Source: Dehalococcoidia bacterium (GTDB taxonomy: Bacteria; Chloroflexota; Dehalococcoidia; DSTF01; JALHUB01). Taken from it: 64,000 bases of DNA. The first letter of the stretch is position 1, and every line of letters begins with the position of its first letter. The notes under the pieces were generated by a model that saw only the letters and a list, made by a program, of their open reading frames with translations, was not told the origin of the DNA and did not search any database. Below are positions 1-64,000 of the stretch, in pieces. The translations under genes were made by a program, and so were the position numbers. The stretch is taken from NCBI GenBank assembly GCA_050010555.1, contig JBEKKV010000003.1, positions 16,241-80,240 of the forward strand, read 5' to 3'.

Positions 1-1
1 G

Positions 2-379
2 AGCTACCGACGGCGACTCATGGCGGCGATGCGCGGCGTCGACTCGTCGGGCGGGCAGGCAGGTGCGGCGACCAGCATTTTGGTGCCGGCGGGCGCGCTG
101 GTTAGCGCCGCGAACCCGTACTGGATCATCTGGTGGGCGACGATCGGGATGGCCTACATCGACAAGGCGCTGGTGCACGGGGCCGCGGGCGTCGGGTCGT
201 TCTTCACGGCGCATATTCTGTCGGACTTCGCCTGGCTGTCGCTGGTGGCGTTCGCGATGGTGACGGGGCGTCGGCTGATGAGCACGCCGGTGTACCGGGG
301 CATCCTGATGGTCTGCGGTGCGTTCCTTGTTGGGCTGGGCGCCTGGTTCATCTACTCGGGCGTCAGCTTCCTCGCCTGA
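2..379 (+). CDS. LysE/RhtB-like amino-acid exporter family membrane protein, 5'-truncated at the window edge
   Basis: The ORF is open to the window start. It is hydrophobic with several predicted TM segments. It carries the motif 'SAANPYWIIWWATIG', which resembles the LysE-family C-terminal half. Family assignment is tentative. Confidence 0.4.
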   Translation, partial: SYRRRLMAAMRGVDSSGGQAGAATSILVPAGALVSAANPYWIIWWATIGMAYIDKALVHGAAGVGSFFTAHILSDFAWLSLVAFAMVTGRRLMSTPVYRGILMVCGAFLVGLGAWFIYSGVSFLA

Positions 380-494
380 GAGCCCTTCAAGCGCAGGCGC
401 GTGGGCCCGCTTCGGCTATTGACGATCTTCTTCGAATAGTCTACGCTGCTGCCATTCGTGAGGGGCGCTGGTGAGCGCCGAAAGGAGGTCGACG

Positions 495-737
495 ATGGCT
501 ATGGTAAAGGACCCCGTCTGCGGCATGGAGATCGACAGCGAGACAGCGGCGGGAAGCTCGGAGTACGAGGGGACGACGTACTATTTCTGCGCGGAAAGCT
601 GCAAGAACGATTTCGACGCAGCGCCCTGGAAGTTCATGGGCGTTGGCGCCGGCCTGGCCGAGGCGATGGCCAAGTCGCCGGAGATGCCGGAGCAAGCGGA
701 GCCGAAGGCGAAGAAGTGGTGGGAGTTCTGGAAATAG
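495..737 (+). CDS. YHS (TRASH-like) metal-binding domain protein
   Basis: The motif 'VCGMEID...YYFCAESCK' is a YHS-domain signature. GGAGG lies 7 nt upstream of the ATG at 495. The listed ORF begins earlier, at GTG 471. Confidence 0.6.
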
Positions 738-780
738 CGCCTTCTCTTTCGACAATTCTGGCCAGCGTGAGTGGCCGCCA

Positions 781-1770
781 GTGAGACCATCCGGGGTCTT
801 TGTGACGATGGAGCTGCCGGGCGACGCGACGTCGCGGCTGCGCGAGGTCGCCGACGTCGACGTGTGGCCGCAAGAGGAGCCGCCGCCGCACGAGGAGCTC
901 GTCCGGCGAGTCGCGGACGCGGACGCGATACTAACGATGCTCACCGACCCCATCGACGCGGCGGTGCTGGACGCGGGCCCGCGGCTGCGCATCGTCGCGC
1001 AGATGGCGGTGGGAATCGACAACATCGACGTGGCGGCGGCGACGGAGCGCGGCATCCTGGTGACGAACACGCCTGACGTCCTGACGGAGGCGACGGCGGA
1101 CCTGGCCTTTGCGCTGCTGCTCGCGGCGGCGCGTCGCGTCGTCGAAGGCGACCGGCTGACGCGCACGGGCGGCTGGAAGAGCTGGCACCCGTCGTTCTTG
1201 CTGGGGCAGGAGGTGCACGGCGCCACGCTCGGCATCGTCGGCTTCGGCGCGATCGGGCAGGCGATGGCGCGACGCGCCCGCGGCTTCGAGATGCGCATCC
1301 TCTACCACTCGCGGACGCGGCGACCGGAAGCGGAGGCGGCGCTCGGCGCGGAGTACGCGGAGCTGGAGCGACTGCTACGGGAGTCGGACTTCGTCAGCCT
1401 GCACGTGCCGCTGACGCCGGAGACGCGGCGGCTCATCGGCGAGCGGGAGCTGGCGCTGATGAAGCCGACGGCGGTACTGGTGAACGCGGCGCGCGGAGCC
1501 GTCGTCGACCAGCGGGCGCTGTACGTCGCGCTCAAGGAGCGTCGGATCACAGCGGCCGGGCTCGACGTGGCGGAGACGGAGCCGATCCCGCCGGACGAGC
1601 CGCTGCTCACGCTGGACAACGTCGTCATCACGCCGCACATCGGCAGCGCCGGCGTCGCGACGAGGCGCAAGATGGCGGAGATGGCGGTCGAGAGCATTTT
1701 GCAGGCCCTGCGAGGCGAGGCGCCGTCGCACTGCGTCAATCCGGAGGCGCTGGCACGCCGAAAACGCTGA
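781..1770 (+). CDS. D-isomer-specific 2-hydroxyacid dehydrogenase (glyoxylate/hydroxypyruvate reductase, GhrB-like)
   Basis: Conserved 'GIVGFGAIG' NAD-binding fingerprint, catalytic region and 'ITPHIGSA'. The N-terminus '[13 protein letters not shown]' aligns with GhrB 'MKPSVILYKALPDD' when started at GTG 781. An alternative ATG start lies at 808. Confidence 0.8.
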
Positions 1771-1803
1771 GGGGCTTCGAATCGCGCCCCATTTCTGGTA
1801 TTA
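1771..1803 (+). terminator. Candidate rho-independent terminator after the reductase gene
   Basis: GGGGC...GCCCC stem with an internal CG pair, directly after the TGA stop. It is followed by ATTTCTGGTATT. The loop is long and the T-tract weak. Confidence 0.35.
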
Positions 1804-1835
1804 TCTGACCAACATCCTCCAGACAGGGAAGCCTA

Positions 1836-2477
1836 TTGCGCCCGCTCCGTCAGACCGGAAACCTGTGGCTGGCCCAGACGCTGTGGAAGCTGGGGGCCAT
1901 TCAGTTCGGCGATTTCACGCTGGGCCGGACGGCCGTGCACTCGCCGGTCTACGTCAACCTGCGACTGCTCATCAGCAAGCCGGCGGCGCTGGCGCGGGCG
2001 GCGCGCGTCATTCGCGACGACGTGCGGACGCGGCAGGAGATGCTAAACCCACAAATCGCGCCTTTCCAGCTTGTCGCGGGGGTGCCGTTCGGCGGGCTGC
2101 AGTTGGCGACGGCCTACTCGCTGACGGCGAAGGTGCCGCTCATCTACATTCGCCCGAAGGAATCTGACGGCCCGGGCATCGAAGGGCTGTACGAGCCGGG
2201 GCAGACGGTGCTCATTGTCGACGACCTGGTGACGGGCGGGCACAGTATCGTCGAGACGGCGGAGCGGCTGCGTAGCGAAGGGCTGCAAGTCAAGGACGCG
2301 GTGGTGCTGGTGGACCGGCAGCAGGGCGGGCGACAGTACCTGCGGCGGCACGGCATCAGCTTGAAGACGCTGCTGACGCTGCAGGTGATGCTCAACTACC
2401 TCATGTCGAGCGGAAAGATATCGGAGGAGTGGTATCGGCGGTCGCTGGCGTACCTGGAGGCTAATCGCGGGCCGTAG
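1836..2477 (+). CDS. pyrE: Orotate phosphoribosyltransferase
   Basis: PRTase PRPP-binding motif 'LIVDDLVTGGHSIVETAE'. N-terminal 'FGDFTL..S.VYVNLR' is typical of OPRTase. Length 213 aa. Confidence 0.75.
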   Translation: MRPLRQTGNLWLAQTLWKLGAIQFGDFTLGRTAVHSPVYVNLRLLISKPAALARAARVIRDDVRTRQEMLNPQIAPFQLVAGVPFGGLQLATAYSLTAKVPLIYIRPKESDGPGIEGLYEPGQTVLIVDDLVTGGHSIVETAERLRSEGLQVKDAVVLVDRQQGGRQYLRRHGISLKTLLTLQVMLNYLMSSGKISEEWYRRSLAYLEANRGP

Positions 2478-2556
2478 GCGATCCTCTATCGAGTGCGTCG
2501 ATCTCTCTGATCGAACTCGAACCCCCTTGACAGCCACGACAGAGGAAGAGCGCGCC

Positions 2557-2772
2557 CTACAGCAGGCGCCGGATCGGCTTGCGGCCGGGACGCGGGTCGT
2601 AGTTGGTCTTGAACATCTCCAGCTTGTCCCGCTCGATGAGGTACTTGCCGGCGAAGATGAGCGCGGGGACCTTCTTCTGCTTGATGAGGCGTCGCAGGCT
2701 CTGAGGATGGATGTTGAGCTCTCGCGCGGCCTCCACAAGGTCGAGGAAGTTGTCGAAGGGCTGGCTGACCAT
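2557..2772 (-). CDS. Helix-turn-helix DNA-binding protein, excisionase/MerR-like family
   Basis: 71-aa protein. 'LDLVEAARELNIHPQSLRRLIKQKKVPALIFAGKYLIERDKLEMF' matches the excisionase-family HTH pattern. Confidence 0.6.
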   Translation of the reverse strand: MVSQPFDNFLDLVEAARELNIHPQSLRRLIKQKKVPALIFAGKYLIERDKLEMFKTNYDPRPGRKPIRRLL

Positions 2773-2809
2773 AGCTGCTCCGCTGGTAACTCGCTAAGAC
2801 GCATCAGTA

Positions 2810-2828
2810 ATTATACCAGCATTGTCAA
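2810..2828 (-). promoter_or_regulatory. Candidate extended -10 promoter (TGGTATAAT) for the HTH gene
   Basis: Read on the minus strand: TTGACA, then a 7-nt spacer, then TGG-TATAAT, about 40 nt upstream of the ATG. The -10 is perfect. The -35 spacing is non-canonical, so this would be TGn-extended -10 type. Confidence 0.35.
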
Positions 2829-2846
2829 CCAAAGGCCAGCGAATTG

Positions 2847-4196
2847 TCAGCGCGAAGCTCCCTTTCTTCGAGAGGCGGCGATCCCCGCAGCCAACAGCGC
2901 TGCGCCCGCGGCCAGCAGCGCGATGAGGTAGGGTTCGTCGCGGCCAGCGCTTGCCGCCGAGCCGCCGCCCGTATTCGGCGCGGCGACGAGGTTTGAGGAA
3001 GGCTGAGCGCTGGTGGTGGCCGACGGCCCTGGCGTCTCGACGATCGCGTCCGGCGGCATCGAGGGGCCAACGGCACACCCCGCGATATCGATGCCGTCAA
3101 TTCGTTGTCCGTCGGCGAGGGTTACTTGCCTGGAGGCCGGCTGGTAGGGAGGATTGCTGTTGGACGGATCCTGATAGCAGGCGACTTTGAAACGGAGGGT
3201 GTAGGTGCCGGCGGGTAGGTTGTCGAACCGATAGGTGCCGTCATCGCAAAGAGGGGATCCGGGGATGACGTACAACACGCCCACTTCTGGCACGTCTCGG
3301 TAGAGGTCTAGGTAGTCGCCCATGGGGTATTGAGCGCCGGGCGAGCACCAGAGACGTTCTCCGTCATTCCACACGCCATCGTGATTGTCGTCAGAGAAGA
3401 GTCTTCCGCTGATCGTCGATTCTCCACTCAAGAAGTGAAATCCCACCTCGACATTCAGAGTATCCGCTGTGCCCGTCAGGTCGACGGCGTTGGTCGTATC
3501 TTCGGGCGCACCCGGCGTGCCCGGCAGGTCAGGAGTCATGAACGTCTTCTCGTGGAACGTGGCTGCCAAAGAAGACGGCGGAGTCAGCTCAAGGAAGAAG
3601 TGCCCAGGCGGAAGGCCGACGAAATTGAAGCGGCCGGACTGATCGCTTGCCGATGTAATATCGCAGTAGGCCGCCCACAGCCTGTCTTCAGGTCCGCCCT
3701 GCCCATATATCCTTACTTTCCACCCATCAAACCTAGGTTCCCCGGCATCGTCTCGGCCATTCTCATTCTGATCGTTCACAAGGACGCCTGAGACGGTCTT
3801 GGTTCCGCCGTCGAACACGCCAAGGTCAATCCCAGTTGAATCTGTTCCCCTTGGCACGTCGCGGGCGAACGTGGTGGCAGTGGCACAGGGTATCGTACTG
3901 TCCAAGCTCATGCGGACCACGTAATCGACATTGGAAGACGATTGAACGCCCGTGAAGGAGTAGTGACCGTCAGAGTCGGTTCTTGCGTGTTGGACCGGGC
4001 CCCCAAGGAGCTCAACGGTGGCACCCGGAGCTGGCGGTTCACCCAGGTCCCGCTGGCCGTTCAGGTTGAGATCAAAGAACACAGTCCCAGATATGGTGTC
4101 GCCGCCGGCTCCGACCGCCGGACTGACGCCCTTCAGGGCGACAGCCGCGAGCGCGACGGCGACACAGATTCCCAGAAGCACGAGTCTCTTGTGCAT
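2847..4196 (-). CDS. Secreted cell-surface protein with three SdrD-B/Cna-B-like repeats and a C-terminal sortase-like sorting signal
   Basis: Signal peptide 'MHKRLVLLGICVAVALAAVA'. Repeats 'SGTVFFDLNLNGQRDLGEP', 'SGVLVNDQNENGRDDAGEP' and 'SGRLFSDDNHDGVWNDGE'. The C-terminus has 'APNTGGG', an 11-aa spacer, an 18-aa hydrophobic stretch and an 'SRRKGASR' tail. GGAGGT lies 4 nt before the ATG. Confidence 0.6.
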   Translation of the reverse strand: MHKRLVLLGICVAVALAAVALKGVSPAVGAGGDTISGTVFFDLNLNGQRDLGEPPAPGATVELLGGPVQHARTDSDGHYSFTGVQSSSNVDYVVRMSLDSTIPCATATTFARDVPRGTDSTGIDLGVFDGGTKTVSGVLVNDQNENGRDDAGEPRFDGWKVRIYGQGGPEDRLWAAYCDITSASDQSGRFNFVGLPPGHFFLELTPPSSLAATFHEKTFMTPDLPGTPGAPEDTTNAVDLTGTADTLNVEVGFHFLSGESTISGRLFSDDNHDGVWNDGERLWCSPGAQYPMGDYLDLYRDVPEVGVLYVIPGSPLCDDGTYRFDNLPAGTYTLRFKVACYQDPSNSNPPYQPASRQVTLADGQRIDGIDIAGCAVGPSMPPDAIVETPGPSATTSAQPSSNLVAAPNTGGGSAASAGRDEPYLIALLAAGAALLAAGIAASRRKGASR

Positions 4197-4287
4197 GATT
4201 ACCTCCATCGCGGGGAGCGGGCTCGCCACCTTGCCCTTGATATTTCGTATAACGCGCAGGACGGAAAGAAGTTAACGCCAGCTTCCG

Positions 4288-4317
4288 TTGACTGCTTCTC
4301 GGCCCGCGCCTTAAGAT
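4288..4317 (+). promoter_or_regulatory. Candidate sigma70 promoter for the acyl-CoA synthetase genes
   Basis: TTGACT, 17/18-nt spacer, TAAGAT, about 36 nt upstream of the ATG at 4353. Confidence 0.35.
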
Positions 4318-4352
4318 ACGGACGCGTCATTCTATCTGAAACGGAGCGCCCC

Positions 4353-5045
4353 ATGAGCATCGCCAGCATCATCGACAGGGCAAGGACGGACCAACGCAAG
4401 GTCCTGACCGAGGTGGAGTCGAAGGACATCCTGGAGGAGGCGGGCATTCCCACCGTGCACGCCCGTCTGGCGACAAACGCAGACGAGGCCGCCGCGGTCG
4501 CGCAAGAGATGGGCTTCCCGGTGGCGCTGAAGATCGTCTCGCCGGAGATCACGCACAAGAGCGACGTCGGCGGCGTGAAGCTGAACGTGGCCACGCCGGC
4601 CGAGGCGAAGGCGGCCTTCGACGAGATCGTTGCAGCGGCCAAGAAGGCGCAGCCGGACGCCCGAATCGACGGCGTTTCGGTGCAGAAGATGGCGCGCCCG
4701 GGCATCGAGGTGATCATGGGGATGAGCCAGGACGCGCAGTTCGGGCCGGTGCTCATGTTCGGTCTCGGCGGCATACTCGTCGAGGTGCTGAAGGACGTGT
4801 CTTTCCGCCTGGTGCCGATGACGCCGCGAGATGCCCGCCAGATGGTGCAGGAGATCAAGGGCCGGCCGCTGCTCGACGGCTACCGCGGGCAGGAGCCGGC
4901 GGACGTGGCGGCGCTGGAGAAGCTGCTGCTGCGCCTGTCGGAGTTCGTCGAGGCGCACCCGGAGATTGCTGAGTTGGACCTGAACCCCATCTTCGCCTAC
5001 AAGGACGGCGCCGTGGCCGTCGACGCGCGCATCATCCTTTCTTGA
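4353..5045 (+). CDS. ADP-forming acetyl/acyl-CoA synthetase, beta (ATP-grasp) subunit
   Basis: 230 aa. 'LTEVESKDILEEAGIPT...GFPVALKIVSPEITHKSDVGGVKLNV' matches the ATP-grasp domain of NDP-forming acyl-CoA synthetases. GGAG lies 6 nt upstream. Confidence 0.7.
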   Translation: MSIASIIDRARTDQRKVLTEVESKDILEEAGIPTVHARLATNADEAAAVAQEMGFPVALKIVSPEITHKSDVGGVKLNVATPAEAKAAFDEIVAAAKKAQPDARIDGVSVQKMARPGIEVIMGMSQDAQFGPVLMFGLGGILVEVLKDVSFRLVPMTPRDARQMVQEIKGRPLLDGYRGQEPADVAALEKLLLRLSEFVEAHPEIAELDLNPIFAYKDGAVAVDARIILS

Positions 5046-5079
5046 CGGCACGCACGATACCCGCACGGAGCCGGCCGTC

Positions 5080-6513
5080 TTGAACGACATAGTCCCCCGA
5101 CTAAAGAGAGTGCTGAATCCACGCAGCATCGCCGTCGTCGGCGACAAGCGGGCGATGGGCTACTTCTGGCTGCGCAACATGAGTCCCTTTAAGGGAAAGC
5201 TCTACTCCGTCCAGATCGACCCTAACGAGATGCCGGGCATCGCGGAGCTGGGCGTCTCGAACTACTCGAGCCTGCTCGACGTGCCGGACGAAATCGACTA
5301 CGTGGTCTGCGCCGTGCCGCGCCAGATCGCGCCCCGCGTCGTCGCCGACTGCGTCGCGAAGAAGGTGGGCGGCGTTTCGCTGTTCACGTCGGGCTTCGCG
5401 GAGACGGGCGAAGCGGAGGGCATTCGCTTGCAAGAGCAGATAGCGACCACGGCGCGCGAGGGCGGGATCGTCCTCGTCGGGCCGAACTGCATGGGCATCT
5501 ACAACCGACGGCTCGGCGTGCGGCAGTCGATCGAGCAGCCGGCCGGCGACGAGGGCGATGTCGGCTTCATCTCGCACAGCGGCACGCACGCAATTAACTT
5601 CAGCCTCATCGGCGCGGTGCACGGCGTGAAGATCAGCAAGTCGGTGAGCGCGGGAAACTCGGCGGTCGTTGGGCCGGCCGACTATCTGGAGTACCTAGCG
5701 CAGGACGCGGAAACGAAGGTCATCGCGATGTACCTGGAGGGCGTGCAGGACGGCCATCGCCTCTTCGACGTGTTGCGCCGCACGACGCCGCTGAAGCCGG
5801 TGGTAGTATGGAAAGGCGGCCTATCGGAGGGCGGCCGGCGGGCGATGTTCTCGCACACAGGCGGGCTGGCGACGTCGGAGGCGGGCTGGCAAGCGCTGGT
5901 GCGGCAGACCGGGGTCGTCGCGACGGACAGCCTCGACGAGACGCTGGACGCGGTGAAGGCGCTGCTCTTCACGAAGCCGGCGACGGGTCGTCGCATGGGG
6001 CTGGTGGCGCTCACCGGCGGGCAGTCGGTGGTGATTACTGACGCGTTCGAGCGCGAGGGGCTGGAGGTGCCGCTCCTCAGCGAGCGGTCGTACGCAGAGC
6101 TTGCGGGTTTCTTCAACATCGTCGGCGGGAGCTATCGCAACCCGCTGGACGCCGGCGGAACGCTGGGATTCGGCGCGTCGCCGGAGAACCTGCAGCGCCT
6201 GCTTCGCGTGCTGGAGAACGACGAGAATATCGACGCGGTGGCGGTCGAGGTGTCGAGGCGGATGATGGCGCGGCAGGCGCCGTCGGGAACGCCGTCGGCG
6301 GACTGGCTGCCGGAGATGCTGGGCCGGCATCGCGAAGAATCGGTCAAGCCGCTGATGGTGGTGCTGCACCCCGGGCACCTGGAGTCGACTGTGGCGCAGG
6401 AGCGCGAGAAGTACGTGGAGCGCGGCATCGCGACGTTCGCGGGCTTCGAGCAGGCGGCACGGGCGTTCGCGCGCGCGGTGCGGTATCGACGGTTTGTGGC
6501 GGGGATGGAATAG
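5080..6513 (+). CDS. ADP-forming acetyl/acyl-CoA synthetase, alpha subunit (CoA-binding plus succinyl-CoA-synthetase-like domains)
   Basis: 477 aa. N-terminal CoA-binding Rossmann ('SIAVVGDKR') and 'GPNCMGI', 'FISHSGT' ligase-CoA motifs. The start is TTG at 5080 or GTG at 5110, uncertain. Confidence 0.7.
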   Translation: MNDIVPRLKRVLNPRSIAVVGDKRAMGYFWLRNMSPFKGKLYSVQIDPNEMPGIAELGVSNYSSLLDVPDEIDYVVCAVPRQIAPRVVADCVAKKVGGVSLFTSGFAETGEAEGIRLQEQIATTAREGGIVLVGPNCMGIYNRRLGVRQSIEQPAGDEGDVGFISHSGTHAINFSLIGAVHGVKISKSVSAGNSAVVGPADYLEYLAQDAETKVIAMYLEGVQDGHRLFDVLRRTTPLKPVVVWKGGLSEGGRRAMFSHTGGLATSEAGWQALVRQTGVVATDSLDETLDAVKALLFTKPATGRRMGLVALTGGQSVVITDAFEREGLEVPLLSERSYAELAGFFNIVGGSYRNPLDAGGTLGFGASPENLQRLLRVLENDENIDAVAVEVSRRMMARQAPSGTPSADWLPEMLGRHREESVKPLMVVLHPGHLESTVAQEREKYVERGIATFAGFEQAARAFARAVRYRRFVAGME

Positions 6514-6526
6514 TGGTGTGGTGGCG

Positions 6527-6608
6527 TCGGCGCGACGAGCAAAGCGAGGCGCGCAACAAGAACGCGATCAGCGCACTCGTCGACAACCGATCGAACATGC
6601 CATGGAAG
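6527..6608 (+). repeat. Intergenic repeat element, copy A (TTCGGCGCGACGAG...GAGCGCAACAAGAACGCGATCAGCG...CATGGAAG)
   Basis: Shares a ~25-nt near-identical core and flanking modules with copies at 20694-20786 and 60245-60339. This copy lacks the short hairpin module. Confidence 0.55.
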
Positions 6609-6654
6609 CCGACGTCTCGGTCACGTCGTAGGTGTCGAATACGGGAGGGATTCC

Positions 6655-7743
6655 ATGAAGGCAGCCGTCTTCTACGGAGCGAACCAGCCGCTCGCCATCG
6701 AAGAGGTCGATATTGCGTCGCCGAAGAGGGGCGAAGTACTCGTCAAGATCGCCGCTTCCGGACTGTGCCACACGGACCTCCATTTCATGGAAGGCTTCTT
6801 CCCCTGGCCGGCGCCGGCCGTGCTCGGCCACGAAGCCGCCGGCGTCGTCGAACAGGTCGGCGAGGGCGTGAACAGCGTCCAGCCGGGCGACCACGTCGTC
6901 CTCTCGTCCGCGCCTTCGTGCGGCGTCTGCCGCTACTGCGTGGCCGGCAAGCCCTATCTCTGCACCGCCGCCGCCGGATCGCATCAGATGAGGGACGGCA
7001 CCAGCCGCCTGGCCCTCCACGACGACGGCAAGCCCCTATTCCACTTCCTCGGCGTCTCCTCTTTCGCCGAATACGCGGTCGTCTCGGAGCTGGCGATGGC
7101 GAAGGTGCGCGACGATGCTCCGCTGCAAAGCGTTAGCCTCGTCGGCTGCGCCGTCGCGACGGGCGTCGGCGCGGTCCTCTACACGGCGGGCGTCACAGCG
7201 GGCAAGAGCGTCGCTGTTTTCGGCTGCGGCGGCGTCGGGCTGAACGTGGTTCAGGGGGCGAACCTGGTCGGCGCCTGCCCGATCATTGCCATCGACACGA
7301 AAGACGAGAAGCTGGCGCTGGCGAAGCAGTTCGGCGCCACGCACGTCGTGAATCCGGCGAAGGAGCATCCCGTATTGAAGGTCCACGAGATCACCGGCGG
7401 CGGCGCGGACTTCGCCTTCGAAGCCATCGGCGACGTGGACGTGCTCGGCCAGGCGTTCGACTCGCTGGACCGCGGCGGCATGGCGGTCATGGCCGGCGTG
7501 CCGCCTTTCGGCTCGAAGTACGCCGTCGACACAATGAACCTCTTCAACGACAAGACCCTCCGCGGCTGCGTCCTCGGCTCCGTGAACATTCGCCGCGACT
7601 TCCCGATGCTGGTCGACCTGTATATGGCGAAGCGGCTAAAGCTGGACGAACTGATGACGCGGACGTTCCCGCTGGAAGCGATCAACGAGGCGTTCGAGCT
7701 GGTAAAACGGGGAGAGGTGGCGCGCGCCGTCGTGACGTTCTAG
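6655..7743 (+). CDS. Zinc-dependent alcohol dehydrogenase (class III/medium-chain family)
   Basis: 'GLCHTDLH', 'GHEAAGVVEQVGEGV', structural-zinc Cys cluster 'CGVCRYCVAGKPYLC' and a GxGxxG cofactor site. GGGAGGG lies upstream of the ATG. Confidence 0.8.
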   Translation: MKAAVFYGANQPLAIEEVDIASPKRGEVLVKIAASGLCHTDLHFMEGFFPWPAPAVLGHEAAGVVEQVGEGVNSVQPGDHVVLSSAPSCGVCRYCVAGKPYLCTAAAGSHQMRDGTSRLALHDDGKPLFHFLGVSSFAEYAVVSELAMAKVRDDAPLQSVSLVGCAVATGVGAVLYTAGVTAGKSVAVFGCGGVGLNVVQGANLVGACPIIAIDTKDEKLALAKQFGATHVVNPAKEHPVLKVHEITGGGADFAFEAIGDVDVLGQAFDSLDRGGMAVMAGVPPFGSKYAVDTMNLFNDKTLRGCVLGSVNIRRDFPMLVDLYMAKRLKLDELMTRTFPLEAINEAFELVKRGEVARAVVTF

Positions 7744-7766
7744 ACTGAGCGCCAGAGGTGGCGAAA

Positions 7767-8057
7767 ATGGAGGTCCGTCGCTTCATGCTCACCGTGCCCG
7801 ACGAGCGCAGCCGACCGCAGCCCGGCGAGGTGCTTCTTGCTGAACGCTGGCAGCCGAAGCTGGCGGAGAGCGGGCCTCAGCAGGGCAACCGCTTTCGGAT
7901 CGTCCTCCTGAGCCAGCCGGCGCCGGCCTCCGCGCACGTGTCGTCGCCGAACGTCGCCGTCCTTACGCCGTCACATCCAATCGAGACGCACACCCGGGTG
8001 AGCGAGCCGCCGCTGGTCGTTCTTGCCACCGGCGCGTCGTCGAAGGCGCGAAAGTAG
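7767..8057 (+). CDS. Hypothetical protein (96 aa)
   Basis: AGGTGG lies 6 nt upstream of the ATG. GC3 is strongly biased as in neighbouring genes. No recognisable domain. Confidence 0.35.
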   Translation: MEVRRFMLTVPDERSRPQPGEVLLAERWQPKLAESGPQQGNRFRIVLLSQPAPASAHVSSPNVAVLTPSHPIETHTRVSEPPLVVLATGASSKARK

Positions 8058-8062
8058 GTCAG

Positions 8063-8779
8063 ATGGCTCCCACTTCTCCCTTTCAATCGTTCCTCAAGGG
8101 AAGAAAGCGTTCCGCGGAAGTCCGAGGCAAACTCCGTCCTGTAAGCCCGGGCGAGTCGCCTTTGGCGCCGGGCAAGTGGCTGATCATCGGCCTCGGCAAC
8201 CCCGGCCGCGGCTACGCCCACAACCGCCACAATGCCGGCTTCTGGTGCGTCAACCGGCTGGCGCGCAGCTACGGCATCGAAATGGGCAGCCGGACGTCCG
8301 TTGCGACGCTGGGAGACGGCACGATTGAGGGGAGGGACGTTGTGCTGGCCAAGCCGCGAAAGTTTATGAACAATAGCGGCGACGCGGCGGCGGCCCTCGT
8401 CAAGCGCTTCCGCGTCCTGCCGGAGCGACTGCTCGTCATCTGCGACAGCATAGACCTGCCGGTCGGCGCCGTTCGCGTTCGCGCGCGAGGGGCGCACGGC
8501 GGCCACAACGGGCTCAGGTCGGTCGTGGAGCGCCTGGGCGTCGACGTCTTTCCGCGCATCCGCATCGGCGTCGGGCGGCCGGTGGTAAACGGGGAGCCGT
8601 CGTATGACCCGGACGTGATCGCGGACTACGTGCTCAACGATCCGCCGCCGTCGGAGCGAAAGGCGCTGGACGAGGCGGTGGAGACGGTGATTGCCGCCAC
8701 GGCCTGCACGCTGGAGCAGGGCGTCGAAGCGGCGATGAGCCGGTTCAACCACGACCGCGCGGCGGAGGAGCCCGGTTAG
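8063..8779 (+). CDS. pth: Peptidyl-tRNA hydrolase
   Basis: 'LIIGLGNPGRGYAHNRHNAGF' and 'GGHNGLRS' are Pth signatures. The true start may be the internal TTG at 8162, giving 'MAPGKWLIIGLGNPG'. Confidence 0.85.
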   Translation: MAPTSPFQSFLKGRKRSAEVRGKLRPVSPGESPLAPGKWLIIGLGNPGRGYAHNRHNAGFWCVNRLARSYGIEMGSRTSVATLGDGTIEGRDVVLAKPRKFMNNSGDAAAALVKRFRVLPERLLVICDSIDLPVGAVRVRARGAHGGHNGLRSVVERLGVDVFPRIRIGVGRPVVNGEPSYDPDVIADYVLNDPPPSERKALDEAVETVIAATACTLEQGVEAAMSRFNHDRAAEEPG

Positions 8780-9429
8780 AGCGCTGGCTTGAGGACGATT
8801 GTCTCCGTCTCGGCGGGCAGGGCGTCCTTTCCCATCTCCACTTCGCTGGCATTCAGAACGCGCACGCGCTGTCGCATCTTCTGGAAAGCCTCAGAGTTCG
8901 AGACGGGGAAATCGCTGGCGCGCTCTGTGCGGAAGTGCATGGGAATAGCTATCTTCGGCTGAATCTGGTCGACGACGCGATTGGCGGTGGCAGAGTCGAT
9001 GGTGAAGTTGCCGCCGATAGGCACGAACACGACATCGACGGGGCCGATCTCGGCGAGGGTCTTGTCCGATAGCTCGTGGCCGAGGTCACCGAGATGGCAG
9101 ACGCGCACGCCGTCAAGCGTAAAGCAGAAGACGGTGTTGGAGCCGCGCTCGGCGCCGGACGACTGGTCGTGACTGGTGGGCACGCCCTTGATCTCGATGC
9201 CCTTCACCTTGTGGACGCCCGGGCCGCGCACGATCTCCGGACTGCCCTTGACGGCCGCAACGTTGTTGTGGTCCGGGTGTTCGTGGCTGACGGTGACGAT
9301 GTCCGCTTCTTCAGCCGGAGGAGCATAGGCGAGACCGAAGGCGCCGGTCGCGTAGGGATCGGTCATGACGCGGGTGCCGGCGGCGTCGCTGAGGAGAAAG
9401 CAGGCGTGTCCTAGCCATCTGACTTTCAT
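8776..9429 (-). CDS. MBL-fold metallo-hydrolase (UPF0173-like)
   Basis: 'MKVRWLGHACFLL' and the 'HEHPDH' metal-binding motif. Started at the internal ATG (Met71 of the listed ORF) with a GAGAGG RBS. It converges on pth with a 4-nt overlap. Confidence 0.7.
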   Translation of the reverse strand: MKVRWLGHACFLLSDAAGTRVMTDPYATGAFGLAYAPPAEEADIVTVSHEHPDHNNVAAVKGSPEIVRGPGVHKVKGIEIKGVPTSHDQSSGAERGSNTVFCFTLDGVRVCHLGDLGHELSDKTLAEIGPVDVVFVPIGGNFTIDSATANRVVDQIQPKIAIPMHFRTERASDFPVSNSEAFQKMRQRVRVLNASEVEMGKDALPAETETIVLKPAL

Positions 9430-9567
9430 ATGAGGCCTCTCTTCCTGATATCGAGACAATGATAGCACAAGGCGGCAATTCGTCCGCTGGTTGCTTGCAC
9501 AACTACGGGTCGCAAAGATTAGAATGTAAGGAGTCTTTCGGTCGGGCCGGACATGAGGGGGATAGGG

Positions 9568-10911
9568 ATGACATTGGAGGGCGGGCCTGAGGGCACGAGC
9601 AGCAACGCGGATAGCGCCGCGAAGCTGTTCGACCTGCATTTCGATCGCGTATACGATTTCTGTCTGCGAACGCTGGGGATGCCGGAAGCGGCGCTGGAAT
9701 CGGCGGAGGAGGCGTTCCGAAAGGCGCTGACACCTTCAGCGCCGGCGCTGGCGACCGCCACGTTTGACGTACGACTATTCTCCGCCGCCCTGGATGCGAT
9801 GGAGCCGCGCCTGAGCCTGCGCCATCCGGGCTCGATTGGGAGCAACCCGCTGTTCCATCAGGTGGACGTCGACCGACTGGGCGACGCCACGCGGGCGTCC
9901 TCGGCGCAGGAGACGGCGGCAGTCATCTGGGAGACGGCGTCGCGGCTGGACCCAGCGGACAGCGTGCTGCTTGACCTGCGCTACCGGCAGAACTTCGCAG
10001 AAGCGGACCTGGCGACGATCTTGAGCACGACCGAGAGCGCGATCAGGTCCAGGCTGTCGAAGCTGGTAAAGAAGATCGAGCCGGAGCTGTCGGCGCTTAT
10101 CGTCGGCAGGCGCGGCAGTCGCAACTGCGACGGGATGCGGCGCGCGATGCTGGGGCTGCCGATTGCGGCGACGCGCGGCCAGGTGAAGAAGGTCGTTGAT
10201 AAGCACACGCGCTCCTGTCCGCTGTGCACGGCGACGCGGATGGGAATGGCATCGCCGCTGGCGGTGCTGGCCGCATTCTCCATCGTCGCGCCTTCGGCCG
10301 GTGAAAGCGACGCGGTGAAGGAACGGCTGATGGCGGCCGCGGCATCGCTGCCCGCGGTAGCGCTGCCGGTCGCGGCGCCGACGCCCAAGCAAACGCCTGT
10401 TGCGACGCCACCACCACCGTCGCCGGTCGCGATGGGCGGAGCGGTAGGAGGAGGCGGGCCGCCGGGGATATTGGTCGGCCTGGCGTCGCTGTGGCGTAAT
10501 CTCTTCGGCGGTTTGAACGTCTCCGGCAACAAAGCACTGCCGATCATGGGCGGGGTGTTCGTGATCCTGGTAGCAATCGGCATAGCGTTCGGCACGGGCG
10601 TGCTGGGCGGCGGAGGCGGCAGCGCAGCGCCGACTCGCACGCCAACGGCGACGAGGACGGTCACTTCGACGCCTTCCCCGAAAGTGACCTCGACGCCAAC
10701 GGAGGAGGCAACGGAAACGCCGGAAGAGGCTACGGCGACGGTCGCGCCGACCGTAACACCGCCCACGGCGACGCCGTCACACGCCGCAAGCGCGACACCG
10801 AGGCCGACACGCACACCGACTGCAACGGCGGAGGCGACGGAGACCCCGACAGAGGCTCCCACGCACACGCCGCTTCCAACGAAGACGCCCACCCCAAATT
10901 CGACGCCCTAG
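9568..10911 (+). CDS. ECF-type RNA polymerase sigma factor fused to a zinc-finger (ZAS-like) anti-sigma domain, TM helices and a Thr/Pro-rich tail
   Basis: Sigma region 2-like ('FDLHFDRVYDFCLRTLG') and region 4-like ('LDLRYRQNFAEADLATILSTTESAIRSRLSKL') segments. These are followed by 'HTRSCPLC', two hydrophobic helices and a low-complexity TPTATxT tail, all in one ORF. GAGGGGG precedes the second ATG at 9568. Confidence 0.6.
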   Translation: MTLEGGPEGTSSNADSAAKLFDLHFDRVYDFCLRTLGMPEAALESAEEAFRKALTPSAPALATATFDVRLFSAALDAMEPRLSLRHPGSIGSNPLFHQVDVDRLGDATRASSAQETAAVIWETASRLDPADSVLLDLRYRQNFAEADLATILSTTESAIRSRLSKLVKKIEPELSALIVGRRGSRNCDGMRRAMLGLPIAATRGQVKKVVDKHTRSCPLCTATRMGMASPLAVLAAFSIVAPSAGESDAVKERLMAAAASLPAVALPVAAPTPKQTPVATPPPPSPVAMGGAVGGGGPPGILVGLASLWRNLFGGLNVSGNKALPIMGGVFVILVAIGIAFGTGVLGGGGGSAAPTRTPTATRTVTSTPSPKVTSTPTEEATETPEEATATVAPTVTPPTATPSHAASATPRPTRTPTATAEATETPTEAPTHTPLPTKTPTPNSTP

Positions 10912-11037
10912 AGCCATCGCTGAGAGGTTTTCAGCTCTCCAGGTTGAACTGCACCCTCTGTTAATGCTGCGTTGACGAACCCCGGCGTGTGTCCCCCTCC
11001 TGACCCCCAAACCGTAGCGTGCTATACTCGTTTAGGC

Positions 11038-12909
11038 ATGTATGTAATTGGCACCGCCGGACACGTCGACCACGGCAAGTCGGTCCTCGTCAGAGCCCTC
11101 ACCGGCATCGACCCCGACCGCCTCCAGGAGGAGAAAGACCGAGGGATGACCATCGACCTCGGCTTCGCCTGGTTGACCCTGCCCAGCGGCCGCGACGTCA
11201 GCATCGTCGATGTGCCTGGGCATGAGCGCTTCATCAGGAACATGCTGGCCGGCGTCGGCGGAATCGACCTCGCCCTGCTGGTCATCGCCGCGGACGAAGG
11301 CGTCATGCCTCAGACGCGCGAGCACCTGGCGATTCTCGACCTCCTGCAACTGAAGAGCGGCATCATCGTCATGACCAAGAAGGACCTGGTTGACGGCGAT
11401 TGGCTCGAAATCGTAGCTGAAGACGTGCGGGAGGCGGTCAAAGGCAGCGTGCTCGAAGGGGCGCCGCTCGTCGCCTGCTCCGCCATCACGCGCGAGGGGC
11501 TCGACGATCTCGTCGCCGTCATCGATCAGAGGCTCGAGGAGACGCCGCCCAAGCGGGACATCGGCCGACCGCGCCTGCCTATCGACCGCGCCTTCACCAT
11601 TGCCGGCTTCGGCACGGTGGTGACAGGAACGCTGATCGACGGCAGCTTCAGCGTTGGGCAGGAAGTGACGGTCGTGCCGGGCGGGTTGCGCGCACGCATC
11701 CGCGGCCTGCAATCGCATCGGCAGAAAGTAGAGCGCGCGTCGCCGGGGACGCGGACGGCGATAAACCTGTCCGGCGTATCGGCGGACGAGCTGCGGCGCG
11801 GTCAGGTAATTGCGCCGCCCGACACTCTGCCGCCCACCACGGCCGTCGACGTGCGATTGCGCGCGATCCGGGCGCTGCGCCGCCCGCTGCGCCATAACGC
11901 CCGCCTTTCCTTTCACAGCGGCGCCAGCGAGGTCTGGGGCAAGCTGCGCCTGCTCGACGGGGATGAGCTGGGGCCCGGCGAAGAAGGCTGGGCGCAGATA
12001 CGTCTCGACGAGCCGGTGGCAGTACTGGCCGGCGATCTCTTCGTCGTGAGGGATGCTAACAACACCCTGGGCGGCGGCCAGGTGGTCGAGGCGCAGGGAC
12101 GGCGGCACCGTCGCCACGACGTCCGCACACTCGACGCGCTTTCGTCGCTCCAAGCGGGTTCGCCCAAGAAAAGGCTCGTCACAATCGTCGAACAGCGGCA
12201 GCCGCTTGAGCAGGAGGCGCTCCTCAAGCAACTCGGCCTGCCCGAGGAGGAAGCACTGAAGCTGCTGGCGCGGCTGGTCGAATCGGGGGAGGTAGTGGCG
12301 CTTGGAGGCGGGCCGGTGGGTGACGGCGCGGCGCTGCTCACCAGAGAAGCGTTCGCGACGCTCGCTACGAAGGCCGACCTATCGATATCACAGTATTACA
12401 AGGACCACCCGCTGCGTCTGACGATGCCGAAGGAAGAGCTGCGGAGTCGCCTCGGGCTGCAATCGCGGGTGTTCAACGCAGCGGTGAAGCGTTGGCAAGA
12501 GGCCGGTCGGCTGACGGAAGCAACGGCCGGCATGGGTCTGCCCGGTCACGAAGTTCAACTTTCGGCCGCGCAGCAGGCGAAGTCGGAGGCGTTCCTTCGC
12601 GACCTCCAGGCGAACCCCTTCGGACCGAAATCGGACGCCTGGCCAGATGAGGAGCTCCTGGCGTACCTGGTCGAAAAGCGGCAGGTTGTGGCGCTGGCGG
12701 AAGGCGTGGCCTTTTCGATGCCGGCTTACCGGGAGATGGTGGAGCGCGTCGTAACGCACCTGCGACAGCACGGCAAGCTGACGCTGGCGGAGGCGCGCGA
12801 CATGTTCGCAACGAGCCGCAAGTACGTGCAGGCGCTGCTCGAGCACCTCGACGCCGAGAAAGTGACGCAGCGCGTTGGCGAGGAGCGCGTGCTGCGACCG
12901 GGACGGTAA
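11038..12909 (+). CDS. selB: Selenocysteine-specific translation elongation factor SelB
   Basis: N-terminal GTPase ('[11 protein letters not shown]', 'DVPGHERF', 'TKKDL') followed by winged-helix C-terminal domains. 623 aa. The start is Met23 of the listed ORF. Confidence 0.8.
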
Positions 12910-12958
12910 CAGATGCGGGGATAGCGCGTTGCAAAGATTGGAGCGAAACTAGAATAGA

Positions 12959-13447
12959 ATGACTGAACTTAGAATCCCCACCAGCCCCGGCGAGGCCGTC
13001 CTTTTCGTGCGAACGCTGTACGGCAACCGGATCGTGCGCTTTGCGGCAGTAGGCGGCAGTTGCGGTGTGGTCCAGCTTTCCGTGCTGCACCTGCTTGCCG
13101 CCGGGATCGGCGTTCCCTGGCTCTTGGCCAACTTCATCGCCTTTATCATCTCGATGGAGCTCAACTTCAGTCTCAATCAGCTCTTCACCTGGCGTGACCG
13201 CTGGTCGAGCCAACTGACTCCGCAGCGGTTCATCGCGCGTCTGCTGATGTTCAACGCCGGAGCGTCGACCACCGGAATACCGCTCAATCAGGGCATCGCC
13301 GCGCTAATGGGTCTCTTCATGTGGTACCTGCCGGCGGCGGCCATCGGCATCTGCGTTGCGGCCAGCGCCAACTTCATCCTTAACGACCGGATTGTGTTCC
13401 GCCTCTGGAGTTCCGGCGGCGCATCCGCTACAATAAGCGAACCATAG
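12959..13447 (+). CDS. GtrA-family membrane protein (polysaccharide synthesis/flippase-associated)
   Basis: 162 aa with 4 TM segments. 'RFAAVGGSCGVVQLSVLHLL' and 'ANFIAFIISMELNFSLNQLFTWR' are typical of GtrA. Confidence 0.7.
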   Translation: MTELRIPTSPGEAVLFVRTLYGNRIVRFAAVGGSCGVVQLSVLHLLAAGIGVPWLLANFIAFIISMELNFSLNQLFTWRDRWSSQLTPQRFIARLLMFNAGASTTGIPLNQGIAALMGLFMWYLPAAAIGICVAASANFILNDRIVFRLWSSGGASATISEP

Positions 13448-13550
13448 GTTGCTCGCGTGGCAATGATGCGACCGCGAGTCTAGCGATTCGAACGTGGTAG
13501 GTAGGGCGGCGGGGGCTTCAGAGCTTGTCCTTCCTCCATAAAGATTTGCC

Positions 13551-15701
13551 ATGCCGATGACACACAAGGGGCAAATGGAGAGCGCCGACTCCGACGGGGT
13601 CGGCGCATCGCTCGCGGAAACGGAGCGACCGGCGCGCTGGAAGAAGGCCATCCTTCTCGCTGCTCTTACGGCGACCAACTTCGCGGCGCTCTGGTACGGG
13701 TTCAATCAAGGCATCGCCAGGACTCCCGCGCTGACTGCTCGCGACGGATTCCTTTGGGTCGTGCCGACCATCTTCGCAGTCTCCACCGTGTTCGCCCTGA
13801 CCGCGCCCTGGGCCGCCAAAAGAACAAGGCTTTGGGTCCGACCGATCCGCCTGATCGGCGAGATTCCCGTCATCTGGTATCCGTTGGCAAGCGCCTGCCT
13901 CACATCGTTCGTTGTCGGTCAGGTCGCCAACAGCAATCCCCCGCCTCACAACTTCTGGCCCCTTTTCGCCTTGTGGTTGATCGGTGTTGGGGCAGTCGTG
14001 GCTTGCGTGACTCCCGGGGTCAACCTGTCTGAGCTGCGGCCCGCCGCTTTGAAGGCACGCCTGTGGCCGTATCGATGGGAGATCGCAGGTGTCGGGGCTC
14101 TCACAGTCGCGGCGGCGACGATCCGGGTGGTCATTCTCACGCATTTGCCGCTGCCTTTCGAGCAGGACGAGGCGGCCATGGCCCACGAATCGCTCTACGT
14201 CATCCAGGGCGCCACGAAGAACATGTTTATGTCGGGGCTACAGGGCCACCCGACGATGCAGTTCTTTGCGGAATCGGTCTTCCTTAGAGTGTTCGGGGTA
14301 AACGTATTCGCCATCAGGCTGATCTCCGCAATGGGAGGAACCCTGGGCATACCGTTGTTCTACATCCTGCTGCGGCAGATGTTCGGTAAGCCTATTGCGA
14401 TCATTGGCGCAGTATACCTGATGGGATATCACGTCCATCTCGCCTACAGCCGGATCGGGATGGAGAACATCGGCGACCCGTTGCTCATGACGGTGACCTT
14501 CTATTTTGCCTGGCGAGCAGGCCGATTCGGCAAGAAGAGCGATTTCGTCCTCACCGGTCTGGTGTTGGGGCTCGGCCTGTACCTGTACCAGGGTTCGCGC
14601 GTTGTCCCCTTGATTGTCGCGGCCTTCTTCGGCTACTGCGTCCTCCGAAGGCCGTCATCTCTGCGTGTGATGGTGCCGGGTGCCGCAATGTTGGCGCTGG
14701 CCTACGGCGCAGCGGCCTTCCCCCTGGCGATCTTCTGGTACACACACCATGCGGAGTTCATGGATCGCATCAACACAGTCGGAATATTCCAGTCAGGCTG
14801 GGTGGACCAGCAGACAGCGGCCGGCCGCAGCTTGTTCTCCATATTGTGGCAGCAGACCTCCACCTCACTCAAAGGTTTCGTTCTCACCTCGGATAACGGT
14901 GTCTTCTACCGGGCGCCGATTCCTTACGTGGAACGCTTGAGCGTCGTTCCGTTCCTGTTAGGCCTAGCCTATGCCATCTTTCACCTGCTTGACGACCGCT
15001 TCTTCTTGCTGCTGACCGGCTTCTGCGCGGTCATATTGACGGGCGGTGTTCTGACCATGGACCCGCCGCAGGCGTCGAGGCTCATCGGTACCGCGCCGAT
15101 CGTCGTAGCATTTACGGCCATTGGCATCAAGCTGATAGCGGACTACGCCTCTCGGTGGAAACCCAGTGCCAGCTCCCTCGTCGCAGGTGTCGCCGTCGCG
15201 GCACTTGTGACCACGAACATCCATTTCTACTTCTTCCAGTACAAAGACGGCGGTTATTCTAGCGACATGCACAATCGTATCGCCGCTCAGGTCGTTAGCT
15301 ACGTACGAACGCTTCCTGAAGATACGCGGCTCTTCTGGTACGGCGATCCTCAGATGTATCTCAGCGGCAACGGTCACCCGGCGATGACGTTTCTCCTGCG
15401 AGACCGGCCACGGTTGGATGTTCTTCTGGACGGCACGGTGAAATCTGACCCGCCAGTGGACCTCACGGGCGACGCCCCAGCGGCCTTCATGTTCATGTCG
15501 CAGCGCCTCGCAGAGATGCAGCCGCTAATCGACTCCTGCCCGGGCGGAGACCTTGTGACTTACACTCTGCCCGCAGGAAGATATGGGCTTAGCGGCATTC
15601 AGACGACAGCTCAGATCAGCTTCATCGCCTATGAGGTTCTTTCCCCGAACATCTGCCTGCCGCTGACCGTTCACACCCGCTTCCCTATCCCTGTTCGATG
15701 A
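13551..15701 (+). CDS. Glycosyltransferase family 39/83 membrane protein (ArnT / dolichyl-phosphate-mannose protein mannosyltransferase-like)
   Basis: 716 aa polytopic membrane protein. The N-terminal region resembles the GT-C ArnT/PMT fold ('YVIQGATKNMFMSGLQGHPTMQFF...RLISAMGGTLGIPLFYILLRQMFG'). It is paired with the upstream GtrA gene. Confidence 0.6.
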   Translation: MPMTHKGQMESADSDGVGASLAETERPARWKKAILLAALTATNFAALWYGFNQGIARTPALTARDGFLWVVPTIFAVSTVFALTAPWAAKRTRLWVRPIRLIGEIPVIWYPLASACLTSFVVGQVANSNPPPHNFWPLFALWLIGVGAVVACVTPGVNLSELRPAALKARLWPYRWEIAGVGALTVAAATIRVVILTHLPLPFEQDEAAMAHESLYVIQGATKNMFMSGLQGHPTMQFFAESVFLRVFGVNVFAIRLISAMGGTLGIPLFYILLRQMFGKPIAIIGAVYLMGYHVHLAYSRIGMENIGDPLLMTVTFYFAWRAGRFGKKSDFVLTGLVLGLGLYLYQGSRVVPLIVAAFFGYCVLRRPSSLRVMVPGAAMLALAYGAAAFPLAIFWYTHHAEFMDRINTVGIFQSGWVDQQTAAGRSLFSILWQQTSTSLKGFVLTSDNGVFYRAPIPYVERLSVVPFLLGLAYAIFHLLDDRFFLLLTGFCAVILTGGVLTMDPPQASRLIGTAPIVVAFTAIGIKLIADYASRWKPSASSLVAGVAVAALVTTNIHFYFFQYKDGGYSSDMHNRIAAQVVSYVRTLPEDTRLFWYGDPQMYLSGNGHPAMTFLLRDRPRLDVLLDGTVKSDPPVDLTGDAPAAFMFMSQRLAEMQPLIDSCPGGDLVTYTLPAGRYGLSGIQTTAQISFIAYEVLSPNICLPLTVHTRFPIPVR

Positions 15702-15854
15702 TAGGACGCGTGCGCTTTGGGAAAGCGCGGCCACCAAACCAGCGAATAGCTGGCCGGGGCGTAATACCTCCGCTGTCTCTCCCGGCGGTAGGGGACGGAG
15801 TCTTATCCCTGTTCGATGACAGGCCGCCGCGTGCGCTTGGGGAAGACGCGGCGG
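15686..15854. repeat. Imperfect ~48-bp direct repeat (15687-15732 and 15805-15854) separated by a ~70-bp spacer
   Basis: Both copies begin with the identical 16-mer TATCCCTGTTCGATGA, then diverge to ~85% identity with a 2-3 nt indel. Copy 1 holds the GT39 stop and a GCGCTTT-ggg-AAAGCGC hairpin. Copy 2 lies inside the secF 3' coding end on the opposite strand. Confidence 0.55.
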
Positions 15855-16831
15855 AAGAGGCGCGGGATGTCGCCTTCCTCCCACGTTACCAGAATCTGGC
15901 TGGCAACGAAGATCGAGCTGTACGTTCCGGTTATCGTGCCGATGAGCATCACCACGAGGAACGGCCGGATCGTCACACCACCGATGAGGAGAAGCGCCAC
16001 AACGGCCATGATGACGGTGAAGGACGTATTCAGAGAGCGTCCGATAGTCTGAAGAATGCTGTTGTTCACGCACTCGTGAAGCGGCAAGTCGGGGTAGCGC
16101 TGGCGGTTCTCGCGGATCCGGTCGAGCACAACGATAGTGTCGTGGACGCTGAATCCAATTACGGTGAGAAGGCCGGTAATAAACATGGTGTTCACTTCCA
16201 TGTTGAAGACCTTCCCGAAGATGGAGTAGGCGCCCATCACGAGAATGACGTCGTGGCCGGTGGCGACTGTGGCAGCGATGCCGCAGCGGAACGGGTTGGG
16301 AATGGAGCGGAACGCGAAGCTTATATAGAGAAGTATGGCGACGGAAGCCGCAACGACGGCAATGGCCGCGTTCCTGCCGATCTCACGCGAAACGGTGCCC
16401 GAGACGGCGGACGACTGCACGGTCCAGGGAATCGGGTTGCCCTGGCTGTCGGTGGCCAGGCTGCCGTCGTCCTTGAGCATCGGTCCGAACTTGTTGAAGA
16501 GCGCCTGCGTTATCGATTGCTGCTCGCCGATGGGCTGCGGCGCGCCTTCGGGGGCCTGCGTTGCTGAGCCCTGAAGCTCCGACGTTCTCACCAGATAGCG
16601 GTTGACCCCTGTCGACTGCACCTTTGCCTCGGGATGGCCAAGGGTGGCCATCTCGGCCCGCATTTCCGATTCTTGGACGGTCTTCTGGAAGCTAACTTCG
16701 AACATGCTGCCGCTCGTGAACTCGATGCCCGGCTTCAGCCCCGGCGGGATGATAAGAGAGATGATGCCCGGCAAGAGCACCAGAGCCGACAGCAGATAGT
16801 ACCAGTTGCGCCGGCGAACGAAGTCGAACAT
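15803..16831 (-). CDS. secF: Protein translocase subunit SecF
   Basis: Six-TM SecF architecture. 'MFDFVRRRNWYYLLSALVLLPGIISLI'. It overlaps the secD stop by 1 nt. Confidence 0.85.
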   Translation of the reverse strand: MFDFVRRRNWYYLLSALVLLPGIISLIIPPGLKPGIEFTSGSMFEVSFQKTVQESEMRAEMATLGHPEAKVQSTGVNRYLVRTSELQGSATQAPEGAPQPIGEQQSITQALFNKFGPMLKDDGSLATDSQGNPIPWTVQSSAVSGTVSREIGRNAAIAVVAASVAILLYISFAFRSIPNPFRCGIAATVATGHDVILVMGAYSIFGKVFNMEVNTMFITGLLTVIGFSVHDTIVVLDRIRENRQRYPDLPLHECVNNSILQTIGRSLNTSFTVIMAVVALLLIGGVTIRPFLVVMLIGTITGTYSSIFVASQILVTWEEGDIPRLFRRVFPKRTRRPVIEQG

Positions 16832-18363
16832 CAGGAGCCGCCTCCCGCGGTGGGAACGCCGGCAGTCTCGCGCGGGCCGCTGTCCTTCTTTCCCGTCTGC
16901 ACGACCCAGAGGGCAGCTTTGCGCGATGCGGGTATGCTGATAACGATCCGCAGGAAGGTCCGCGTGACCAGGATCGCTGAGAACATGCTTATAAGAACAC
17001 CTATCGCGAGAGTCAGCGCGAAGCCCTTGACCAGGCTGGCGCCGAACTGATCGCCGAACCAGAAGAGGATAGCGCAGGTGATGAGCGTCGAGATGTTACT
17101 GTCGCGAATGGACGACCAGGCGCGGTTGAAACCTTCCTCCAGGGCGACGACAAGACTACGTCCTATACGAACCTCTTCTTTCATGCGCTCGAATATCAGG
17201 ATATTGGCGTCCACGGCCATACCGATCGAAAGGACGAAGGCGGCGATGCCGGAAAGCGTTAGAGTGACGGGCCAGAGCTTAAAGACGGCAAGCAGGACTG
17301 TCGCGTAGACCGACAGGGCGACCGCCGCCACGAAGCCCGGCAGGCGGTAGTACAGGATCATGAAGAGCATGATGACGAGCATGGCGATCTCGCCGGCGAT
17401 GACGCTCTTCTGGACGGAGTCATGGCCGAGCGTGGCGTCGACGTTCTCGCTCTGGACGACCTTCAGCGGGACGGGGAAGGCGCCGGCCTTGAGCAGCTTG
17501 GCAAGGGTCTGCGCGTCGGTCAGCCTCATGCCGGTGATCTGGCCGTTGCCCTTGATCACGGACTGAATCGTCGGCGCGTCAACGTGCCCGCTAGCGTCTT
17601 GGATCGGCTTGCCATCGAGGAAGATGCCCATGGGCTCGTGGAGGAGACGGGTGGTGATCTGCTCAAAGAGGTGGGCGCCCTCGCTGTTGAACGTGAAGTC
17701 GATGACAGGTTGGTTTGCCTGATCGGCGCTGAGGTAGGCGTTCGTAAGGTACTGACCCGTGAGCGGGACGACCTGGCCGTCTTCGGTGGTCGCTGTCGCG
17801 GTCACCCAATCGACACTATCGAGGCTGGGGATCTGGCTTTCCGGAACGTACGTATCAGTGCCATCGGCCTGCAAGATGGCGACGTTGCCGTTGGCGTCTC
17901 GCTTCATCTCGCGGAATTCCAGGAGGGCGGTCTTGCCAATCTCCGCCATGGCCTGTTCAGCCGTTAGACCCGGGATCTGGACTGCGATCCTGTTGCCCTG
18001 CCGCTGTATCTCGGACTCGGCGACACCGAACGTGTTGATGCGGCGTTCGATGATGTTCATGGCGCTGCTGAGCGCGTCGTCGAGGCTAGTGCCAGCCGGC
18101 GCATTCGACAGGTCAGGTTCGAGCACAAGGCGCGTGCCGCCCTTGAGGTCGAGGCCGAGGGTCATGGCGCGACGCTTCAGGTCGACCTTCTGAATCGAGT
18201 CGCCGCTGAGCTTGACGAAGGGCATGTCTATCCCCTTGCCTTCAGGCCAGGGGATAGCGCCGGGCAGGTAGTGCCACGGCTCTGAGGGCCACATGACGAT
18301 GAGTGAGAAGGCCGCGAGCAGGACGATGAATGCTAGCAGTATTCTATCGGTCGTGCGATGCAA
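16831..18363 (-). CDS. secD: Protein translocase subunit SecD
   Basis: SecD periplasmic domain plus C-terminal TM bundle. The first codon is TTG. GGGAG lies upstream. Confidence 0.85.
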   Translation of the reverse strand: MHRTTDRILLAFIVLLAAFSLIVMWPSEPWHYLPGAIPWPEGKGIDMPFVKLSGDSIQKVDLKRRAMTLGLDLKGGTRLVLEPDLSNAPAGTSLDDALSSAMNIIERRINTFGVAESEIQRQGNRIAVQIPGLTAEQAMAEIGKTALLEFREMKRDANGNVAILQADGTDTYVPESQIPSLDSVDWVTATATTEDGQVVPLTGQYLTNAYLSADQANQPVIDFTFNSEGAHLFEQITTRLLHEPMGIFLDGKPIQDASGHVDAPTIQSVIKGNGQITGMRLTDAQTLAKLLKAGAFPVPLKVVQSENVDATLGHDSVQKSVIAGEIAMLVIMLFMILYYRLPGFVAAVALSVYATVLLAVFKLWPVTLTLSGIAAFVLSIGMAVDANILIFERMKEEVRIGRSLVVALEEGFNRAWSSIRDSNISTLITCAILFWFGDQFGASLVKGFALTLAIGVLISMFSAILVTRTFLRIVISIPASRKAALWVVQTGKKDSGPRETAGVPTAGGGS

Positions 18364-18557
18364 TGCTGTTAGCCGGCTCCCATCTGATTATAAGCGGTTG
18401 TCGCGCTCCGATTCGCCCCGTCCGTGGGCCCGCTCGATGCCGTCCCTCTCGCACCGTTTGCAGAACTACGATTACTACTATAGCGTCGCAAAGGCTTACG
18501 CGCCAGCCAACTTCCGGCTTTCTTTTGTTTCTAAAACGCATCGGAGGGCGATTGGTT

Positions 18558-20075
18558 TCAGCGAGAGGCCGCTTTCGGGGAAGAGGCTTTGGCGAGGAAG
18601 ACACGGCGAGCGAGATCGAGCGCCTCTTCGCGCGTGGAGATTTCGCCCAGGGCGCGCGCTTCTTCGATGGCGGCGAGCAGGCGGCCGACGAGCGGGCCGG
18701 GAGCGATGTCGAGCTCGTTCATTACGTCTTCACCGGTGACGAGGCGCGCCGGCAGCGCAGGCGGTAGCTCCAGGTAGTAGCGCCCGAGAACGTAGCTCAC
18801 GAAGGCGACGTGCTTTCTCCAGGCCTGGAGGTGCAGGCGCGGGCCGCGTGCAGCCAGGTGGTCGGCGAGCGTGAGGAAGAGGACGTCGAGCGCGGCGTCG
18901 GCGGTGTCGCGGAAGAAGCGGTAGACGGCGCGCTGGGTGGGCGGGCCTTCGTTGCTCATCTGGCCGGGTCGCAGGTGGCTTTCAACGATTGTGGCGACGA
19001 GGCGCGTCTCGACATTGCTGAAGCGGAGGCGCTGTATCATCAACGCGGACTTCTCGGCGCCGAGGTCGACGTGGCCGAGGAAGCGGATGCGGCCGGTGCG
19101 GTCGGGCGCCTTCGTCTCCGGCTTGGCGATATCGTGGAGGAGGCCGGCCAGCTTGAGCAGCGTGGCCCGCGATCTTCCTTCGACAAGCTCTTCGCGAAAG
19201 TGCTCGCGAACGCCGGGCAGCCAGGCCAGTTGCTCCCAAAGCTCGCGCCAGAATGCGCTCTCGCGGCCGCCGGCGGGCTCCTTTTCGGCGAGCATGAAAT
19301 CGAGCGCGACGACCGTCTCGATAAGGTGGTCGAAGACGTCCCAGTGGTGCTCCTTCGGCTGGGTGACGCCGCGACAGGCCGTTACCTCGGGCAGCACTCG
19401 CTCCAGCAGGCCAAGGGCGTCGAGCAGACGGAGGGACGCGCCGGACTCGCGCGTGGCCATGATGCGGGCGATCTCGTCACGCTTGCGCTCCGGCGCGACG
19501 TGATCGAGGCACGCGGCGTCGCGACGGACGAGCGCCGCGGTGGTGTCGTCGAGAAAGAAGCCGATCTCGGCGCATAGCCGCACGGCACGCAGGAGGCGCA
19601 GGCCGTCGGCGCGGAAGACCCCGTCTCCCAGAACGCGGACGAGCCCCCGGTCGAGGTCATCGACGCCGCCGAAGGGGTCGATCAGCGGTTGCGGCGCGCG
19701 ACGGGACGCGGCAGCCAGCGGCAGGGCCAGGGCGTCGATGGTGAAGTCGCGGGTGGCCAGGTCGGATTCGATATCGCCGCGAAGTCGTGTTATGTCGAGG
19801 TAGCTGACGGCGGCGCCTTCGGGCAGGACCACGCGCATGATGCCACGCTCCTCGTCGAGGGGGAAGGCGCGGCCCCCGGTGGCTTCGGCTGAAAGCTGCG
19901 CCAGCAGGGCCGGCTCGCCGGCGAGGGCGATGTCGATGTCGCGGGCGGGGCGGTCGAGCAGGAGATCGCGGAGGTAGCCGCCGGCGACATAGCCGTCGGC
20001 ATCGTGGCGGAGCCAGACGCGTCGCAAATCGGCGAGGAGACGGCGAACGGGCGCGGGAAGTGATACGCGCGTCAT
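18558..20075 (-). CDS. cca: CCA-adding tRNA nucleotidyltransferase (polyA-polymerase head domain plus HD domain)
   Basis: 'GGYLRDLLLDRPARDIDIAL' nucleotidyltransferase motif and a C-terminal HD-domain region ('LLHDIAK'). Confidence 0.75.
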   Translation of the reverse strand: MTRVSLPAPVRRLLADLRRVWLRHDADGYVAGGYLRDLLLDRPARDIDIALAGEPALLAQLSAEATGGRAFPLDEERGIMRVVLPEGAAVSYLDITRLRGDIESDLATRDFTIDALALPLAAASRRAPQPLIDPFGGVDDLDRGLVRVLGDGVFRADGLRLLRAVRLCAEIGFFLDDTTAALVRRDAACLDHVAPERKRDEIARIMATRESGASLRLLDALGLLERVLPEVTACRGVTQPKEHHWDVFDHLIETVVALDFMLAEKEPAGGRESAFWRELWEQLAWLPGVREHFREELVEGRSRATLLKLAGLLHDIAKPETKAPDRTGRIRFLGHVDLGAEKSALMIQRLRFSNVETRLVATIVESHLRPGQMSNEGPPTQRAVYRFFRDTADAALDVLFLTLADHLAARGPRLHLQAWRKHVAFVSYVLGRYYLELPPALPARLVTGEDVMNELDIAPGPLVGRLLAAIEEARALGEISTREEALDLARRVFLAKASSPKAASR

Positions 20076-20096
20076 GATGCTTCCTGGGGGCCGGCG

Positions 20097-20597
20097 CTAC
20101 TCCTCGGCGACGGCGGCCTCTTCGCGGACTTCGATGCGCTTTAGCTGGTCGGGGCTGTCCAGGTAGTCGATGTAAAGGACGCCCTCCAGGTGGTCCATTT
20201 CATGCTCGAGGGCCTGGGCGAGAAGGTCGTCGCGGGCCTTGACTCGGAAAGGGCGGCCTTCGCGGTTGAGCGCCTTGACGGTGACGGCCTCGGAGCGCGT
20301 TATCTCGGCGGCGTAACCCGGCACGGAGAGACAGGCTTCTTCGAGGCGTCGCTCGCCGGAGCGCTTGACGAACTGGGGGTTGATGAGGACGATGACCTCT
20401 TCCTCCGGTATGCCGATTACGGCGATGCGCTCGGACCGGCCTACCTGGGGCGCTGCCAGGCCGACGCCGTGAGCGTCATGCATCGTCTCGACCATGTCGT
20501 CGATGAGGCGTTGGACGGAGGCGTCGATCTTGCGAACGGCGTGGGTCTTGTGCCGCAGGGCGGGGTCGCCGACGAGTCGGAGTGGCAGGACAGCCAA
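20097..20597 (-). CDS. def: Peptide deformylase
   Basis: 'GVGLAAPQVG', 'EACLSVPG' and 'HEMDHLEG' motifs. Started at the internal TTG (Leu55 of the listed ORF) preceded by AAGGAG, which gives a typical 166-aa Def. Confidence 0.8.
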   Translation of the reverse strand: MAVLPLRLVGDPALRHKTHAVRKIDASVQRLIDDMVETMHDAHGVGLAAPQVGRSERIAVIGIPEEEVIVLINPQFVKRSGERRLEEACLSVPGYAAEITRSEAVTVKALNREGRPFRVKARDDLLAQALEHEMDHLEGVLYIDYLDSPDQLKRIEVREEAAVAEE

Positions 20598-20693
20598 GGT
20601 TCGGAGCGCTCCTTGTTGATCTATACATCTATTGTAGCGGACTGTCGGAAGGACGAAAAGGAGCCGGAGCGTGAACCAGCAGCGGAGGAGGAT

Positions 20694-20786
20694 TTCGGCG
20701 CGACGAGTCCGCCAAAGGCGGAGAAGGAGCGCAACGAGAACGCGATCAGCGTACGACACAACGTCGCCACGAGCGATTCATGGAAG
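20694..20786 (+). repeat. Intergenic repeat element, copy B
   Basis: TTCGGCGCGACGAG + CCGCCaaaGGCGG hairpin + GAGCGCAACGAGAACGCGATCAGCG ... CATGGAAG. It lies between the rplS stop and the def start, on the strand opposite to both genes. Confidence 0.55.
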
Positions 20787-20811
20787 GGAACTAGTCGCGA
20801 GAAAGGGGAGA

Positions 20812-21165
20812 CTACTCGGGGCGGGCCGTCGTCTTCTCCTTGATGCGGGCGGCTTTTCCGGCCAGGCCGCGAAGATAGTACAGCCGGGCCCGTCGCACCT
20901 TGCCTCGCCGCGTGATCTCGATCTTCTCCAGGCGCGGCGAGTAGAGCATGAACGTGCGCTCGATGCCGACGCCGTGCGAGAGGCGGCGAACCGTGACGTT
21001 GGCGCTGGGTCCGCCACGTCGCGATCGGATCACGACGCCCTGGAAGACCTGCGTGCGTTCACGGTCCCCCTCGACGACTTTGGCGCTCACCCTCACGGTA
21101 TCGCCGATGCCGTAGGCGGCGATTTCCGGGTTCGTTTTCAGTTCGACTAGCGAGTTTGCATCCAA
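20812..21165 (-). CDS. rplS: 50S ribosomal protein L19
   Basis: '[15 protein letters not shown]...[12 protein letters not shown]...[15 protein letters not shown]...[14 protein letters not shown]' matches bL19. Start is TTG (Leu154 of the listed ORF) with GGAG 8 nt upstream. Confidence 0.85.
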
Positions 21166-21197
21166 GGCTTTGCTCCGTAGCCCATAGAGTAGCAGAA

Positions 21198-21935
21198 TCA
21201 GTCCTTTTCCGCCAGTGCTTCCGCTGCGAGGCGTTGCTCGGCTTGCGACAGGGCGACGCGCTCCAGCAGGTCGGGGCGGCGACGGCACGTGCGCAGGAGG
21301 CTCTGTTCGCGTCGCCACGCGGCGATCTGAGCGTGGTTGCCGGAGAGCAGCGGCTCCGGCACCGACCAGCCGCGAAACTCGGCGGGGCGCGTGTACTGCG
21401 GGTACTCCAGCAACCCCTGCGCGTGCGACTCCTCGGCCAGCGAGTCCTCCGAGCCGAGAACGCCTGGTAGGCGGCGCACCACGACGTCGATGAGCACCAT
21501 CGCCGGCAGCTCGCCGCCGGAGAGCACGTAGTCGCCGATGCTGATCTCGTCGTCGACCAGGTACTCGCGCACGCGCTCGTCCACTCCCTCGTAGTGACCA
21601 CAGACGAGGATGAGGCGCTCGCACGCCGACAACTCATCGCCGACCGCCTGCGTGAGGAGGCGGCCCTGTGGCGTCAGCAAGACGACCCGCGCCTTCCTTT
21701 CGTCCATGGCGGCCACGGCTTCGACGGCGTCAAACAGCGGCTCCGGCTTCATGACCATGCCAGGCCCGCCGCCGTACGGATAATCGTCTACGATATGATG
21801 CTTGTCTTTGCTGTAGTCGCGGATGTTGTGCAGGACGATTTCCACCCGGCCGCTTTCGACTGCCCGGCCGAGGATGCTGGCCTGCAGCGGGCCGCTGAAC
21901 ATTTCCGGAAAGAGGGTGAGGACGTCGATGCGCAT
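21198..21935 (-). CDS. trmD: tRNA (guanine37-N1)-methyltransferase
   Basis: SPOUT-fold motifs '[14 protein letters not shown]', 'LTPQG' and '[11 protein letters not shown]'. 245 aa. Confidence 0.9.
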
Positions 21936-22086
21936 TGCTACTCCGGGTGGTCCTCGCTACGGCCGCGGGCGGTGCGCACGGCGCGCTCCAGGATGGCCGT
22001 CATAATTCGAATCCGGCTCATGATAGCACAGGCTCCGAGAATCTGAAAGCTACGTTACTTCCTCAAAAACAGGGGGAAATGCCCCC

Positions 22087-22114
22087 TTGACATGAAAAGG
22101 GTTTGTGGTAGCAT
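22087..22114 (+). promoter_or_regulatory. Candidate sigma70 promoter of the dcw operon (TTGACA, 16-nt spacer, TAGCAT)
   Basis: Perfect -35 hexamer. The -10 overlaps the first MraZ repeat. Confidence 0.45.
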
Positions 22115-22149
22115 GTGGGGAAGTGTGGGAAGAAGTGGCAGGGAATGGC
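22104..22149 (+). promoter_or_regulatory. MraZ operator: five direct (T/A)(G/A)TGG(N) repeats at exact 10-bp phasing
   Basis: TGTGG, TGTGGG, TGTGGG, AGTGGC and AATGGC start at 22104, 22114, 22124, 22134 and 22144. This matches the known MraZ binding-site architecture of GTGGG-type direct repeats at 10-bp periodicity over the promoter. Confidence 0.6.
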
Positions 22150-22186
22150 ACGCTTGCCTCGCTGGCCCACCAGTCTGGGCGGGAAA

Positions 22187-22618
22187 ATGGTATTTCGCGG
22201 GACTTTCAAGTACAGCTTGGACAATCGGGGAAGGATCCCCCTTCCCGCCCGCTTCCGCGCGTCCTTCGGCAACGGCGTCGTGCTCGTAGAGAACCGGGAG
22301 GGATGCGTCCAGGTCTACAGCGCCGATGCCTACGAGAAGGAGGCGGAATTCCTCCTGAACCAGCCGCCGAACCGCCGGAAAGTGCGTCTGCTGCGGCGGG
22401 GGTTCTTCGCCAACTCCTTCGATGCGGACATAGACGGACAGGGCCGCATCCTGTTGCCACCACACCTGCGTCAGCATGGCGACCTCAACGGACAGGTGGT
22501 GGTCGTGGGCTGCGGCGGATACCTGGAGATCTGGAGTCCGCAGCGCTGGGCCGCCCAGCAACAGGAGATAGACGCCCGGTACGACGCTGACCTGGAGTCG
22601 ATGGAAGAGCGGCCATGA
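22187..22618 (+). CDS. mraZ: Transcriptional regulator MraZ
   Basis: 'MVFRGTFKYSLDNRGRIPLPARFR' and a second SpoVT/AbrB-like half ('GQGRILLPPHLR'). Start is Met25 of the listed ORF. Confidence 0.85.
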   Translation: MVFRGTFKYSLDNRGRIPLPARFRASFGNGVVLVENREGCVQVYSADAYEKEAEFLLNQPPNRRKVRLLRRGFFANSFDADIDGQGRILLPPHLRQHGDLNGQVVVVGCGGYLEIWSPQRWAAQQQEIDARYDADLESMEERP

Positions 22619-23547
22619 CGGTAGTGATGATGACAGCAATCCATATTCCGGTAATGGTGCGAGAGGTCCTCGACGGACTGGCAGTGCGGCCCGGCGCCAA
22701 CTACGTCGACGGGACGGTAAGTGAGGGCGGCCACGCCGAGGCCATCCTGGAAGCGGGCGGCCGGCTTCTCGGCATCGACCGCGATCCGGGTGCGTTGGCA
22801 GTCGCGTCGGAGCGATTGAGCCCTTACGGCGACCGCGTGGCGCTGGTTGAAGGGAACTACGTGGAGATGGCGGCCATATGCCGTCGCCACGGATTCGCAC
22901 CCGTCGATGGGATTCTGCTGGACCTCGGCGTCTCGTCCTTCCAACTGGAACACGGACGGCGCGGCTTCAGTTTCAATCGCGAGGGGCCGCTGGACATGCG
23001 TTTCAGCCCCACACACACGCTCACCGCGGACGACATCGTCAACGGGTACCGGGAGGAAGACCTGGCGGACCTGATCTGGCGTTTCGGAGAGGAACGCCGC
23101 AGCCGCCGCATCGCCCGCTGCATCGTTCAGCAGCGACCGATCCTCACCACGACTCAGTTGGCCCGAGCCGTCGAGCAGGCCGTGGGCAAGAGGGGTCAAA
23201 GCGTTACCCACCCCGCCACCAGAACGTTCTTAGCCCTTCGTATTGCGGTAAACCAAGAGCTAGCCCACCTAGCTGCCGCGCTTGAAGAAGCCCACGGTCT
23301 GCTCGACGGCTCCGGCTCCCGGCTCGCGGTCATCTCCTACCATTCGTTGGAGGACCGCATTGTCAAGGAGTTCATGCGGAGAGAGGCAAGCGATTGCATC
23401 TGTCCGCCGGAAACTCCCACCTGCACCTGCGATCATCGGGCGACAATTCGCCTCGTGACCCGAAAGCCGCTTCGGCCTTCGGACCTGGAGGTGCTGATTA
23501 ACCCGCGCTCTCGCAGCGCCCGATTGCGAGTCGCGGAAAAGCTGTAG
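22615..23547 (+). CDS. rsmH: 16S rRNA (cytosine1402-N4)-methyltransferase
   Basis: 'HIPVMVREVLDGL', 'GGHAEAIL' and 'DLGVSSFQL'. ATGA overlap with mraZ. Confidence 0.9.
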   Translation: MTVVMMTAIHIPVMVREVLDGLAVRPGANYVDGTVSEGGHAEAILEAGGRLLGIDRDPGALAVASERLSPYGDRVALVEGNYVEMAAICRRHGFAPVDGILLDLGVSSFQLEHGRRGFSFNREGPLDMRFSPTHTLTADDIVNGYREEDLADLIWRFGEERRSRRIARCIVQQRPILTTTQLARAVEQAVGKRGQSVTHPATRTFLALRIAVNQELAHLAAALEEAHGLLDGSGSRLAVISYHSLEDRIVKEFMRREASDCICPPETPTCTCDHRATIRLVTRKPLRPSDLEVLINPRSRSARLRVAEKL

Positions 23548-23581
23548 CCAAGGATACTCCGCATAGACAGGTCTGGCAAGC

Positions 23582-24019
23582 ATGTCCGCACTCGACCGGC
23601 TTATAGCGCGACCACTGCCAAGGCCGCTTCCCCGGATAACGGGCGTTCGGCCGGCGCTGCTCATCGCTTTCCTGGTCGTTGCTTCCGTGGGACTCCTGCA
23701 GGTCTTCCAGATAAGCAACGCGACGACCAACGATTATACCCTGCAGCAACTGGAGCAGGAGCAATTCGATAAGCAGGCGGAGGTGCACCAGTTGGAGGCG
23801 GAAGTGTCGCTGCTGACGTCGATCGATCGAATCGATCAGGAGGCGCGCGGACGGCTGGGCATGGTGCCGGCGACATCAACAATGACACTTGAGGTGCACA
23901 AGCAGCCGCCGGCGGAGCAACTGGTGCCGCTGCGGTTCATCACAACGAGCAGTACGGCGAAAGTCGAGTCGCGTTCCTGGTGGCAGAAGCTTCTCGGAAT
24001 GGTGCCCCTCGCGGGTTAG
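23582..24019 (+). CDS. ftsL: Cell division protein FtsL/DivIC-like
   Basis: Small bitopic protein with a TM helix and a coiled-coil region. It occupies the ftsL position between rsmH and ftsI. Confidence 0.6.
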   Translation: MSALDRLIARPLPRPLPRITGVRPALLIAFLVVASVGLLQVFQISNATTNDYTLQQLEQEQFDKQAEVHQLEAEVSLLTSIDRIDQEARGRLGMVPATSTMTLEVHKQPPAEQLVPLRFITTSSTAKVESRSWWQKLLGMVPLAG

Positions 24020-24081
24020 ACGGAACGGCCTCTGCCTCGGCTCGGTGGGTCAGAGGACGAAATCGATAGCTGGAGCCTGAC

Positions 24082-25812
24082 ATGCCAGAACGAATGGCGC
24101 GGGTCTCCTGGCGACTCCTCCTGTTGGGGGCGATTTTCTGCGCCCTCAGCGTTTTCGTCGTCGGCCGCCTCGCGCAGCTTCAGATACTCAGCCACGGCCA
24201 TTACGCGGCGGAGGCGGAAAACGAGCACCAGGGCACCGACACGGTGCTTCCTCCTCGCGGCGCCATCCTGGACAGGGACGGCTATCCTCTTGCGCTCACC
24301 CTGGACACATATGACATCTACATAAGTCGTCAAGTATGGCAAGATAAGCAGGTGGCGGCGAACGGCACGCAGGCGCTGGCTTCCGTGCTGGGCAAGACGC
24401 CGGAGGACATACAGTCGGCGTTGGGGTCGGACACTGAGGGCGACGCGCTCATCGCCGCCGGCGTCAGCTACGACGTGGGAAAGAAGATCATCGATATGGG
24501 CCTGCCCGGCGTTAAGGCAACGGCGGGGATCCAGCGCTTCCATCCGGAAGGCGACCTGGCATCTGCCTTGCTCGGCTTCGTCGGAAAGGACGAGACGGGG
24601 CTTAGCGGCCTGGAGGCTGACCTTCAGGACGAGCTTGGCGGGCAGCCCGGCACGGTCTACTACGAACGCGACAGCATGGGCAATCCGATCCCGTTTGGCT
24701 ACACCCAGATTACGAAGTCGGAGCCGGCGTCGGACGTACGGCTGACTATCGACCGCTTCATCCAGCAGGCGGCGGAGCAATCGCTGGATGAGGCGATCCA
24801 GACGAACGACGCGTCGGGCGGGACGATTATCGTCATGGACCCGAAGACGGGCGCGATCATGGCTATGGCAAGCCGCCCCAGCTTCAAGCTGAGCCAGCTC
24901 GACCTGTCGAATGATAGCCAGGAGGACCTGTACCGCGACCGCGCCGTCACGGACCTCTACGAGCCGGGCTCCGTCATGAAGCTTGTAACAATGTCGGCGG
25001 CGGTCGACCTGGGGCTGGTCACGCCAGACACGACCTACGACGACACCGGCACGGCTTACGTCGGCGGCTACGCCATCCAGAACTGGGACTTCTCGGTCAA
25101 CGGCACGACGACGATGACGCAGGTGCTACAGAAAAGCCTCAACACCGGCGCCGTCTGGGTCAGCCAGCTCCTTGGGCCGGACAATTTCTACCAATACATC
25201 AAGCGGTTCGGCTTCGGCGAGCCAACGGGCGTCGGCCTGAGCGGCGAAGCGGCGGGCCAGGTGCGCGACAGCGAGTCGCCGGACTGGACCCCTTCTGACC
25301 TGGCGACGAACTCTTTCGGCCAGGGCATAAACGTCACACCGCTGCAGATGATAACGGCGGTCGCGGCGATCGCCAACGGCGGCATGCTCATGAAGCCGTA
25401 CATCGTCCAGCAAGTCGTCGGGCCGAATGGCACCAAGACGACACAGCCACAGCCGGTGCGGCAGGCTATCTCCGAGCAGACGGCCAGCACGCTGACGACG
25501 ATGATGAACGCCGTGGTGGAGGGCGTGCCCGGGAACCTGGCGAGGATTCAGGGTTATCACGTAGCGGGGAAGACCGGAACCGCTTATATTTCGGTGCCCG
25601 GCGGGTACGCGCCCGACAGGGTTATCACCTCCTTCATCGGCTTCGCCCCGGTGAGCGATCCACGGATGATCGTTCTGGTGAAGATCGATGAGCCGCAGGA
25701 AGCGCAACTTGGGGGCACTGTGGCAGCCCCGGTCTTCGCTGAACTGGCCCCGAAAATCCTCAGCTATCTCGGCGTTCCGCCCGATGCAGACGCGTCGGTG
25801 CAGGGCCAGTAG
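24082..25812 (+). CDS. ftsI: Peptidoglycan D,D-transpeptidase FtsI (class B PBP)
   Basis: PBP dimerisation domain plus transpeptidase motifs 'SVMK' (SxxK), 'SFN' region and 'KTGT'. Confidence 0.85.
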   Translation: MPERMARVSWRLLLLGAIFCALSVFVVGRLAQLQILSHGHYAAEAENEHQGTDTVLPPRGAILDRDGYPLALTLDTYDIYISRQVWQDKQVAANGTQALASVLGKTPEDIQSALGSDTEGDALIAAGVSYDVGKKIIDMGLPGVKATAGIQRFHPEGDLASALLGFVGKDETGLSGLEADLQDELGGQPGTVYYERDSMGNPIPFGYTQITKSEPASDVRLTIDRFIQQAAEQSLDEAIQTNDASGGTIIVMDPKTGAIMAMASRPSFKLSQLDLSNDSQEDLYRDRAVTDLYEPGSVMKLVTMSAAVDLGLVTPDTTYDDTGTAYVGGYAIQNWDFSVNGTTTMTQVLQKSLNTGAVWVSQLLGPDNFYQYIKRFGFGEPTGVGLSGEAAGQVRDSESPDWTPSDLATNSFGQGINVTPLQMITAVAAIANGGMLMKPYIVQQVVGPNGTKTTQPQPVRQAISEQTASTLTTMMNAVVEGVPGNLARIQGYHVAGKTGTAYISVPGGYAPDRVITSFIGFAPVSDPRMIVLVKIDEPQEAQLGGTVAAPVFAELAPKILSYLGVPPDADASVQGQ

Positions 25813-25826
25813 CCGTTGCATTTGCC

Positions 25827-27188
25827 ATGATCCGAGCAAGCGAGATTCGCAGCAGTCTTGGCTCCCTTCTACTGGACACAGTAGGAGCGCCGCCGCCTGC
25901 CTTGCGACACGCCGTTGTCGACTCGCGTGAGGTGAGGCGTGGCGACCTGTTCGTCGCGCTGCCGGGCGAGCATCGGGACGGGCATGACTTCGTCGCCGAC
26001 GCGCTCGACCGCGGCGCGGCGGGCGTTCTGGTGCGGCGGGCGCCCCAGGCTCTCCCCGAGGATGCCGTCGCCTACGTGGTCGAGGACTGCCTGAGGGCGC
26101 TGCAATTGATAGCTGCGGGACATCGGGCAGCGCAGCCGGCCAAGGTGATAGCTGTCACGGGAAGCGTCGGAAAGACGACCACGAAAGAGATCGCGGCGTT
26201 CGTCTTGGGCCGGCGATACCGGCTGCTCAAGAATGAGGCGAACTATAACAACGAGATCGGCCTGCCGCTTACGTTGCTGAGGCTGACCCCTCGGCACGAC
26301 CGGGCGGTGCTGGAGATGGGGATGTACGCGCCCGGGGAGATCCGCCTCCTCTGCGAGCTGGCACGGCCGGAGATCGGCGTGGTCACAAACGTCGGGCCGG
26401 TGCACCTGGAGCGGCTGGGCAACATAGAAGCGATAGCAGCGGCGAAGGCAGAGCTTGTGGAAGCGCTGCCGTCGAACGGCTTCGCGGTGCTGAACGGCGA
26501 CGACCGACGCGTGCGGGCGATGGCCAAGAAGACGAAGGCGCGGGCCGTCCATTTCGGCACTTCGGACGGCTGCGAGGTGCGAGGAAGCGATCTGGAGAGC
26601 AAAGGGCTGGAGGGAATTTCCTTCACGCTTGAGTTTGGCGGCGAGCGTCTGCGCGTGCGGACGAGGCTTCCCGGCCGGCATCTGCTGTCGAATGCGCTGG
26701 GCGCTGCGGCAGTGGCGCTGGTGGACGGGATGAGTTTGGGCGAGGTGGCACAGGCGCTCGCCGCCGCTCGCGTGCCACTGCGACTGCACGTTTACCGCGG
26801 CCGTAACGACTCGACGATCCTCGACGACACGTACAACGCCAGCCCGGCCTCAATGATGGCGGCGCTGGAGCTGCTGGCGGACCTTCCGGGACGGCGGATA
26901 GCGGTCCTGGGGGACATGCGGGAGCTGGGCACGGAGGAGCAGGAAGGACACCGGCTCGTCGGGCGCGAGGCGGCTCGCGTGGCGCAAGTCATCTATGCCG
27001 TCGGCGATCTGGGACATCTCATCGGCGAGGAGGCGAAGCGGGCGGGACATCCGGCGGTGAGCCTGTGGCCGTCGAAGGAGGAGGCGGCCCGGCGGCTGGC
27101 GTCAGAATTGCGCGTCGGCGACGTCGTGCTGCTGAAAGCGTCGCGGGCGATGGCACTGGAGACGATCCTGCCGGAGTTGAAGGACTGA
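25827..27188 (+). CDS. murF: UDP-N-acetylmuramoyl-tripeptide--D-alanyl-D-alanine ligase
   Basis: 'AVVDSREVRRGDLFVALPGE', P-loop 'VTGSVGKTTTKE' and C-terminal 'DDTYNASPASMMAAL...VLGDMRELG'. There is no DNPR motif, so this is MurF and not MurE. Confidence 0.85.
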   Translation: MIRASEIRSSLGSLLLDTVGAPPPALRHAVVDSREVRRGDLFVALPGEHRDGHDFVADALDRGAAGVLVRRAPQALPEDAVAYVVEDCLRALQLIAAGHRAAQPAKVIAVTGSVGKTTTKEIAAFVLGRRYRLLKNEANYNNEIGLPLTLLRLTPRHDRAVLEMGMYAPGEIRLLCELARPEIGVVTNVGPVHLERLGNIEAIAAAKAELVEALPSNGFAVLNGDDRRVRAMAKKTKARAVHFGTSDGCEVRGSDLESKGLEGISFTLEFGGERLRVRTRLPGRHLLSNALGAAAVALVDGMSLGEVAQALAAARVPLRLHVYRGRNDSTILDDTYNASPASMMAALELLADLPGRRIAVLGDMRELGTEEQEGHRLVGREAARVAQVIYAVGDLGHLIGEEAKRAGHPAVSLWPSKEEAARRLASELRVGDVVLLKASRAMALETILPELKD

Positions 27189-27189
27189 C

Positions 27190-28155
27190 ATGGTCTACGC
27201 ACTGTTCGTCGGGACGGCCGCCTTCCTGGTGTCGATCATCTCCGGGCACTGGGTTGTCAACTTTCTGCGGGCGCGCGGGCTGGGCAAGCAGATATCGCCG
27301 GACGCGCCGGCGTCGCACGCGGTCAAGGCCGGCACGCCGACGATGGGGGGCGTCCTCATCTTCGGCACGGTCTTCCTGGTCACGGCGCCGACGAACCTGT
27401 TCGACAAGCGTTCGATCTTCCTGCCCCTGGGCATCATCGTCGCTACGGGCAGCCTGGGACTGATCGACGACTTCTTGACGATTGAAGGCCGGGCGATGGG
27501 ACGGAGCGGGCTGAACAAGCGTCTGAAATCGGGGCTGCTGCTCGGACTTGGCCTTGCGGCGGCGCTGATCCTCTACTTCGGCCTGGAGGCGCGGAGCATC
27601 AACGTGCCCTGGGCCGGCAAGCACGAAATCGGGTTGCTGTACATCCCGGTCGCGATGGCAGTCTTCATAGGAACGACGAGCGCTGTCGCCGTGACGGACG
27701 GGCTGGACGCGCTGGCCGGCGGCACCACGGCCGTCGCATTCACGGTCTTCGGGGTGATCGCCTTCCTCCAGGGGCAGACGTTCCTGGCGACGTTCTGCTT
27801 GACCGTCGTCGGCGCGACGCTGGGCTTCGTCTGGTACAACGCGCATCCAGCGCGCGTCTTCATGGGTGACACCGGCGCGCTGGCGCTGGGGTCGACGCTG
27901 GCGGTGGTGGCGCTGATGACCGGCTGGTGGCTGGTGCTGCCGGTTGTCGGGATCGTCTTCGTCATGGAAGGCCTGTCGACCGTCATCCAGATCGTCTACT
28001 TCAAGCTCAGCGGCGGCCGGCGGATCTTCAAAATGACGCCGCTGCACCATCATTTCGAGCTGATGGGGTGGTCGGAGCCACAAATTGTCACAAGATTCTG
28101 GTTAATTGGCATGGCCGGAGGCCTTTTGGGTATAGCGCTAGCCTTGACGGATTAG
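27190..28155 (+). CDS. mraY: Phospho-N-acetylmuramoyl-pentapeptide transferase
   Basis: 10-TM protein. 'KAGTPTMGG', 'DDFL' and 'NAHPARVFMGDTGALALG' motifs. Confidence 0.9.
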   Translation: MVYALFVGTAAFLVSIISGHWVVNFLRARGLGKQISPDAPASHAVKAGTPTMGGVLIFGTVFLVTAPTNLFDKRSIFLPLGIIVATGSLGLIDDFLTIEGRAMGRSGLNKRLKSGLLLGLGLAAALILYFGLEARSINVPWAGKHEIGLLYIPVAMAVFIGTTSAVAVTDGLDALAGGTTAVAFTVFGVIAFLQGQTFLATFCLTVVGATLGFVWYNAHPARVFMGDTGALALGSTLAVVALMTGWWLVLPVVGIVFVMEGLSTVIQIVYFKLSGGRRIFKMTPLHHHFELMGWSEPQIVTRFWLIGMAGGLLGIALALTD

Positions 28156-28165
28156 CTAAAATGCT

Positions 28166-29584
28166 ATGACGCATAAACAAGACTTCAGGGGCAAGCGGGT
28201 GACGGTGGTGGGGCTAGGCATCGAGGGCGTTGACTTGGCGCGCTACTTGGTGGGCAAGGGTGCGACCGTCACGATCAGCGACGCCCGTCCAGCGGAGCGG
28301 CTGTCGCAGCGTCTGCGAGAGCTGGACGGGCTGCCGGTGCACCTCTCCCTCGGAAAGAACGACCCGGCGGACACGATCGCGGCCGATCACGTCTTCGTCT
28401 CGCAAGGGGTGCCCATGGACATTCCGGCTGTGTCGACGGCACGGGCGCGAGGCATACCGCTGGACTCGATGATGCGGCTGTTCCTGGAGCTTTGTCCGGG
28501 GCCGGTCGTCGGCATCACGGGGAGCAGCGGCAAGAGCACCACGACGAGTCTGGTCGGCGCGATGTTCGCGGCGGCGGGCAAACAACACGTGGTAGGCGGG
28601 AACATCGGCGTCGGCCTGCTGGCGCTTCTCGACGAGCTTACGCCGGAGACGTGGGTGCTGCTGGAGATAAGCCACACGCAACTCGAGCTGACGACGAAGA
28701 GCCCGCACGTGGCCTGCGTGCTGAATATCACGCCGAACCATCTCGACCGCTACTCCTGGGAGAGCTACGTGGACCTCAAGCGCAACATCTTGCGCTATCA
28801 GTCCGCGGACGATATCGCGGTGCTCGGCTATGACAACGCGGTGTCGCGGGCGCTGGCGTCGGAGACGCGCGGGAAGGTGGTCTTCTTCAGCGACGGCGCG
28901 GACCTGCCCGGCCCGGCAGCGCTGGTCATCGACGAGGCGGTGGTGTGGCGAGACGGCGAGTCGGAAAAGCAGGTCATGCCCGTGGCGGAGATTCCACTGC
29001 GCGGGCGTCACAACGTGGCGAACGTCCTCGCCGCGACGGCGATGGCCTCGGCCTGCGGAATCGGCGTCGAAGCGATAGCTGCGGCGGTGCGCGAGTTCAA
29101 GGCTGTGCCTCATCGCCTCGAGTACGTCGCCACCATCGACGGCGTCGCCTATTACAACGACAGCATCGCGACGACGCCGGAACGGACGCTGGCCGGGATG
29201 CGGTCATTCTCGGAGCCGCTGGTGCTGCTGCTGGGAGGTCGCGAGAAGAAGCTCCCGCTCCATGAGATGGCGTCGGAGGCGTGCGAGCGCTGTCGGGCGA
29301 TTGTGGTGTTCGGCGAGGCGAGAGAGACGCTTGTCGCGGCCGCCCTGGCGGCAAACGACGCCGTTGGGTCGAAGAAGCGACCTGCCATCATGGATGTCGA
29401 ATCGCTTGCCGACGCCGTGTTGGCCGCCAGGGCGGCCGCGCGACCCGGCGACGTTGTGCTGCTTTCGCCGGCCTGCACCAGCTTCGATGCTTATGACAAC
29501 TTCGAGGAGCGCGGAGAGCATTTCCGTCGCCTCGTCCTGGAGATGGCGAATCGAGAAGGAGGGACCCACCATAGCGACATCTGA
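28166..29584 (+). CDS. murD: UDP-N-acetylmuramoylalanine--D-glutamate ligase
   Basis: 'VVGLGIEGV' Rossmann start and 'ITGSSGKSTTTSLV' P-loop. Confidence 0.9.
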   Translation: MTHKQDFRGKRVTVVGLGIEGVDLARYLVGKGATVTISDARPAERLSQRLRELDGLPVHLSLGKNDPADTIAADHVFVSQGVPMDIPAVSTARARGIPLDSMMRLFLELCPGPVVGITGSSGKSTTTSLVGAMFAAAGKQHVVGGNIGVGLLALLDELTPETWVLLEISHTQLELTTKSPHVACVLNITPNHLDRYSWESYVDLKRNILRYQSADDIAVLGYDNAVSRALASETRGKVVFFSDGADLPGPAALVIDEAVVWRDGESEKQVMPVAEIPLRGRHNVANVLAATAMASACGIGVEAIAAAVREFKAVPHRLEYVATIDGVAYYNDSIATTPERTLAGMRSFSEPLVLLLGGREKKLPLHEMASEACERCRAIVVFGEARETLVAAALAANDAVGSKKRPAIMDVESLADAVLAARAAARPGDVVLLSPACTSFDAYDNFEERGEHFRRLVLEMANREGGTHHSDI

Positions 29585-29624
29585 GACGACCCGCGTCCGG
29601 CCGGGACCGCCCGATGCCGTCATC

Positions 29625-30761
29625 GTGACGCTTGTAGTCATGCTCGTCACCGTCGGGCTGCTTGCCGTCTACAGCGCCAGCTTCGCGCTCGGCAGCCTGC
29701 AGTACGGCAGCCCGTATTACTTCGTGGCGCGGCAGGCTATGTGGGCCGTCGTCGGCTCGGGCCTGCTCGTCTTCATGATGCGCTTCGACTACCACCGTCT
29801 GCGCGCGATGAGCCCGCTGCTCATGTTTGGCGCGCTCGTCGGGCTGACGGCCGTGCTGGCGCCGGGCATCGGCGTGAACCACAACGGCGCCAGCCGCTGG
29901 ATCGCGATGGGGCCGCTTCCGCCCGTCCAGCCCAGCGAGTTCGCTAAGCTGGCGCTGATCATCTACGTCTCGGCGTGGCTTTCGGGGAAGAGTCGCAACC
30001 TGCGCAGCTTTGCCGCGGGCCTGGTGCCGTTCGTCGTGATGGTCGGGCTCGTGGCCGGCCTCGTCATGCTGGAGCCTGACATGGGCACGACGATAATCAT
30101 CGTGCTCACCACCATCACGCTCTTCTTCGTCGCCGGCGGCGCGTTGAGCCACCTGTTCGCGCTGACGTCGATCGGCGGCGTGACAGCCGGCTTCCTCGTC
30201 CTGACGGGCGGCTATCGGATGGACCGCATCTTCGCCTTCGTCTCGCCGGAAGCCGACCCCGCGGGCAAGGGGTTCCACATCCTGCAACTGCTCATCGCCC
30301 TGGGCAGCGGCGGCGTGACCGGGCTGGGCATCGGGGCCAGCCGTCAGAAGTTCTTCTACGTCCCCGGCGCGCACACCGACGGCATCTTCGCCATCATCGG
30401 CGAGGAGATGGGGTTCATCGGCGCCATGGCCGTCATCCTTCTCTTCGCGCTGCTGATATACCGCGGGATTCGCATAATGCTCAACGCCCAGGACAACTTC
30501 GGCTCGCTGCTGGCGCTCGGCATAACGAGCTGGATTGCCTACCAGGCCGTCATCAACATCGGCGGCATCACGCGGACCATGCCGCTTACCGGCATCCCGC
30601 TGCCGTTCCTGAGCTACGGCGGCTCCGCGCTGGCGGCGACGCTGGCGGCGGTAGGCATATTGCTCAACATTTCCCGCTATTCGAAAGCACGCGCTCCGGT
30701 CAAAGAACGCCGGCCCGTCGCGAAAGCGGCGAGACGCCGGGTTCGAGAGGAAGGAACTTGA
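29625..30761 (+). CDS. ftsW: Cell division protein FtsW (SEDS peptidoglycan polymerase)
   Basis: SEDS 10-TM family. 'VYSASFAL..YYFVARQAMWA'. The start is uncertain: GTG at 29625 gives a short N-terminus, and the listed ORF extends upstream into murD. Confidence 0.8.
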   Translation: MTLVVMLVTVGLLAVYSASFALGSLQYGSPYYFVARQAMWAVVGSGLLVFMMRFDYHRLRAMSPLLMFGALVGLTAVLAPGIGVNHNGASRWIAMGPLPPVQPSEFAKLALIIYVSAWLSGKSRNLRSFAAGLVPFVVMVGLVAGLVMLEPDMGTTIIIVLTTITLFFVAGGALSHLFALTSIGGVTAGFLVLTGGYRMDRIFAFVSPEADPAGKGFHILQLLIALGSGGVTGLGIGASRQKFFYVPGAHTDGIFAIIGEEMGFIGAMAVILLFALLIYRGIRIMLNAQDNFGSLLALGITSWIAYQAVINIGGITRTMPLTGIPLPFLSYGGSALAATLAAVGILLNISRYSKARAPVKERRPVAKAARRRVREEGT

Positions 30762-31849
30762 GAGTGGCTCTCTCCGGCGGCGGCACAGCAGGCCACGTTT
30801 ACCCCTGTCTGGCGGTGGCGTCCGCCCTGCGAGATCGACTCTCCTCGCGCGGGGAGGAGCTTGCGCTGCTTTACCTGGGCATTCGCGGCCGCGTCGATGA
30901 GCAGTTGCTGGCGGGAGAAGGCATCGAGTTCGCACCGGTGCGGGCGAGCGCCTTGCGGGTGCGCTCGCCGCTGCGCTTTGCCGGCGGGCTTGTCGACCTG
31001 GCGCTCGGTGCCTGGCAGGCGCGACGCCTGTTACATCGCTTCCAGCCGCAGGCCGTCTTCGCGACCGGCGGCTACGCCAGCGCTCCCGTCGCGCTCGCCG
31101 CGCGCAGCCTGGGACGGCCGCTGCTCGTCTATCTGCCAGACGTCCGACCCGGCTGGGCAGTGCGCATGATGGCGCGCCTGGCGACCCGCGTGGCGGTGAC
31201 GGTGGAGGGCTCGCTGCCCTACTTCCCGCTGCGAAAGGCGCTCGTGACCGGCTATCCGGCCCGGCCGGACTTCTCGACGGCGACGCGCGAAGAGGGGCTT
31301 CGTCGCCTGGGCCTCGAGCCGGCGACGAGGACGCTGCTGGTAAGCGGCGGTAGCCTGGGCGCGCGCTCGATCAACAAGGCGGTCGCCGATAACCTGCCGT
31401 CTTTGCTGGAATTATGTCAAATCATTCATCTCTCGGGCGCCGCTGACTTCGACTGGCTGAAGCAGCGTCGCGACGCCCTGCCGGACGAGCTGCGGAGCCG
31501 GCATCACCTGCACGCTTACCTGCCGGAGATGCCGCTAGCGATGGCCGCGGCGGACCTCGCGCTCATGCGCGCCGGCGCCAGCACCCTCGGCGAGTTGCCG
31601 CTGGCCGGCCTTCCTGCCGTGCTCGTCCCGGGCGTCTTTTCGGACCAGGCAGAAAATGCTCGCTTTCTGGCCGAACGCGGCGCGGCCCTGGCCTTTGCCG
31701 ACGAGCGGGTTGGCGAGGCCGTCGAAGCGGCGAAGACGTTGCTCCAGGATGACGAGCGGCTGAAAGCGATGTCTGAAGCAATGCGGGCGCTGGCCCGGCC
31801 GGACGCGGCGGACCGGATCGCCGGCATGCTAATGGAAATAGCGGCGTAA
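30758..31849 (+). CDS. murG: Undecaprenyldiphospho-muramoylpentapeptide beta-N-acetylglucosaminyltransferase
   Basis: 'LSGGGTAGHVYPCLAVA' GT28 N-terminal motif. TTG start overlaps the ftsW stop. GAGAGGAAGG RBS. Confidence 0.9.
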   Translation: MRVALSGGGTAGHVYPCLAVASALRDRLSSRGEELALLYLGIRGRVDEQLLAGEGIEFAPVRASALRVRSPLRFAGGLVDLALGAWQARRLLHRFQPQAVFATGGYASAPVALAARSLGRPLLVYLPDVRPGWAVRMMARLATRVAVTVEGSLPYFPLRKALVTGYPARPDFSTATREEGLRRLGLEPATRTLLVSGGSLGARSINKAVADNLPSLLELCQIIHLSGAADFDWLKQRRDALPDELRSRHHLHAYLPEMPLAMAAADLALMRAGASTLGELPLAGLPAVLVPGVFSDQAENARFLAERGAALAFADERVGEAVEAAKTLLQDDERLKAMSEAMRALARPDAADRIAGMLMEIAA

Positions 31850-31851
31850 GA

Positions 31852-33285
31852 ATGACGACGATGACGCAGAAAGAGAAGAGCGCAAAGACGATACCGCAGC
31901 GGGTGCACCTCGTCGGCATCGGCGGCGTGCACATGTCCGCGATTGCGCACATCCTGATGGTCTGGGGCCACGACGTCAGCGGCTCCGACCAGCGCCTGTC
32001 GTCGTTCACCGAGCGCCTCGTCAAGCAGGGCGCGACGGTATCTCAAGGCCACGACGCGTCGAACGTCGACGACGCGGGGCTGGTCGTCATCACCTCTGCG
32101 GCAACGAAAGACAACCCGGAGATCGTCGAGGCGCGGCGTCGCGGCATCCCGGTCATCAAGCGCGCGGAAATGGTCGCGCGGCTGATGGAAGGGCACCGTT
32201 CGATAGCGGTGGCGGGAACGCACGGCAAGACGACCACCTCCGCGCTGATCGCTTTCATGCTCGTGGAAGCGGGCCTTTCGCCGACGTTCCTAGTCGGCGG
32301 CGACATCGTCAACCTGGGCACGAACGCGGCCGCCGGAGGGGGCGAGCACGTCGTCGTCGAGGCGGACGAGTTCGACGCCGCCTTCCTTAGCTATGAGCCG
32401 GACATCGCCGTCGTCACGAACGTCGAGGCCGACCATCTGGATATTTACGGCTCATTCGACAACCTGGTCGGCGCCTTCGCTCAATTCCTCAAGCAAGTGC
32501 CGCCGGATGGCCTGATCATCGCCTGCGCCGACGACGAGGTCGTTGCCGAGCTGCTGGGACGCGGCAAGGGTCCCGCGATCCCCCTTCAGACGCAGCGCGT
32601 GGAACTTTACGGGCTGGATACGCCCGTCGACTGGGTGGTGAGCCATCGCGGGACGCTGGAAGACAGCGGCCAGGAGTTCTATGTGGGGCTGAACGGCCGG
32701 CCGTACGGCGAGTTCCGCATCGGGCTGCCGGGGCGACACAACGTGAGCAACGCTCTGGCGGCGATAGCCGTCGGGCACAACGTCGGCGTGCCGCTAGAGG
32801 CGATGAAGAAGGCGCTGGCGGAGTTCCGCGGCGCCGGCCGTCGCTTCGAGTTCGTCGGCGAGGCCGGCGGCGTAACGGTGATGGACGACTACGCGCACCA
32901 CCCGACGGAGCTATGCGCAACCATCGCGGCCGCGAGGGAGCGCTTCGCCGGGCGACGGCTGGTCGCGGTGTTCCAGCCGCACACCTACAGTCGCACGCTC
33001 TATCTGCTCGAAGGCTTTCGCACTTGCTTCGAGGGGCTCGATGATCTCCTGGTGCTCGAAACGTACGCGGCGCGCGAGCCGGTGGCCGCCGGCATGAACG
33101 CCGAAGAGCTAGCGCGGCAGATCGCCCGTCCCACGACGCGCTTCGTCGCGACGTTCGAGGACGCGGCGGCGGCGGCGCTTGCGATGCTGCGGCCCGGCGA
33201 CGTGTTCTTCACGCTGGGCGCAGGCGACGTGAACGAGGTTGGACCGCTGGTCCTGAAGGGACTACGCAAATGGAAGGCGTCATGA
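31852..33285 (+). CDS. murC: UDP-N-acetylmuramate--L-alanine ligase
   Basis: 'VHLVGIGGVHMSAIA' and 'VAGTHGKTTTSALIA'. Confidence 0.9.
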   Translation: MTTMTQKEKSAKTIPQRVHLVGIGGVHMSAIAHILMVWGHDVSGSDQRLSSFTERLVKQGATVSQGHDASNVDDAGLVVITSAATKDNPEIVEARRRGIPVIKRAEMVARLMEGHRSIAVAGTHGKTTTSALIAFMLVEAGLSPTFLVGGDIVNLGTNAAAGGGEHVVVEADEFDAAFLSYEPDIAVVTNVEADHLDIYGSFDNLVGAFAQFLKQVPPDGLIIACADDEVVAELLGRGKGPAIPLQTQRVELYGLDTPVDWVVSHRGTLEDSGQEFYVGLNGRPYGEFRIGLPGRHNVSNALAAIAVGHNVGVPLEAMKKALAEFRGAGRRFEFVGEAGGVTVMDDYAHHPTELCATIAAARERFAGRRLVAVFQPHTYSRTLYLLEGFRTCFEGLDDLLVLETYAAREPVAAGMNAEELARQIARPTTRFVATFEDAAAAALAMLRPGDVFFTLGAGDVNEVGPLVLKGLRKWKAS

Positions 33286-34217
33286 CAGGCGTGAACGAGA
33301 GTCTGATCGAAGAGCTGCGAAAGGCCGGCGGCGTGCGACTGAACGAGCCGATCTCGCGCCACACGACGTTCGGGATCGGCGGTCCGGCGGACATCTACAC
33401 CATCGCCGATGATGCGATGCAGCTAAAGACGATGGTCACCCTTTGCGGCCGCCACGACGAGGCGTTCTTCATCCTCGGAGCGGGCAGCAACATCCTCGTC
33501 AGCGACAAGGGTATCCGTGGCGTAACCATCGAGAACCGGGCGCGGGCGCTAGAAGGCCCGCTGGCGGAGGAGGACGGTCATGCCATCTTCCGCGTAGAAT
33601 CCGGTGCCAGCTTGGCGGCGACGGCGCGGGAGCTTTCCCATCGAGGTTTCGCCGGGCTGGAGTGGGCCGGCGGCATCCCCGGCACGATCGGCGGCGCGGT
33701 AGTCTACAACGCCAGCGCCTACGACGGCAGCGTAGCGGGGATCCTGCAGGGCGTCGGGATGCTCAGCGGCGACGGTCTGGAGTACGAGTTGGCCGTTGGT
33801 GAGTTGGGTCTGGGCTATCGGGAGAGCGCTTTCACCCGCAAGCTGTTCACCGGCCACGTGATCCTCCGCGCCAGCCTGTTGCTCCACCACGCGGACGCCG
33901 GCGAGCTTTCGGAGCGGATGGAGGAGCTGGACAGAAACCGGCAGGCGGCGCAGCCGCGCGGGCGAAGCGCCGGCTCCATCTTCAAGAACACACGCGAGTA
34001 CCCGGCCTGGTGGCTCATCGACCAGGTCGGGCTCCGAGGCTATCGCCTCGGCGACGCGGAGTTTTCGACCAAGCACCCGAACTTCATCGTCAACATCGGC
34101 CGGGCGACGGCCATGGATGTCCGGCGGCTCATGGAGCTGGCGGAGCAGCGGGTAGCGGACGAGTTCTCGATCAAGCTGCTGCCGGAGGTGGCGCTGCTGG
34201 GAGAAGACCTGACGTGA
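33282..34217 (+). CDS. murB: UDP-N-acetylenolpyruvoylglucosamine reductase
   Basis: FAD-binding PCMH domain ('TTFGIGGPAD') and C-terminal MurB domain. ATGA overlap with murC. Confidence 0.85.
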   Translation: MTGVNESLIEELRKAGGVRLNEPISRHTTFGIGGPADIYTIADDAMQLKTMVTLCGRHDEAFFILGAGSNILVSDKGIRGVTIENRARALEGPLAEEDGHAIFRVESGASLAATARELSHRGFAGLEWAGGIPGTIGGAVVYNASAYDGSVAGILQGVGMLSGDGLEYELAVGELGLGYRESAFTRKLFTGHVILRASLLLHHADAGELSERMEELDRNRQAAQPRGRSAGSIFKNTREYPAWWLIDQVGLRGYRLGDAEFSTKHPNFIVNIGRATAMDVRRLMELAEQRVADEFSIKLLPEVALLGEDLT

Positions 34218-35299
34218 GCGGAGCAGGCGCTCGGAAGCTCAGACTGGGCGTCATATTCGGAGGGCGCAGCGGAGAGCATGAGGTGTCAGTGGTGTCGGCG
34301 CAGTACGTGATGGCGGCGATAGACCGCAGCCGCTTCGAGGTCGTGCCCATCGGCGTGACCAAGAACGGCGCCTGGCTGACGCCGGAAGAGACGCAGTCTC
34401 AGATGGACGCGCCGGCGGCCCCGTTCAAGAAGACGCTCGTCGGCGAGGCCGAAGGACTCCTGGGACGGCCGCAGGCGCTGTCGGTGCTGACGGACATAGA
34501 CGTGGCGTTTCCGCTGATCCACGGGCCCAGCGGCGAGGACGGCACGCTGCAAGGGCTGCTGGAGCTAGCGCGCGTGCCCTATGCCGGCGCCGGAGTGGCG
34601 GCCAGCGCGGCGGGGCTGGACAAGGCGCTGATGAAGGCGCTCCTTCGCGACGCCGGGCTGCCGGTCATCGACTGGTTGGTGATGACGCGCCCGCAGTGGG
34701 CAAAGGACGCGGCAGACCTGACGCAGAGAGTCGAGGCGGAGGTCGGCTATCCCTGTTTCGTGAAGCCGGCGAACGGCGGCAGCAGCGTCGGCATAACGAA
34801 GGCCCACTCGCGCGAGGAGTTGACGAGCGGCATCGCTTGGGCATTCCGCTTCGACCGCAAGCTCATCGTCGAAAAGGGCGTGGAGCCGCGGGAAATAGAG
34901 TGCGCGGTGCTTGGCAACGACGAGCCGGAGGCGTCGCCGCTTGGCGAGATCATCTGCGGCCGCGAGTTCTATGACTACGAGGCGAAGTACCTCGATTCGT
35001 CGACGACACTGTCGATACCGGCGAAGTTGGCGCGCGACAGGTCGTCGCGAATTCGGGCGCTGGCCCTCGACGCCTACCGCGCCATCGACTGCTGCGGCAT
35101 GGCGCGCATCGACTTCTTCCTCACGCCGCAGGACGCGGTCTTCGTTGATGAGTTGAACACCATACCAGGCTTCACGCCGGGCAGCATGTACCCGCGGCTC
35201 TGGCAGGTTGCCGGACTCTCGTACTCCGAGCTGATAAGCCGCCTCGTCGATCTGGGACTGGAGCGATTCGAGGAGAGGGAACGCCTTGCGCAAGGATAG
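34214..35299 (+). CDS. ddl: D-alanine--D-alanine ligase
   Basis: 'KLRLGVIFGGRSGEHEVSVVSA' and an ATP-grasp C-terminal half. GTG start overlaps the murB stop (GTGA). GGGAGAAG RBS. Confidence 0.85.
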   Translation: MSGAGARKLRLGVIFGGRSGEHEVSVVSAQYVMAAIDRSRFEVVPIGVTKNGAWLTPEETQSQMDAPAAPFKKTLVGEAEGLLGRPQALSVLTDIDVAFPLIHGPSGEDGTLQGLLELARVPYAGAGVAASAAGLDKALMKALLRDAGLPVIDWLVMTRPQWAKDAADLTQRVEAEVGYPCFVKPANGGSSVGITKAHSREELTSGIAWAFRFDRKLIVEKGVEPREIECAVLGNDEPEASPLGEIICGREFYDYEAKYLDSSTTLSIPAKLARDRSSRIRALALDAYRAIDCCGMARIDFFLTPQDAVFVDELNTIPGFTPGSMYPRLWQVAGLSYSELISRLVDLGLERFEERERLAQG

Positions 35300-36047
35300 T
35301 CGCAGGCAGATACAGCGCCGGGATGCGCCGCGGCTCCGAGAGAGAATAAAGCGCGGTTTGAAGCGCCTGGCGCTGCTGGGCGTGCTCGTCGGGATTTTGG
35401 GCGCCGGCTGGCTGGTCTACCAATCGCCTTTGTTCCAGATCAGGACCGTATCCGTAAGCGGCGCGGAGACGCTGGACCCGGCGATGCTGGCGAGCGTCTC
35501 CGGCCTCAAGGGCCAGAACATCCTCCAGGTGAACACGGAAGCGGCGAAGCAGCGCCTGCTGGCCCTGCCCATGGTGGCGGACGTGTCGGTGCAGAAGAAG
35601 TGGCCGGGCAAGATTGTAGTGAATGTAACGGAGCGGCACGCCTGGGGCTACTGGCAGATCAAGGACCAGACGTACGTCATCGACGACCAGGGCGTGGTCC
35701 TCGATGACGTACGCCCGGACGACGGCGCGCCGACGATCGTCGAGATAGACAGCGAGCGACGGTTGGCCCCCGGCGACCAGGTGGATGCCGACGCGGTCGC
35801 GCTCTCGAAGCAGCTTATCGATGAGGCGCCGAGCGCGTTGCAGCGAAACGTGGTCGGCCTGGAGTATAGCGATCACAGCGGCCTCACGGTCTCATTCGAC
35901 GGCGGCCTGCGGGCGACTTTCGGAGACAGCCGTGATCTCGATTACAAGCTGAGCGTCCTTTACGTGCTGCTGGACAAGGCGCAAACGCAGGGACTGGCCG
36001 TCAACAGCGTCGACCTGCGTTTCGGCGAGACGGTTTCGTTCCAGTAG
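35286..36047 (+). CDS. ftsQ: Cell division protein FtsQ/DivIB (POTRA domain)
   Basis: N-terminal TM anchor, POTRA-like region and a beta domain. Lies in the ftsQ position. TTG start. Confidence 0.75.
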   Translation: MRKDSRRQIQRRDAPRLRERIKRGLKRLALLGVLVGILGAGWLVYQSPLFQIRTVSVSGAETLDPAMLASVSGLKGQNILQVNTEAAKQRLLALPMVADVSVQKKWPGKIVVNVTERHAWGYWQIKDQTYVIDDQGVVLDDVRPDDGAPTIVEIDSERRLAPGDQVDADAVALSKQLIDEAPSALQRNVVGLEYSDHSGLTVSFDGGLRATFGDSRDLDYKLSVLYVLLDKAQTQGLAVNSVDLRFGETVSFQ

Positions 36048-36104
36048 CGGGACCCAAGAGGGGGCGATATCGCGAGAGGCGCGCCCAGGGAAGGAGGAAC
36101 CAGG

Positions 36105-37346
36105 ATGAGAGCGGACACCTTCGCCTCAGTTGACGTTGGCACTACGAAGGTCTGCACCGCCGTCGCAGAAGTCGGTGACGAAGGGGCGATTCGCATTCTC
36201 GGCGTCGGCGTTGCGCTGGCCGGGGGCTTCAGTCGGGGCATGGTGGACAACATCGCCGAGGCCACGCAGTCCATCCGCGACTCCGTCGACAAGGCGGAGC
36301 GCTCCAGCGGCACGCGCATCCTTTCCGCGCACGTCGGCATCACCGGCTCGCACATCCAATCGTTGAACAACCGCGGCATCGCCGCCATCGCCGACCGCAA
36401 CCATCCCATCGGCAGCGAAGACGTGGAGCGCGTGCTGGAAGGGGCGCGCGTCATCAACATCCCGTCGAACCGCGAGGTGCTGCACGCCGTGCCGCGCTAC
36501 TACGTCGTCGACGGGCAGGACAGCGTGAGCGACCCGCTGGGAATGCACGGCCAGCGCCTGGACGTCGAGACGCACATCGTCACCGCCTCGACGAGCGCGA
36601 TGCAAAACCTGACGAAATGCGTCGAGGGCGCCGGCGTCGAGGTGGAAAGCCTGATCCTCGAGCCGCTCGCCAGCGGTGAGGCGGTGCTGGAGGAGGAGGA
36701 GCGGAAGCAGGGCGTCATCGTCGTAGACATCGGCGGCGGAACGACGGGGATAGCCGTCTACCTGGACGGGAGCGTCTTTCACACGTCGGTGCTGCCGGTC
36801 GGCGGGAACCACATAACGCGCGACCTGGTCGCCGGGCTGCGCTGCCCCTACGCCGTGGCGGAGGAGGCGAAGGCGAAGTTCGGGCACGCCATCCCGAGCA
36901 TGGTGGACGCCAGCGAAAGCGTCGACCTGGACTGCTTCGGCTCCGAGCGCCAGAAGAGCGTCCCGCGGCGCCGGCTGTGCGAGATCATCCAGGCCCGCTG
37001 CGAGGAGATCCTGGAGATGGTGATGAGCGAGGTGAAGCGTACCGTGCACGACGACATCCTGTCGGCGGGCGTGGTGCTGGCCGGCGGCACGGCAAAGCTG
37101 CGCGGCCTCGATGTCCTCGCCGAGCAGGTAACGGGCCTGCCGGCGCGGATCGGCGTTCCCCGCCATCTGCAGGGACTTTCGGAGACGCTTGCCGACCCCG
37201 CCTACGCAACCAGCGTCGGGCTGCTGCAGTGGGCGCTGAAGGAGAACGGCACGCTCTACGGGAGCCAGCGCCCCGGGCCAAGTCTGGCCTTGAACGGGCT
37301 GTGGCGTCGGGTGAGCCAGTGGATGCGGGTGCTCATGCCTGAGTAA
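36105..37346 (+). CDS. ftsA: Cell division protein FtsA
   Basis: Actin-like ATPase. 'SVDVGTTKVCTAV' and 'VVDIGGGTT'. Confidence 0.9.
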   Translation: MRADTFASVDVGTTKVCTAVAEVGDEGAIRILGVGVALAGGFSRGMVDNIAEATQSIRDSVDKAERSSGTRILSAHVGITGSHIQSLNNRGIAAIADRNHPIGSEDVERVLEGARVINIPSNREVLHAVPRYYVVDGQDSVSDPLGMHGQRLDVETHIVTASTSAMQNLTKCVEGAGVEVESLILEPLASGEAVLEEEERKQGVIVVDIGGGTTGIAVYLDGSVFHTSVLPVGGNHITRDLVAGLRCPYAVAEEAKAKFGHAIPSMVDASESVDLDCFGSERQKSVPRRRLCEIIQARCEEILEMVMSEVKRTVHDDILSAGVVLAGGTAKLRGLDVLAEQVTGLPARIGVPRHLQGLSETLADPAYATSVGLLQWALKENGTLYGSQRPGPSLALNGLWRRVSQWMRVLMPE

Positions 37347-37385
37347 GGCATTCGATTCGATAGGAACGAGCGAAAGGAGGCGACG

Positions 37386-38471
37386 GTGACAGCAAGAGAG
37401 GATCTGGACAAGCTTCCCCCGATCAAGGTTATGGGTGTCGGCGGCGGCGGCGGCAACGCGCTGAGCCGGATGATGGCGGAGAACATCCCCGGCGTGCAGT
37501 TGGTGGCCGTGAACACGGACTCGCAGGCGCTCGCGCATACGGACGCGCACGTCAAGATCCGCATCGGCGACCGGCTGACGAAAGGGCTGGGCGTCGGCGG
37601 CGATCCCAACAAGGGCCTGCGCGCCGCCGAGGAAAGCCGTGAGGAGCTCTTCGACGCCGTGAAGGGCGCGGAGATGATCTTCATCACCGCCGGCATGGGC
37701 GGCGGCACGGGCACGGGCGCATCGGCCATCGTCGGCGAAGTGGCGCGCGAGGCCGGGGCGCTGACCATTGGCGTCGTTACCAAGCCGTTCTCCTTCGAAG
37801 GCGCAAAGCGTCGAATGCAGGCGGAGGACGGCATCGAGCACCTGCGGGACAAAGTGGACACGCTAATCGTCATACCAAACGACCGCCTCCTTGCCGTTTG
37901 CACTCCCGACGTGTCCGTTCCCGAGGCCTTCCGCGTTGGCGACGAGGTGCTCAGGCAATCGATTCAGGGTATCTCGGAGATCATCACCGTGCCCGGCGAC
38001 ATCAACCTCGACTTCGCCGACGTGCGCAAGATCATGGGCGAGGCCGGGCAGGCGCTGCTCGCTATCGGGCGGGCCAGCGGCGAGAATCGCGCCATTGAGG
38101 CCGCGCGGGCGGCGATCACGAGTCCCCTGCTCGACACGAGCATCGCGGGCGCGAAGGGCGTGCTGTTCAACATCACCGGCTCGCGCAGCATCGGGCTGCA
38201 CGAGATGAACGCCGCCGCACAGGTAATCGCGGAGGTAGTGGACCCGGACGCGGAGATAATCTTCGGCACGGCCACCGATCCGGACCTGGGCGACGAGATA
38301 AAAGTGACCGTCATCGCCACGGGGTTCCAGCCGGCGCGGATGCTGGAGCAGGGTTTGGAGGAGGCGTTGGGTCGCGAGCACAGGCTGCGGCCGCTGCGGG
38401 TAGAGAACCTGAAGAACGTGGGCGATACGGACCTGCCGACCTTCCTGCGTCGCACCGTCTCGTTGCGGTGA
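37386..38471 (+). CDS. ftsZ: Cell division protein FtsZ
   Basis: Tubulin signature 'GGGTGTGA' and 'IKVMGVGGGGGNA'. GTG start with AAAGGAGG RBS. Confidence 0.95.
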   Translation: MTAREDLDKLPPIKVMGVGGGGGNALSRMMAENIPGVQLVAVNTDSQALAHTDAHVKIRIGDRLTKGLGVGGDPNKGLRAAEESREELFDAVKGAEMIFITAGMGGGTGTGASAIVGEVAREAGALTIGVVTKPFSFEGAKRRMQAEDGIEHLRDKVDTLIVIPNDRLLAVCTPDVSVPEAFRVGDEVLRQSIQGISEIITVPGDINLDFADVRKIMGEAGQALLAIGRASGENRAIEAARAAITSPLLDTSIAGAKGVLFNITGSRSIGLHEMNAAAQVIAEVVDPDAEIIFGTATDPDLGDEIKVTVIATGFQPARMLEQGLEEALGREHRLRPLRVENLKNVGDTDLPTFLRRTVSLR

Positions 38472-38577
38472 GGCGCTAGAGGGAAATACCAAATGAAAGG
38501 AGGGTTCTGTCTAGCCGAGCAACCACGAGCCCCGGCTGATCCGGGATTTTGAAGGTTGCCTCTCGGATGAGGCAATC

Positions 38578-38623
38578 GGTCGCGGTCGGTGATAGGGAGA
38601 TGCGCCGACCGCGACCACTTTTT
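38578..38623 (+). terminator. Rho-independent terminator downstream of ftsZ
   Basis: Perfect 12-bp inverted repeat GGTCGCGGTCGG / CCGACCGCGACC with a 15-nt loop, followed by ACTTTTT. Two smaller hairpins precede it, at about 38531-38550 and 38556-38575. Confidence 0.55.
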
Positions 38624-38715
38624 CGGAGGCAAATGCTTATGTTGAGGCCCCGGCGAATCGGCGTCTTGGGGCGGCGGATTCGGCCCTTCTTGACAGAACA
38701 CGCCACGCAACTTGA

Positions 38716-38761
38716 CCACAATATGTTGGGTTTTGCCCCTTGACAACCTCTATATGTTGTG
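38716..38761 (+). promoter_or_regulatory. Two candidate NrdR boxes (CCACAATATGTTGGG at 38716-38730; ACCTCTATATGTTGTG at 38746-38761) overlapping promoter elements
   Basis: AT-rich partial palindromes in an otherwise GC-rich region. They resemble the NrdR-box consensus acaCwAtATaTwGtgt and are spaced ~30 bp apart. Box 2 sits in the spacer of a TTGACA(38740)-17nt-CAGAAT(38763) promoter. Confidence 0.5.
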
Positions 38762-38774
38762 CCAGAATCCCCCC

Positions 38775-39422
38775 ATGCGATGCCCCTACTGTACTTCTCA
38801 GGACACAAGGGTGATCGACTCGCGGGAGGCCGAAGACGGCATCCGGCGGCGGCGGGAGTGCGCGGCCTGCGGCGAACGCTTCACGACGTACGAGCGTCCG
38901 CTGGCCACCGGCCTGCTCGTCGTCAAGAAGGACGGCCGTCGCGAGGAGTACACGCGCGAGAAGGTGCTGCTGGGCATCCGCAAGGCTTGCGAGAAGCGAC
39001 CGCTGGCAGTGGGGACGCTGGAGGCGGTCGTCGATGAGATAGAGGCGGTGCTCAACGAGCAGGGGCTCGCCGAGGTGTCGAGCCGCGACATCGGCGAGAT
39101 GGTGATGGGGCACCTGCGGCAGTTGGACCAGATAGCCTACATCCGTTTCGCCAGCGTCTACCACGAGTTCGCCGATCTCGACGACCTGCGGGACGAGGTC
39201 GACGCGCTGGAGGCGACGCTGGGGACTGCGGAGGGCACAAGCCAGCCGCCGCTCATCCCGGAAGAGGAGTTGCAAGGCCTGGCCAGGTCACCGGCGTGGC
39301 GGGCCTTTCAGTACGGCAAGGGGGCAAAGACTCGTTATCGGCAGAGGCGGGCCGTCTCGGCGGCCGCCGGCGAGGCGAAAGGAAGCGCCTCGTCGTCCGC
39401 TCGACGGGGCGGCCCAGGTTAA
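38775..39422 (+). CDS. nrdR: Transcriptional repressor NrdR (zinc ribbon plus ATP-cone), with a ~60-aa C-terminal extension
   Basis: 'MRCPYCTSQDTRVIDSRE...RRRECAACGERFTTYER' zinc ribbon and ATP-cone ('VVKKDGRREEYTREKV'). Start is Met22 of the listed ORF. Confidence 0.85.
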   Translation: MRCPYCTSQDTRVIDSREAEDGIRRRRECAACGERFTTYERPLATGLLVVKKDGRREEYTREKVLLGIRKACEKRPLAVGTLEAVVDEIEAVLNEQGLAEVSSRDIGEMVMGHLRQLDQIAYIRFASVYHEFADLDDLRDEVDALEATLGTAEGTSQPPLIPEEELQGLARSPAWRAFQYGKGAKTRYRQRRAVSAAAGEAKGSASSSARRGGPG

Positions 39423-39449
39423 TCAGGCAAAGGAACGCATCTCACGAAG

Positions 39450-39755
39450 ATGGAGTCGGAATACGGTCGTGACTACGGTCGGGTGCTGAACGGCGGCGGC
39501 GAAGTGCTGGCGACGGGCGCGTTCGAGATCAACAAGGAGCGCTGCGAAATCGTCTTCCGGCCCGTCGTCGATAGCAGCCTGCTGGACAGGGAGACCGGCC
39601 CGCTGATCATGGAGTTGGACGACGGCCGCATGCTGGACATCGCCGGCAAGTACCTTCGCTTCCGCCTCCTCGGGCCCGACGGGGACCGCCAGTCAATCTA
39701 CCGCCTCCGTTACGCTGCGGGGCAGGAGGCCCGCGGCACCCCCGTCTCTCACTAG
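39450..39755 (+). CDS. Hypothetical protein (101 aa) between nrdR and nrdJ
   Basis: Strong GC3 bias consistent with real coding. No recognisable domain. Same strand as nrdR and nrdJ, and tightly spaced. Confidence 0.4.
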   Translation: MESEYGRDYGRVLNGGGEVLATGAFEINKERCEIVFRPVVDSSLLDRETGPLIMELDDGRMLDIAGKYLRFRLLGPDGDRQSIYRLRYAAGQEARGTPVSH

Positions 39756-39850
39756 AACACCGGCCAAACAACGCCGACCCGGCCAGAACGGGACGGCGCG
39801 CACGCGCTTTAGACCATTTCGGTCGGATTCCCGGGAAAGGATAAGGGGCC

Positions 39851-42565
<2,715 letters not shown>

Positions 42566-42746
42566 CGTGTTTGGAAGCTGTCGGCGGACTCCCCCGCCAC
42601 CAGCCGCCCGACAGCGATCTAGAAGTGGCGTCCCTGATTCGTCAGGGGCGCCACTCATTATTGGCGCGCGACGGAAATGATAAACTGGATTCGGCAAGAA
42701 TCCGGCATAAAGGACCCTGGGTAGAGGACGACCCGGAGGTGCACCT

Positions 42747-45098
42747 ATGGCGACCAAAGCTCACCCCAACTCCATTGCTCTCTCCGATAACGCCCGCGTG
42801 GTGCTCGAGCGGCGCTACCTGGCGAAAGACGAGCGCGGCCGCACCGTCGAGACGCCGGAGCAGCTATTCCGACGCGTCGCGCACAACATCGCCGGCGCCG
42901 AACAAGCGTACGGCGGCGCGCAACAGGTGGACTTCTGGGAGCAGCGCTTCCTCGACGTGATGACGAGCCTGCGCTTCCTCCCCAACTCGCCGACGCTAGG
43001 CAACGCCGGTCAGCCGCTGCAGCAGCTCGCTGCCTGCTTCGTCCTGCCGGTCGAGGACTCGATGGAAGGCATCTTCGGCGCCATCTGCAACATGGCGGTG
43101 ATCCACAAGAGCGGCGGCGGCACCGGCTTCTCGTTCAGCAGGCTGCGACCGGCTGGCGACATGGTCCGGAGCACGGCGGGCCTCGCGAGCGGTCCGGTGT
43201 CGTTCATGAAGGTCTTCGACGCGGCAACAGAGGCGATCAAGCAGGGCGGCACGCGGCGCGGCGCCAACATGGCGATCCTCAACGTCGAGCACCCGGACGT
43301 CGAAGAGTTCATCCGCGTCAAGTCGGACATGGTGACGCTGACGAACTTCAACATCTCGGTGGGCGTGAACGAGCGGTTCATGGAGGCGGTGGAGCGCGAC
43401 GAAGAGTTCTTGCTCGTCAGCCCGCGCACGCGGAAGCCGGTCGGCAAGCGACGGGCGCGGGCGGTCTTCCGCCTCATGGTGGAGAACGCCTGGCAGAACG
43501 GCGACCCCGGCCTCGTGTTCATCGACCGCGTGAACCGCGACAACCCGACGCCGCGGCTCGGACCCATCGAGGCGACGAACCCGTGCGGCGAGCAGCCGCT
43601 GCTGCCGTACGAGTCGTGCACGCTCGGCTCGATCAACCTCTCGCGATTCGTCAAAGAAGGCGAGCGCGAGGTCGACTGGGAGGCGCTGGCGGCGACGGTG
43701 CCGGTCTGCGTGCGCTTCCTCGACGACGTCATCGACGTGAACCACTACCCGATGCCGGAGATCGCGGCGATGACGCTGAAGACGCGGAAGATCGGCCTCG
43801 GCGTAATGGGCTGGGCCGACCTCCTCTTCCGGCTTCGCACTCCCTACGACTCCGACGAGGCGCTGAAGCTCGGCGAGCAGATGATGGCGTTCATCCAGGA
43901 GAAGGCGGACGCGGCTTCGGCGGAGCTGGCGCAGGCGCGCGGGACGTTCCCGGCGTGGGAGGACAGCGTCTACGCGGCGGGGCGGGAGCGACAGCCGCTG
44001 CGCAACTCGACTCGTACGACGGTGGCGCCGACCGGCACGCTGTCGATAATCGCGGACTGCTCGGGCGGCATCGAGCCGGTGTTTTCGCTGGCGTTCACGC
44101 GTCAGCACTTCCTCGACCCGCACAATCCCAGGACGGCGACGAAGCTGACAGAGGTGAACAAGCACTTCGAGCGCGTCGCCAAAGAGGAAGGCTTCTATTC
44201 GAAAAGGCTGATCGATGCGCTCGCGGCAGGCGCCAGCCTCCGCGACCAGCCGAAGGCGCCGGAATGGGCAAAAGGCGTCTTCGTGTCGGCGCACGACGTC
44301 GCGCCGGAGTGGCACGTGCGGATGCAGGCGGCGTTCCAGCGCCACACGGACAACGCCGTGAGCAAGACGATCAACTTCCGTCAGGAGGCGACGCCGGACG
44401 ACGTGGAGCGCGCATACCTGCTGGCTTACCACGAGGGCTGCAAGGGGGTCACGATCTATCGCGACGGGTCGCGGGAAATGCAGGTGCTGTCCCACACGAC
44501 GGCGAGGGGCCCCGAGCAGCAGGAGGCGATAGCCGCGGAGCGGTCGCTCGGAGCGGGCCCGCCGTCGCTGCGTCCGGGCGAGCCGTACCGACGCCGCCTG
44601 CCGGACCAGAGGGCGTCGCTGACGCACAAGTTCCAGGTCGGCGACCAGGAGGGATACCTCACAGTCGGCCTGTACGACGACGGCAACCCGGGCGAGGTGT
44701 TCGTCACCATCTCGAAAGAGGGGTCGACGATCCGCGGGCTGATGGACTCGGTAGCGGTGCTGACGTCGCTGGCGCTGCAGTACGGCGTGCCGCTGGAGGA
44801 CCTGGCGCGCAAGTTCGAAGGGACGCGCTTTGAGCCGTACGGGTTCACGAACAACCCGGAACTGCGTCAGGCCACGTCGCTGGTCGACTACATCTTTCGC
44901 TGGCTGGAGGTGCGCTTCGGCGAGGGGAAGAAGGAGCCGCCCGCAACCGGGCCGTCGCGCGGCCGCAAGAAGGGGGAGCCTCTGCCGGCGAGCGGGGACA
45001 TCAGCACGGGGGTGGCGTGTCCGGACTGCGGGTCGCTACTCGTATTCGCCGAGGGCTGCCTGGCGTGCCGCTCCTGCGGCTACGAGCGCTGCGCGTAA
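42747..45098 (+). CDS. nrdJ: Adenosylcobalamin-dependent ribonucleotide reductase (class II, NrdJ), paralog 2
   Basis: 783 aa. 'NSPTLGNAGQP', 'ACFVLPVEDSMEGIF', 'GGGTGFSFSRLRP' and 'NPCGEQ' resemble Thermotoga-type NrdJ. C-terminal 'CPDCGS...CLACRSCG' zinc ribbon. Confidence 0.85.
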   Translation: MATKAHPNSIALSDNARVVLERRYLAKDERGRTVETPEQLFRRVAHNIAGAEQAYGGAQQVDFWEQRFLDVMTSLRFLPNSPTLGNAGQPLQQLAACFVLPVEDSMEGIFGAICNMAVIHKSGGGTGFSFSRLRPAGDMVRSTAGLASGPVSFMKVFDAATEAIKQGGTRRGANMAILNVEHPDVEEFIRVKSDMVTLTNFNISVGVNERFMEAVERDEEFLLVSPRTRKPVGKRRARAVFRLMVENAWQNGDPGLVFIDRVNRDNPTPRLGPIEATNPCGEQPLLPYESCTLGSINLSRFVKEGEREVDWEALAATVPVCVRFLDDVIDVNHYPMPEIAAMTLKTRKIGLGVMGWADLLFRLRTPYDSDEALKLGEQMMAFIQEKADAASAELAQARGTFPAWEDSVYAAGRERQPLRNSTRTTVAPTGTLSIIADCSGGIEPVFSLAFTRQHFLDPHNPRTATKLTEVNKHFERVAKEEGFYSKRLIDALAAGASLRDQPKAPEWAKGVFVSAHDVAPEWHVRMQAAFQRHTDNAVSKTINFRQEATPDDVERAYLLAYHEGCKGVTIYRDGSREMQVLSHTTARGPEQQEAIAAERSLGAGPPSLRPGEPYRRRLPDQRASLTHKFQVGDQEGYLTVGLYDDGNPGEVFVTISKEGSTIRGLMDSVAVLTSLALQYGVPLEDLARKFEGTRFEPYGFTNNPELRQATSLVDYIFRWLEVRFGEGKKEPPATGPSRGRKKGEPLPASGDISTGVACPDCGSLLVFAEGCLACRSCGYERCA

Positions 45099-45106
45099 CG
45101 AATAGC

Positions 45107-45808
45107 ATGCCAACATCGAACGCAGGGACCAGCGCCATCGCCGCGAATCTGCGATGGGTTCGCGACCGCGTAGACGCCGCCTGCCGGCGCGCCGGACGCT
45201 CGCCCGCAGACGTCACTATCGTCGGCGTCAGCAAGGGCTTCCCCGTCGAGGCCGTCGTCGCAGCGTGGCAGGCCGGGCTGCGCGATGTCGGCGAGAACCG
45301 CGTCCAGGAAGCCGCCGCGAAGCTCCCTGCGGCGATGGCACAAGGAGCCGCGTTCCGTCGCCACCTCGTCGGCCACCTTCAGACCAACAAGGTAAAGACC
45401 GCAATCGACCTGTTTGATATAATCCAGTCAGTGGATTCGCTCCGCCTGGCGGAGGCCATCAGCAGCACAGCCGGCAAGTCAATAAGCGTCCTGCTGGAGG
45501 TGAACGTCGCGGCTGAAGAGTCGAAGTACGGCCTGAAGCCGGACGAAGTGCCGCAGGCACTGGAGCGCATTCGCTCTCTGCCGAACATCGACGTAGTAGG
45601 GCTGATGACGGTCGCGCCGGCGGCGTCCGATGCAGAGCAGGTGCGACCGGTCTTCCGGCGGCTGCGGGAGATGGCGGAGTCGCTTGGCGTGCCGGAGCTA
45701 TCGATGGGCATGAGCGACGACTTCGAGGTCGCGGTGGAAGAGGGCGCGACGATGATAAGGATCGGACGCGCTATCTTTGGGCCACGGCCCGAGCGGAGTG
45801 AAGAATGA
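45107..45808 (+). CDS. yggS: YggS-family pyridoxal-phosphate homeostasis protein
   Basis: 'VTIVGVSKGFPVEAV', 'GENRVQE' and 'HLVGHLQTNKVK'. This is the alanine-racemase-fold single-domain PLP protein. Confidence 0.8.
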   Translation: MPTSNAGTSAIAANLRWVRDRVDAACRRAGRSPADVTIVGVSKGFPVEAVVAAWQAGLRDVGENRVQEAAAKLPAAMAQGAAFRRHLVGHLQTNKVKTAIDLFDIIQSVDSLRLAEAISSTAGKSISVLLEVNVAAEESKYGLKPDEVPQALERIRSLPNIDVVGLMTVAPAASDAEQVRPVFRRLREMAESLGVPELSMGMSDDFEVAVEEGATMIRIGRAIFGPRPERSEE

Positions 45809-46605
45809 AGGTCGGATTCATAGGCGGCGGCAAGATGGCAGAGGCGCTCATCGGCGCCCTGCTCGTCAACGGCGTCTCCTCGCCGGAGGAGCTGGCCGTC
45901 GGCGAGCCGCTGCCCGCCCGCCGCCAGACGCTGGCCGAGCAGTACCACGTCCAGGTCTCCGCCGACAACCGCAAGGCGCTGGCGGGCGCGGAGCTCGTCG
46001 TCGCCGCCGTCAAGCCGAACCAGTTCAGCGCCGTCGCCGCGAATCTGCAGGGACAGCTTCAGGCGGACCAGACGGCCGTCTCCATCATGGCCGGAATCAC
46101 TCTGAAGAGCCTGCGCGAAAGCCTTCGCCACGAGCGAGTCGTGCGGGTGATGCCGAACCCGCCGGCGCAGATCGGCGAAGGGATGAGCGTCTGGACGGCG
46201 ACACGTGAGGTCGACGAGGAGGCACGGCAGAAGGTGCGGCGGCTTCTCCAGGCGGCGGGCAAGGAGCTCTACGTCGAAGAGGAGCGCTTCATCGACATGG
46301 CGACGGCCGTGTCGGGCAGCGGCGCCGGCTTCGTCTTCCTGTTCATCGAAGCGTTCATCGACGGCGCCGTGCACATCGGCGTCCCGCGCGACATGGCGCG
46401 CGAGCTGGTGGTCCAGACGTTCGCGGGCTCAGCGGCGCTGGTGGACCGCTCCGGCAAGACGCCCGGCGACCTGCGGGCAATGACGACGACGCCCGGCGGC
46501 ACCACTGCCGAGGGGCTGCTAGTACTGGAAGAGGCGGGAATCCGCGCCGCCGTAACGGAAGCACTTATTGCGGCCTTCGAGAAGTCGAAGGCCCTGGGAG
46601 GTTGA
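45805..46605 (+). CDS. proC: Pyrroline-5-carboxylate reductase
   Basis: 'MKVGFIGGGKMAEALIGALL' NAD(P)-binding start and a P5CR C-terminal dimerisation domain ('TTPGGTTAEGL'). Confidence 0.85.
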   Translation: MKVGFIGGGKMAEALIGALLVNGVSSPEELAVGEPLPARRQTLAEQYHVQVSADNRKALAGAELVVAAVKPNQFSAVAANLQGQLQADQTAVSIMAGITLKSLRESLRHERVVRVMPNPPAQIGEGMSVWTATREVDEEARQKVRRLLQAAGKELYVEEERFIDMATAVSGSGAGFVFLFIEAFIDGAVHIGVPRDMARELVVQTFAGSAALVDRSGKTPGDLRAMTTTPGGTTAEGLLVLEEAGIRAAVTEALIAAFEKSKALGG

Positions 46606-46612
46606 GCAATCC

Positions 46613-46867
46613 ATGCTCTTTGTCAAGTTCGTCCAGGTATTCACGGACATCATGATCGCGGCGATATTCATCCGCGCCATCATGTCATGGGTGACCAACG
46701 ATCCGCGCAACCCGCTGATCTCGGCACTCGATCAGATAACGGAACCGATCCTGGGGCCGTTGCGTCGCATAATGCCGAGAATGGGCATGTTCGACTTCAC
46801 GCCGATGGTCGCCATCTTCATCCTCTTCGCCATCCAGACCATCGTCACGAACGCTTATTCGGGATAG
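46613..46867 (+). CDS. yggT: YggT-family membrane protein
   Basis: 84-aa two-TM protein. 'IFIRAIMSWV' and 'LDQITEPILGPLRRI'. GGGAGG lies upstream of the ATG (Met16 of the listed ORF). Confidence 0.7.
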   Translation: MLFVKFVQVFTDIMIAAIFIRAIMSWVTNDPRNPLISALDQITEPILGPLRRIMPRMGMFDFTPMVAIFILFAIQTIVTNAYSG

Positions 46868-47132
46868 CGGCCGAAAGGCGGGCTCGCGCCTCCTCCTCCG
46901 TCAGTCCCTCGACAGCGACGACCTTGTTGCGCTGCGTCTGCCCGACGACGAGCGTGAGGCGGCTTTGCGGTACGTCGAGGGCCCGCGCCAGGAGGCGGAG
47001 CAGCGCCTGATTGGCGCGACCTTCCACCGGCGGCGCAGCGACGCGGACGCGCAGGACGCCATCCTCCCAACCCACCACCTGGTCGCGCGAAGCCTTCGGC
47101 GTCAGCCTTACGGACAGCCGGTATTCCGCCAT
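46845..47132 (-). CDS. DUF167 (YggU/UPF0235) family protein
   Basis: 'RLSVRLTPKASRDQV...GRANQALLRLLARAL.V..SRLTLVVGQTQRNKVVAVEGL' matches DUF167. The short start at Met37 is chosen so that the recA promoter is not overlapped. Confidence 0.6.
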   Translation of the reverse strand: MAEYRLSVRLTPKASRDQVVGWEDGVLRVRVAAPPVEGRANQALLRLLARALDVPQSRLTLVVGQTQRNKVVAVEGLTEEEARARLSAAIPNKRS

Positions 47133-47178
47133 GCGGCCATGATAGCAGAACGGGGCCGCATCGCTGGCCAAAGAAAGT

Positions 47179-47241
47179 CGAACATTTTTTCTTTTTTCCC
47201 GCCATTTTGTCTTGCGGAGGCCCCGATCAGGTGCTATCATT
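47179..47241 (+). promoter_or_regulatory. recA upstream region: candidate promoter TTGCGG-17-TATCAT (47212-47240) and a degenerate Cheo-type LexA box CGAACATTTTTTC (47179-47191)
   Basis: -35/-10 hexamers at canonical spacing ~60 nt upstream of the recA ATG. The GAAC-N4-TTTC element is one mismatch from GAAC-N4-GTTC. Confidence 0.35.
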
Positions 47242-47300
47242 CCGGAGAATGATTGATTTGAGAAGTTTCCTTAGCTATTTCAGATGCAGGAGGTTGGCGC

Positions 47301-48356
47301 ATGGCTGACAACGGAGACAAGAGTCAGGCGCTGGACTTGGCTATCGGCCACATCGAGAAGCAGTTCGGCAAGGGCGCCATCATGCGCCTGGGCGAGGCGT
47401 CGGCGCACCTGCAGATAGAAGCCATTCCCACCGGATCGATTTCGCTGGATATGGCGCTCGGCATCGGCGGCATACCGCGCGGGCGGGTGACGGAGATATT
47501 CGGGCCGGAGTCGGCGGGCAAGTCGACGCTGGCGCAGCACATCATCGCCGAAGCGCAGAAGATGGGCGGCACGGCGGCCTACATCGACGTCGAGCATGCC
47601 CTCGACCCGACCTACGCCGGGGCCTGCGGCATCAAGATCGACGACCTGCTCGTGTCGCAGCCGGACACCGGCGAGCAGGCGCTGGAGATCACCGAGGCGC
47701 TGGTGCGCAGCAACGCCGTCGACGTCATCGTCATCGACAGCGTGGCCGCGCTGGTGCCACGGGCGGAGATCGAAGGCGACATGGGCGATTCGCTTCCCGG
47801 CCTCCAGGCGCGGCTCATGTCGCAGGCGATGCGCAAGCTGTCGGCGGCGATCGCCCGCTCGCGCACGGCGGTCATATTCATCAACCAGCTTCGCGAGAAG
47901 GTGGGCATCGTCTTCGGCAACCCGGAGGTTACGCCGGGCGGCCGGGCGCTCAAGTTCTACAGCTCCGTCCGCATCGACCTGCGGCGCATCGAGAGCCTGA
48001 AGTCGGGGCAGCAGTTCATCGGCAGCCGCGTGCGGGCGAAGGTCGTCAAGAACAAGGTCGCGCCGCCCTTCCGCCTGGCGGAGTTCGACATCATGTTCGT
48101 CGGCAAGGACCTGGGCATCAGCCGTCAGGGCGACATCCTGGACCTGGCGGTGGACATGGGCATCGTGAAGAAGCTGGGCGCCTTCTTCAGCTACGGCGAG
48201 CAGCGCCTGGGGCAGGGGCGGGAGAACGCGAAGGACTTCCTGCGCGACAACCCGGAGTTGACGGCGGAGATCGAGTCGAAGATCAGGAGCGGCGGCGGGA
48301 ACGGTGTCGCGGCGCCGGAGCCGGAGCTAGAAGAAGCGACAGAGCCGTCGCTGTAA
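47301..48356 (+). CDS. recA: Recombinase RecA
   Basis: Walker A '[11 protein letters not shown]', '[10 protein letters not shown]' and L1/L2 loop regions. GCAGGAGG RBS. Confidence 0.95.
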
Positions 48357-48377
48357 CGAATCGCGACCTCAGACGAG

Positions 48378-48406
48378 GGGCCGGGCCATCGGGGCGCGGC
48401 CCTTTT
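48378..48406 (+). terminator. Rho-independent terminator/attenuator between recA and recX
   Basis: GGGCCGGGCC / GGCGCGGCCC stem (9 of 10 bp) with a 5-nt loop, followed by TTTT. It lies 20 nt before the recX GTG. Confidence 0.5.
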
Positions 48407-48426
48407 CACTTCAGGGGAGTCAAACC

Positions 48427-49059
48427 GTGATCATCACCGGCGTCGAACGGCAGCGAGGGCGGCGGCGCGTCAACGTGTTCGTCGACGGGCGGTTCGCGCT
48501 GTCGCTTGGGCGCAGCTTCGCGCAAGAGAAGGAACTGCACGCCGATATGGCCATCGACGAGGCGGGGCTGCAGGAGCTGCGCGCCGAGGACGAGCGTCGC
48601 ACGGCCTATGACGCCGCCATTCACCTCCTCTCCTACCGGCCGCGCAGCGAGAGGGAGATGCGGCAGCGCCTTCGTCGCCTCAACGTCTCGCCTGAAGCGA
48701 TCGATGAGACGGTGGCGAGGCTGCTGGCGTCGCACTACCTAGACGACGCCGCCTTCGCCGAGTTCTGGCGCGAGAGCCGCGCTAACCTCAGCCCCCGCAG
48801 CCAACGTCTCGTCCGCAGCGAGCTCCTCTACAAGGGCGTAGACGCGGACACGGCGACGACGGCGGTGGACGTTCTCGACGACGACGAGTCGGCGTACCGG
48901 GCGGCGTCCAAGCGGCTGAAGGCGCTCGCGGGCGCGGACTACGACGACTTCCGCCGGCGACTGGGCGGCTTCCTGATGCGTCGCGGTTTCGGCTACGAGA
49001 CGGTGCGCCGGGCGCTGGAGCGTTGCTGGCGAGAAACGGGCCACGACGCACGCTCGTAA
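48427..49059 (+). CDS. recX: Regulatory protein RecX
   Basis: Three-helix-repeat RecX pattern ('YDAAIHLLSYRPRSEREMRQRLRRL'). GTG start with GGGGAG RBS. Confidence 0.8.
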   Translation: MIITGVERQRGRRRVNVFVDGRFALSLGRSFAQEKELHADMAIDEAGLQELRAEDERRTAYDAAIHLLSYRPRSEREMRQRLRRLNVSPEAIDETVARLLASHYLDDAAFAEFWRESRANLSPRSQRLVRSELLYKGVDADTATTAVDVLDDDESAYRAASKRLKALAGADYDDFRRRLGGFLMRRGFGYETVRRALERCWRETGHDARS

Positions 49060-49096
49060 CCGACTTTTCTGCCGCCTCCAGCAAGCCCCGCTTTTC

Positions 49097-49125
49097 TTGA
49101 CAGAGCCATCGGCGAGACCTATCAT
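49097..49125 (+). promoter_or_regulatory. Candidate sigma70 promoter for rny (TTGACA, 17-nt spacer, TATCAT)
   Basis: Perfect -35 hexamer and near-consensus -10 hexamer at ideal spacing ~70 nt upstream of the start. Confidence 0.45.
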
Positions 49126-49194
49126 GAGGGGCAGAAGTTTACGTTCTGAACCTTCACAATTTACCGGTTTTAGCTACAGGAAAGCGAGGTGACA

Positions 49195-50727
49195 ATGCCC
49201 GTAGCCATCGCGATTATCCTCATTGGGATTCTAGCGCTGGCGGTCGGGGCTCTCGTTGGATACAACATACGGCTCAGGATCAATCAGACGCAGATCGCCG
49301 CGGCGGAGCGGAACGCTGCCAAGATCCTTTCGGAGGCACAGACAAGACAAAAGGAGATCCTACTAGAAGCCAAAGAGGAGGCTATTCGTGCCCGAGCTCA
49401 GGGCGAAGGGGAGATAAGAGAACGACGCGCTGAGCTGCAGAAATCGGAACAACGCCTCACTCAAAAAGAAGAGAGCCTGGATCGTAAGATTGAGGCCCTG
49501 GAGCGTCGCACCAATGCCCTGTCCGACCAGGAGAAGGCGCTGGACGAAACGCGGCAGGAGCTCCAGGGGCTTCACCAGAAGCAGTTAGCAGAAATAGAGA
49601 GAATATCCGGCCTTACCAGCCAGGAGGCCCGCGAGATCCTCCTCTCGGAAGTCGAGAACGAGGTCCGCGCCGAGGCCAACCGAAGGGTGAAACTGGTAGA
49701 GGCGGAGGTCAAGGAAGAGGGCGCCGAACGCGCCCGCAAGCTCCTCGTTGCCGTCATGCAACGGCTCAGCACTGACGTGACTTCGGAGTCCACCGTCAGC
49801 GTCGTCCCCATACCTAGCGACGACATGAAGGGCCGCATCATCGGTCGCGAGGGGCGCAACATACGCGCCCTGGAGGCGGCCACCGGCGTCGACCTCATCA
49901 TCGACGATACGCCGGACGCCGTCACGCTCTCCGCCTTCGACCCGGTGCGCCGTGAGATCGCGCGCGTCGCCCTTACGCGCCTGGTGACCGACGGCCGCAT
50001 CCACCCCACTCGCATAGAGGAGGTGGTGGAGAAGGCACGCCAGGAGGTGGATGCCGACATCAAGCTTGCCGGCGAACAGGCGGCGGTAGACGCCGGCTGT
50101 CCCGGCCTGCACCCGGAGCTATTGAAAACGCTCGGTCGACTGCGCTACCGGACTAGCTACGGCCAGAACCAACTGAAGCACGCTGTCGAGTGCGCCCACG
50201 TCTGCGGCATGATCGCGGACGAGATCGGCGCCGACGTGCGCGTGGCGCGACGCGCCGGCCTCCTACACGACATCGGCAAGGCGCTGGACCACGACATCGA
50301 GGGCACACACGCCCTCCTGGGCGCGGACCTGCTGCGTCGATTCGGCATGAGCCCTGCCGTCGTGCATGCCGTGGCTGCGCACCACGAAGAAGAGGAGCCG
50401 CAGTCGGTGGAAGCGGTCATCGTCCAGGTGTCAGACTCCGTCAGCGGCGGACGTCCCGGCGCACGGCGCGAGACGCTGGAGCACTACATCAAGCGAATGC
50501 AGTCGCTGGAGGCGGTCGCGCACGAGTTCAAGGGCGTCGAGAAGGCGTTCGCCATCCAGGCCGGTCGCGAGATCCGGATTATCGTCAAGCCGGAGGAGAT
50601 CGACGACCTGGAATCGATGCGTTTGGCGCGCGACATCAGTCGTAAGATTGAAGAAACGCTGGAATACCCCGGACAGGTGAAAGTCACAGTCGTCAGGGAA
50701 ACACGAGCTGTGGAGTATGCCCGCTAG
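49195..50727 (+). CDS. rny: Ribonuclease Y
   Basis: N-terminal TM helix, coiled-coil, KH domain ('GRIIGREGRNIRALEAATGVDLIIDD') and HD domain ('LLHDIGKA'). Confidence 0.9.
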   Translation: MPVAIAIILIGILALAVGALVGYNIRLRINQTQIAAAERNAAKILSEAQTRQKEILLEAKEEAIRARAQGEGEIRERRAELQKSEQRLTQKEESLDRKIEALERRTNALSDQEKALDETRQELQGLHQKQLAEIERISGLTSQEAREILLSEVENEVRAEANRRVKLVEAEVKEEGAERARKLLVAVMQRLSTDVTSESTVSVVPIPSDDMKGRIIGREGRNIRALEAATGVDLIIDDTPDAVTLSAFDPVRREIARVALTRLVTDGRIHPTRIEEVVEKARQEVDADIKLAGEQAAVDAGCPGLHPELLKTLGRLRYRTSYGQNQLKHAVECAHVCGMIADEIGADVRVARRAGLLHDIGKALDHDIEGTHALLGADLLRRFGMSPAVVHAVAAHHEEEEPQSVEAVIVQVSDSVSGGRPGARRETLEHYIKRMQSLEAVAHEFKGVEKAFAIQAGREIRIIVKPEEIDDLESMRLARDISRKIEETLEYPGQVKVTVVRETRAVEYAR

Positions 50728-50807
50728 CAGGAGAGGGAGCGGAGTCGGTCGCTAAAGGCGGCGGCTAACCGAGGGATAGACCCGCTCCCTATCTCTGTGT
50801 CCGCGAG

Positions 50808-51593
50808 GTGCGCTTGAAGGTCTTAATGGTAGGGGATGCTGTGGGCCGGACCGGCCGCGAGGCGCTGGCAACGCTGTTGCCGGCGCTTCGCCGCGAGCTG
50901 GCGGTGAACGTCGTCATCGCCAACGGCGAGAACGCGGCTGCCGGACGCGGCCTGACACCGAACGTCGCGGAAGAGATGCTCCGCTCGGGCGTTGACGTCA
51001 TCACGACCGGCAATCACGTCTGGGACCAGAAGGAGATCATCCCTTATCTGGACTCGGGCGCGCCGATCCTGCGCCCGCTGAACTACCCTCCCGGCGCTCC
51101 CGGACGCGGCGTTTTGCAACAGGATGGTTTAACGGTCATCAATCTGCAGGGACGCGTGTTCATGGTGGATATCGACGACCCGTTTCGGATCGTCGACCGG
51201 GCGTTGGCAGAGTTGCGCGACGGCGCGGTCGTCATCGTCGACATGCACGCGGAGGCGACGAGCGAGAAGATGGCGATGGGCTGGTACCTGGATGGACGGG
51301 TGAGCGCGGTGCTGGGGACACACACTCACGTGCCGACGGCGGATGCGCGCGTCCTGCCGCGAGGCACCGCCTTCGTTTGCGACGTCGGCATGACGGGCGC
51401 GCGCGACTCTGTGATCGGCGACACCGTCGAAGGCGTGCTACAGCGCTTCCTGACGGCGATGCCGGTGCGGCTGCAGCCGGCCAGCGGGCCGGCCGTCCTC
51501 AACGCCGTCCTCCTGGACATCGATGAGCAAACCGGGCGGGCGCGTAGCATCGTCCGCGTGGACAGGGAAACCGGCGATGACCAGCAAGGCTGA
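50808..51593 (+). CDS. ymdB: YmdB-family metallophosphoesterase (TIGR00282; 2',3'-cNMP phosphodiesterase)
   Basis: 'MRLKVLMVGDAVG', 'ANGENAAAGRGLT' and 'GNHVWD'. Located directly downstream of rny, as in Firmicutes. GTG start. Confidence 0.8.
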   Translation: MRLKVLMVGDAVGRTGREALATLLPALRRELAVNVVIANGENAAAGRGLTPNVAEEMLRSGVDVITTGNHVWDQKEIIPYLDSGAPILRPLNYPPGAPGRGVLQQDGLTVINLQGRVFMVDIDDPFRIVDRALAELRDGAVVIVDMHAEATSEKMAMGWYLDGRVSAVLGTHTHVPTADARVLPRGTAFVCDVGMTGARDSVIGDTVEGVLQRFLTAMPVRLQPASGPAVLNAVLLDIDEQTGRARSIVRVDRETGDDQQG

Positions 51594-52425
51594 CTTCCAC
51601 ACCCACACGAATGCCTCGGACGGCAGACTGACGCCGACGGAGCTGGTGCGCCTGGCCGTGTCGCGCGGGCTGAGCATCCTGGGAGTGACGGACCACGATT
51701 CGACAGAAGGCATTCCGGAGGCGCTGGCGGCCGCATCGCAGCACCCGGGATTCACGCTGGTGCCGGGCGTCGAGATGAGCACGGACATCCCGGGCGACGA
51801 AGTGCACGTCCTCGGCTTCTTCATCGACCCCGAGGACGCCGCGTTTCAGAAGGCGCTGTGTGATCTGCGGATGGCGCGTCGGGACCGCGGGCGAATGATG
51901 GTGGAGAAGCTTCACGCCCTGGGTATCGACATTCCCTGGGAGCGGGTAGAGGCGGCGGCGGGCGGCGGCTCGGTGGGACGGCCGCACGTGGCAGTGGTAC
52001 TGCAGGAGATGGGATACGTGTCGTCGTTCCAAGAGGCCTTCGACCGTTATATCGGCCGAAACGGCCCGGCGTACGCGGAGCGCGTCAAGCTGACGCCGGC
52101 GGAGGCGATCGCGATGCTGGCGAAGGCGGGCACACTGCCGGTGCTGGCTCATCCCGCTAGCCTGTCGAATCTCGACGACCTTCTCGAGGAGCTGAAGGCG
52201 GTGGGCATGGTTGGGATGGAAGTCTATTACCAGGACTACGACCGGAGTACTCTGGCCCGCCTGGCTGCAGCAGCCGAGCGACACGATCTACTGAAGCTGG
52301 GCGGCAGCGACTTCCACGGCATCGGCGGCCCGCGGGAGCGCCTCCCCGGCGACATCCCCCTTCCCGACGAAGCCATCGAAGCTTTCATTTCCGCGGCGCG
52401 CCAGATGACGTCCGGACGAAAGTAG
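51577..52425 (+). CDS. PHP-domain phosphoesterase (TrpH/YciV-like)
   Basis: 'ADFHTHTNASDGRL' and 'GVTDHDS' PHP motifs. Start is Met19 of the listed ORF and overlaps the ymdB 3' end. Confidence 0.7.
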   Translation: MTSKADFHTHTNASDGRLTPTELVRLAVSRGLSILGVTDHDSTEGIPEALAAASQHPGFTLVPGVEMSTDIPGDEVHVLGFFIDPEDAAFQKALCDLRMARRDRGRMMVEKLHALGIDIPWERVEAAAGGGSVGRPHVAVVLQEMGYVSSFQEAFDRYIGRNGPAYAERVKLTPAEAIAMLAKAGTLPVLAHPASLSNLDDLLEELKAVGMVGMEVYYQDYDRSTLARLAAAAERHDLLKLGGSDFHGIGGPRERLPGDIPLPDEAIEAFISAARQMTSGRK

Positions 52426-52428
52426 CCT

Positions 52429-53085
52429 TCAAGGCGCGTAATAGACGTCCACGGGTACCCAATCGAGGTAGTAGCTGCGGCTGCTGCAGCCGCCGCCAGA
52501 GCAGTTACAAGTGAGCCGGACGCGGAAGTTGGCGCTGCTCAGTTCGTCGATGGTCCAGCTATGACCCCACGTATCGGCGGAACCGCCGAGAAGCGCCGTA
52601 TGCTCCGTCGTGCTTTTGACGGAGTCAGAGTAGGGCGCGGTCCACGTGCTGCCGCCGTCCCACGATAGCTCAACGGACATGCTGGTGGCGTCGCTCATCG
52701 AGTCCAGCCACCAGTCCAGGCGCACTTCGATCCCATTTACCGTGCAGCCACCGGGAACACCGACGTTGTAGTCGTAGAAGCGGTGGCGGTCGCCCGGGCC
52801 GTTGACGTTGCTGGCGTAGCCGCCGCCATCCGCATAGGCGTTGGTCGGATTCAGCTCGAAGCCGTCGCCGTTGCCGCCGGTGTCCGCCGCGTTGGCCGAC
52901 GGATCAAGCAAGCCGGTGCTGCTAGACCGGCAGAAGGACGCGGCGCTGGTGAAGGTGTTGCCGGAGTTGTCGGCCTGGTCGGAAGACAAGCCGAGGCCCT
53001 TCCCCGGGGCACCAGCCGTCAGACCGGTGCCCGCAAGGGCGAGCGCCAGAGCGATGAGCATTCCGGGACGGACGAGCATAGGCAT
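52429..53085 (-). CDS. Secreted protein with a SipW-cognate-type signal peptide (TasA/camelysin-like N-terminal region) and a Cys-rich C-terminus
   Basis: Signal peptide 'MLIALALALAGTGLTAGA' followed by 'DNSGNTFTSAASF', which is the NTF[TA][SA] motif conserved after SipW cleavage sites. GAAGGGAAGG RBS. Confidence 0.5.
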   Translation of the reverse strand: MPMLVRPGMLIALALALAGTGLTAGAPGKGLGLSSDQADNSGNTFTSAASFCRSSSTGLLDPSANAADTGGNGDGFELNPTNAYADGGGYASNVNGPGDRHRFYDYNVGVPGGCTVNGIEVRLDWWLDSMSDATSMSVELSWDGGSTWTAPYSDSVKSTTEHTALLGGSADTWGHSWTIDELSSANFRVRLTCNCSGGGCSSRSYYLDWVPVDVYYAP

Positions 53086-53168
53086 CGCCTTCCCTTCACG
53101 CTACGACCCACAGCTCCAGGCAACCGCCCCGGCCATCAGCGTGGAGGCGAACAGGAGCTTCGCCCGGT

Positions 53169-53741
53169 CTAGCATTGAGGCTCCTCGCTGAAGTATGGAC
53201 GCGGCGCGCCCTCCTTCCACGTTTGCCACAGGACGATTCCGGCTAGCAGCACCGCTGGGATGAAGAGGAGGAAGGTACGGCCGACGGGTCCGCGGGCGAA
53301 ATGCACAAGGTAGCCTGCCCAGGGGATGCTGAAGACGATCCGATCGCCGGGGCCATAGAGGGCCACCGGCGGCGAGTCTGGCTCCTTATTGGCGTCGCCG
53401 CGAGTGATGAACTTGCGCGTGCCGTCGCTGGTATCGATTCCAATGACGCGGTGCAGAATTGGGCTGGCGTTGGCGGACCTCTTAATGGCGACGATGTCGC
53501 CAACCTTGATCGCGTCGGGCTGGATCTTTCTGGTGATGCCGATGCTGCCGGTGCGCAAAGCCGAGCCCATGCTGCCGCCGTAGATGACGTAAGCGCGGTA
53601 GCCAAAGAGGGCGAGAATCGAGGGGACGACAAGCAGGACGATGATGGCCAGCGCCGCGACCAGGTACGCCCAGCCGGCAAGGGCGAGGCCCTTGCTCAGC
53701 GGGACAAGTCGTCGGTGCAGGTCAGGGAACCAGCGTGGCAT
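53169..53741 (-). CDS. sipW: Signal peptidase I, SipW/archaeal-eukaryotic (S26B) type
   Basis: N-terminal TM helix. 'VIYGGSMGSAL' box with the catalytic Ser. 'DIVAIKR', 'ILHRVIGI' (catalytic His) and a C-terminal TM. 190 aa. Confidence 0.75.
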   Translation of the reverse strand: MPRWFPDLHRRLVPLSKGLALAGWAYLVAALAIIVLLVVPSILALFGYRAYVIYGGSMGSALRTGSIGITRKIQPDAIKVGDIVAIKRSANASPILHRVIGIDTSDGTRKFITRGDANKEPDSPPVALYGPGDRIVFSIPWAGYLVHFARGPVGRTFLLFIPAVLLAGIVLWQTWKEGAPRPYFSEEPQC

Positions 53742-53772
53742 CCTTACCTCCAGCCCCTTGCCCAGGCCTCTC

Positions 53773-54327
53773 CTACGGGTTGTTCGTCGTCTGCTCCGCT
53801 GCGAACGTGAACGTCGCGGTCGTGGAAGCGCTTTCCGGTCCTACGGCGTTCGACGGGAGCGTCACCTTGAAGCACAGGTCCTCGCTGCTGCTCGCATCCA
53901 GCACTCGGTCGCCGGCGTCGCCGCCTGTCTGCGGGTCGCCGATGGCGCCATCCGCGAGCGATCCGCTGTAGAGTGTTGTGCCGTCGAACGTTGCGCAGTC
54001 GGTGCCCTTCTCCTTGATGACCAGCGTCAGAGCATCGCGAAGGTTCTTGGTGTCGACGTTCGTAGCGACGGTCGTCATCGCATAGCGAAGCTGGAGCGAG
54101 CCGTCGTTAGAGATGGTCAGTTGGTCAGTCACGGTATCGCCGGGCGCCATGTTGCTCATCGTGATGAACGTATCGGCCGGGTTCGTGCTGATCTCTACGC
54201 TGCCGCTGGTGAACGTGTTGCTGCCGTTGTCGACGCTCTGAGTGAAGAGCGAAAGTCCTCCTCCGAGGCTTACGCAGGCGGCGAGCGTGCTGATGACTAT
54301 CATGCTGATGAGAATTCGCTTAATCAT
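53773..54327 (-). CDS. TasA/camelysin (peptidase M73)-family secreted protein with a SipW-cognate signal peptide
   Basis: 'MIKRILISMIVISTLAACVSLGGG' then 'VDNGSNTFTSGSVEI', comparable to TasA 'ATFASGTLDL' and CalY 'NNTFAAGTLDL'. GGAGAGGGGG RBS. First gene of the minus-strand operon. Confidence 0.6.
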   Translation of the reverse strand: MIKRILISMIVISTLAACVSLGGGLSLFTQSVDNGSNTFTSGSVEISTNPADTFITMSNMAPGDTVTDQLTISNDGSLQLRYAMTTVATNVDTKNLRDALTLVIKEKGTDCATFDGTTLYSGSLADGAIGDPQTGGDAGDRVLDASSSEDLCFKVTLPSNAVGPESASTTATFTFAAEQTTNNP

Positions 54328-54645
54328 TGTCGTACGCCCCCTCTCCGGAGGGCTTGGCGGCTTTAGCCTCCCCTACGCCCGAGCCGGAAGCCTTATGTCC
54401 CATCTGCGGCCCCTCCCGGGGCGCCACGTCCGGGCTCACGACCTCCCTGTCGCAAAAGCCGCTCCCTCTCTCGTTTCTTGTCGAATCCTACGTTCTTTCC
54501 GGACTCGACCGATGAGCGTATGCCAATGGACATACGTCTTTCTGTTGGAGTATCGGCTGGGGATAGAGAATGTTAAGGGTGATGTTACTCAATTGTAGTG
54601 CGATAATAGCTAGTGAATCTGGCGACAGAATGGAGGAGGTTGAAC

Positions 54646-55134
54646 GTGCAGTGCGCGACGCATCCGGGCGTAGAGACGGAGCTGGCTTGCAGCCGCTGCG
54701 GCAAGCCGATCTGCCCGCGCTGCCTGGTGCACACAGACGTCGGGGCGCGCTGCCGCGAGTGCGCCCATCTGCGTCGCATCCCAACCTACGACGTGGCACT
54801 GCCCTATCTCTTGCGGGCGATTGGAACGGCAGTGGTCGGCGGCGTTCTCGGCGGAATTCTGTGGTGGCTCCTGCTGCCGCGGCGGGGATCAATCATCTCC
54901 TATTTCGCGCTGTTCTTCGCAATCGGATTAGGGTATGGGATCGGCGAGGGAGTAAGCTGGGCGTCGAACCGGAAGCGGGGCGCCGTGCTGCAGGGGACGG
55001 CGGCGTGCGGCGTCGTCATAGCCTATCTGCTTCGGAACGTACTTCAGGGCTCCGGGCTGCTGGCGGCGAGCGACCTCTTCGGCTACGTCACGGTAGGGCT
55101 GGCGATCGTGGTGGCCATTGGGCGACTTCGCTAG
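54646..55134 (+). CDS. Membrane protein with an N-terminal B-box-like double CxxC zinc finger
   Basis: 'CATHPGVETELACSRCGKPICPRCLVHTDVGARCRECAH' followed by four predicted TM helices. GTG start 7 nt after GGAGG. Confidence 0.45.
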   Translation: MQCATHPGVETELACSRCGKPICPRCLVHTDVGARCRECAHLRRIPTYDVALPYLLRAIGTAVVGGVLGGILWWLLLPRRGSIISYFALFFAIGLGYGIGEGVSWASNRKRGAVLQGTAACGVVIAYLLRNVLQGSGLLAASDLFGYVTVGLAIVVAIGRLR

Positions 55135-55158
55135 GCTTCTGGTCGCCAGAAATGAAAA

Positions 55159-55192
55159 GCCGAGGCTTTCCAGCCTCGGCTGCTTTCTCTTT
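55159..55192. terminator. Bidirectional rho-independent terminator between convergent genes
   Basis: Perfect 9-bp stem GCCGAGGCT-ttcc-AGCCTCGGC, flanked by an A-run upstream and TGCTTTCTCTTT downstream. Confidence 0.55.
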
Positions 55193-55201
55193 CCCAGGGT
55201 T

Positions 55202-55474
55202 CTAGCGGAACACGAGGGAGAGCACGATTATCAGCGTCAGCATGCAGACCATGAAGACAAAGATACGCCGGACTTCGGATCCGACGTAGCTGAAGTCCAT
55301 CATGCCGGGCACGCGACGCGCTGGCGCCGCCAACGTCGTCGTCGACGTCGACTCAGCAACTTTCGTTGCGCTGGAGATAGGGGCGACCCGCGCGCGGGCT
55401 GCCGCAGGCGGCGGAACGATACGCCTTCGTCCTTTTCGTTTGTCTCGAGGCTTGCCGGCGGGCTGTCTGCTCAT
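55202..55474 (-). CDS. Small C-terminally membrane-anchored basic protein (90 aa), hypothetical
   Basis: GGTGGAG RBS before the ATG (Met21 of the listed ORF). Arg/Lys-rich N-terminus and a single C-terminal TM. No homology recognised. Confidence 0.3.
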   Translation of the reverse strand: MSRQPAGKPRDKRKGRRRIVPPPAAARARVAPISSATKVAESTSTTTLAAPARRVPGMMDFSYVGSEVRRIFVFMVCMLTLIIVLSLVFR

Positions 55475-55574
55475 CGTTTCTCCACCTTGATCAACTTCTG
55501 TTGGGATTATACATCGGGGGGAAGCGAGGTTCAATGAAGGCAGCGATTGCGGCCGACGGAATGGACGGATCGAG

Positions 55575-55650
55575 GGTGCGCCCGGCGGGATTCGAACCCA
55601 CGGCCTGTCGCCCGAGGCGACCGCTCTATCCGACCGGAGGGGACCCAGCC
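55575..55650 (-). pseudogene. Degenerate tRNA-like remnant sharing an exact 32-nt 3' end with the adjacent Arg-like tRNA
   Basis: 55575-55606 is identical to 55692-55723, covering the CC discriminator, acceptor 3' strand, T-arm and start of the variable loop. The upstream part keeps a D-loop-like GGATAGAGC, but the anticodon loop is only 5 nt and there is no matching 5' acceptor strand. Confidence 0.4.
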
Positions 55651-55690
55651 GCGCCGGGGCACGGGTCTCTGTCGCTAAGCTATCGGTCGA

Positions 55691-55767
55691 TGGTGCGCCC
55701 GGCGGGATTCGAACCCACGGCCTCAGCCTCCGCAGGGCTGCGCTCTATCCAGCTGAGCTACGAGCGC
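55691..55767 (-). tRNA. tRNA-Arg-like; the anticodon reads GCG, which is atypical
   Basis: Complete cloverleaf with 7-bp acceptor, D-arm GCTC/GAGC, anticodon stem CAGCC/GGCTG with loop CUGCGGA, T-arm GTGGG-TTCGAAT-CCCGC and encoded CCA. The body closely resembles bacterial tRNA-Arg. Confidence 0.7.
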
Positions 55768-55821
55768 CCCAATCAACTTTCGGGCTACGGACGGTCCGGC
55801 CCGGCTAGATTCGCTCTTCAA

Positions 55822-55907
55822 TGGTGCCGAAGGTGGGATTTGAACCCACACGCCCTTACGGACACTACGCCCTGAACGTAGCGCGTCTGCCATTCCGCCA
55901 CTTCGGC
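55822..55907 (-). tRNA. tRNA-Leu (anticodon CAG)
   Basis: 86 nt with a long variable arm. Anticodon stem CTACG/CGTAG with loop UUCAGGG. T-loop TTCAAAT. CCA encoded. Confidence 0.9.
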
Positions 55908-55917
55908 AAGGCCTGCA

Positions 55918-55994
55918 TGGTGGGCGGTACAGGGCTCGAACCTGTGACCTCTTCCGTGTGAAGGAAGCGCTCGTACCAACTGAGCTAACCGCCC
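55918..55994 (-). tRNA. tRNA-Val (anticodon CAC)
   Basis: 77 nt. Acceptor GGGCGGT/ACCGCCC. Anticodon stem CTTCC/GGAAG with loop UUCACAC. T-loop TTCGAGC. CCA encoded. Confidence 0.9.
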
Positions 55995-56095
55995 GCTCCC
56001 GTTCACGATTCTATCCAACGAGGAGAGGGCCTGTCAACCGAAAAACCTCGATGACGAGGTTTGGCCGACGAAGGATCCGATTTGGCCTGCGTCGC

Positions 56096-57310
56096 CTAAG
56101 ACGGGGCCGGCTGCGTCGCCTGGTAGTCGCGCCAGCGCTCCTCCAGGCGCGGGTCCTTCAGCGTCGCGAGAAGGTAATCTGTAAACTCAGAGCCCTTGAC
56201 GCCGGTCGGGCGGCCGGTGACGACCATCTTCTTCTCGAACGTATCGCAGATTTCGAGGGCCATCTCCAGACGGCGGCCGCGGTCGGCGTAACCGATGTGA
56301 TTGAGGAGCATAGCGCCGGCGCGGATGAGCCCGCTGGGGTCGGCGTATTCCACACGCCCCTCTTCGACCATGCGGGGCGCGCTGCCATGAATCGCCTCGA
56401 ACATCGCGTAGTGGCGGCCGATGTTGGCGCTGCCGGCCGTGCCGACGCCACCCTGGAGCTCGGCGGCCTCGTCCGTCAGAATGTCGCCGTAGAGATTGGG
56501 CAGGACGACGACGCGGAAGTGGGAGCGACGCTTGGGGTCGACGAGCTTGGCCGGGATTATGTCAATATACCAGTCGTCCCACTCGATTTCGGGATAATTG
56601 GCGGCGATGCTCCTGGCCGTCTCCAGGAACTTGCCGTCGGTGGTCTTGATGACGTTGGCCTTGGTGACGACGGTGACCCGCTTCTTGTCATGCTTCCGGG
56701 CGTAGTCGAAGGCCATCTCGATGATGCGCTCACTGCCCTGGCTGGTGACCGCCGTGAAGTCGAACGCGAGGTCTTCGGTGACGTGGATGCCGCGGCTACC
56801 CATGACGTACGCGCCTTCGGTGTTCTCGCGGAAGAACGTCCAGTCGATTCCTTGCGCCGGAATCTTGACCGGGCGGACGTTAGCGAAGAGGTCGAGGGCG
56901 CGGCGCATGGCGACGTTGGCGCTCTCGATGTTGGGCCAGGGATCGCCGGCGCGAGGGGTCGTCGTCGGCGCCTTGAGGATGACGTGGCACTGCTTGAGCT
57001 CGTCGAGCACGTCGTCAGGGATGGCCTTGAGCTGGGCCGCGCGGTTCTCGATGGTGAGGCCGTCGATTGTCTTGAAGACGATGTCGCCGCGCTCCACCTC
57101 GGGCGCAAGGATGTACTCGAGGACGCGCTGCGATTCGCGTGAGATGTAGGGTCCAATGCCGTCGCCACCGCAGACGCCGATGACGAGCGGTCGGAGCGAG
57201 GAGTAGTCGGCCCAGCCGTTGTCGGCCTTCATGCGGTCGACGCGCGTCAGTTGCTCTTCGACAAGGGCTCCGAAGTGCTGTTTTGCTCGTTCGACGGCTT
57301 CTCTATCCAT
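56096..57310 (-). CDS. Isocitrate dehydrogenase-family enzyme (IDH/IMDH superfamily; prokaryotic NADP-IDH-like)
   Basis: 'NLYGDILTDEAAELQGGVGTAGSANIG' substrate/metal-binding signature and 'KAPTTTP...ANVAMRRALDLFANVRPV', similar to E. coli-type Icd. 404 aa. Exact specificity not resolved. Confidence 0.65.
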   Translation of the reverse strand: MDREAVERAKQHFGALVEEQLTRVDRMKADNGWADYSSLRPLVIGVCGGDGIGPYISRESQRVLEYILAPEVERGDIVFKTIDGLTIENRAAQLKAIPDDVLDELKQCHVILKAPTTTPRAGDPWPNIESANVAMRRALDLFANVRPVKIPAQGIDWTFFRENTEGAYVMGSRGIHVTEDLAFDFTAVTSQGSERIIEMAFDYARKHDKKRVTVVTKANVIKTTDGKFLETARSIAANYPEIEWDDWYIDIIPAKLVDPKRRSHFRVVVLPNLYGDILTDEAAELQGGVGTAGSANIGRHYAMFEAIHGSAPRMVEEGRVEYADPSGLIRAGAMLLNHIGYADRGRRLEMALEICDTFEKKMVVTGRPTGVKGSEFTDYLLATLKDPRLEERWRDYQATQPAPS

Positions 57311-57317
57311 ATGTCCC

Positions 57318-57572
57318 CTATGCCTGATCCAGCCTAGATTTCAACCACTCCCGGCCTTTGCCGGTCTTGAGAAAGCGCTCCCTAGCGTGCGCTTCGGACT
57401 CGGAGTCGTACGACTCCTGATAGATTACTTCGAAAGGCCTATTGCCGGAAGACCAGGCCCCTCTGTGCCCTCGATTGTGCTCCGCAAGGCGTTCACTTAC
57501 TGATCTAGAAGTAAATCCGACGTAGTGTTTCTCGTTGCGGAGACTTCGCAAGATATAGACAGCAAAAGGCAT
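57318..57572 (-). CDS. GIY-YIG nuclease-superfamily protein (UPF0213/YhbQ-like)
   Basis: 'VYILRSLRNEKHYVGFTSRSVSERLAEHN' GIY-YIG core. 84 aa. GGGAAGG RBS. Confidence 0.8.
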   Translation of the reverse strand: MPFAVYILRSLRNEKHYVGFTSRSVSERLAEHNRGHRGAWSSGNRPFEVIYQESYDSESEAHARERFLKTGKGREWLKSRLDQA

Positions 57573-57684
57573 CGGCCTTCCCGCGGGATTTGAATCCGCC
57601 AGAGGCTGACAGGCTCCCCGACCAAAGGCTGGCGCCAGGTCGCCTTTGGCGACAGGCCCCTGCCCGCCACCGCATCGATACCAC
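57573..57684 (-). other. Structured, inverted-repeat-rich intergenic segment between tRNA-Met and the GIY-YIG gene (tRNA-like fragment or 5'-leader)
   Basis: Contains GTCGCC-nnn-GGCGAC and GCCAG...CTGGC inverted repeats. It also has a T-arm-like GGCGGATTCAAATCCCGC with a UUCAAAU loop, but no complete cloverleaf can be drawn. Confidence 0.25.
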
Positions 57685-57760
57685 TGGTGGCAGCGGAGGG
57701 ATTTGAACCCCCGACCAAGGGCTTATGAGTCCCCTGCTCTACCGACTGAGCTACGCTGCC
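57685..57760 (-). tRNA. tRNA-Met (anticodon CAT); elongator-type G1-C72, could alternatively be tRNA-Ile2 (lysidine)
   Basis: 76 nt. Anticodon loop CUCAUAA. T-arm GGGGG-TTCAAAT-CCCTC. CCA encoded. Confidence 0.85.
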
Positions 57761-57829
57761 AACAAATGTGCTATCGGCGAGTCGATGATAGCAAAGGCCT
57801 TCTGAGGGTGTCAAACCTGGTGGGTCGCG

Positions 57830-58246
57830 TTACGCTGCCGGCGTCACCTCCGAAGTGCAGTATGCGCACCGGCGCGCTTCGGCTGGTATGTCGCTCAGAC
57901 ACTCGGGGCACTTGCGGACGGTCGGGTCCGGCGGCGGCTCTTTTCGCGAGCGCGCCAGATAAGCGTTCAGCGGCACGACGATCAGGAAGAAGACCACCGC
58001 GCCTATCATCACGAAGGTGATCGTTTTGTTGATGAAGTCGCCGTAGCGGAAGGTGCTGTTGTGGACCGTGAAGGCCAGGACGGAGAAGTCCTGCTGGCCA
58101 CCGATGGCCGCGATCAGCGGCGTCACGAAGTCCTGGACCAACGCCGTGACCACCGCGCCGAACGCTGCGCCGACCACAACCGCTATGGCAAGATCGACTA
58201 CGTTGCCCCTGAGCAAGAACGCCTTGAAGTCGTTGATGAGTTTCAT
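57830..58246 (-). CDS. mscL: Large-conductance mechanosensitive channel MscL with a C-terminal CxxC...CxxC tail
   Basis: 'MKLINDFKAFLLRGNVVDLAIAVVVGAAFGAVV' TM1 signature. Start is Met52 of the listed ORF with AAGGAGGG RBS. The C-terminus is 'CPECLSDIPAEARRCAYC'. Confidence 0.85.
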   Translation of the reverse strand: MKLINDFKAFLLRGNVVDLAIAVVVGAAFGAVVTALVQDFVTPLIAAIGGQQDFSVLAFTVHNSTFRYGDFINKTITFVMIGAVVFFLIVVPLNAYLARSRKEPPPDPTVRKCPECLSDIPAEARRCAYCTSEVTPAA

Positions 58247-58369
58247 GTTCTCCCTCCTTGGAGAATGTGCCGGCCAGCGCCGGCAGCGCCTTAACGACTG
58301 GATCCGCTGGCCGGGCTCGGCGGCAGGCGCAGCAGCGTCACTTGAGACGGCATTGAGGCCCGGCCTACA

Positions 58370-60229
58370 ATGAGTATACCAATGATCGCGAACAAGCAAC
58401 CCTTAATCGAGCGCGTAGGCGCGCTGCCGAACAAGCCCGGCGTCTACATCTTCCGTAGCGAAGATGGGCGCGTCATATACGTCGGGAAGGCGGCGTCGCT
58501 GCGCAGTCGCGTGCGCTCGTACTTCGGCTCGCCGCGGAGCATGGAGCCGAAGGTGCGGGCGCTCGCGTCGAGCATTGCCGAGTTCGACTACATCGTCACG
58601 AATACGGCGCAGGAGGCGCTGCACCTGGAGGCGACGCTGGTCAAACGCCATCAGCCCGTCTTCAACGTGCGCCTGAAGGACGACAAGCACTACCCGTACC
58701 TGAAGATCGACGTGCAGAACAAGTGGCCGCGGGTCGAAATTACGCGGCGGATCGAAAACGACGGCGGACGCTACTTCGGGCCATATGCCAGCGCCAGCTC
58801 CGTGCGCCGGACGCTCGACGTGGTGAAGCGGCTCTTCCCCTGGCGACCCTGCACCGAGGAGGTGACCGGAGGCCGGCCCCGGCCCTGCCTGGACTTCTTC
58901 ATCGGCCGCTGCATCGCGCCCTGCTCCGGCGCCTGCTCGGAGGCCGAGTACGACGAGGTGATCCGGCAGGTCATCCTCTTCCTCGAAGGGCGCACGGAGA
59001 ACGTGCTGCGGGCGCTGCGGGCGCAGATGGACGAGGCGTCGCGGAACATGCAGTACGAGCGCGCGGCGATCCTGCGAGACCAGATTCGGGCTATCGAGAA
59101 CGTGTCGGAGGCGCAGGTGACAGCGTACGCGCGGCCGACGGACGAAGACGTCTTCGGGATGGCGCGGTCGGACGGCGAAGCGGTGGCGCAGGTGCTGTTC
59201 GTCCGCGGCACGAAGATGATCGGCGGCGATCACTTCCCGCTCGACGGCGCGAAGGGCGAGCCCGACGCGGAGGTGATGAACGGCTTCCTCAAACAGTTCT
59301 ACGAGTCGTCGACATACGTCCCGCGCACGGTCCTGCTGCCGCTGGAGATACCGGAGACGGCGGAGATCGAGGAGTGGCTTTCGGAGCGACGCGGTGGCCG
59401 GGTCAAGCTGGTGACGCCGAGGCGCGGCAACAAGCGCCGTCTGATTGCGATGGCGACGGAGAACGCCCGCGAGGCGCTGGAGGTAGCACGGCTGCGCTGG
59501 CTGACGGACACGGGCAAGACGCGCCAGGCGCTGGAGGAGCTCCAGGAGGAGCTAAACCTGCCCGCCCTGCCGAATCGCATCGAGTGCTACGACATCTCCG
59601 ACATCATGGGCGCGCATCCGGTTGGCAGCATGGTCGTTTTCATCGGCGGCCGGCCGCGGCGCGCGGAGTACCGTCGCTTTCGGATCAAGAGCGTCGAAGG
59701 CGCGAACGACGTGGCGATGATGGCGGAAGTGCTGCGGCGACGCTTCAAGCGCGCGGCGCAGGCGGTAGAGGCGCAGGAGTCGGCGCAGGCCGAAGGCTGG
59801 GGCGCCCTGCCGGACCTGCTAATCGTCGACGGCGGCAAGGCGCAGCTCAACGCGGCGCTCGACGTACTTCGGGAGACGGGCGCGCCGTTCATCCCGGCCG
59901 CGGGGCTGGCGAAACAGCAGGAGGAGCTTTATGTAAAGGACGTGTCGGAGCCGATTGTGCTGTCGCGCACGTCGCAGGCGCTCTACCTGCTGCAACGCGT
60001 CCGAGACGAGGCGCATCGGTTTGCAATCACGTACCATCGCAGCGTGCGGCAGAAGGCCGGGACGCGCTCGGCGCTCGACGCGATACCCGGCGTGGGGCCG
60101 AAGCGGAAGCAGGCGCTGCTGCGGAAGTTCGGCTCGGTGCGGGAGATACGGGAGGCGAGCGTCGACGAGATTGCGTCGACGGTGGGGTTCACGCGATCGC
60201 TGGCGGAGCGGGTGAAGGAATACCTCTAG
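58370..60229 (+). CDS. uvrC: Excinuclease ABC subunit C
   Basis: N-terminal GIY-YIG ('GVYIFRSEDGRVIYVGKA'), UvrBC-interaction region, RNase H-like endonuclease domain and C-terminal (HhH)2. 619 aa. Confidence 0.9.
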   Translation: MSIPMIANKQPLIERVGALPNKPGVYIFRSEDGRVIYVGKAASLRSRVRSYFGSPRSMEPKVRALASSIAEFDYIVTNTAQEALHLEATLVKRHQPVFNVRLKDDKHYPYLKIDVQNKWPRVEITRRIENDGGRYFGPYASASSVRRTLDVVKRLFPWRPCTEEVTGGRPRPCLDFFIGRCIAPCSGACSEAEYDEVIRQVILFLEGRTENVLRALRAQMDEASRNMQYERAAILRDQIRAIENVSEAQVTAYARPTDEDVFGMARSDGEAVAQVLFVRGTKMIGGDHFPLDGAKGEPDAEVMNGFLKQFYESSTYVPRTVLLPLEIPETAEIEEWLSERRGGRVKLVTPRRGNKRRLIAMATENAREALEVARLRWLTDTGKTRQALEELQEELNLPALPNRIECYDISDIMGAHPVGSMVVFIGGRPRRAEYRRFRIKSVEGANDVAMMAEVLRRRFKRAAQAVEAQESAQAEGWGALPDLLIVDGGKAQLNAALDVLRETGAPFIPAAGLAKQQEELYVKDVSEPIVLSRTSQALYLLQRVRDEAHRFAITYHRSVRQKAGTRSALDAIPGVGPKRKQALLRKFGSVREIREASVDEIASTVGFTRSLAERVKEYL

Positions 60230-60244
60230 CTACGGGGCTCTCAG

Positions 60245-60339
60245 TTCGGCGCGACGAGCCCGCCTCGGGCGGACGAGGAGCGCAACAAGAACGCGACCAT
60301 CGCACACCCCACTGCCGTTGCGAAGGCGACATGAAAAGT
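60245..60339 (+). repeat. Intergenic repeat element, copy C, with a further partial 5' module at 60372-60398
   Basis: TTCGGCGCGACGAG + CCGCCtcgGGCGG hairpin + GAGCGCAACAAGAACGCGACCATCGCAC ... CATGAAAAG. Downstream, TCGGCGCGAGGCttcGCCTCGCGC repeats the 5' module as a perfect 9-bp hairpin. Confidence 0.55.
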
Positions 60340-60452
60340 CGACGCAACATGAGGGTCGGCTGCTTGCAGTAGCGTGGTGTCGGCGCGAGGCTTCGCCTCG
60401 CGCATCAATGATCCCGAATTCCTAAATGATTTCGACGGCGCGACAGCTTCAC

Positions 60453-61250
60453 CTAGCTGTTGATCGCTTCCTCCTCGTCGTCCTCCTCGTCGTCGAAGTC
60501 CTCCCTGATCGCGAACGGCGTCACGTACTCGCTCAGCGTCTTCGCGTTCTGGACGGCATAAGCGTTCGCATCATTGTTGAAATATACGAATACCTGGCGG
60601 ACGTCCTCCGGAAGATCGCGCAGGCGACCGGCCCAGATCGCCAGATCGCCGTCCGGGTACGAGCCCCCGTAGATGCTGTCGGCGCCGTGAAAGCGGAGAT
60701 ACGCGAAGTCGGTCGTCGCTTCCAGGGGCGTCTCCCAGCCTGCCATATGGAAGGCGCAGAAGCCGGCGTTGTGCACTCGCAGCAGCGAGAAGACTTCGGC
60801 GTTGAACCAGGAGTCGTGGCGGAACTCGAAAACGTGGCGCATATCGGTCGGCAACAGCGAAAGGAACGCAGCGAGACGCTCAACGTTTTCCGTCTTGTAA
60901 TGGAAGTTGGGCGGCAGCTGGTAAAGCACGGGACCCAGCGTGTGGCCGAGCAGTCGAGCGCGGGCGAGGAAGTTCTGCAGCGGCTCCTCGCAGTCCTTCA
61001 ATCGCTTCACGTGAGTCATGTAGCGACTGGCCTTCACGGCGAACTGGAAGCCGCGTGGCGCCGACTTTCCCCACTTTCGCCAGGTGTCTTCTGAGGACAG
61101 ACGGTAGAAGCTGTTGTTCACCTCGACAGTGCAGAAGTGCTTGCTGTAGAACTCAAACCAGTAGCGCGCGGGCAAGTCCGGCGGGTAGAAAGAGCCGCGC
61201 CAGTGCTTGTATACCCAGCCGGAAGTCCCAATATCATAGTGTGAAGGCAT
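60453..61250 (-). CDS. DUF72 (UPF0759/YecE-like) family protein
   Basis: 'YDIGTSGWVYKHWRGSFYP', 'FCTVEVNNSFYR' and 'FAVKASRYMTH' match DUF72. Acidic C-terminal tail. Start is Met11 of the listed ORF. Confidence 0.75.
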   Translation of the reverse strand: MPSHYDIGTSGWVYKHWRGSFYPPDLPARYWFEFYSKHFCTVEVNNSFYRLSSEDTWRKWGKSAPRGFQFAVKASRYMTHVKRLKDCEEPLQNFLARARLLGHTLGPVLYQLPPNFHYKTENVERLAAFLSLLPTDMRHVFEFRHDSWFNAEVFSLLRVHNAGFCAFHMAGWETPLEATTDFAYLRFHGADSIYGGSYPDGDLAIWAGRLRDLPEDVRQVFVYFNNDANAYAVQNAKTLSEYVTPFAIREDFDDEEDDEEEAINS

Positions 61251-61379
61251 CGTCGTCCACTCGCTCGAAGTATTCCCCACGATGGCGGAGGTCGCATTAT
61301 ATCATCGGTCGCGATTGGGGACCGCTTGAGCTTGTGCTATCGTAAGGGAAGAGTGGGAATAGAGTCGATGGAGTCTGAG

Positions 61380-62039
61380 ATGGCGATCGATTTCGCCGGC
61401 GCTCGACTGGCCATGGTCGAGGGCCTGCGGTCGGAGGTCAGCGATGAACACGTCTTACGGGCGATAGCCCGCGTCCCCCGCGAGGAGTTCGTTCCACCTG
61501 AGTTTCGTCATCTGGCCTACGAAGACCGTCCGATTCCTATCGGCCTCGGGCAGACGATATCGCAGCCGCTGATGGTAGCGACGATGACGGAGCTGCTTCG
61601 TCTTCAGGGCATCGAGAAGGTGCTGGAGGTCGGGACGGGCTCCGGCTACCAGGCGGCTATCCTCGCCGAGCTGGCGTCGTGGGTGGTGACCGTGGAGCGG
61701 CTGCCGGACCTGGCGGAGCTCGCCGCCGAGCGATTGCGCCGGCTCGGGTACACGAACGTCACCGTGCACGTGGCGAGCGGAGCGCTGGGCTGGCCGGAGG
61801 AGGCGCCCTACCACGGCATCCTGGTAACGGCCGGCGCGCCGCGCATTCCGCGTCCGCTCGTCGAGCAGCTTGCGGTAGGCGGCCGGCTGGTCATCCCCGT
61901 CGGGCGGCGGCAGATCCAACAGCTTCTGTCGGTGACGCGCGAGCCGGAGACCGTCAGGGTGCGCCGCCACGGGCCATGTCGATTCGTGCCGCTCATCGGC
62001 GAGGAGGCTTGGCCGGAAGAGGAGTCGGTTTCGGGTTGA
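61380..62039 (+). CDS. pcm: Protein-L-isoaspartate O-methyltransferase
   Basis: 'VPREEFVP', 'GQTISQPLMVATM' and the SAM motif 'VLEVGTGSGYQAAILA'. The start is the ATG at 61380 or at 61368. Confidence 0.8.
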   Translation: MAIDFAGARLAMVEGLRSEVSDEHVLRAIARVPREEFVPPEFRHLAYEDRPIPIGLGQTISQPLMVATMTELLRLQGIEKVLEVGTGSGYQAAILAELASWVVTVERLPDLAELAAERLRRLGYTNVTVHVASGALGWPEEAPYHGILVTAGAPRIPRPLVEQLAVGGRLVIPVGRRQIQQLLSVTREPETVRVRRHGPCRFVPLIGEEAWPEEESVSG

Positions 62040-62258
62040 GTCCGTCCACCGCCTGCGCGGACTGGACTCGACATCGCTTATCCTCGTTTATCGCCGCCTT
62101 CCTGAGCCCACGGTCACCCGCCGAGCCGCAACCGCGCCGTCGTCGCGAAAAATTACCATAATTTTCTGGCGCTCCATCATGGACAATGGTTAACGCTGTG
62201 GTAAAATGGGCTCGCTCTTCCCCACCATTTCGAAGCAAGGTAAAGGCGAGGTGAGGTC

Positions 62259-63170
62259 ATGGACGACCAAGTTGGTCAGTTCCTTCACTATCTATCGGTC
62301 GAAAAGGGTTCTTCCGCCAACACAATCGCCGCTTACAGTATCGATCTGACACAGTTTCACGGCTACCTCTTTGCCTCGCGCAACGGCAACGGCGATCCAC
62401 TGTGGAGCGGCGTTAACCGCGCCGCCGTCGTCGATTACATCTCCGACCTCAAGCGCCGCCAGTACGCCGAGGCTACAGTCGCCCGCAAGATCGCGGCGAT
62501 AAAGGCCTTCTTCGCCTTCCTCCACCAGGTCGAGGGCGTCGTCAAGCAGAACCCGACCGAGAACGTCGGCTTCCGCGTCCCCAAGTCGCTGCCGAAGCCG
62601 CTCTCGATCAAAGAGGTCGACGAGTTGCTGGAGCAGCCGGCCCGCTCATCTACCCCGGAGGCCAAGCGCGACAAGGCGATGCTCGAGCTTCTGTACGCGA
62701 CGGGCATGCGCGTCACTGAACTCGTAACGTTGGACATGAGCAGCGTTCATACGAACGCCGACGCGCCGCACGTCCGCTGCATGGGTAAAGGGTCGAAGGA
62801 GCGCACGATACCCATCCACAAGGACGCGCTCGAGGCCATCGAGGAGTACCTGGACGATTCGCGTCCGCGGCTGGTACATGATGCGCATGAGCCGGCGCTC
62901 TTCGTTAACCGGCGTGGCGATCGCCTCACGCGGCAGGGCTTCTGGCTGATACTGAAGGGCTACGCGAAGAAAGCCGCGATCAACAAGTCGGTAACGCCGC
63001 ACACCTTGCGCCACAGCTTCGCCACCCATATGCTGAGGGGCGGTGCGCCTTTACGTAACGTCCAGGAGCTTCTGGGGCATGCAAACATGTCGACGACGCA
63101 AGTCTACACGAAGCTCACGGACGACATGGTGCGCCAGGTTTACGAGAAAGCACACCCTCGAGCGAAGTGA
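62259..63170 (+). CDS. Tyrosine site-specific recombinase XerC/XerD
   Basis: N-terminal core-binding domain and a catalytic domain with 'HTLRHSFATHMLRGGAPLRNVQELLGHANMSTTQVYTKL' (R..H..R..H..Y pentad). Confidence 0.8.
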   Translation: MDDQVGQFLHYLSVEKGSSANTIAAYSIDLTQFHGYLFASRNGNGDPLWSGVNRAAVVDYISDLKRRQYAEATVARKIAAIKAFFAFLHQVEGVVKQNPTENVGFRVPKSLPKPLSIKEVDELLEQPARSSTPEAKRDKAMLELLYATGMRVTELVTLDMSSVHTNADAPHVRCMGKGSKERTIPIHKDALEAIEEYLDDSRPRLVHDAHEPALFVNRRGDRLTRQGFWLILKGYAKKAAINKSVTPHTLRHSFATHMLRGGAPLRNVQELLGHANMSTTQVYTKLTDDMVRQVYEKAHPRAK

Positions 63171-63210
63171 CAATGCCGGCGACAAGCCGGTCCTGAGCAG
63201 CCGTAACGTA

Positions 63211-64000
63211 ATGCGTTCGGCTGCTTTGCTGTTCCTCGGCCTGATCCTTGCCATTGGCGCGGTCGCCTGCGGCGGCAGCGGAAACAGCGCTTCGACACCC
63301 ACTCCAGCCACCGCCACGGCCGTCGCGACGCCGGCGTCCGCCCTCGGGCCCACGCCCGAAACGGACACCCTGCCCTCCCGCGACATGCTCGACCTGGCGG
63401 TCCGGCTCAAAGGAGTGCAAACGCCGCCCGCCGATCCGGTCAGCCCGCTGCCGCAGAGCCTGAGCGTCGGCGACAAACACACCTTCAACCTTGTCTTGAT
63501 GCCACAGCCGGGAGCCGCCGGCGACCAGCCGCCGGTTGTGCAACTGGTCTCGGCCACGCTGCAACTGGTGACGCCACACGCCTATTTCTACGTCCAGGAC
63601 GGGCAGTCGGTCTCCTCCGATGACATCAACACGGCCGGGGAGCGGTTTGAGAACGAAGTCTATCCGGTCGTGACGAGCACCTTTGGCACCGAGCGCAGCC
63701 CGGGCATCGACAACGACACGCACATCACCGTCTTCAACGGCCAGCTCGAAGGCGCGGCCGGCTACTTCTCGGACATAGATGAGTACCCGAAAGCGCTGGC
63801 CCCAATCAGCAACGAACGGGAGATGCTTTACCTGGACCTGTCGCTGGGAATGGGCAGCGACGCCTACACCTCCGTCATCGCCCACGAGCTCCAGCATCTC
63901 ATCCACTTCAACGGCAATCCGCGCGAGGACGTCTGGATCAACGAAGGCAATTCCGTGGTCTCGGGGGACCTCGCCGGCCAAAGCGACGACTTCCGCGGTT
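63211..64000 (+). CDS. Putative lipoprotein zinc metallopeptidase (HExxH), 3'-truncated at the window end
   Basis: Signal peptide 'MRSAALLFLGLILAIGAVAC' with a lipobox-like VAC, a Thr/Pro/Ala-rich linker, then 'VIAHELQHLIHF'. The ORF is open to the window end and is not in the supplied ORF list for that reason. Confidence 0.5.
   Translation, partial: MRSAALLFLGLILAIGAVACGGSGNSASTPTPATATAVATPASALGPTPETDTLPSRDMLDLAVRLKGVQTPPADPVSPLPQSLSVGDKHTFNLVLMPQPGAAGDQPPVVQLVSATLQLVTPHAYFYVQDGQSVSSDDINTAGERFENEVYPVVTSTFGTERSPGIDNDTHITVFNGQLEGAAGYFSDIDEYPKALAPISNEREMLYLDLSLGMGSDAYTSVIAHELQHLIHFNGNPREDVWINEGNSVVSGDLAGQSDDFRG

Follow-up and report, generated by a model that had tools for sequence, protein, structure and literature searches.

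A probable mosaic intergenic repeat family with a tandem G·A stem, confined to a narrow clade of uncultured peat and soil Chloroflexota

BOX elements of Streptococcus pneumoniae are intergenic, lineage-restricted repeats of the layout boxA-boxB(n)-boxC, which have no transposase and whose presence or absence varies between strains. The SNRs of Deinococcus radiodurans are mosaic intergenic repeats of 60–200 nt, with conserved ends and a variable interior, in a GC-rich genome. Bacterial MITEs, including Correia/NEMIS, ERIC and bcr1, were reportedly reviewed by Delihas in 2011. REP sequences, tagged by GTAG or CGTC, are single palindromes of 20–40 bp with a stem of 5–13 bp and an unpaired tag at the stem foot, and they occur mostly as inverted dimers, head-to-head or tail-to-tail (Di Nocera et al. 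2013, PMC3733652). The family analyzed here is best explained, with a probability of roughly 0.6, as a non-coding, non-autonomous, lineage-restricted mosaic interspersed repeat of the BOX/BIME/MITE kind. It is a new family, previously undescribed, of an ordinary kind.

The window, a 64,000-nt stretch of a Dehalococcoidia bacterium (GCA_050010555.1 JBEKKV010000003.1:16241-80240), contains three copies, all on the + strand: A at 6527–6615, B at 20695–20793 and C at 60246–60404. A preliminary description had reported three copies on the same strand at these places, and both a motif search and a covariance model agree with it. The 25-nt core GAGCGCAACRAGAACGCGAYCAKCG, with up to 3 mismatches allowed, matches the window three times and is absent from 100 dinucleotide-preserving shuffles; in the window copies themselves it has no more than 1 mismatch. 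The 14-nt box1 is exact or carries a single mismatch in A, B and C. On its own (up to 2 mismatches) it is not significant, with 9 matches seen in the window against 3.5 expected, and the box1-only matches at 43394 and 25959 are within genes and lack the core. A covariance model trained on 20 family members and scanned against the 64-kb window recovered only A, B and C, with no other match above 12 bits; weak matches to the model, at 10–17 bits, are presumed to be chance. The three copies can be aligned across ~95 nt. Leaving out the tip, pairwise identity among them is 87–93% in the 5′ module of 45 nt (box1, right arm, linker and P2) and just 56–61% in the tails.

Each copy lies between genes, and the neighbors named in the preliminary description were matched by Pfam and by the gene table of a close relative, L151. 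Copy A, a short form scoring 92.4 bits in the covariance model, starts 14 nt past the stop codon of a CoA-ligase-type, ADP-forming acyl-CoA synthetase-type subunit (5080–6513) and ends 40 nt ahead of the start codon of a Zn-ADH (6655–7743); orthologous copies are found at the same place in two relatives, L127 and L132. Copy B, a short form scoring 74 bits, occupies the rplS-def spacer, antisense to both rplS (20812–21165, minus) and def (20097–20597, minus), with its 3′ end ~20 nt from the rplS stop codon. Copy C, a long form of ~160 nt, sits between the convergent uvrC and DUF72 genes, its start 17 nt past the uvrC stop and its end 49 nt short of the DUF72 stop codon.

The anatomy of the element was derived from 20 aligned copies, folded as an alignment with RNAalifold. 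Box1 (GCGCGACGAG) and the initial third of the 25-nt core (CGAGGAGCGC) base-pair to form a stem, P1, built as GCGC-GA-C-GA-G…C-GA-G-GA-GCGC, i.e., GCGC, a tandem G·A, a C-G pair, another tandem G·A and a G-C pair. The tip of this stem takes several forms: GC-GAA-GC (C-AAA-G in copy A), TCC-GAAG-GA, and TCCGCC-NNN-GGCGGA (B and C), and in peat relatives it bears one or two extra GAGCCCAGACGGGC hairpins. The short GC hairpin noted in the preliminary description is present; its portrayal as an optional part, absent from copy A, does not hold, since it is the variable tip of a longer conserved stem and the tip in A is minimal. P1 is followed by a single-stranded and invariant linker, AACRAGAAC, and then by a mini-hairpin, P2, of 3–4 bp (GCGA-YCA-KCGC). 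The tail after P2 is poorly conserved and ends in …CGAA-N5-6-CATGGA(AG); in L149 the next copy begins directly after CATGGA, which places the 3′ end of the short form there. In L162, an additional CCTGCCGGCAGG palindrome is located 3′ of P2.

On the + strand of the window, copy A has P1 with its minimal tip at 6530–6554 (GCGCGACGAG-C-AAA-G-CGAGGCGCGC; assigned from the RNAalifold consensus and inverted-repeat logic from L130). Its linker AACAAGAAC (6555–6563) and P2 GCGATCAGCGC (6564–6574) follow from the invariant columns and the P2 pairs, and the CATGGAAG box at the tail end (6601–6608) from the alignments. P1 of copy B (20698–20732) includes an inserted perfect helix, TCCGCC-AAA-GGCGGA, at 20708–20722 and has a degenerate right arm, GAAGGAGCGC; the linker AACGAGAAC and P2 GCGATCAGCGT, with G·U as its closing pair, span 20733–20752. 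In copy C, P1 (60249–60283) holds the inserted helix CCGCC-TCG-GGCGG (60259–60273), and the linker AACAAGAAC and P2 GCGA-CCA-TCGC take up 60284–60303. Within the window, CCGCCNNNGGCGG is confined to copies B and C.

The long form, found in copy C and ten others, carries ~70 nt extra, ending in a GC hairpin: it continues as …TCGACGCAACATGAGG…TAGCGGCGTGGGTTC and then enters the hairpin GCGCGAGGC-TTC-GCCTCGCGC. In copy C the extension (…GACGCAACATGAGG…TAGCGTGGTGTCG plus the terminal hairpin) covers 60339–60403, of which the hairpin, 9/9 complementary, takes 60383–60403. The end given for copy C in the preliminary description, 60339, was not right, as the long form runs on to this hairpin. The first arm of the terminal hairpin and the bases just upstream of it (GGTTCGGCGCGAGGC) are a repeat of the element's 5′ end (TTCGGCGCGACGAGC). 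The element ends share just GCGCGA(C)G(A)GC, a match that arises because the 3′ hairpin is itself palindromic, and their relation is better described as direct: TCGGCGCGA occurs in copy C at 60246 and at 60380. Candidate helices of the long form are CAUG/CAUG and CACUGCCG/CGGCGUG, and in L143 and L061 the terminal hairpin is replaced by unrelated hairpins. A mosaic make-up is evident in at least four tip types, zero to two GAGCCCAGACGGGC units, and short and long forms, with all copies in spacers. Three points go beyond the preliminary description: the existence of a long form, the base pairing between box1 and the first part of the core, and polymorphism in presence or absence.

Ten pairs of P1 and P2 were followed through the alignment. 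Seven are the same in every copy, and covariation is seen in two (G-C to A-U or G·U; C-G to U-A or U·G), amounting to 8 covarying cells, a value reached by 0 of 500 shuffles; pairing extends to 98.4% of the P1/P2 cells and breaks down in slid controls. In the helices of the long form, covariation is scarce beyond the wholesale swap of the terminal hairpin. The consensus fold of the short module reaches −12.4 kcal/mol on the + strand versus −4.7 on the complement, that of the long form −34.9 versus −29.5, and seven G·U cells on the + strand are C·A on the opposite strand. This + strand bias and the G·U cells hint at a strand-specific role, as RNA or single-stranded DNA (ssDNA). Folded as single sequences, A and C are no better than shuffles (z = −0.02 and +0.44), and B has z = −2.39; the alignment fold gave no consensus structure for the tail. 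Overall, the predicted P1 is well supported as a + strand RNA or ssDNA hairpin, more by the swapping of tip helices than by covariation.

The preliminary description proposed a new intergenic repeat family and suggested searching for it elsewhere and in relatives. The motif is indeed present there, with at least ~30 further copies in related Chloroflexota contigs, a number that counts multi-copy loci (two or three copies each) and contigs with an exact RplS match; it is neither a tRNA/rRNA fragment nor a characterized REP family. A scan of the genome collection with the 20-nt core listed 117 loci, mostly conserved Pseudomonas coding sequence or chance, and at least four true loci, with box1 upstream of the core, are among the matches listed. 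The true SPRUCE loci are on two contigs of the MAG “Dehalococcoidia bacterium SPRUCE 654”, and two member regions lie on OY969814.1, the 2.28-Mb chromosome of “uncultured Chloroflexia bacterium MFD01299.bin.1.79”. In JGI metagenomes, a scan for the box1-gap-core pattern gave 33 loci, 13 of them true members, mostly from SPRUCE peat. The viral contigs, phage records and plasmid records scanned contained no match, and a phage or plasmid origin was rejected on these grounds. The family is confined to one narrow genus-level clade of uncultured peat and soil Chloroflexota; MAGs from this clade carry the label Dehalococcoidia or “Chloroflexia”.

All four types of spacer are occupied, in both orientations relative to genes. 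In co-directional spacers, copies are sense at A and L149 and antisense at B, L061, L143 and L134; other copies lie in convergent (C, L119/L125, L142) and divergent (L145/L122, L022) spacers. The neighboring genes have no common theme: acyl-CoA synthetase/ADH, rplS/def, uvrC/DUF72, nrdJ/yggS, pfk, selB, kdp and cysK. Wherever copies are clustered (L104, L127, L130, L132, L149) they are arranged head-to-tail; L130 has two tandem long copies, 93% identical to each other, and the L149 array reads short-long-short. As for orientation, the preliminary description was correct that the three window copies point the same way, which has a chance probability of 1/4, and a relative has both orientations on one replichore (L104, L061). 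All three window copies are co-oriented with positive GC skew, and orientation agrees with GC skew at 9 of 12 independent loci. A replication-linked orientation, as known for Chi, KOPS or IS200-type elements, is not supported, given that L104 (+) and L061 (−) are 25 kb apart with the same GC skew and replichore.

Comparison of close relatives revealed gain and loss at three loci, namely the rplS-def spacer, locus A and the nrdJ-yggS junction. The rplS-def spacer holds one short copy in the window and in L151–L155 (RplS 100% identical), a long and a short copy in L104 (97%), a single long copy with the extra palindrome in L162 (96%), and one or two long copies in L130 and L163 (94%). It has none in L156 (93%; a 120-nt spacer, from the same sample as L151), L164 (90%), L157 (87%), L165 (85%) and L158 (84%), and the ~80 kb examined from relatives at 93% RplS identity or below contains no copy at all. 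At locus A, the short copy of L127 and L132 is preceded by a further, long copy. The nrdJ-yggS junction of the window is an empty site (45096–45109) in which 8 nt (45099–45106) separate the stop codon of nrdJ (42747–45098, by Pfam) from the yggS start, TAA-CGAATAGC-ATG. The corresponding junction in L061 measures ~217 nt and contains an antisense long-form copy flanked by unrelated filler of 12 and 24–37 nt; a search for a target-site duplication, comparing the empty window site with the filled L061 site, found no duplicated bases. At locus C, the flanking genes of the window and L135 are ~97% identical and the element is conserved with its P1 tip swapped; in the ortholog (L135/L102) the spacer DNA on either side of the element cannot be aligned.

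Several known classes were considered and set aside. The preliminary description had not recognized the repeat as an Rfam family, and cmscan returned nothing for it at gathering and E-value thresholds: Rfam 15 at gathering thresholds found only 4 tRNAs in the window, a permissive scan of copy C gave Guanidine-III alone (15 bits versus 36 required), and L149, with its three copies, gave nothing at E ≤ 1. Some short-form tail complements read GGCG-TTCGATT-CGCC, resembling a T-arm, but this is limited to 1–2 copies and no tRNA model matched, so a tRNA-like origin was rejected. A riboswitch or leader RNA does not suit unrelated neighbors and the many copies antisense or convergent to them. Of two promoter types sought by eye, the sigma-54 candidate of the long forms (TCGCAC-N5-TTGCG) lacks conservation of the −24 GG, and the ECF-type candidate (GAAC…CGTC) has a spacing of 12 nt, not 16–17. 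An integron attC site (RYYYAAC…GTTRRRY) is a misfit to GCGCAAC, and the integron context is absent. No transposase, RAYT, TnpB or other mobilizing gene was found among the window ORFs scanned (Pfam on ~30 of 54 ORFs; L151 table). The sole recombinase seen in the window is an XerC/D-type tyrosine recombinase (62259–63170), and the window content is one of housekeeping genes: the dcw cluster, secDF, nrdR/nrdJ, recA/recX, RNase Y and others.

The preliminary description left three natures open, i.e., a small RNA family, a REP/BIME-like element or a protein-binding site, and the evidence favors the REP/BIME-like one, in the form of a mosaic interspersed repeat. This reading fits because of the narrow clade, the gain and loss in near-identical genomes, the head-to-tail arrays, the modularity, and the lack of both an orientation preference and a sigma-70-like promoter. 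We hypothesize that the element spreads either through a trans-acting enzyme that would recognize the stem foot, the linker and P2, or through recombination or gene conversion. Box1-like direct repeats could undergo unequal crossing-over and in this way alter local copy number, and the direct box1-type repeats, found at the ends of the long form and between neighboring copies, would offer a simple route of gain and loss. Since the 5′ module keeps 87–93% identity while tails and flanks decay, it is presumably the part that is recognized or selected. Hairpins co-transcribed with neighboring genes are predicted to form 3′-end or terminator-like structures, probably as a secondary effect. As judged from sequence, effects on neighbors, such as 3′-end hairpins, minus-strand termination or the uncoupling of nrdJ and yggS in L061, are plausible.

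Some observations count against a mosaic repeat. There are no convincing TIRs beyond the short GC-rich match, no target-site duplication at the one clean empty/filled pair and no mobilizing gene in the scanned ORFs. A strongly conserved 5′ module with a single-stranded 9-mer is also expected of a functional RNA or of a protein-binding site; the density is modest (3 per 64 kb), and the fold is biased toward the + strand. It is conceivable, if doubtful, that the 5′ module is a new strand-specific RNA or ssDNA recognition structure. It would then act as the handle of an unknown kind of non-autonomous mobile element without TIRs or target duplications (e.g., one served by a hairpin-recognizing ssDNA enzyme), or as the protein-binding core of a new multicopy sRNA family.

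One alternative is that the copies are a multicopy sRNA family expressed from the + strand, or RNA modules within neighboring transcripts. In such a model, a protein would bind the P1 stem with its tandem sheared G·A pairs, AACRAGAAC would be exposed for recognition or serve as a seed, and the GC hairpin of the long form would act as a terminator without U residues. The stronger + strand consensus folds (−12.4 versus −4.7 and −34.9 versus −29.5 kcal/mol), the two covarying P1 pairs (8 cells, 0/500 shuffles) with 98.4% of cells paired, the exchange of whole helices at the P1 tip and terminal hairpin with retention of structure, and a 5′ module conserved far above tails and flanks would all be in keeping with it. 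Four copies (B, L061, L143, L134) are antisense to both neighbors, which can also be counted in its favor; their + strand could thus be expressed only from a promoter of their own. However, no sigma-70-like promoter was found around A, B and C, the 32 nt upstream of box1 are not conserved between copies, and no hairpin followed by a U-tract was found on the + strand of the element. The whole-element folding energies of A and C are no better than those of shuffles, and most stem pairs, being invariant, are uninformative. The absence of the family at RplS identities of 93% or less and its polymorphism within the clade would be unusual for a functional sRNA, and repeats typically show tandem arrays and a mosaic composition. 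We consider an sRNA family unlikely. It is less likely again that the function resides in the minus strand, as a 3′-end element. RNA running in from a convergent gene would then contain the P2 hairpin followed by GUUCUUGUU (the linker complement) and by the C/U-rich, rut-like complement of P1, bringing about termination or 3′-end protection. The only site flagged by a terminator scan is indeed the minus strand of copy C, where P2 is joined to TCTTGTTG, the linker complement (GTGCGATGGTCGCGT+TCTTGTTG), with 6 pairs including 2 G·U; TTCTYGTT is an invariant 8-mer, unusually T-rich for a genome of 65% G+C; and at 7 of 11 independent loci (rplS, DUF72, cysK-like, nrdJ and others) the 3′ side abuts the stop of a convergent gene within 0–50 nt. 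Yet 7/11 is no departure from a chance rate of 50%, four loci (A, L149, L145, L022) face gene starts, P2 has only 3–4 bp, and copies A and B were not flagged. P1, the tip variation and the long-form extension would be left unexplained by such an element, and the consensus fold is weaker on the minus strand.

A role as duplex DNA, in which a regulator or nucleoid-associated protein would bind the 5′ module and the copies would mark a regulon or organize the chromosome, appears very unlikely. It would account for ~45 nt remaining near-invariant amid diverged spacers and for the copies in divergent promoter regions (L145, L022), and the co-orientation of the window copies with positive GC skew would suit it. 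On the other hand, the neighboring genes share no functional theme, most copies are housed at gene 3′ ends, orientation is not linked to replichore, and copy number varies at a given locus; moreover, both P1 arms are purine-rich on the same strand, so that the module is no palindrome as duplex DNA. The preliminary description had argued that the conservation is not that of a peptide, and we reach the same view. Minus-strand ORFs do span the core in all three copies (6344–6598, 20621–20770 and 60241–60408) and have (L/M)(I/V)AF(L/S)LR in common, which could suggest a small hydrophobic peptide such as …LIAFLLRSS…. These common residues follow from DNA identity, though: tip indels of 4, 9, 10 and ~28 nt shift the frame between box1 and core and break every frame, no ORF has a conserved start and stop, the one conserved ATG opens a 7-codon consensus ORF, L130 has an in-frame stop, and substitutions are clustered and mostly non-synonymous. 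A coding function is effectively refuted, and we give it next to no weight.

Understood as a mosaic repeat, the family is of modest scientific value; it would gain wider interest only if the 5′ module turned out to act as a functional RNA or as a new mobilization signal. Its signature and covariance model can be used to mask or annotate the repeat. It probably breaks assemblies of peat Chloroflexota metagenomes, and the SPRUCE 654 contig L163 ends within a copy. Because copy number differs between near-identical genomes, the repeat is also a marker of very recent genome change, and the nrdJ-yggS junction provides an example of such a repeat within a tightly coupled operon junction.

Among known systems, BOX elements resemble the family in being intergenic and non-coding, ~100–200 nt long, with a variable number of internal hairpin modules and stable stem-loops predicted when transcribed. 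There is no sequence similarity between the two, and the A and C ends of BOX are complementary and TIR-like, whereas the ends of the present repeat are direct box1-type repeats; BOX has nothing equivalent to the tandem G·A stem or to the invariant single-stranded 9-mer, and the host here has 65% G+C. The likeness to SNRs is that of a mosaic intergenic repeat in a GC-rich genome, the sequences being presumably unrelated. With MITEs the family shares a size within the 50–500 bp range, a non-coding and intergenic nature, insertion polymorphism in close relatives (three loci), and the ability to lie in operons and be co-transcribed. It differs from them in that no target-site duplication is seen at the nrdJ-yggS pair, no parent IS was found, and similarity is uneven along its length (5′ module 87–93%, tail 56–61%); clear TIRs, which like the duplication mark a MITE, were not seen.

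The comparison with BIME/REP sequences has the same two sides. Both are GC-rich, imperfect extragenic palindromes, often at gene 3′ ends, mosaic with short motifs and clustered; roles in termination or mRNA stability have been proposed for REPs, and the CGTC-type ones are also without a dedicated transposase. Unlike a REP, the present unit measures 90 nt (short) or ~160 nt (long; range 90–170) and comprises two or three different hairpins, its arrays are head-to-tail and not inverted dimers, and no RAYT, the IS200-like Y1 transposase whose gene is flanked by REP copies, was found among the window ORFs scanned. (T)TCG and AAC flank P1 at its foot, GGTTCSS and A flank the terminal hairpin at its own, and neither has a GTAG/CGTC tag; GTAG in some long forms lies 15–18 nt upstream of the hairpin. 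Being untagged, too long and devoid of inverted dimers, it is not a REP family as defined in PMC3733652. To the catalogue of bacterial mosaic repeats it adds a GC-rich, head-to-tail type built on a tandem G·A stem.

In the window, nrdJ (42747-45098) and the start codon of yggS (45107) are separated by a gap of only 8 nt (45099-45106) and, because the gap is so short, the arrangement suggests translational coupling of the two genes. In the chromosome of the relative MFD01299 (L061, 2424-2640), the nrdJ-yggS junction is widened to about 217 nt by a long-form copy of the repeat, lying antisense, together with filler sequence, and yggS is there preceded by a new GGA Shine-Dalgarno sequence. This part of the window contains two class II-type ribonucleotide reductase large-subunit genes side by side (39851-42565 and 42747-45098), both with TSCPD domains, and nrdR, encoding an NrdR-like repressor (38712-39422), is found upstream of both.

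Promoter-like sites also occur near copies of the repeat. A −10-like TACAAT is located on the minus strand at 20631-20636, approximately 30 nt upstream of the TTG start codon of def. Across six related rplS-def spacers this hexamer is unchanged, whereas the remaining spacer sequence diverges, so that def is probably transcribed from a promoter of its own, located downstream of the repeat. At another locus (L145, 1870-1898), the gene next to the repeat on its downstream side has a TACAAT 7 nt ahead of its ATG (GCTACAATCGCCGACATG), which resembles the promoter of a leaderless mRNA.

Individual copies carry further modifications. The rplS-def copy of the relative with 96% RplS identity (L162) has an additional perfect palindrome, CCTGCC-GGCAGG, inserted directly after the P2 mini-hairpin (3822-3840, minus-strand reading), and in its box1 a G is replaced by C (GGCCCGACGAG), a substitution that disrupts one outer pair of the P1 stem. 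Past copy C, before the stop codon of DUF72 is reached, we find CGACGGCGCGACAG at 60433-60446. This could be a solitary box1-like remnant (GGCGCGAC), or a chance occurrence in a GC-rich spacer. The 20-nt core of the repeat, GCGCAACCAGAACGCGATCA, is exactly conserved in a Pseudomonas coding sequence (…EKNERNQNAIMRLLDEIE…), e.g., at 269-288 of L001, with dozens of species among the matches listed (L001-L117), and such matches dominated the genome-collection scan carried out with this core. We regard this match as a coincidence, unrelated to the repeat.

The repeat may also leave a technical trace. In SPRUCE 654 (L163, contig JBEKXP010000203.1), the contig ends about 40 nt past a long-form copy located between rplS and def (2824-3049), and many other copy-bearing contigs are short, which suggests that the repeat fragments short-read assemblies of its clade.

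As for the window at large, GC skew is positive in all 8-kb bins (0.03-0.08, window 1-64000), so that the window in its entirety probably belongs to a single replichore in which the plus strand is the leading strand. The minus strand encodes four tRNA genes, a cluster of three at 55694-55994 and a single gene at 57688-57760. No more than one recombinase was seen in the window, with no evidence tying it to the repeat; it is a tyrosine recombinase of 303 aa (62259-63170, plus strand) with Phage_int_SAM_1 and Phage_integrase domains, matching XerC/XerD in size and architecture.

Finally, a second hairpin unit of very small size, GAG-CCC-AGAC-GGG-C (or GGCC-AGAC-GGCC), was found in six loci (L119, L125, L127, L132, L142 and L149). 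It is absent from the window, where four one-mismatch matches were found vs. 3.9 expected. One or two units are present per P1 region of the peat copies, as exemplified by L149 (612-637 and 883-911, minus strand), and once the unit follows the tail (L125). It is possibly a small element of REP-like type, nested within the larger repeat.

Follow-up and report, generated by a model that had tools for sequence, protein, structure and literature searches.

Two intact class II ribonucleotide reductases downstream of nrdR in a Dehalococcoidia bacterium, with only one predicted to be under NrdR control

Why bacteria keep several oxygen-independent, B12-dependent ribonucleotide reductases (RNRs) is an acknowledged open question, to which the published answer is a difference in specificity for NDP versus NTP (PMC8365446). 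Here, we describe a locus in a 64-kb window (the whole stretch of DNA that was analyzed) of a Dehalococcoidia genome that probably consists of two expression units encoding two functional RNRs of the NrdJd kind, both of the diphosphate type and both bearing a Cys-rich tail (CRD), where only the unit nrdR-orf101-nrdJ1 would be under the control of the repressor NrdR.

The original prediction described nrdR, a 101-aa ORF, a 904-aa NrdJ, and a 783-aa NrdJ in series on the same strand, and this is borne out by the ORF positions and the profile matches. All four ORFs are real, they lie on the plus strand at the coordinates first assigned to them, and the peptide strings quoted at the time are found in the proteins. 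Together with three downstream genes, for which the gene calls were taken from L001 (offset 29449), the locus reads as follows:

38775-39422, plus strand: nrdR, 215 aa, a Zn-ribbon and ATP-cone repressor with a C-terminal tail of ~65 aa
39450-39755, plus strand: orf101, 101 aa, predicted small all-β protein of an uncharacterized Chloroflexota family
39851-42565, plus strand: nrdJ1, 904 aa, class II (AdoCbl) RNR of the NF005122 type
42747-45098, plus strand: nrdJ2, 783 aa, class II (AdoCbl) RNR of the NF006417 type, Thermotoga-like
45107-45808, plus strand: yggS (gene call)
45805-46605, plus strand: proC (gene call)
46613-46867, plus strand: yggT (gene call)

In this genome, the spacers are 27 nt (nrdR-orf101), 95 nt (orf101-nrdJ1), and 181 nt (nrdJ1-nrdJ2), while nrdJ2 and yggS are separated by 8 nt, and yggS and proC overlap by 4 nt. 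The two nrdJ genes are kept together across relatives with NrdJ2 identities of 62-92%. With Rfam at gathering thresholds, only four tRNAs were found, all of them elsewhere, and no riboswitch or known RNA in the spacers; at E ≤ 1, the region 38450-45200 gave nothing relevant.

The two RNRs belong to distinct lineages, as had been proposed. NrdJ1 scores 1406 bits against the NCBIfam equivalog NF005122 (cut-off 859) and NrdJ2 scores 1031 bits against NF006417 (cut-off 961), both being models of B12-dependent RNRs, and the two intact proteins are only 33% identical. Both contain the RNR barrel (PF02867; 8e-140 for NrdJ1 and 2e-130 for NrdJ2), and their family membership implies that they are AdoCbl-dependent. 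They had been taken for monomeric enzymes, which is not what the profiles indicate: against the dimer-type model TIGR02504 (cut-off 400), NrdJ1 and NrdJ2 score 578 and 722 bits, but against the model of the monomeric RTPR, TIGR02505 (cut-off 340), they reach just 28.6 and 80.9 bits, and 1L1L is merely a marginal match for NrdJ2 (E = 1e-4). By their profile scores, both are thus of the dimeric NrdJd kind, and not monomeric. The description of NrdJ2 as Thermotoga-like was accurate, since its best PDB match is the NrdJ of T. maritima (PDB 1XJE/1XJK), a dimeric NDP reductase with which it aligns over the whole barrel (E = 3e-125). Residues C134/N320/C322/E324/C333 of that enzyme correspond to C97/N278/C280/E282/C291 of NrdJ2, and the PNSP loop is common to both. 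NrdJ1 is much more distant from T. maritima NrdJ (E = 9e-59). Its closest PDB match is 7B9P (E = 5e-183), which has extra segments in the alignment; we found no literature on PDB entries 7B9P and 7B9Q.

The catalytic Cys triad, Asn, and Glu are complete in NrdJ1 (C162, N366/C368/E370, and C379) and in NrdJ2 (C97, N278/C280/E282, and C291), and loop 2 is kept in both. A TSCPD domain lies upstream of the CRD, which spans residues 878-903 in NrdJ1 and 758-782 in NrdJ2. The CRD is found in most non-monomeric NrdJ (PMC5704485), and the earlier assignment of Cys-rich zinc-ribbon tails to both proteins agrees with the six Cys present in each, which are predicted to bind zinc. In NrdJ1 the pattern is CxxC-x9-CxxCxxC-x5-C, exactly the spacing of Cys-920/923/933/936/939/945 in NrdJd from Stackebrandtia nassauensis (Loderer et al. 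2017, PMC5704485), and all six Cys recur in NrdJ2, where the last spacing is x4. Of the two NrdJd in Frankia and in some Alphaproteobacteria, only one has the CRD (PMC5704485), whereas here it is found on both. NrdJ1 and NrdJ2 are both under purifying selection, with dN/dS values of 0.07 and 0.12 versus L006, and of 0.19-0.23 versus L087 and L088. One paralog being a decaying or non-catalytic copy, which the original prediction had named as one outcome that would overturn it, is therefore extremely improbable: the Cys triad, Asn, Glu, loop 2, and six-Cys CRD are intact in both, both score above their equivalog cut-offs, dN/dS is low throughout (0.07-0.23), and both genes are kept across a wide clade. 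Nothing was found that would support such a pseudo-enzyme.

It had further been suggested that the paralogs could act on different substrates. A division into one NDP and one NTP reductase is the explanation proposed for most genomes with several NrdJ, 69% of which pair a predicted NDP type with a predicted NTP type (PMC8365446). Diphosphate-specific NrdJ have the apical phosphate loop (P/F)-N-S-P, in which Phe at position 1 is an accepted variant (PMC8365446). This is the loop found in both enzymes, as FNSP in NrdJ1 (residues 143-146) and as PNSP in NrdJ2 (residues 79-82), and the NTP-type loop P-[AS]-G-R is present in neither, making NDP the predicted substrate of both. The substrate phosphate level consequently does not separate NrdJ1 from NrdJ2, and it is very unlikely that the two were kept for an NDP/NTP split. 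Calling the gene pair unusual was also an overstatement, as more than one NrdJ is documented in 1108 of 24,059 GTDB representative genomes, of which 235 carry diphosphate-type enzymes only (PMC8365446). The present genome shares with the others (Schell et al. 2021, PMC8365446) the documented but unexplained pattern of two oxygen-independent, B12-dependent RNRs per genome. It differs in belonging to the minority type (235 genomes) where every enzyme is predicted to be diphosphate-specific, and in that the genes are adjacent, one with an NrdR site and one without. Sub-functionalization of the pair by regulation rather than by substrate is plausible.

The repressor itself is readily recognized. 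NrdR scores 181.4 bits against TIGR00244 (cut-off 124.65), it matches PF22811 (1e-19) and PF03477 (2e-18), and its zinc-ribbon has two CxxC motifs (CPYC at residue 3 and CAAC at residue 29). The known DNA-reading residues of NrdR, D15 and R17 together with the RRRR motif (PMC9110341), are all present in MRCPYCTSQDTRVIDSREAEDGIRRRRE, the latter as R24-R27. NrdR operators consist of two 16-bp partially palindromic boxes with C4, A6, A8, T9, T11, and G13, which are separated by a linker of 15-16 bp and overlap the promoter (PMC13584703). The region upstream of nrdR contains:

38716-38731, plus strand: NrdR box 1, CCACAATATGTTGGGT, 6/6 key positions, kept upstream of nrdR in relatives
38747-38762, plus strand: NrdR box 2, CCTCTATATGTTGTGC, 6/6 key positions, 15-bp linker to box 1
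38740-38768, plus strand: sigma-70-like promoter, TTGACA-17-CAGAAT with TG before the -10, 10/12 matches, assigned by consensus match only

The linker is within the 15-16 bp rule (PMC13584703) and the boxes overlap the promoter, from which NrdR is predicted to bind here. That NrdR-box-like elements occur only upstream of nrdR was correctly seen, as this is the sole pair in the window. The same is true of nine related loci with a full 6+6 box pair, where it lies upstream of nrdR and never before nrdJ1 or nrdJ2, and one further locus (L214) has a 6+5 pair upstream of nrdR. Weak boxes before nrdJ1 or nrdJ2 were found neither at ≤3 mismatches nor by a six-position pair scan.

A precedent for this arrangement is the nrdRJ operon of Streptomyces coelicolor, an NrdR-autoregulated class II RNR (PMC9110341). 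There too, nrdR directly precedes the gene for an NrdJ (~900-960 aa) that falls into the same NCBIfam type, nrdR is itself preceded by a promoter overlapped by two NrdR boxes 15 bp apart, and the repressor has D15, R17, and RRRR. The present locus differs in that the conserved orf101 separates nrdR from nrdJ, that an additional nrdJ from a different lineage follows, that the unit lies directly after ftsZ in a dcw cluster, and that co-transcription is, here, a prediction. For nrdR-orf101-nrdJ1, co-transcription is suggested by the spacing (27 and 95 nt), the conserved gene order, and the lack of internal promoter-like elements, none being found before orf101 and nrdJ1.

Whether this unit extends into nrdJ2, as in the originally proposed single operon under one repressor, depends on the nrdJ1-nrdJ2 spacer, which contains three elements:

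42577-42615, plus strand: hairpin A, with a near-invariant C-rich loop, CCCCGCCACCAG, at 42592-42603 and compensatory changes in 4/9 pairs
42624-42655, plus strand: hairpin B, with a 14-bp GC-rich stem and a TTCG loop, followed by CATTATTGG; a terminator-like end of the nrdR-nrdJ1 unit
42678-42686, plus strand: putative extended -10 element (TGnTAnnnT), TGATAAACT, 61 nt before nrdJ2

The hairpins have a folding z-score of -4.3, and 93.5% of the cells in their alignment are paired, with 7 compensatory pairs, as opposed to ≤57% in slid controls. Because 9 of the 14 hairpin sequences were recruited by a pattern in which loop A and the 5′ base of hairpin B are preset, the invariance of these nine at the two sites is partly by construction. 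Both hairpins remain with the upstream unit in loci carrying extra ORFs or insertions. They do not appear to be a genome-wide repeat, as the window contains a single further copy of the loop motif, within a coding region at 23211 (presumably by chance); the stem-B base occurs only once in each locus, and no relevant direct repeats were found. When metagenomes were scanned for the hairpin motif, which is a 20-mer rich in GC and interrupted by a variable gap, 119 matches were returned, 11 of them in an nrdJ context and the others attributable to chance. We also considered an antiterminator in which loop A (CGCCAC) pairs with the 5′ arm of hairpin B (GTGGCG), but this pairing is weakened by L212 and L213, where the B stem has changed to the self-compensating GAGGCG/CGCCTC and loop A is still CGCCAC.

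The stem of hairpin B is conserved with covariation, and its tail, CATTATTG, is variable among relatives. The tail contains only 4 T in 8 bases, which is why hairpin B is not listed by a strict terminator scan, and without a clear U-tract termination may be partial, such that transcription from the NrdR-controlled promoter may read through. More speculatively, the double hairpin and its C-rich loop might act as a terminator subject to regulation, or might bind Rho or another protein, and would thereby set NrdR-controlled read-through into nrdJ2.

The original prediction saw no evident promoter before either nrdJ, which stands for nrdJ1 but not for nrdJ2. In 18/18 related loci, with nrdJ1-nrdJ2 spacers ranging from 184 to 2112 nt, the motif TGnTAnnnT lies ~0-100 nt before the estimated start of nrdJ2, and in 17/18 it is absent from the nrdJ1 coding sequence. 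As the window as a whole shows no excess of TGnTA.[AG].T (9 found versus 7.8 expected), its placement alone is informative; 6/9 such motifs sit just upstream of same-strand ORFs. The element TGATAAACT has no convincing -35 and was scored by promoter rules that are possibly not valid for Chloroflexota. The spacer is moreover an insertion hot spot (up to 2.1 kb), with a minus-strand gene in L090 and L214 and three genes in L089.

These observations bear directly on the single-operon alternative, according to which nrdR-orf101-nrdJ1-nrdJ2 (and on to yggS) would be transcribed from the NrdR-controlled promoter, with the hairpins serving to stabilize or process the mRNA or, as a leaky attenuator, to set the NrdJ1:NrdJ2 ratio, and with TGATAAACT as at most a minor internal promoter. 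Such an operon would be in keeping with the common strand, the short spacers of this genome, and the poor U-tract of hairpin B, and read-through would explain why nrdJ2 has no NrdR box, even though RNR genes in NrdR-carrying genomes usually have one (PMC9110341). We nevertheless find it rather unlikely, because the -10 element tracks nrdJ2 in all 18 loci at any spacer length, opposite-strand genes part nrdJ1 from nrdJ2 in L090 and L214, insertions reach 2.1 kb, and the hairpins at the 3′ end of the upstream unit show both conservation and covariation.

In the two-unit model that we favor, the first unit would start at the sigma-70-like promoter overlapped by the canonical NrdR box pair, code for NrdR, orf101, and NrdJ1, and end at the double hairpin directly 3′ of nrdJ1. 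By analogy with S. coelicolor nrdRJ, an NrdR tetramer with dATP and ATP would bind the boxes and turn this unit off when dNTPs are plentiful. The second unit would start at the extended -10 promoter 61 nt before nrdJ2 and run through nrdJ2-yggS-proC-yggT, the spacing suggesting that the last three genes are co-transcribed with nrdJ2. Having no NrdR box, this unit could provide an NrdR-independent dNTP supply, which we propose is tied to the cell-division gene neighborhood.

The new element of the locus is orf101, whose family is restricted to Chloroflexota (186 proteins in 5.8e9; 33 clusters in 1.84e9) and has no Pfam or NCBIfam match. Its dN/dS is 0.22-0.40, and the AF2 model has a pLDDT of 80.7, with no Foldseek match at E ≤ 1e-3. 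The gene lies between nrdR and nrdJ1 in 12/12 lineages examined, directly after nrdR in 11 of them, and this strict placement suggests that the protein is a partner of one of those two. Assignment as a PilZ protein was rejected, as RxxxR and (D/N)xSxxG are not conserved and there is no Pfam PilZ match, and so was a flavin-binding or redox function, for which neither motifs nor a conserved Cys nor a significant Foldseek match was found; comparison with PilZ and split β-barrel folds thus yielded differences only. Nor is orf101 followed by another conserved small ORF ahead of nrdJ1, since the extra ORFs of L008, L009, L059, L211, and L212 are mutually non-homologous except for L008/L009. More speculatively, proteins of this family might serve the NrdR/NrdJ1 system of Dehalococcoidia as a dedicated component that has so far escaped notice, either by modulating NrdR or by acting as the missing partner or reductant adaptor of CRD-type NrdJd, enzymes with no known physiological electron donor (PMC5704485).

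For the RNR field, these points are incremental rather than surprising, and add a modest example to a known puzzle. The orf101 family, which occupies the nrdR-nrdJ interval of all lineages checked, is flagged as a candidate new component of the RNR system. A speculative extension, to which we assign a low probability, is that orf101 as an NrdR/NrdJ1 component and the double hairpin as a regulated element together create a built-in division of labor for two RNRs of the same specificity, one feedback-controlled and one constitutive. The published NDP/NTP explanation is very unlikely to apply here, where both NrdJ have the diphosphate motif, and this locus, whose conservation spans a broad clade of Dehalococcoidia, points to an alternative that can be tested, in which two enzymes with the same predicted chemistry would be under different control, one through NrdR boxes and the other through its own promoter.

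The nrd genes of this Dehalococcoidia/Chloroflexota metagenome-assembled genome directly follow ftsQ-ftsA-ftsZ and have yggS-proC-yggT and recA on their 3' side, and ORF calls bear out the positions of the four genes in the original prediction:

38775-39422, plus strand, nrdR: zinc ribbon (PF22811) and ATP-cone (PF03477); TIGR00244, 181 bits against a cut-off of 125
39450-39755, plus strand, orf101: 101 aa, without a Pfam or NCBIfam match
39851-42565, plus strand, nrdJ1: 904 aa; equivalog NF005122/PRK06556, 1406 bits against 859
42747-45098, plus strand, nrdJ2: 783 aa; NF006417/PRK08665, 1031 bits against 961

NrdJ1 and NrdJ2, which are 33% identical, both pass the NCBIfam equivalog cut-offs for B12-dependent ribonucleotide reductases (RNRs). 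Elsewhere in the window, a repeat of ~92 nt occurs at 20694-20785 and 60245-60336, the two copies being 73% identical, and a third, shorter one lies at 6545-6576; the repeat is probably a conserved segment of paralogous genes. Rfam identifies a minus-strand cluster of four tRNAs at 55570-57760; a fifth tRNA-like 3' end lies among direct repeats at 55570-55606 and receives no Rfam call.

The nearest solved structure to NrdJ2 is the Thermotoga maritima enzyme (E = 3e-125), in agreement with its earlier description as Thermotoga-like; for NrdJ1 it is PDB 7B9P (E = 5e-183), the T. maritima enzyme being distant (E = 9e-59). Aligned to C134, N320, C322, E324, and C333 of the latter, the catalytic set is C162, N366, C368, E370, and C379 in NrdJ1 and C97, N278, C280, E282, and C291 in NrdJ2, so that neither paralog looks like the pseudo-enzyme considered beforehand. 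A decaying copy was likewise rejected for both, because dN/dS is low: in comparison with L006, a 96%-identical relative, NrdJ1 gives 0.07 and NrdJ2 0.12, and with more distant relatives the value is ~0.2. The Cys-rich tails noted on both proteins are six-cysteine C-terminal domains, as described for most non-monomeric NrdJ (PMC5704485); compared with the Stackebrandtia domain, the spacing is identical in NrdJ1 (CxxC-x9-CxxCxxC-x5-C), whereas NrdJ2 has a final x4 instead of x5 (PMC5704485). Both enzymes had been taken for monomeric, but they score well over the cut-off of the dimer-type model TIGR02504 and far under that of the monomeric RTPR model, and are thus predicted from family models to be of the dimeric kind.

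Phosphate specificity is determined by the apical loop, which reads (P/F)-N-S-P in diphosphate and P-[AS]-G-R in triphosphate reductases (PMC8365446). Since the loop is FNSP in NrdJ1 and PNSP in NrdJ2, both are predicted to be diphosphate reductases, which speaks against the suggested difference in substrates in the sense of NDP versus NTP and implies that the usual reason for keeping two NrdJ would not apply at this locus. Nor is a second class II enzyme as unusual as had been supposed: 1108 of 24,059 GTDB representative genomes have more than one NrdJ, 760 with mixed specificities and 235 with diphosphate enzymes only (PMC8365446), and the present locus falls in the latter minority.

Scanning the 64-kb window with a tolerance of three mismatches gave no NrdR boxes other than those at 38716-38731 and 38747-38762, upstream of nrdR alone, as originally proposed. 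Each has all six conserved positions (C4, A6, A8, T9, T11, and G13) and the linker is 15 bp; two boxes, six highly conserved positions, and linker length define the NrdR-box geometry (PMC13584703). The boxes overlap a predicted TTGACA-17-CAGAAT promoter, and NrdR itself has the D15, R17, and RRRR motif through which Streptomyces coelicolor NrdR binds DNA (PMC9110341). A full six-position pair was found in nine related loci; it lies 5' of nrdR in each (linker 14, 15, or 26 bp), and neither nrdJ1 nor nrdJ2 is ever preceded by one. A further relative, L214, has a 6+5 pair upstream of nrdR. NrdR also carries a low-complexity, Arg/Ala/Ser-rich C-terminal extension of ~65 aa past the ATP-cone (39225-39422); such tails are variable and have no assigned function.

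The best-supported reading, which we consider reasonably probable, is that the locus comprises two transcription units. The first, nrdR-orf101-nrdJ1, would be a version of the nrdRJ operon of Streptomyces, under repression by dATP- and ATP-loaded NrdR, and would terminate at a double hairpin; the second, nrdJ2 with yggS, proC, and yggT, would be transcribed from its own promoter and lack an NrdR site. Repression, termination at the hairpins, and initiation at a -10 element are steps that we infer from the sequence, the latter two from elements of the 181-nt nrdJ1-nrdJ2 spacer:

42577-42615, plus strand, hairpin A: C-rich loop CCCCGCCACCAG at 42592-42603
42624-42655, plus strand, hairpin B: 14-bp GC-rich stem, TTCG loop
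42678-42686, plus strand, extended -10 element TGATAAACT: 61 nt 5' of the nrdJ2 start codon

The spacer folds much more strongly than shuffled sequences (z = -4.3), and both hairpins are kept in every close relative and in eleven further metagenomic contigs of the same gene context. Across 14 distinct sequences, pairing is retained in 93.5% of cells, with compensatory changes in seven pairs, against at most 57% in slid controls; the hairpins also occur in the more distant loci L212 and L213, where the base of stem B is altered on both sides and loop A is unchanged. The loop of hairpin A is nearly invariant even among relatives with no more than 62-66% NrdJ2 identity, its own stem being less conserved, and could conceivably be a protein- or Rho-binding site.

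No promoter had been seen before either nrdJ, which holds for nrdJ1 (neither it nor orf101 is preceded by a comparable -10 element) but not for nrdJ2. TGnTAnnnT occurs ~0-100 nt upstream of the estimated nrdJ2 start in 18/18 loci, with spacers of 184-2112 nt, and is absent from the 2.7-kb nrdJ1 coding sequence in 17 of them; of the nine TGnTA.[AG].T motifs in the window, six immediately precede same-strand ORFs. Where the spacer contains insertions (small ORFs or, in L007, a MITE-like inverted repeat), the hairpins remain on the nrdJ1 side of the insertion, with the upstream genes, while the -10 element keeps its place next to nrdJ2. Three genes separate nrdJ1 and nrdJ2 in L089, and a minus-strand gene does so in L090 (RDD family) and L214 (fucosidase). 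The single operon originally proposed, with nrdJ2 transcribed together with nrdR, orf101, and nrdJ1, draws on the fact that hairpin B lacks a good U-tract, so that partial read-through may occur and would bring nrdJ2 partly under NrdR; given the conserved -10 element and hairpins and the intervening opposite-strand genes, we consider it rather unlikely. For the proposed second unit, yggS starts 8 nt past the nrdJ2 stop (45098-45107) and the end of yggS shares 4 nt with proC (45805-45808), which suggests that in this genome nrdJ2 is the first gene of a unit that includes ylmE/yggS-proC-yggT of the division cluster; the nrdJ2-yggS gap is wider in relatives (260-1000 nt).

The L007 insertion (~150 bp at 3173-3320) lies 3' of hairpin B and 5' of the -10 element of nrdJ2. 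Bounded by a perfect inverted repeat, GGGGAGGACTTTAGTCCTCCC ... GGGAGGACTAAAGTCCTCCCC, it resembles a miniature transposable element, and the 244-nt distance from hairpin B to the -10 element recurs in L207. Several relatives encode a small, highly basic histone-like protein with AKKKPAAKK or ARKSxARKT repeats 3' of nrdJ1, ahead of the hairpins (L008 10776-11010; L009 ~10837-11190; L212 ~10792-11205; L006 10882-11016), an ORF absent from the window.

Judging from its dN/dS (0.22-0.40) and conserved start position, orf101 is a real gene. Its family is very small, comprising 33 clusters in 1.84 billion representatives and 186 proteins in 5.8 billion, all unnamed and, where the source is named, from Chloroflexota. 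In the window clade and 11/11 further lineages (12 in total), nrdR and an NrdJ1-type gene have a member between them, immediately after nrdR in all but L009; none of ~70 NrdJ1 loci of other phyla has one. Four members from the further lineages are only ~30% identical, yet occupy the same position, and in L211-L214 the start of the gene abuts the stop codon of nrdR or overlaps with it.

Family ORFs in related loci
L008, 6768-7151
L009, ~6890-7282
L059, 7303-7602
L090, 3427-3801
L211-L214, 7001-74xx

The AF2 model is a small beta-barrel (pLDDT 80.7). Two residues, E18 and Y84, do not vary across the family, whereas neither PilZ motifs nor cysteines are conserved; in many members a disordered linker leads into a short, basic C-terminal tail with the pattern P-x-x-R. 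Gene order suggests that orf101 may act with NrdR or NrdJ1, but that it is a new RNR-system component and the hairpin a regulated terminator is, taken jointly, quite improbable.

Relatives with 62-92% NrdJ2 identity share the order nrdR-orf-nrdJ1 and then nrdJ2, so the pairing is of long standing and has been stably kept. The first three genes occur without a nearby nrdJ2 in L008, L009, L059, and L211, and in at least one lineage (L091) an NrdJ2-type gene stands alone elsewhere. In L211 (7983-12899), nrdR-orf-orf-nrdJ1 is directly followed by yggS-proC-yggT, so nrdJ2 was gained at or lost from exactly that junction within the history of the clade. The nearest relatives of NrdJ2 are all Chloroflexota; NrdJ1-type proteins at ~60% identity occur in many phyla.

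The original prediction was thus largely correct as an observation, its interpretation being amended to dimeric enzymes, a diphosphate motif on both and, probably, two units. While the nrdRJ arrangement and the six-cysteine domain are already known, the conserved hairpin element and orf101 are new, as are adjacent paralogs of the same specificity under apparently different control.

Follow-up and report, generated by a model that had tools for sequence, protein, structure and literature searches.

The tRNA-Arg(GCG) gene in a 64 kb stretch of the genome of a Dehalococcoidia bacterium (Chloroflexota), here called the window, is followed by a 117-nt unit that is a partial copy of the same gene with a hairpin instead of the anticodon arm. 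The unit is probably a footprint, without an ORF, of a GIY-YIG element that nests in tRNA genes, and its copy number would change through unequal recombination. Hairpin-substituted tRNA pseudo-copies are apparently a widespread and undescribed kind of repeat. The window unit has the features that define them: it is a same-strand partial tRNA copy, it carries the hairpin arm, and a GIY-YIG ORF of the associated family is present in the genome.

tRNA-Arg(GCG), conserved in the relatives L001-L005 and L011, closes a Val-Leu-Arg tRNA operon. The tRNAs of the locus lie on the minus strand, and the locus is composed of the following features:

56008-56037, minus strand: predicted sigma-70-like promoter of the Val-Leu-Arg operon
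55918-55994, minus strand: tRNA-Val(CAC), without a repeat unit in the window (ARAGORN)
55822-55907, minus strand: tRNA-Leu(CAG) (ARAGORN)
55691-55767, minus strand: tRNA-Arg(GCG), functional, with encoded CCA (ARAGORN; Rfam tRNA, 67.2 bits)
55574-55690, minus strand: 117-nt unit, a tRNA-Arg pseudo-copy with a hairpin instead of the anticodon arm (cmscan; orthologues in L001)
55674-55689, minus strand: degenerate 5' acceptor strand and D-stem 5' strand of the unit, CGACCGA TAGCTTAGC (cmscan)
55632-55673, minus strand: D-loop insertion in the pseudo-copy, 42 nt (42-47 nt in the cmscan alignment)
55622-55631, minus strand: GGATAGAGCG, the D-loop 3' part, D-stem 3' strand and position 26 (same as in the real tRNA-Arg)
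55607-55621, minus strand: hairpin GTCGC-CTCGG-GCGAC, alternatively GTCGCC-TCG-GGCGAC (family signature)
55575-55606, minus strand: 3' part of the unit, with variable loop, T-arm, acceptor 3' strand, discriminator base and CC (identity to 55692-55723)

The preliminary description had reported that 55575-55606 is identical to 55692-55723, and a search of the window with a shuffle control bears this out. The 32-mer GGTGCGCCCGGCGGGATTCGAACCCACGGCCT occurs at exactly these two places, and 100 shuffles gave 0 matches, so the duplicated match is not a chance expectation. The copies are separated by 85 nt, in agreement with the spacing of about 85 bp first given, and this spacer is itself tRNA-derived. 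A longer repeat of 37 nt with one mismatch spans 55570-55606 and 55687-55723. The exact repeat corresponds to tRNA positions 44-75 and includes C74 and C75 but not A76; the pseudo-copy reads CCC where the tRNA reads CCA, and identity picks up again in the 4-nt trailer TCGA. The shared segment had been said to take in the whole CCA; the identity stands, but the exact repeat stops at C75. The same arrangement, identical at every base of this stretch, is found in L202 (Ga0427942_004730), an independently made JGI assembly, and the duplication is thus not an assembly artefact.

The tRNA-like remnant is bigger than was originally proposed. It is aligned by cmscan end to end with the tRNA model over 55578-55689, at 20.9 bits (E=0.057 in a 351-nt search), which is below the RF00005 cut-off of 29. 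The D-loop motif and the 5-nt loop pointed out earlier are both present, but the 5' acceptor strand thought to be missing is aligned by cmscan as a degenerate strand. The acceptor sequences CGACCGA and CGGGCGC form 5 of 7 pairs, and only in a register shifted by one; the unit has no 7-bp acceptor stem. Nor does it have a 7-nt anticodon loop on a 5-bp stem, as its loop is of 5 nt (CTCGG), or of 3 nt on a 6-bp stem. The possibility that the upstream copy is a real tRNA, raised at the outset, found no backing: the 117-nt unit was called neither by ARAGORN nor by Rfam at the gathering threshold. The hairpin at 55607-55621 occupies the exact place of the 17-nt anticodon arm and is an exact match to the scan pattern with the core CGCC-N3-GGCG. 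GC-rich D-loop or T-loop insertions comparable to that of the unit were also seen at the loci L116, L162, L165, L167 and L177.

The number of Arg units among close relatives is 0, 1 or 4. L001, a related genome with about 95% nucleotide identity, carries four tandem Arg units (4.3 x 116 nt) orthologous to the window unit and, after tRNA-Val, six 64-nt units with the same hairpin (6.5 x 64 nt). No Arg unit was found in L002, L003 or L004. Val units number 0 in the window, 1 in L011 and 6 in L001. Both L001 arrays have the same composition, namely tRNA positions 44-76, a linker, and GAGCG-GTCGCC-TSA-GGCGAC. The Arg units of L001 alternate (u1=u3, u2=u4), a pattern that indicates an array probably amplified as a dimer by unequal exchange and not built by serial insertion. 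The window unit would be a solo copy older than the split of the window and L001 lineages. ARAGORN called two of the four L001 Arg units as a 95-nt tRNA-Arg(CCG). These calls were rejected, since by eye the anticodon falls inside the D-loop insertion and Rfam lends no support, with no tRNA match to the L001 units at E<=1.

The window contains a second locus with a hairpin-marked tRNA copy, where a small GIY-YIG gene is also found:

57685-57760, minus strand: tRNA-Met(CAT), host of the window's GIY-YIG element (ARAGORN; Rfam)
57573-57684, minus strand: tRNA-Met-derived pseudo-copy, adjoining the ORF start codon (sequence comparison)
57318-57572, minus strand: stand-alone GIY-YIG nuclease gene, 84 aa (Pfam PF01541)

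The ORF at 57318-57572 scores 51.5 bits with PF01541 (E=1.2e-13), for which the cut-off is 22.6. Residues Y6, Y17, G19, R28, H32, N33 and E65 are invariant in an alignment of 12 diverse family members, and we take their roles to be catalytic by analogy with I-TevI. Judged by its sequence, the 84-aa nuclease looks active. The ORF has no promoter-like site of its own and lies downstream of the tRNA-Met promoter. The Met pseudo-copy is composed of the anticodon-stem 5' strand, a hairpin for the loop, the variable loop, and a T-arm interrupted by 19 inserted nt; the hairpin, GTCGCC-AAA-GGCGAC, is at 57638-57653. Homologous pseudo-copies carry GTCGCC-TGA-GGCGAC in L002 and TTCGCC-GCA-GGCGAA in L004. 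The ORF is present at tRNA-Met in the window and L202 and absent from this locus in L001 and L002, a distribution that fits mobility. It lies 1.6 kb from the Arg unit; the large GIY-YIG gene nearby is uvrC.

Starting from protein homologues, an approach unbiased as to the hairpin, ten contexts could be evaluated (window/L202, L204, L208, L211, L212, L214, L215, L218, L219 and L220). In all ten, the ORF abuts a real same-strand tRNA and a pseudo-tRNA piece with an NNCGCC-N3-GGCGNN hairpin, and the distance from ORF to hairpin is no more than about 200 nt. Of 47 distinct ORFs, about 30 stop inside tRNA or tRNA-like sequence, and 11 have their stop at offset 7-8 from the tRNA start, where T8-A9-G10 supplies the codon. 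The proteins are 77-95 aa long and consist of the GIY-YIG domain alone. Clustered at 90% identity, up to 8,000 scored candidates gave at least 7,137 clusters of family proteins, and most of the named homologues come from Patescibacteria. Recent intragenomic spread was considered at L105, where one contig holds three ORFs; these are just 45-55% identical and give no direct sign of recent intragenomic transposition. Carriage by phages or plasmids was likewise set aside. The plasmid database gave no match, the phage database gave two weak Staphylococcus phage matches, and the one motif match on a viral contig is in non-tRNA sequence and looks like chance.

A metagenome scan with the 21-mer GCGGTCGCCTNNGGCGACAGG gave at least 138 matches in at least 120 loci. 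Among the matches listed, 86 of 138 (~62%) have a same-strand tRNA within 450 nt or a GIY-YIG ORF within 600 nt; the 71 tRNA-context loci among them range from 33 to 70% GC, and the other matches listed resemble chance occurrences in GC-rich DNA (median 68% GC). All recorded neighbouring tRNAs and ORFs share the strand of the hairpin. Where the real tRNA is upstream, as in the window, the 34 nt after the hairpin fit its 3' end at 29-33 of 34 positions (17 of the matches listed). Where it is downstream, the 27 nt before the hairpin fit its 5' end at 24-27 of 27 (16 of the matches listed). Hairpin-marked copies of Arg, Val, Ile, Ala, Pro, His, Asp and other tRNAs were found in hosts of 33-70% GC, with a hairpin sequence that is nearly invariant over this range. 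Only about 40% of the listed tRNA-context matches have an ORF within 600 nt, a figure that may be an underestimate because many contigs are short.

These observations, of unit anatomy, a shared hairpin, linkage to tRNAs and GIY-YIG ORFs and variable copy number, can be brought together in a model whose nuclease and recombination steps are inferred. Each unit keeps part of the neighbouring tRNA and has one arm swapped for a GC-rich CGCC-N3-GGCG palindrome; the Arg unit keeps the D-loop 3' part and the segment from position 44 to CC, with the anticodon arm swapped. The units would belong to selfish elements built around a GIY-YIG gene of ~80 aa within the tRNA locus. The tRNA promoter apparently drives the ORF, which starts just past the tRNA or pseudo-tRNA and often ends at the TAG of positions 8-10. 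The nuclease is proposed to break DNA in or beside tRNA genes or at palindromes. Repair recombination between the real tRNA and a hairpin-marked copy would then yield an intact tRNA with 5'-half or 3'-half pseudo-copies at its flanks, and unequal recombination between identical segments of 26-37 nt would let arrays grow or shrink. No GIY-YIG ORF lies between tRNA-Arg and its unit, and L001, despite its arrays, has none within the 13 kb examined, so the nuclease would have acted in trans or in the past. The real tRNA stays intact in each element, so that a simple homing cycle, in which the empty site is cleaved and the filled site is immune, is not obviously applicable. Also counting against the model are the near-invariance of the hairpin across hosts of 33% to 70% GC, and the 84-aa protein, which has no separate DNA-binding domain. 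Homing endonucleases of the superfamily, such as SegB and I-TevI, are known to have a separate DNA-binding domain; SegB is much longer than 84 aa and has an additional DNA-binding region.

On a wider reading, which is possible but less likely than not, the units are footprints of an undescribed class of tRNA-gene-specific mobile elements, each with a ~80-aa GIY-YIG gene and one or more CGCC-N3-GGCG palindromes. The cassette would borrow the tRNA promoter, use the near-universal T8-A9-G10 as its stop, and in every case leave a single intact tRNA with hairpin-capped half copies on its flanks. The dimeric nuclease would act at the palindrome, and the recombination it induces would give rise to the tandem half-tRNA arrays as a by-product. 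Such an element would be abundant in Patescibacteria and occasional in other phyla, as in this Chloroflexota genome.

The units could instead be functional RNAs, serving either as RNase P/RNase Z punctuation for a nested mRNA or as decoys for tRNA enzymes. This reading is compatible with the element model, but gives a solo unit a function of its own; we regard it as unlikely. The Arg unit lies within the tRNA operon, and no terminator-like site was seen between it and tRNA-Arg, so the unit is probably co-transcribed with the operon, as far as its sequence can tell. Swapped arms have near-equal lengths (in L204, a 15-nt D-arm is replaced by a 15-nt hairpin), and the tRNA-like outline is thereby kept. 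Helices of acceptor-like, hairpin and T-arm type are possible in the Val unit, and some L172 units score above the Rfam tRNA cut-off. The window unit, on the other side, has no 5' acceptor strand able to pair, and its folding does not surpass that of shuffles (z of +1.48 and +0.15); for the Val unit and the Met pseudo-copy, folding is mildly better than in shuffles (-1.7 and -1.9). The poor folding of the window unit has no bearing, for or against, on a role at the DNA level. The outermost hairpin pair differs on both sides, being T-A in L004 and G-C in the window, which suits an RNA helix, but a dimeric DNA-binding site equally predicts two-sided changes in a palindrome. Reverse-complement loop triplets are about equal in number among the matches listed (TGA 27 vs TCA 24; TTA 8 vs TAA 5), as expected of an orientation-free DNA palindrome and not of a strand-specific RNA loop.

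Rfam searches at gathering and relaxed thresholds of the window, L001 and 12 metagenome loci pointed to no known RNA family; they returned tRNA and noise only, the latter far below cut-offs (weak YrlA, mascRNA, permuted tmRNA and Tymo tRNA-like matches). An archaeal-type D-loop intron had come to mind because of the GCG anticodon and the short insertion. This was rejected, as the genome is a Chloroflexota MAG with bacterial-type neighbours and sigma-70-like promoters, inspection by eye showed no bulge-helix-bulge, and the loop at the anticodon is not long enough.

The hairpin could also be an independent REP/MITE-like palindrome that prefers tRNA-like sequence, with the GIY-YIG gene as a separate passenger. 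Hairpins with the same core are inserted in D-loops and T-loops of pseudo-copies (L116, L162, L167, L177 and L211), and many hairpin units have no ORF nearby. Such a palindrome is nevertheless improbable given the ten protein-first contexts, each with its hairpin close to the ORF. In the window, the motif is confined to the two tRNA loci, besides two 1-mismatch matches elsewhere, and no REP-associated transposase was seen. Two further origins for the hairpin were examined and discarded. It does not derive from the anticodon stem of a neighbouring tRNA, as GTCGC/GCGAC occurs only in some tRNA-Val(GAC) genes (L105) and not in the Arg or Val tRNA of the window. The loop dinucleotide bears no consistent relation to the host anticodon and is not a leftover of it.

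An ordinary tandem duplication of tRNA-Arg followed by neutral decay, with neither a mobile element nor a nuclease, appears still less plausible. The unit aligns with the tRNA over its full length, no ORF adjoins it, and slippage or unequal crossover can alter repeat number without a special enzyme. Neutral decay leaves unaccounted for the same 15-21-nt hairpin across many tRNA isotypes in hosts of 33 to 70% GC, and it does not suit a unit in which the 3' 32 nt and GGATAGAGCG are intact and the arm between them is cleanly replaced. The decayed tandem duplication offered as one possibility in the preliminary description comes closer than an att scar but is incomplete: the copy is not decaying at random, as a specific hairpin replaces the anticodon arm.

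The reading that description had favoured, an attL/attR scar from a tyrosine-integrase island or prophage that entered the 3' end of tRNA-Arg and has since been lost or has collapsed, is largely refuted, and we give it very little credence. Integration into tRNA genes is usually recognised by a duplicated tRNA 3' end and is a documented source of partial tRNAs (PMC9897764), and the repeat does begin in the variable loop/T-arm region and run through the 3' end. Against this, no integrase or recombinase domain was found in the ten flanking ORFs, and the 64 kb window holds no third copy of the 32-mer, even at up to 3 mismatches, that could act as a distal attR. The spacer is tRNA-derived, with a D-arm and a hairpin exactly at the position of the anticodon arm. 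In L001 and L011 the same hairpin comes after tRNA-Val, it marks dozens of other tRNAs as well, and no cargo separates the units in the arrays of 4 and 6. Downstream of the tRNA, the sipW/tasA-like block keeps its synteny in L002 and L011, relatives that lack the duplication and carry a single 32-mer, so no island was gained or lost there. The island sought at the orthologous tRNA-Arg was absent from L001-L005 and L011, where only short units and conserved downstream genes were found. The broader suggestion of a mobile-element footprint at a tRNA gene does fit the evidence, with the small GIY-YIG gene as its likely agent.

Single-domain GIY-YIG proteins of similar size are found in UPF0213/COG2827 (e.g., PDB 1ywl, EF2693); 1ywl was the only PDB sequence match, and the similarity is marginal (E=0.008). 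To our knowledge, UPF0213 proteins have no established function and no link to tRNA genes.

The nearest characterised analogue of the proposed element is SegB, a free-standing homing endonuclease of T4/T6-like phages. According to the portions of PMC13096335 considered here, SegB is a phage GIY-YIG endonuclease that cuts inside tRNA genes, at a motif read here as matching the T-loop; with homologous recombination, it generates unstable tandem (segmental) amplification of the tRNA region, and its homologues are statistically enriched within 1 kb of tRNAs of many isotypes. The likeness lies in a GIY-YIG gene among tRNA genes, since the ORFs of all ten protein-first contexts abut same-strand tRNAs. 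In contrast to the phage protein, the family described here is chromosomal, has only a catalytic domain of ~80 aa without a separate specificity domain of the SegB type, and is encoded by an ORF nested in tRNA sequence with its stop at T8-A9-G10. SegB amplifies whole functional tRNAs in the same portions of that paper, in which no such hairpin was found, whereas the copies described here are partial and carry a conserved hairpin substitution.

Two other systems share features with the units. In integrase att systems, as here, an intact tRNA is kept and a displaced partial copy with an exact shared segment lies nearby (PMC9897764). The present loci differ in having no integrase, cargo or island, in forming arrays of up to 6 units, and in including, besides 3'-half copies downstream, 5'-half copies upstream of tRNAs, with a fixed hairpin at the junction. 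Insertions in rRNA genes of CPR bacteria contain small GIY-YIG ORFs and are not group I or II introns (PMC11270868). They resemble the element in host group (Patescibacteria) and in the placement of small GIY-YIG ORFs in structural-RNA genes, but they sit in 16S and 23S rRNA genes and not in tRNA genes; the word tRNA does not occur in that paper, and searching it by terms turned up no hairpin-substituted pseudo-copies. Full-text searches of open-access papers turned up no account of small GIY-YIG genes accompanied by tRNA halves that carry the hairpin.

If the model is correct, hairpin-marked units would join integrase att sites and CRISPR spacers as a third, common source of bacterial partial tRNA genes. 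Small orphan GIY-YIG genes annotated as "putative endonuclease", of which there are thousands, would gain a testable genomic role, and the SegB principle of nuclease-driven tandem amplification at tRNA genes would extend from phages to bacterial chromosomes. The element would also be a compact natural system tying together a nuclease, a palindrome and a structural-RNA gene, in which two questions become directly testable: the means by which a GIY-YIG enzyme of a single domain recognises its target, and the way in which a selfish element can occupy an essential gene yet leave it working. Array copy number differs between genomes of about 95% identity, and tandem arrays could thus act as strain markers. 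The units would also be worth recognising by annotators, as ARAGORN miscalls some of them as tRNA-Arg(CCG), tRNA-Ser(TGA), tRNA-SeC or tRNA-Stop.

The tRNA genes of this region, called by ARAGORN and Rfam, are as follows.
57685-57760, minus strand: tRNA-Met(CAT)
55918-55994, minus strand: tRNA-Val(CAC)
55822-55907, minus strand: tRNA-Leu(CAG)
55691-55767, minus strand: tRNA-Arg(GCG)

A repeat search confirmed an exact duplication of the 3' end of tRNA-Arg. The 32-mer of 55692-55723, tRNA positions 44-75, recurs at 55575-55606, and no third copy is present in the 64 kb with up to three mismatches allowed (0 in 100 shuffles). In its full extent, the repeat is 37 nt long with one mismatch. The mismatch falls at A76 of the CCA, a C in the copy, and a matching 4-nt trailer, TCGA, comes after it. 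The preliminary description had the repeat include the CCA; the CC is shared and the A is not. An independent JGI assembly (L202) is identical in sequence here.

The copy belongs to the Arg unit (55574-55690, minus strand, 117 nt), for which neither ARAGORN nor Rfam at the gathering threshold calls a tRNA. With cmscan at a relaxed threshold, 55578-55689 can be aligned end to end with the tRNA model; the score is 20.9 bits, below the cut-off of 29. The alignment gives the unit these parts.
Degenerate 5' acceptor strand
TAGCTTAGC, the 5' side of the D-stem
Insertion of 42-47 nt, after TAGCTTAGC and before GGATAGAGCG
GGATAGAGCG, between the insertion and the GTCGC/GCGAC stem
GTCGC/GCGAC stem with a 5-nt loop
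Variable loop, T-arm, and acceptor 3' strand, all intact

The 5-nt loop first described is thus upheld, and the 5' acceptor strand that was reported missing is present in degenerate form. The anticodon of the real tRNA-Arg (55691-55767), GCG, is conserved clade-wide (window, L001-L005, L011). The usual bacterial anticodon is ACG, read as ICG after TadA editing, and ACG is carried by L208, a more distant, Chloroflexota-like contig.

Orthologous loci were retrieved from Chloroflexota metagenome-assembled genomes (MAGs) through the isocitrate/isopropylmalate dehydrogenase gene adjoining tRNA-Val. The closest relative, L001 (CAWJHZ010000007.1), has ~95% identity to the window in flanking DNA, and L011, L002, L003/L004, and L005 are increasingly distant, in that sequence. 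The order Met, dehydrogenase, Val-Leu-Arg is kept in all of them, and the units are polymorphic in presence and copy number. The 32-mer occurs once each in L002, L003, L004, and L011, twice in the window, and five times in L001, where tRNA-Arg is followed by four tandem 116-nt units. These are orthologous to the window's unit, which is therefore older than the split of the two lineages. Two variants alternate among them (u1=u3, u2=u4), a pattern that points to a dimer duplicated by unequal exchange. In L001, tRNA-Val(CAC) is also followed by six 64-nt units (6.5 tandem units, 7361-7775), of which L011 has one and the window and L002 none. The L001 Val unit has a possible D-arm-less tRNA-like fold, with GGTGGT pairing with ACCGCC.

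The Arg and Val units are built alike, from positions 44-76 of the tRNA beside them, a short linker, a D-loop/D-stem piece of that tRNA ending in GAGCG, and the hairpin GTCGCC-TSA-GGCGAC. Each L001 Val unit is composed of the last 33 nt of the tRNA, a linker, and this same hairpin. The hairpin occupies the exact place of the 17-nt anticodon arm, with the variable loop AGG next to it. The real anticodon stems of tRNA-Arg (CAGCC/GGCTG) and tRNA-Val (CTTCC/GGAAG) are unrelated to it, so a sequence-conserved palindrome that is foreign to both tRNAs is common to both repeats. With up to one mismatch, the motif occurs four times in the window against 0.11 expected. Two occurrences are exact, one in the Arg unit and one at 57638-57653, directly downstream of tRNA-Met.

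Two origins had been proposed for the duplication. Random decay of a tandem tRNA copy is disfavored because it leaves unexplained an identical foreign hairpin in the Arg and Val repeats. The other, an integrase scar with attL and attR copies, is wrong; it fails on the same hairpin, and the genes 3' of tRNA-Arg are syntenic among relatives, so that this tRNA has neither acquired nor shed an island. L001, L002, and L011 share these genes in synteny, namely a small ORF, a camelysin/TasA-like gene, and a SipW-like signal peptidase, and all three keep the block 52429-54327 (minus strand) of the window.
53169-53741, minus strand: SipW-like signal peptidase, part of the block
53773-54327, minus strand: camelysin/TasA-like protein, part of the block
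Within 52429-54327, minus strand: 218-aa ORF with no family match

Given this conservation, the SipW/TasA part of a region that had looked accessory is core to the clade. An MscL-containing ORF at 57830-58399 (minus strand) is listed with 189 aa and called with 138 aa in L202. It has a zinc-ribbon-like C-terminal tail with weak DZR/UPF0547 matches and is probably the gene initially labelled a B-box membrane protein.

In place of decay or a scar, we favor, with somewhat better than even confidence, the reading that the Arg unit is a member of a tRNA-linked family and owes its origin to it. The family comprises hairpin-substituted tRNA pseudo-copies and ~80-aa GIY-YIG ORFs at tRNA loci. The duplication itself is minor, and its interest would lie in being the local trace of a large tRNA-gene-associated element family.

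The window has such an ORF at tRNA-Met. Its tRNA-Met-to-dehydrogenase interval is ~300 nt longer than that of L001, which measures only 77 nt.
57573-57684, minus strand: tRNA-Met-derived pseudo-copy with hairpin, between tRNA-Met and the ORF
57318-57572, minus strand: ORF of an 84-aa stand-alone GIY-YIG domain (Pfam E=1.2e-13), abutting the Met pseudo-copy

The pseudo-copy contains the anticodon-stem 5' strand, GTCGCC-AAA-GGCGAC for the loop, the variable loop, and a T-arm that an insertion interrupts. Promoter-like sites in this stretch lie 5' of tRNA-Met, 5' of tRNA-Val, and 5' of the ORF after the Arg unit, which leaves the GIY-YIG ORF without a promoter-like site of its own. Relatives carry other forms of the Met pseudo-copy, all ORF-less. 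In L004, a full copy lies 3' of the real tRNA, and in it the D-arm is replaced by CCCGCC-TGA-GGCGGG and the anticodon loop by TTCGCC-GCA-GGCGAA, and L002, L006, and L001 have 5' Met pieces upstream of the real tRNA-Met. At the outer end of the anticodon-loop hairpin, L004 has a T-A pair where the window and L002 have G-C, so the palindrome was kept through two-sided changes.

Metagenome contigs were scanned for GCGGTCGCCTNNGGCGACAGG, which a functional tRNA is not expected to match because the loop is too short. Among the matches listed (138 in 120 loci), 86 have a same-strand ARAGORN tRNA no more than 450 nt away or a GIY-YIG ORF no more than 600 nt away. The remaining listed matches have a median GC content of 68% and look like chance matches in GC-rich DNA; the 71 listed tRNA-context loci span 33-70% GC (median 47%), and the palindrome is almost invariant among hosts of such widely differing composition. 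All neighbour tRNAs and ORFs recorded for the listed matches share the hairpin's strand. Where the real tRNA is upstream, as in the window, the 34 nt 3' of the hairpin match its 3' end at 29-33 of 34 positions (17 listed matches). Where it is downstream, the 27 nt 5' of the hairpin match its 5' end at 24-27 of 27 (16 listed matches). Hosts among the listed matches include tRNAs for Val, Ile, Ala, Pro, His, Arg, Leu, and Asp, and tRNA-Met and tRNA-Ser host sister hairpins. Tandem arrays occur in both forms, as 5'-half plus hairpin upstream of the tRNA (L094, L106, L161, L201) and as hairpin plus 3'-half downstream of it (L099, L124, L172, L188). Two layouts recur. Written with segments A (positions 1-26), B (anticodon arm), and C (positions 44-76), they are A-hairpin-C'(truncated)-linker-[A-B-C real tRNA]-ORF-(D-loop piece)-hairpin-C, and A-hairpin-C'-ORF-[A-B-C real tRNA].

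Homologues of the 84-aa protein were also located on contigs independently of the hairpin. In all 10 evaluable contexts (one more runs to the contig edge), the ORF abuts a same-strand real tRNA and is accompanied by at least one hairpin-bearing pseudo-tRNA piece. The three parts, small GIY-YIG ORF, real tRNA, and hairpin-substituted half copy, are tightly associated. The hairpins have the form NNCGCC-N3-GGCGNN (GTCGCC, CCCGCC, or TCCGCC), sometimes together with CCAGCC-CAA-GGCTGG. They replace the D-arm in L204 and the anticodon arm in the window, L211, L212, L218, and L220; L211 also has one in the T-loop. About 30 of 47 distinct ORFs end within tRNA or tRNA-like sequence. The stop codon is the conserved T8-A9-G10, at offset 7-8 from the tRNA start, in 11 of the 47, the TAG of GGTTAGAGCG directly 5' of the hairpin in ~13 others, and a TGA in the hairpin loop in 2. 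Where the stop codon lies inside the real tRNA, cutting by RNase P at the 5' end of that tRNA would strip it from the mRNA. One reading frame is used throughout the ORF/tRNA junctions compared (Ile, Val, and Ala hosts). ORFs that lack their own stop and read in a fixed frame into the downstream real tRNA, ending at the TAG of T8-A9-G10, are seen in L107, L163/L212, L168, L184, L149, L211, L218, and L220.

A profile search gave at least 7,137 clusters at 90% identity (E<=1e-8, among 8,000 candidates scored). Catalytic-type residues are invariant in the family alignment, and the named members among the matches listed are nearly all Patescibacteria. The plasmid and phage collections searched contain essentially no members of it.

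The detailed mechanism is proposed with less confidence than membership. The ORF and its palindrome(s) would form a selfish cassette resident within tRNA loci, whose predicted nuclease would break tRNA genes or the palindrome. One possibility is that the 84-aa single-domain enzyme works on the palindrome as a dimer, in the manner of some GIY-YIG restriction enzymes. Recombinational repair that pairs the real tRNA with the tRNA-like copy of the element could then yield both observed layouts: a single exchange in segment A would give A-hairpin-C'-ORF-A-B-C, and one in segment C would give A-B-C-ORF-d-hairpin-C, with d denoting the D-loop piece. The tRNA would always be regenerated intact, as with integrases, but through homology rather than site-specific recombination. 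Arrays would be gained and lost as identical 26-37-nt segments are repaired out of register or undergo unequal sister exchange, and the window's Arg unit would be an ORF-less unit of such an element. Loop triplets of the listed tRNA-context hairpins are TGA (27) and TCA (24), which are reverse complements, and likewise TTA (8) and TAA (5). These near-equal numbers suggest that the palindrome centre can sit either way round. Together with the window's Arg unit folding no better than shuffled sequence, this weakly favors DNA over RNA as the form in which the hairpin acts.

The closest experimental precedent is SegB, a phage GIY-YIG endonuclease enriched beside tRNA genes, which cleaves within them at RAWTSGAAC (PMC13096335); we read this motif as the complement of the T-loop consensus. 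When SegB nuclease acts together with UvsX and UvsY, the tRNA region undergoes tandem amplification that is unstable (PMC13096335). Partial tRNA genes are documented to arise from integration of genetic elements and from CRISPR spacers (PMC9897764), and the Arg unit fits neither. GIY-YIG ORFs are reported in non-intron insertions of CPR rRNA genes (PMC11270868), and Patescibacteria are inferred donors of GIY-YIG genes to other bacteria (PMC12455944); the passages of both articles that a term search picked out mention neither tRNA loci nor half copies marked by a hairpin. No Rfam family covers the hairpin-tRNA units, and no published account was found in open-access full texts, though an earlier report is possible. 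The family, large, regular, and tRNA-gene-associated, appears not to have been characterised before. Free-standing GIY-YIG endonuclease genes tied to tRNA genes and nuclease-linked tandem amplification are known, and we rate the hairpin-unit family as a variant of such systems.

Several individual loci show further arrangements. In L162 (1-480), a frameshifted GIY-YIG ORF, likely a pseudogene, lies between two full-length hairpin-tRNA copies with two additional D-loop hairpins, TCCGCC-ACA-GGCGGA and CCCGCC-NCC-GGCGGG. L105, a 9.1-kb contig, carries three GIY-YIG ORFs that have diverged to 45-55% identity and occupy three neighbouring tRNA sites within ~3 kb, so several element lineages coexist in one low-GC genome. 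In L212 (1100-1510, the same as L163), an element at the tRNA-Ile(GAT) of the 16S-23S spacer follows immediately on the 16S rRNA 3' end. L208 has a ~400-nt tandem duplication (1411-1900) of the ORF 3' end, a promoter-like spacer, and the 5' half of tRNA-Arg(ACG), and an inverted tRNA-Arg pseudo-copy (1056-1135, minus strand) with TCCGCC-ACA-GGCGGA that ARAGORN calls tRNA-Thr(TGT). With the hairpin loop taken as anticodon, ARAGORN also calls pseudo-copies in L083, L092, L097, L172, and L204 as tRNA-Stop(TTA), tRNA-Ser(TGA), or tRNA-SeC(TCA), a misreading that is a likely source of spurious suppressor and SeC tRNA annotations in MAGs.
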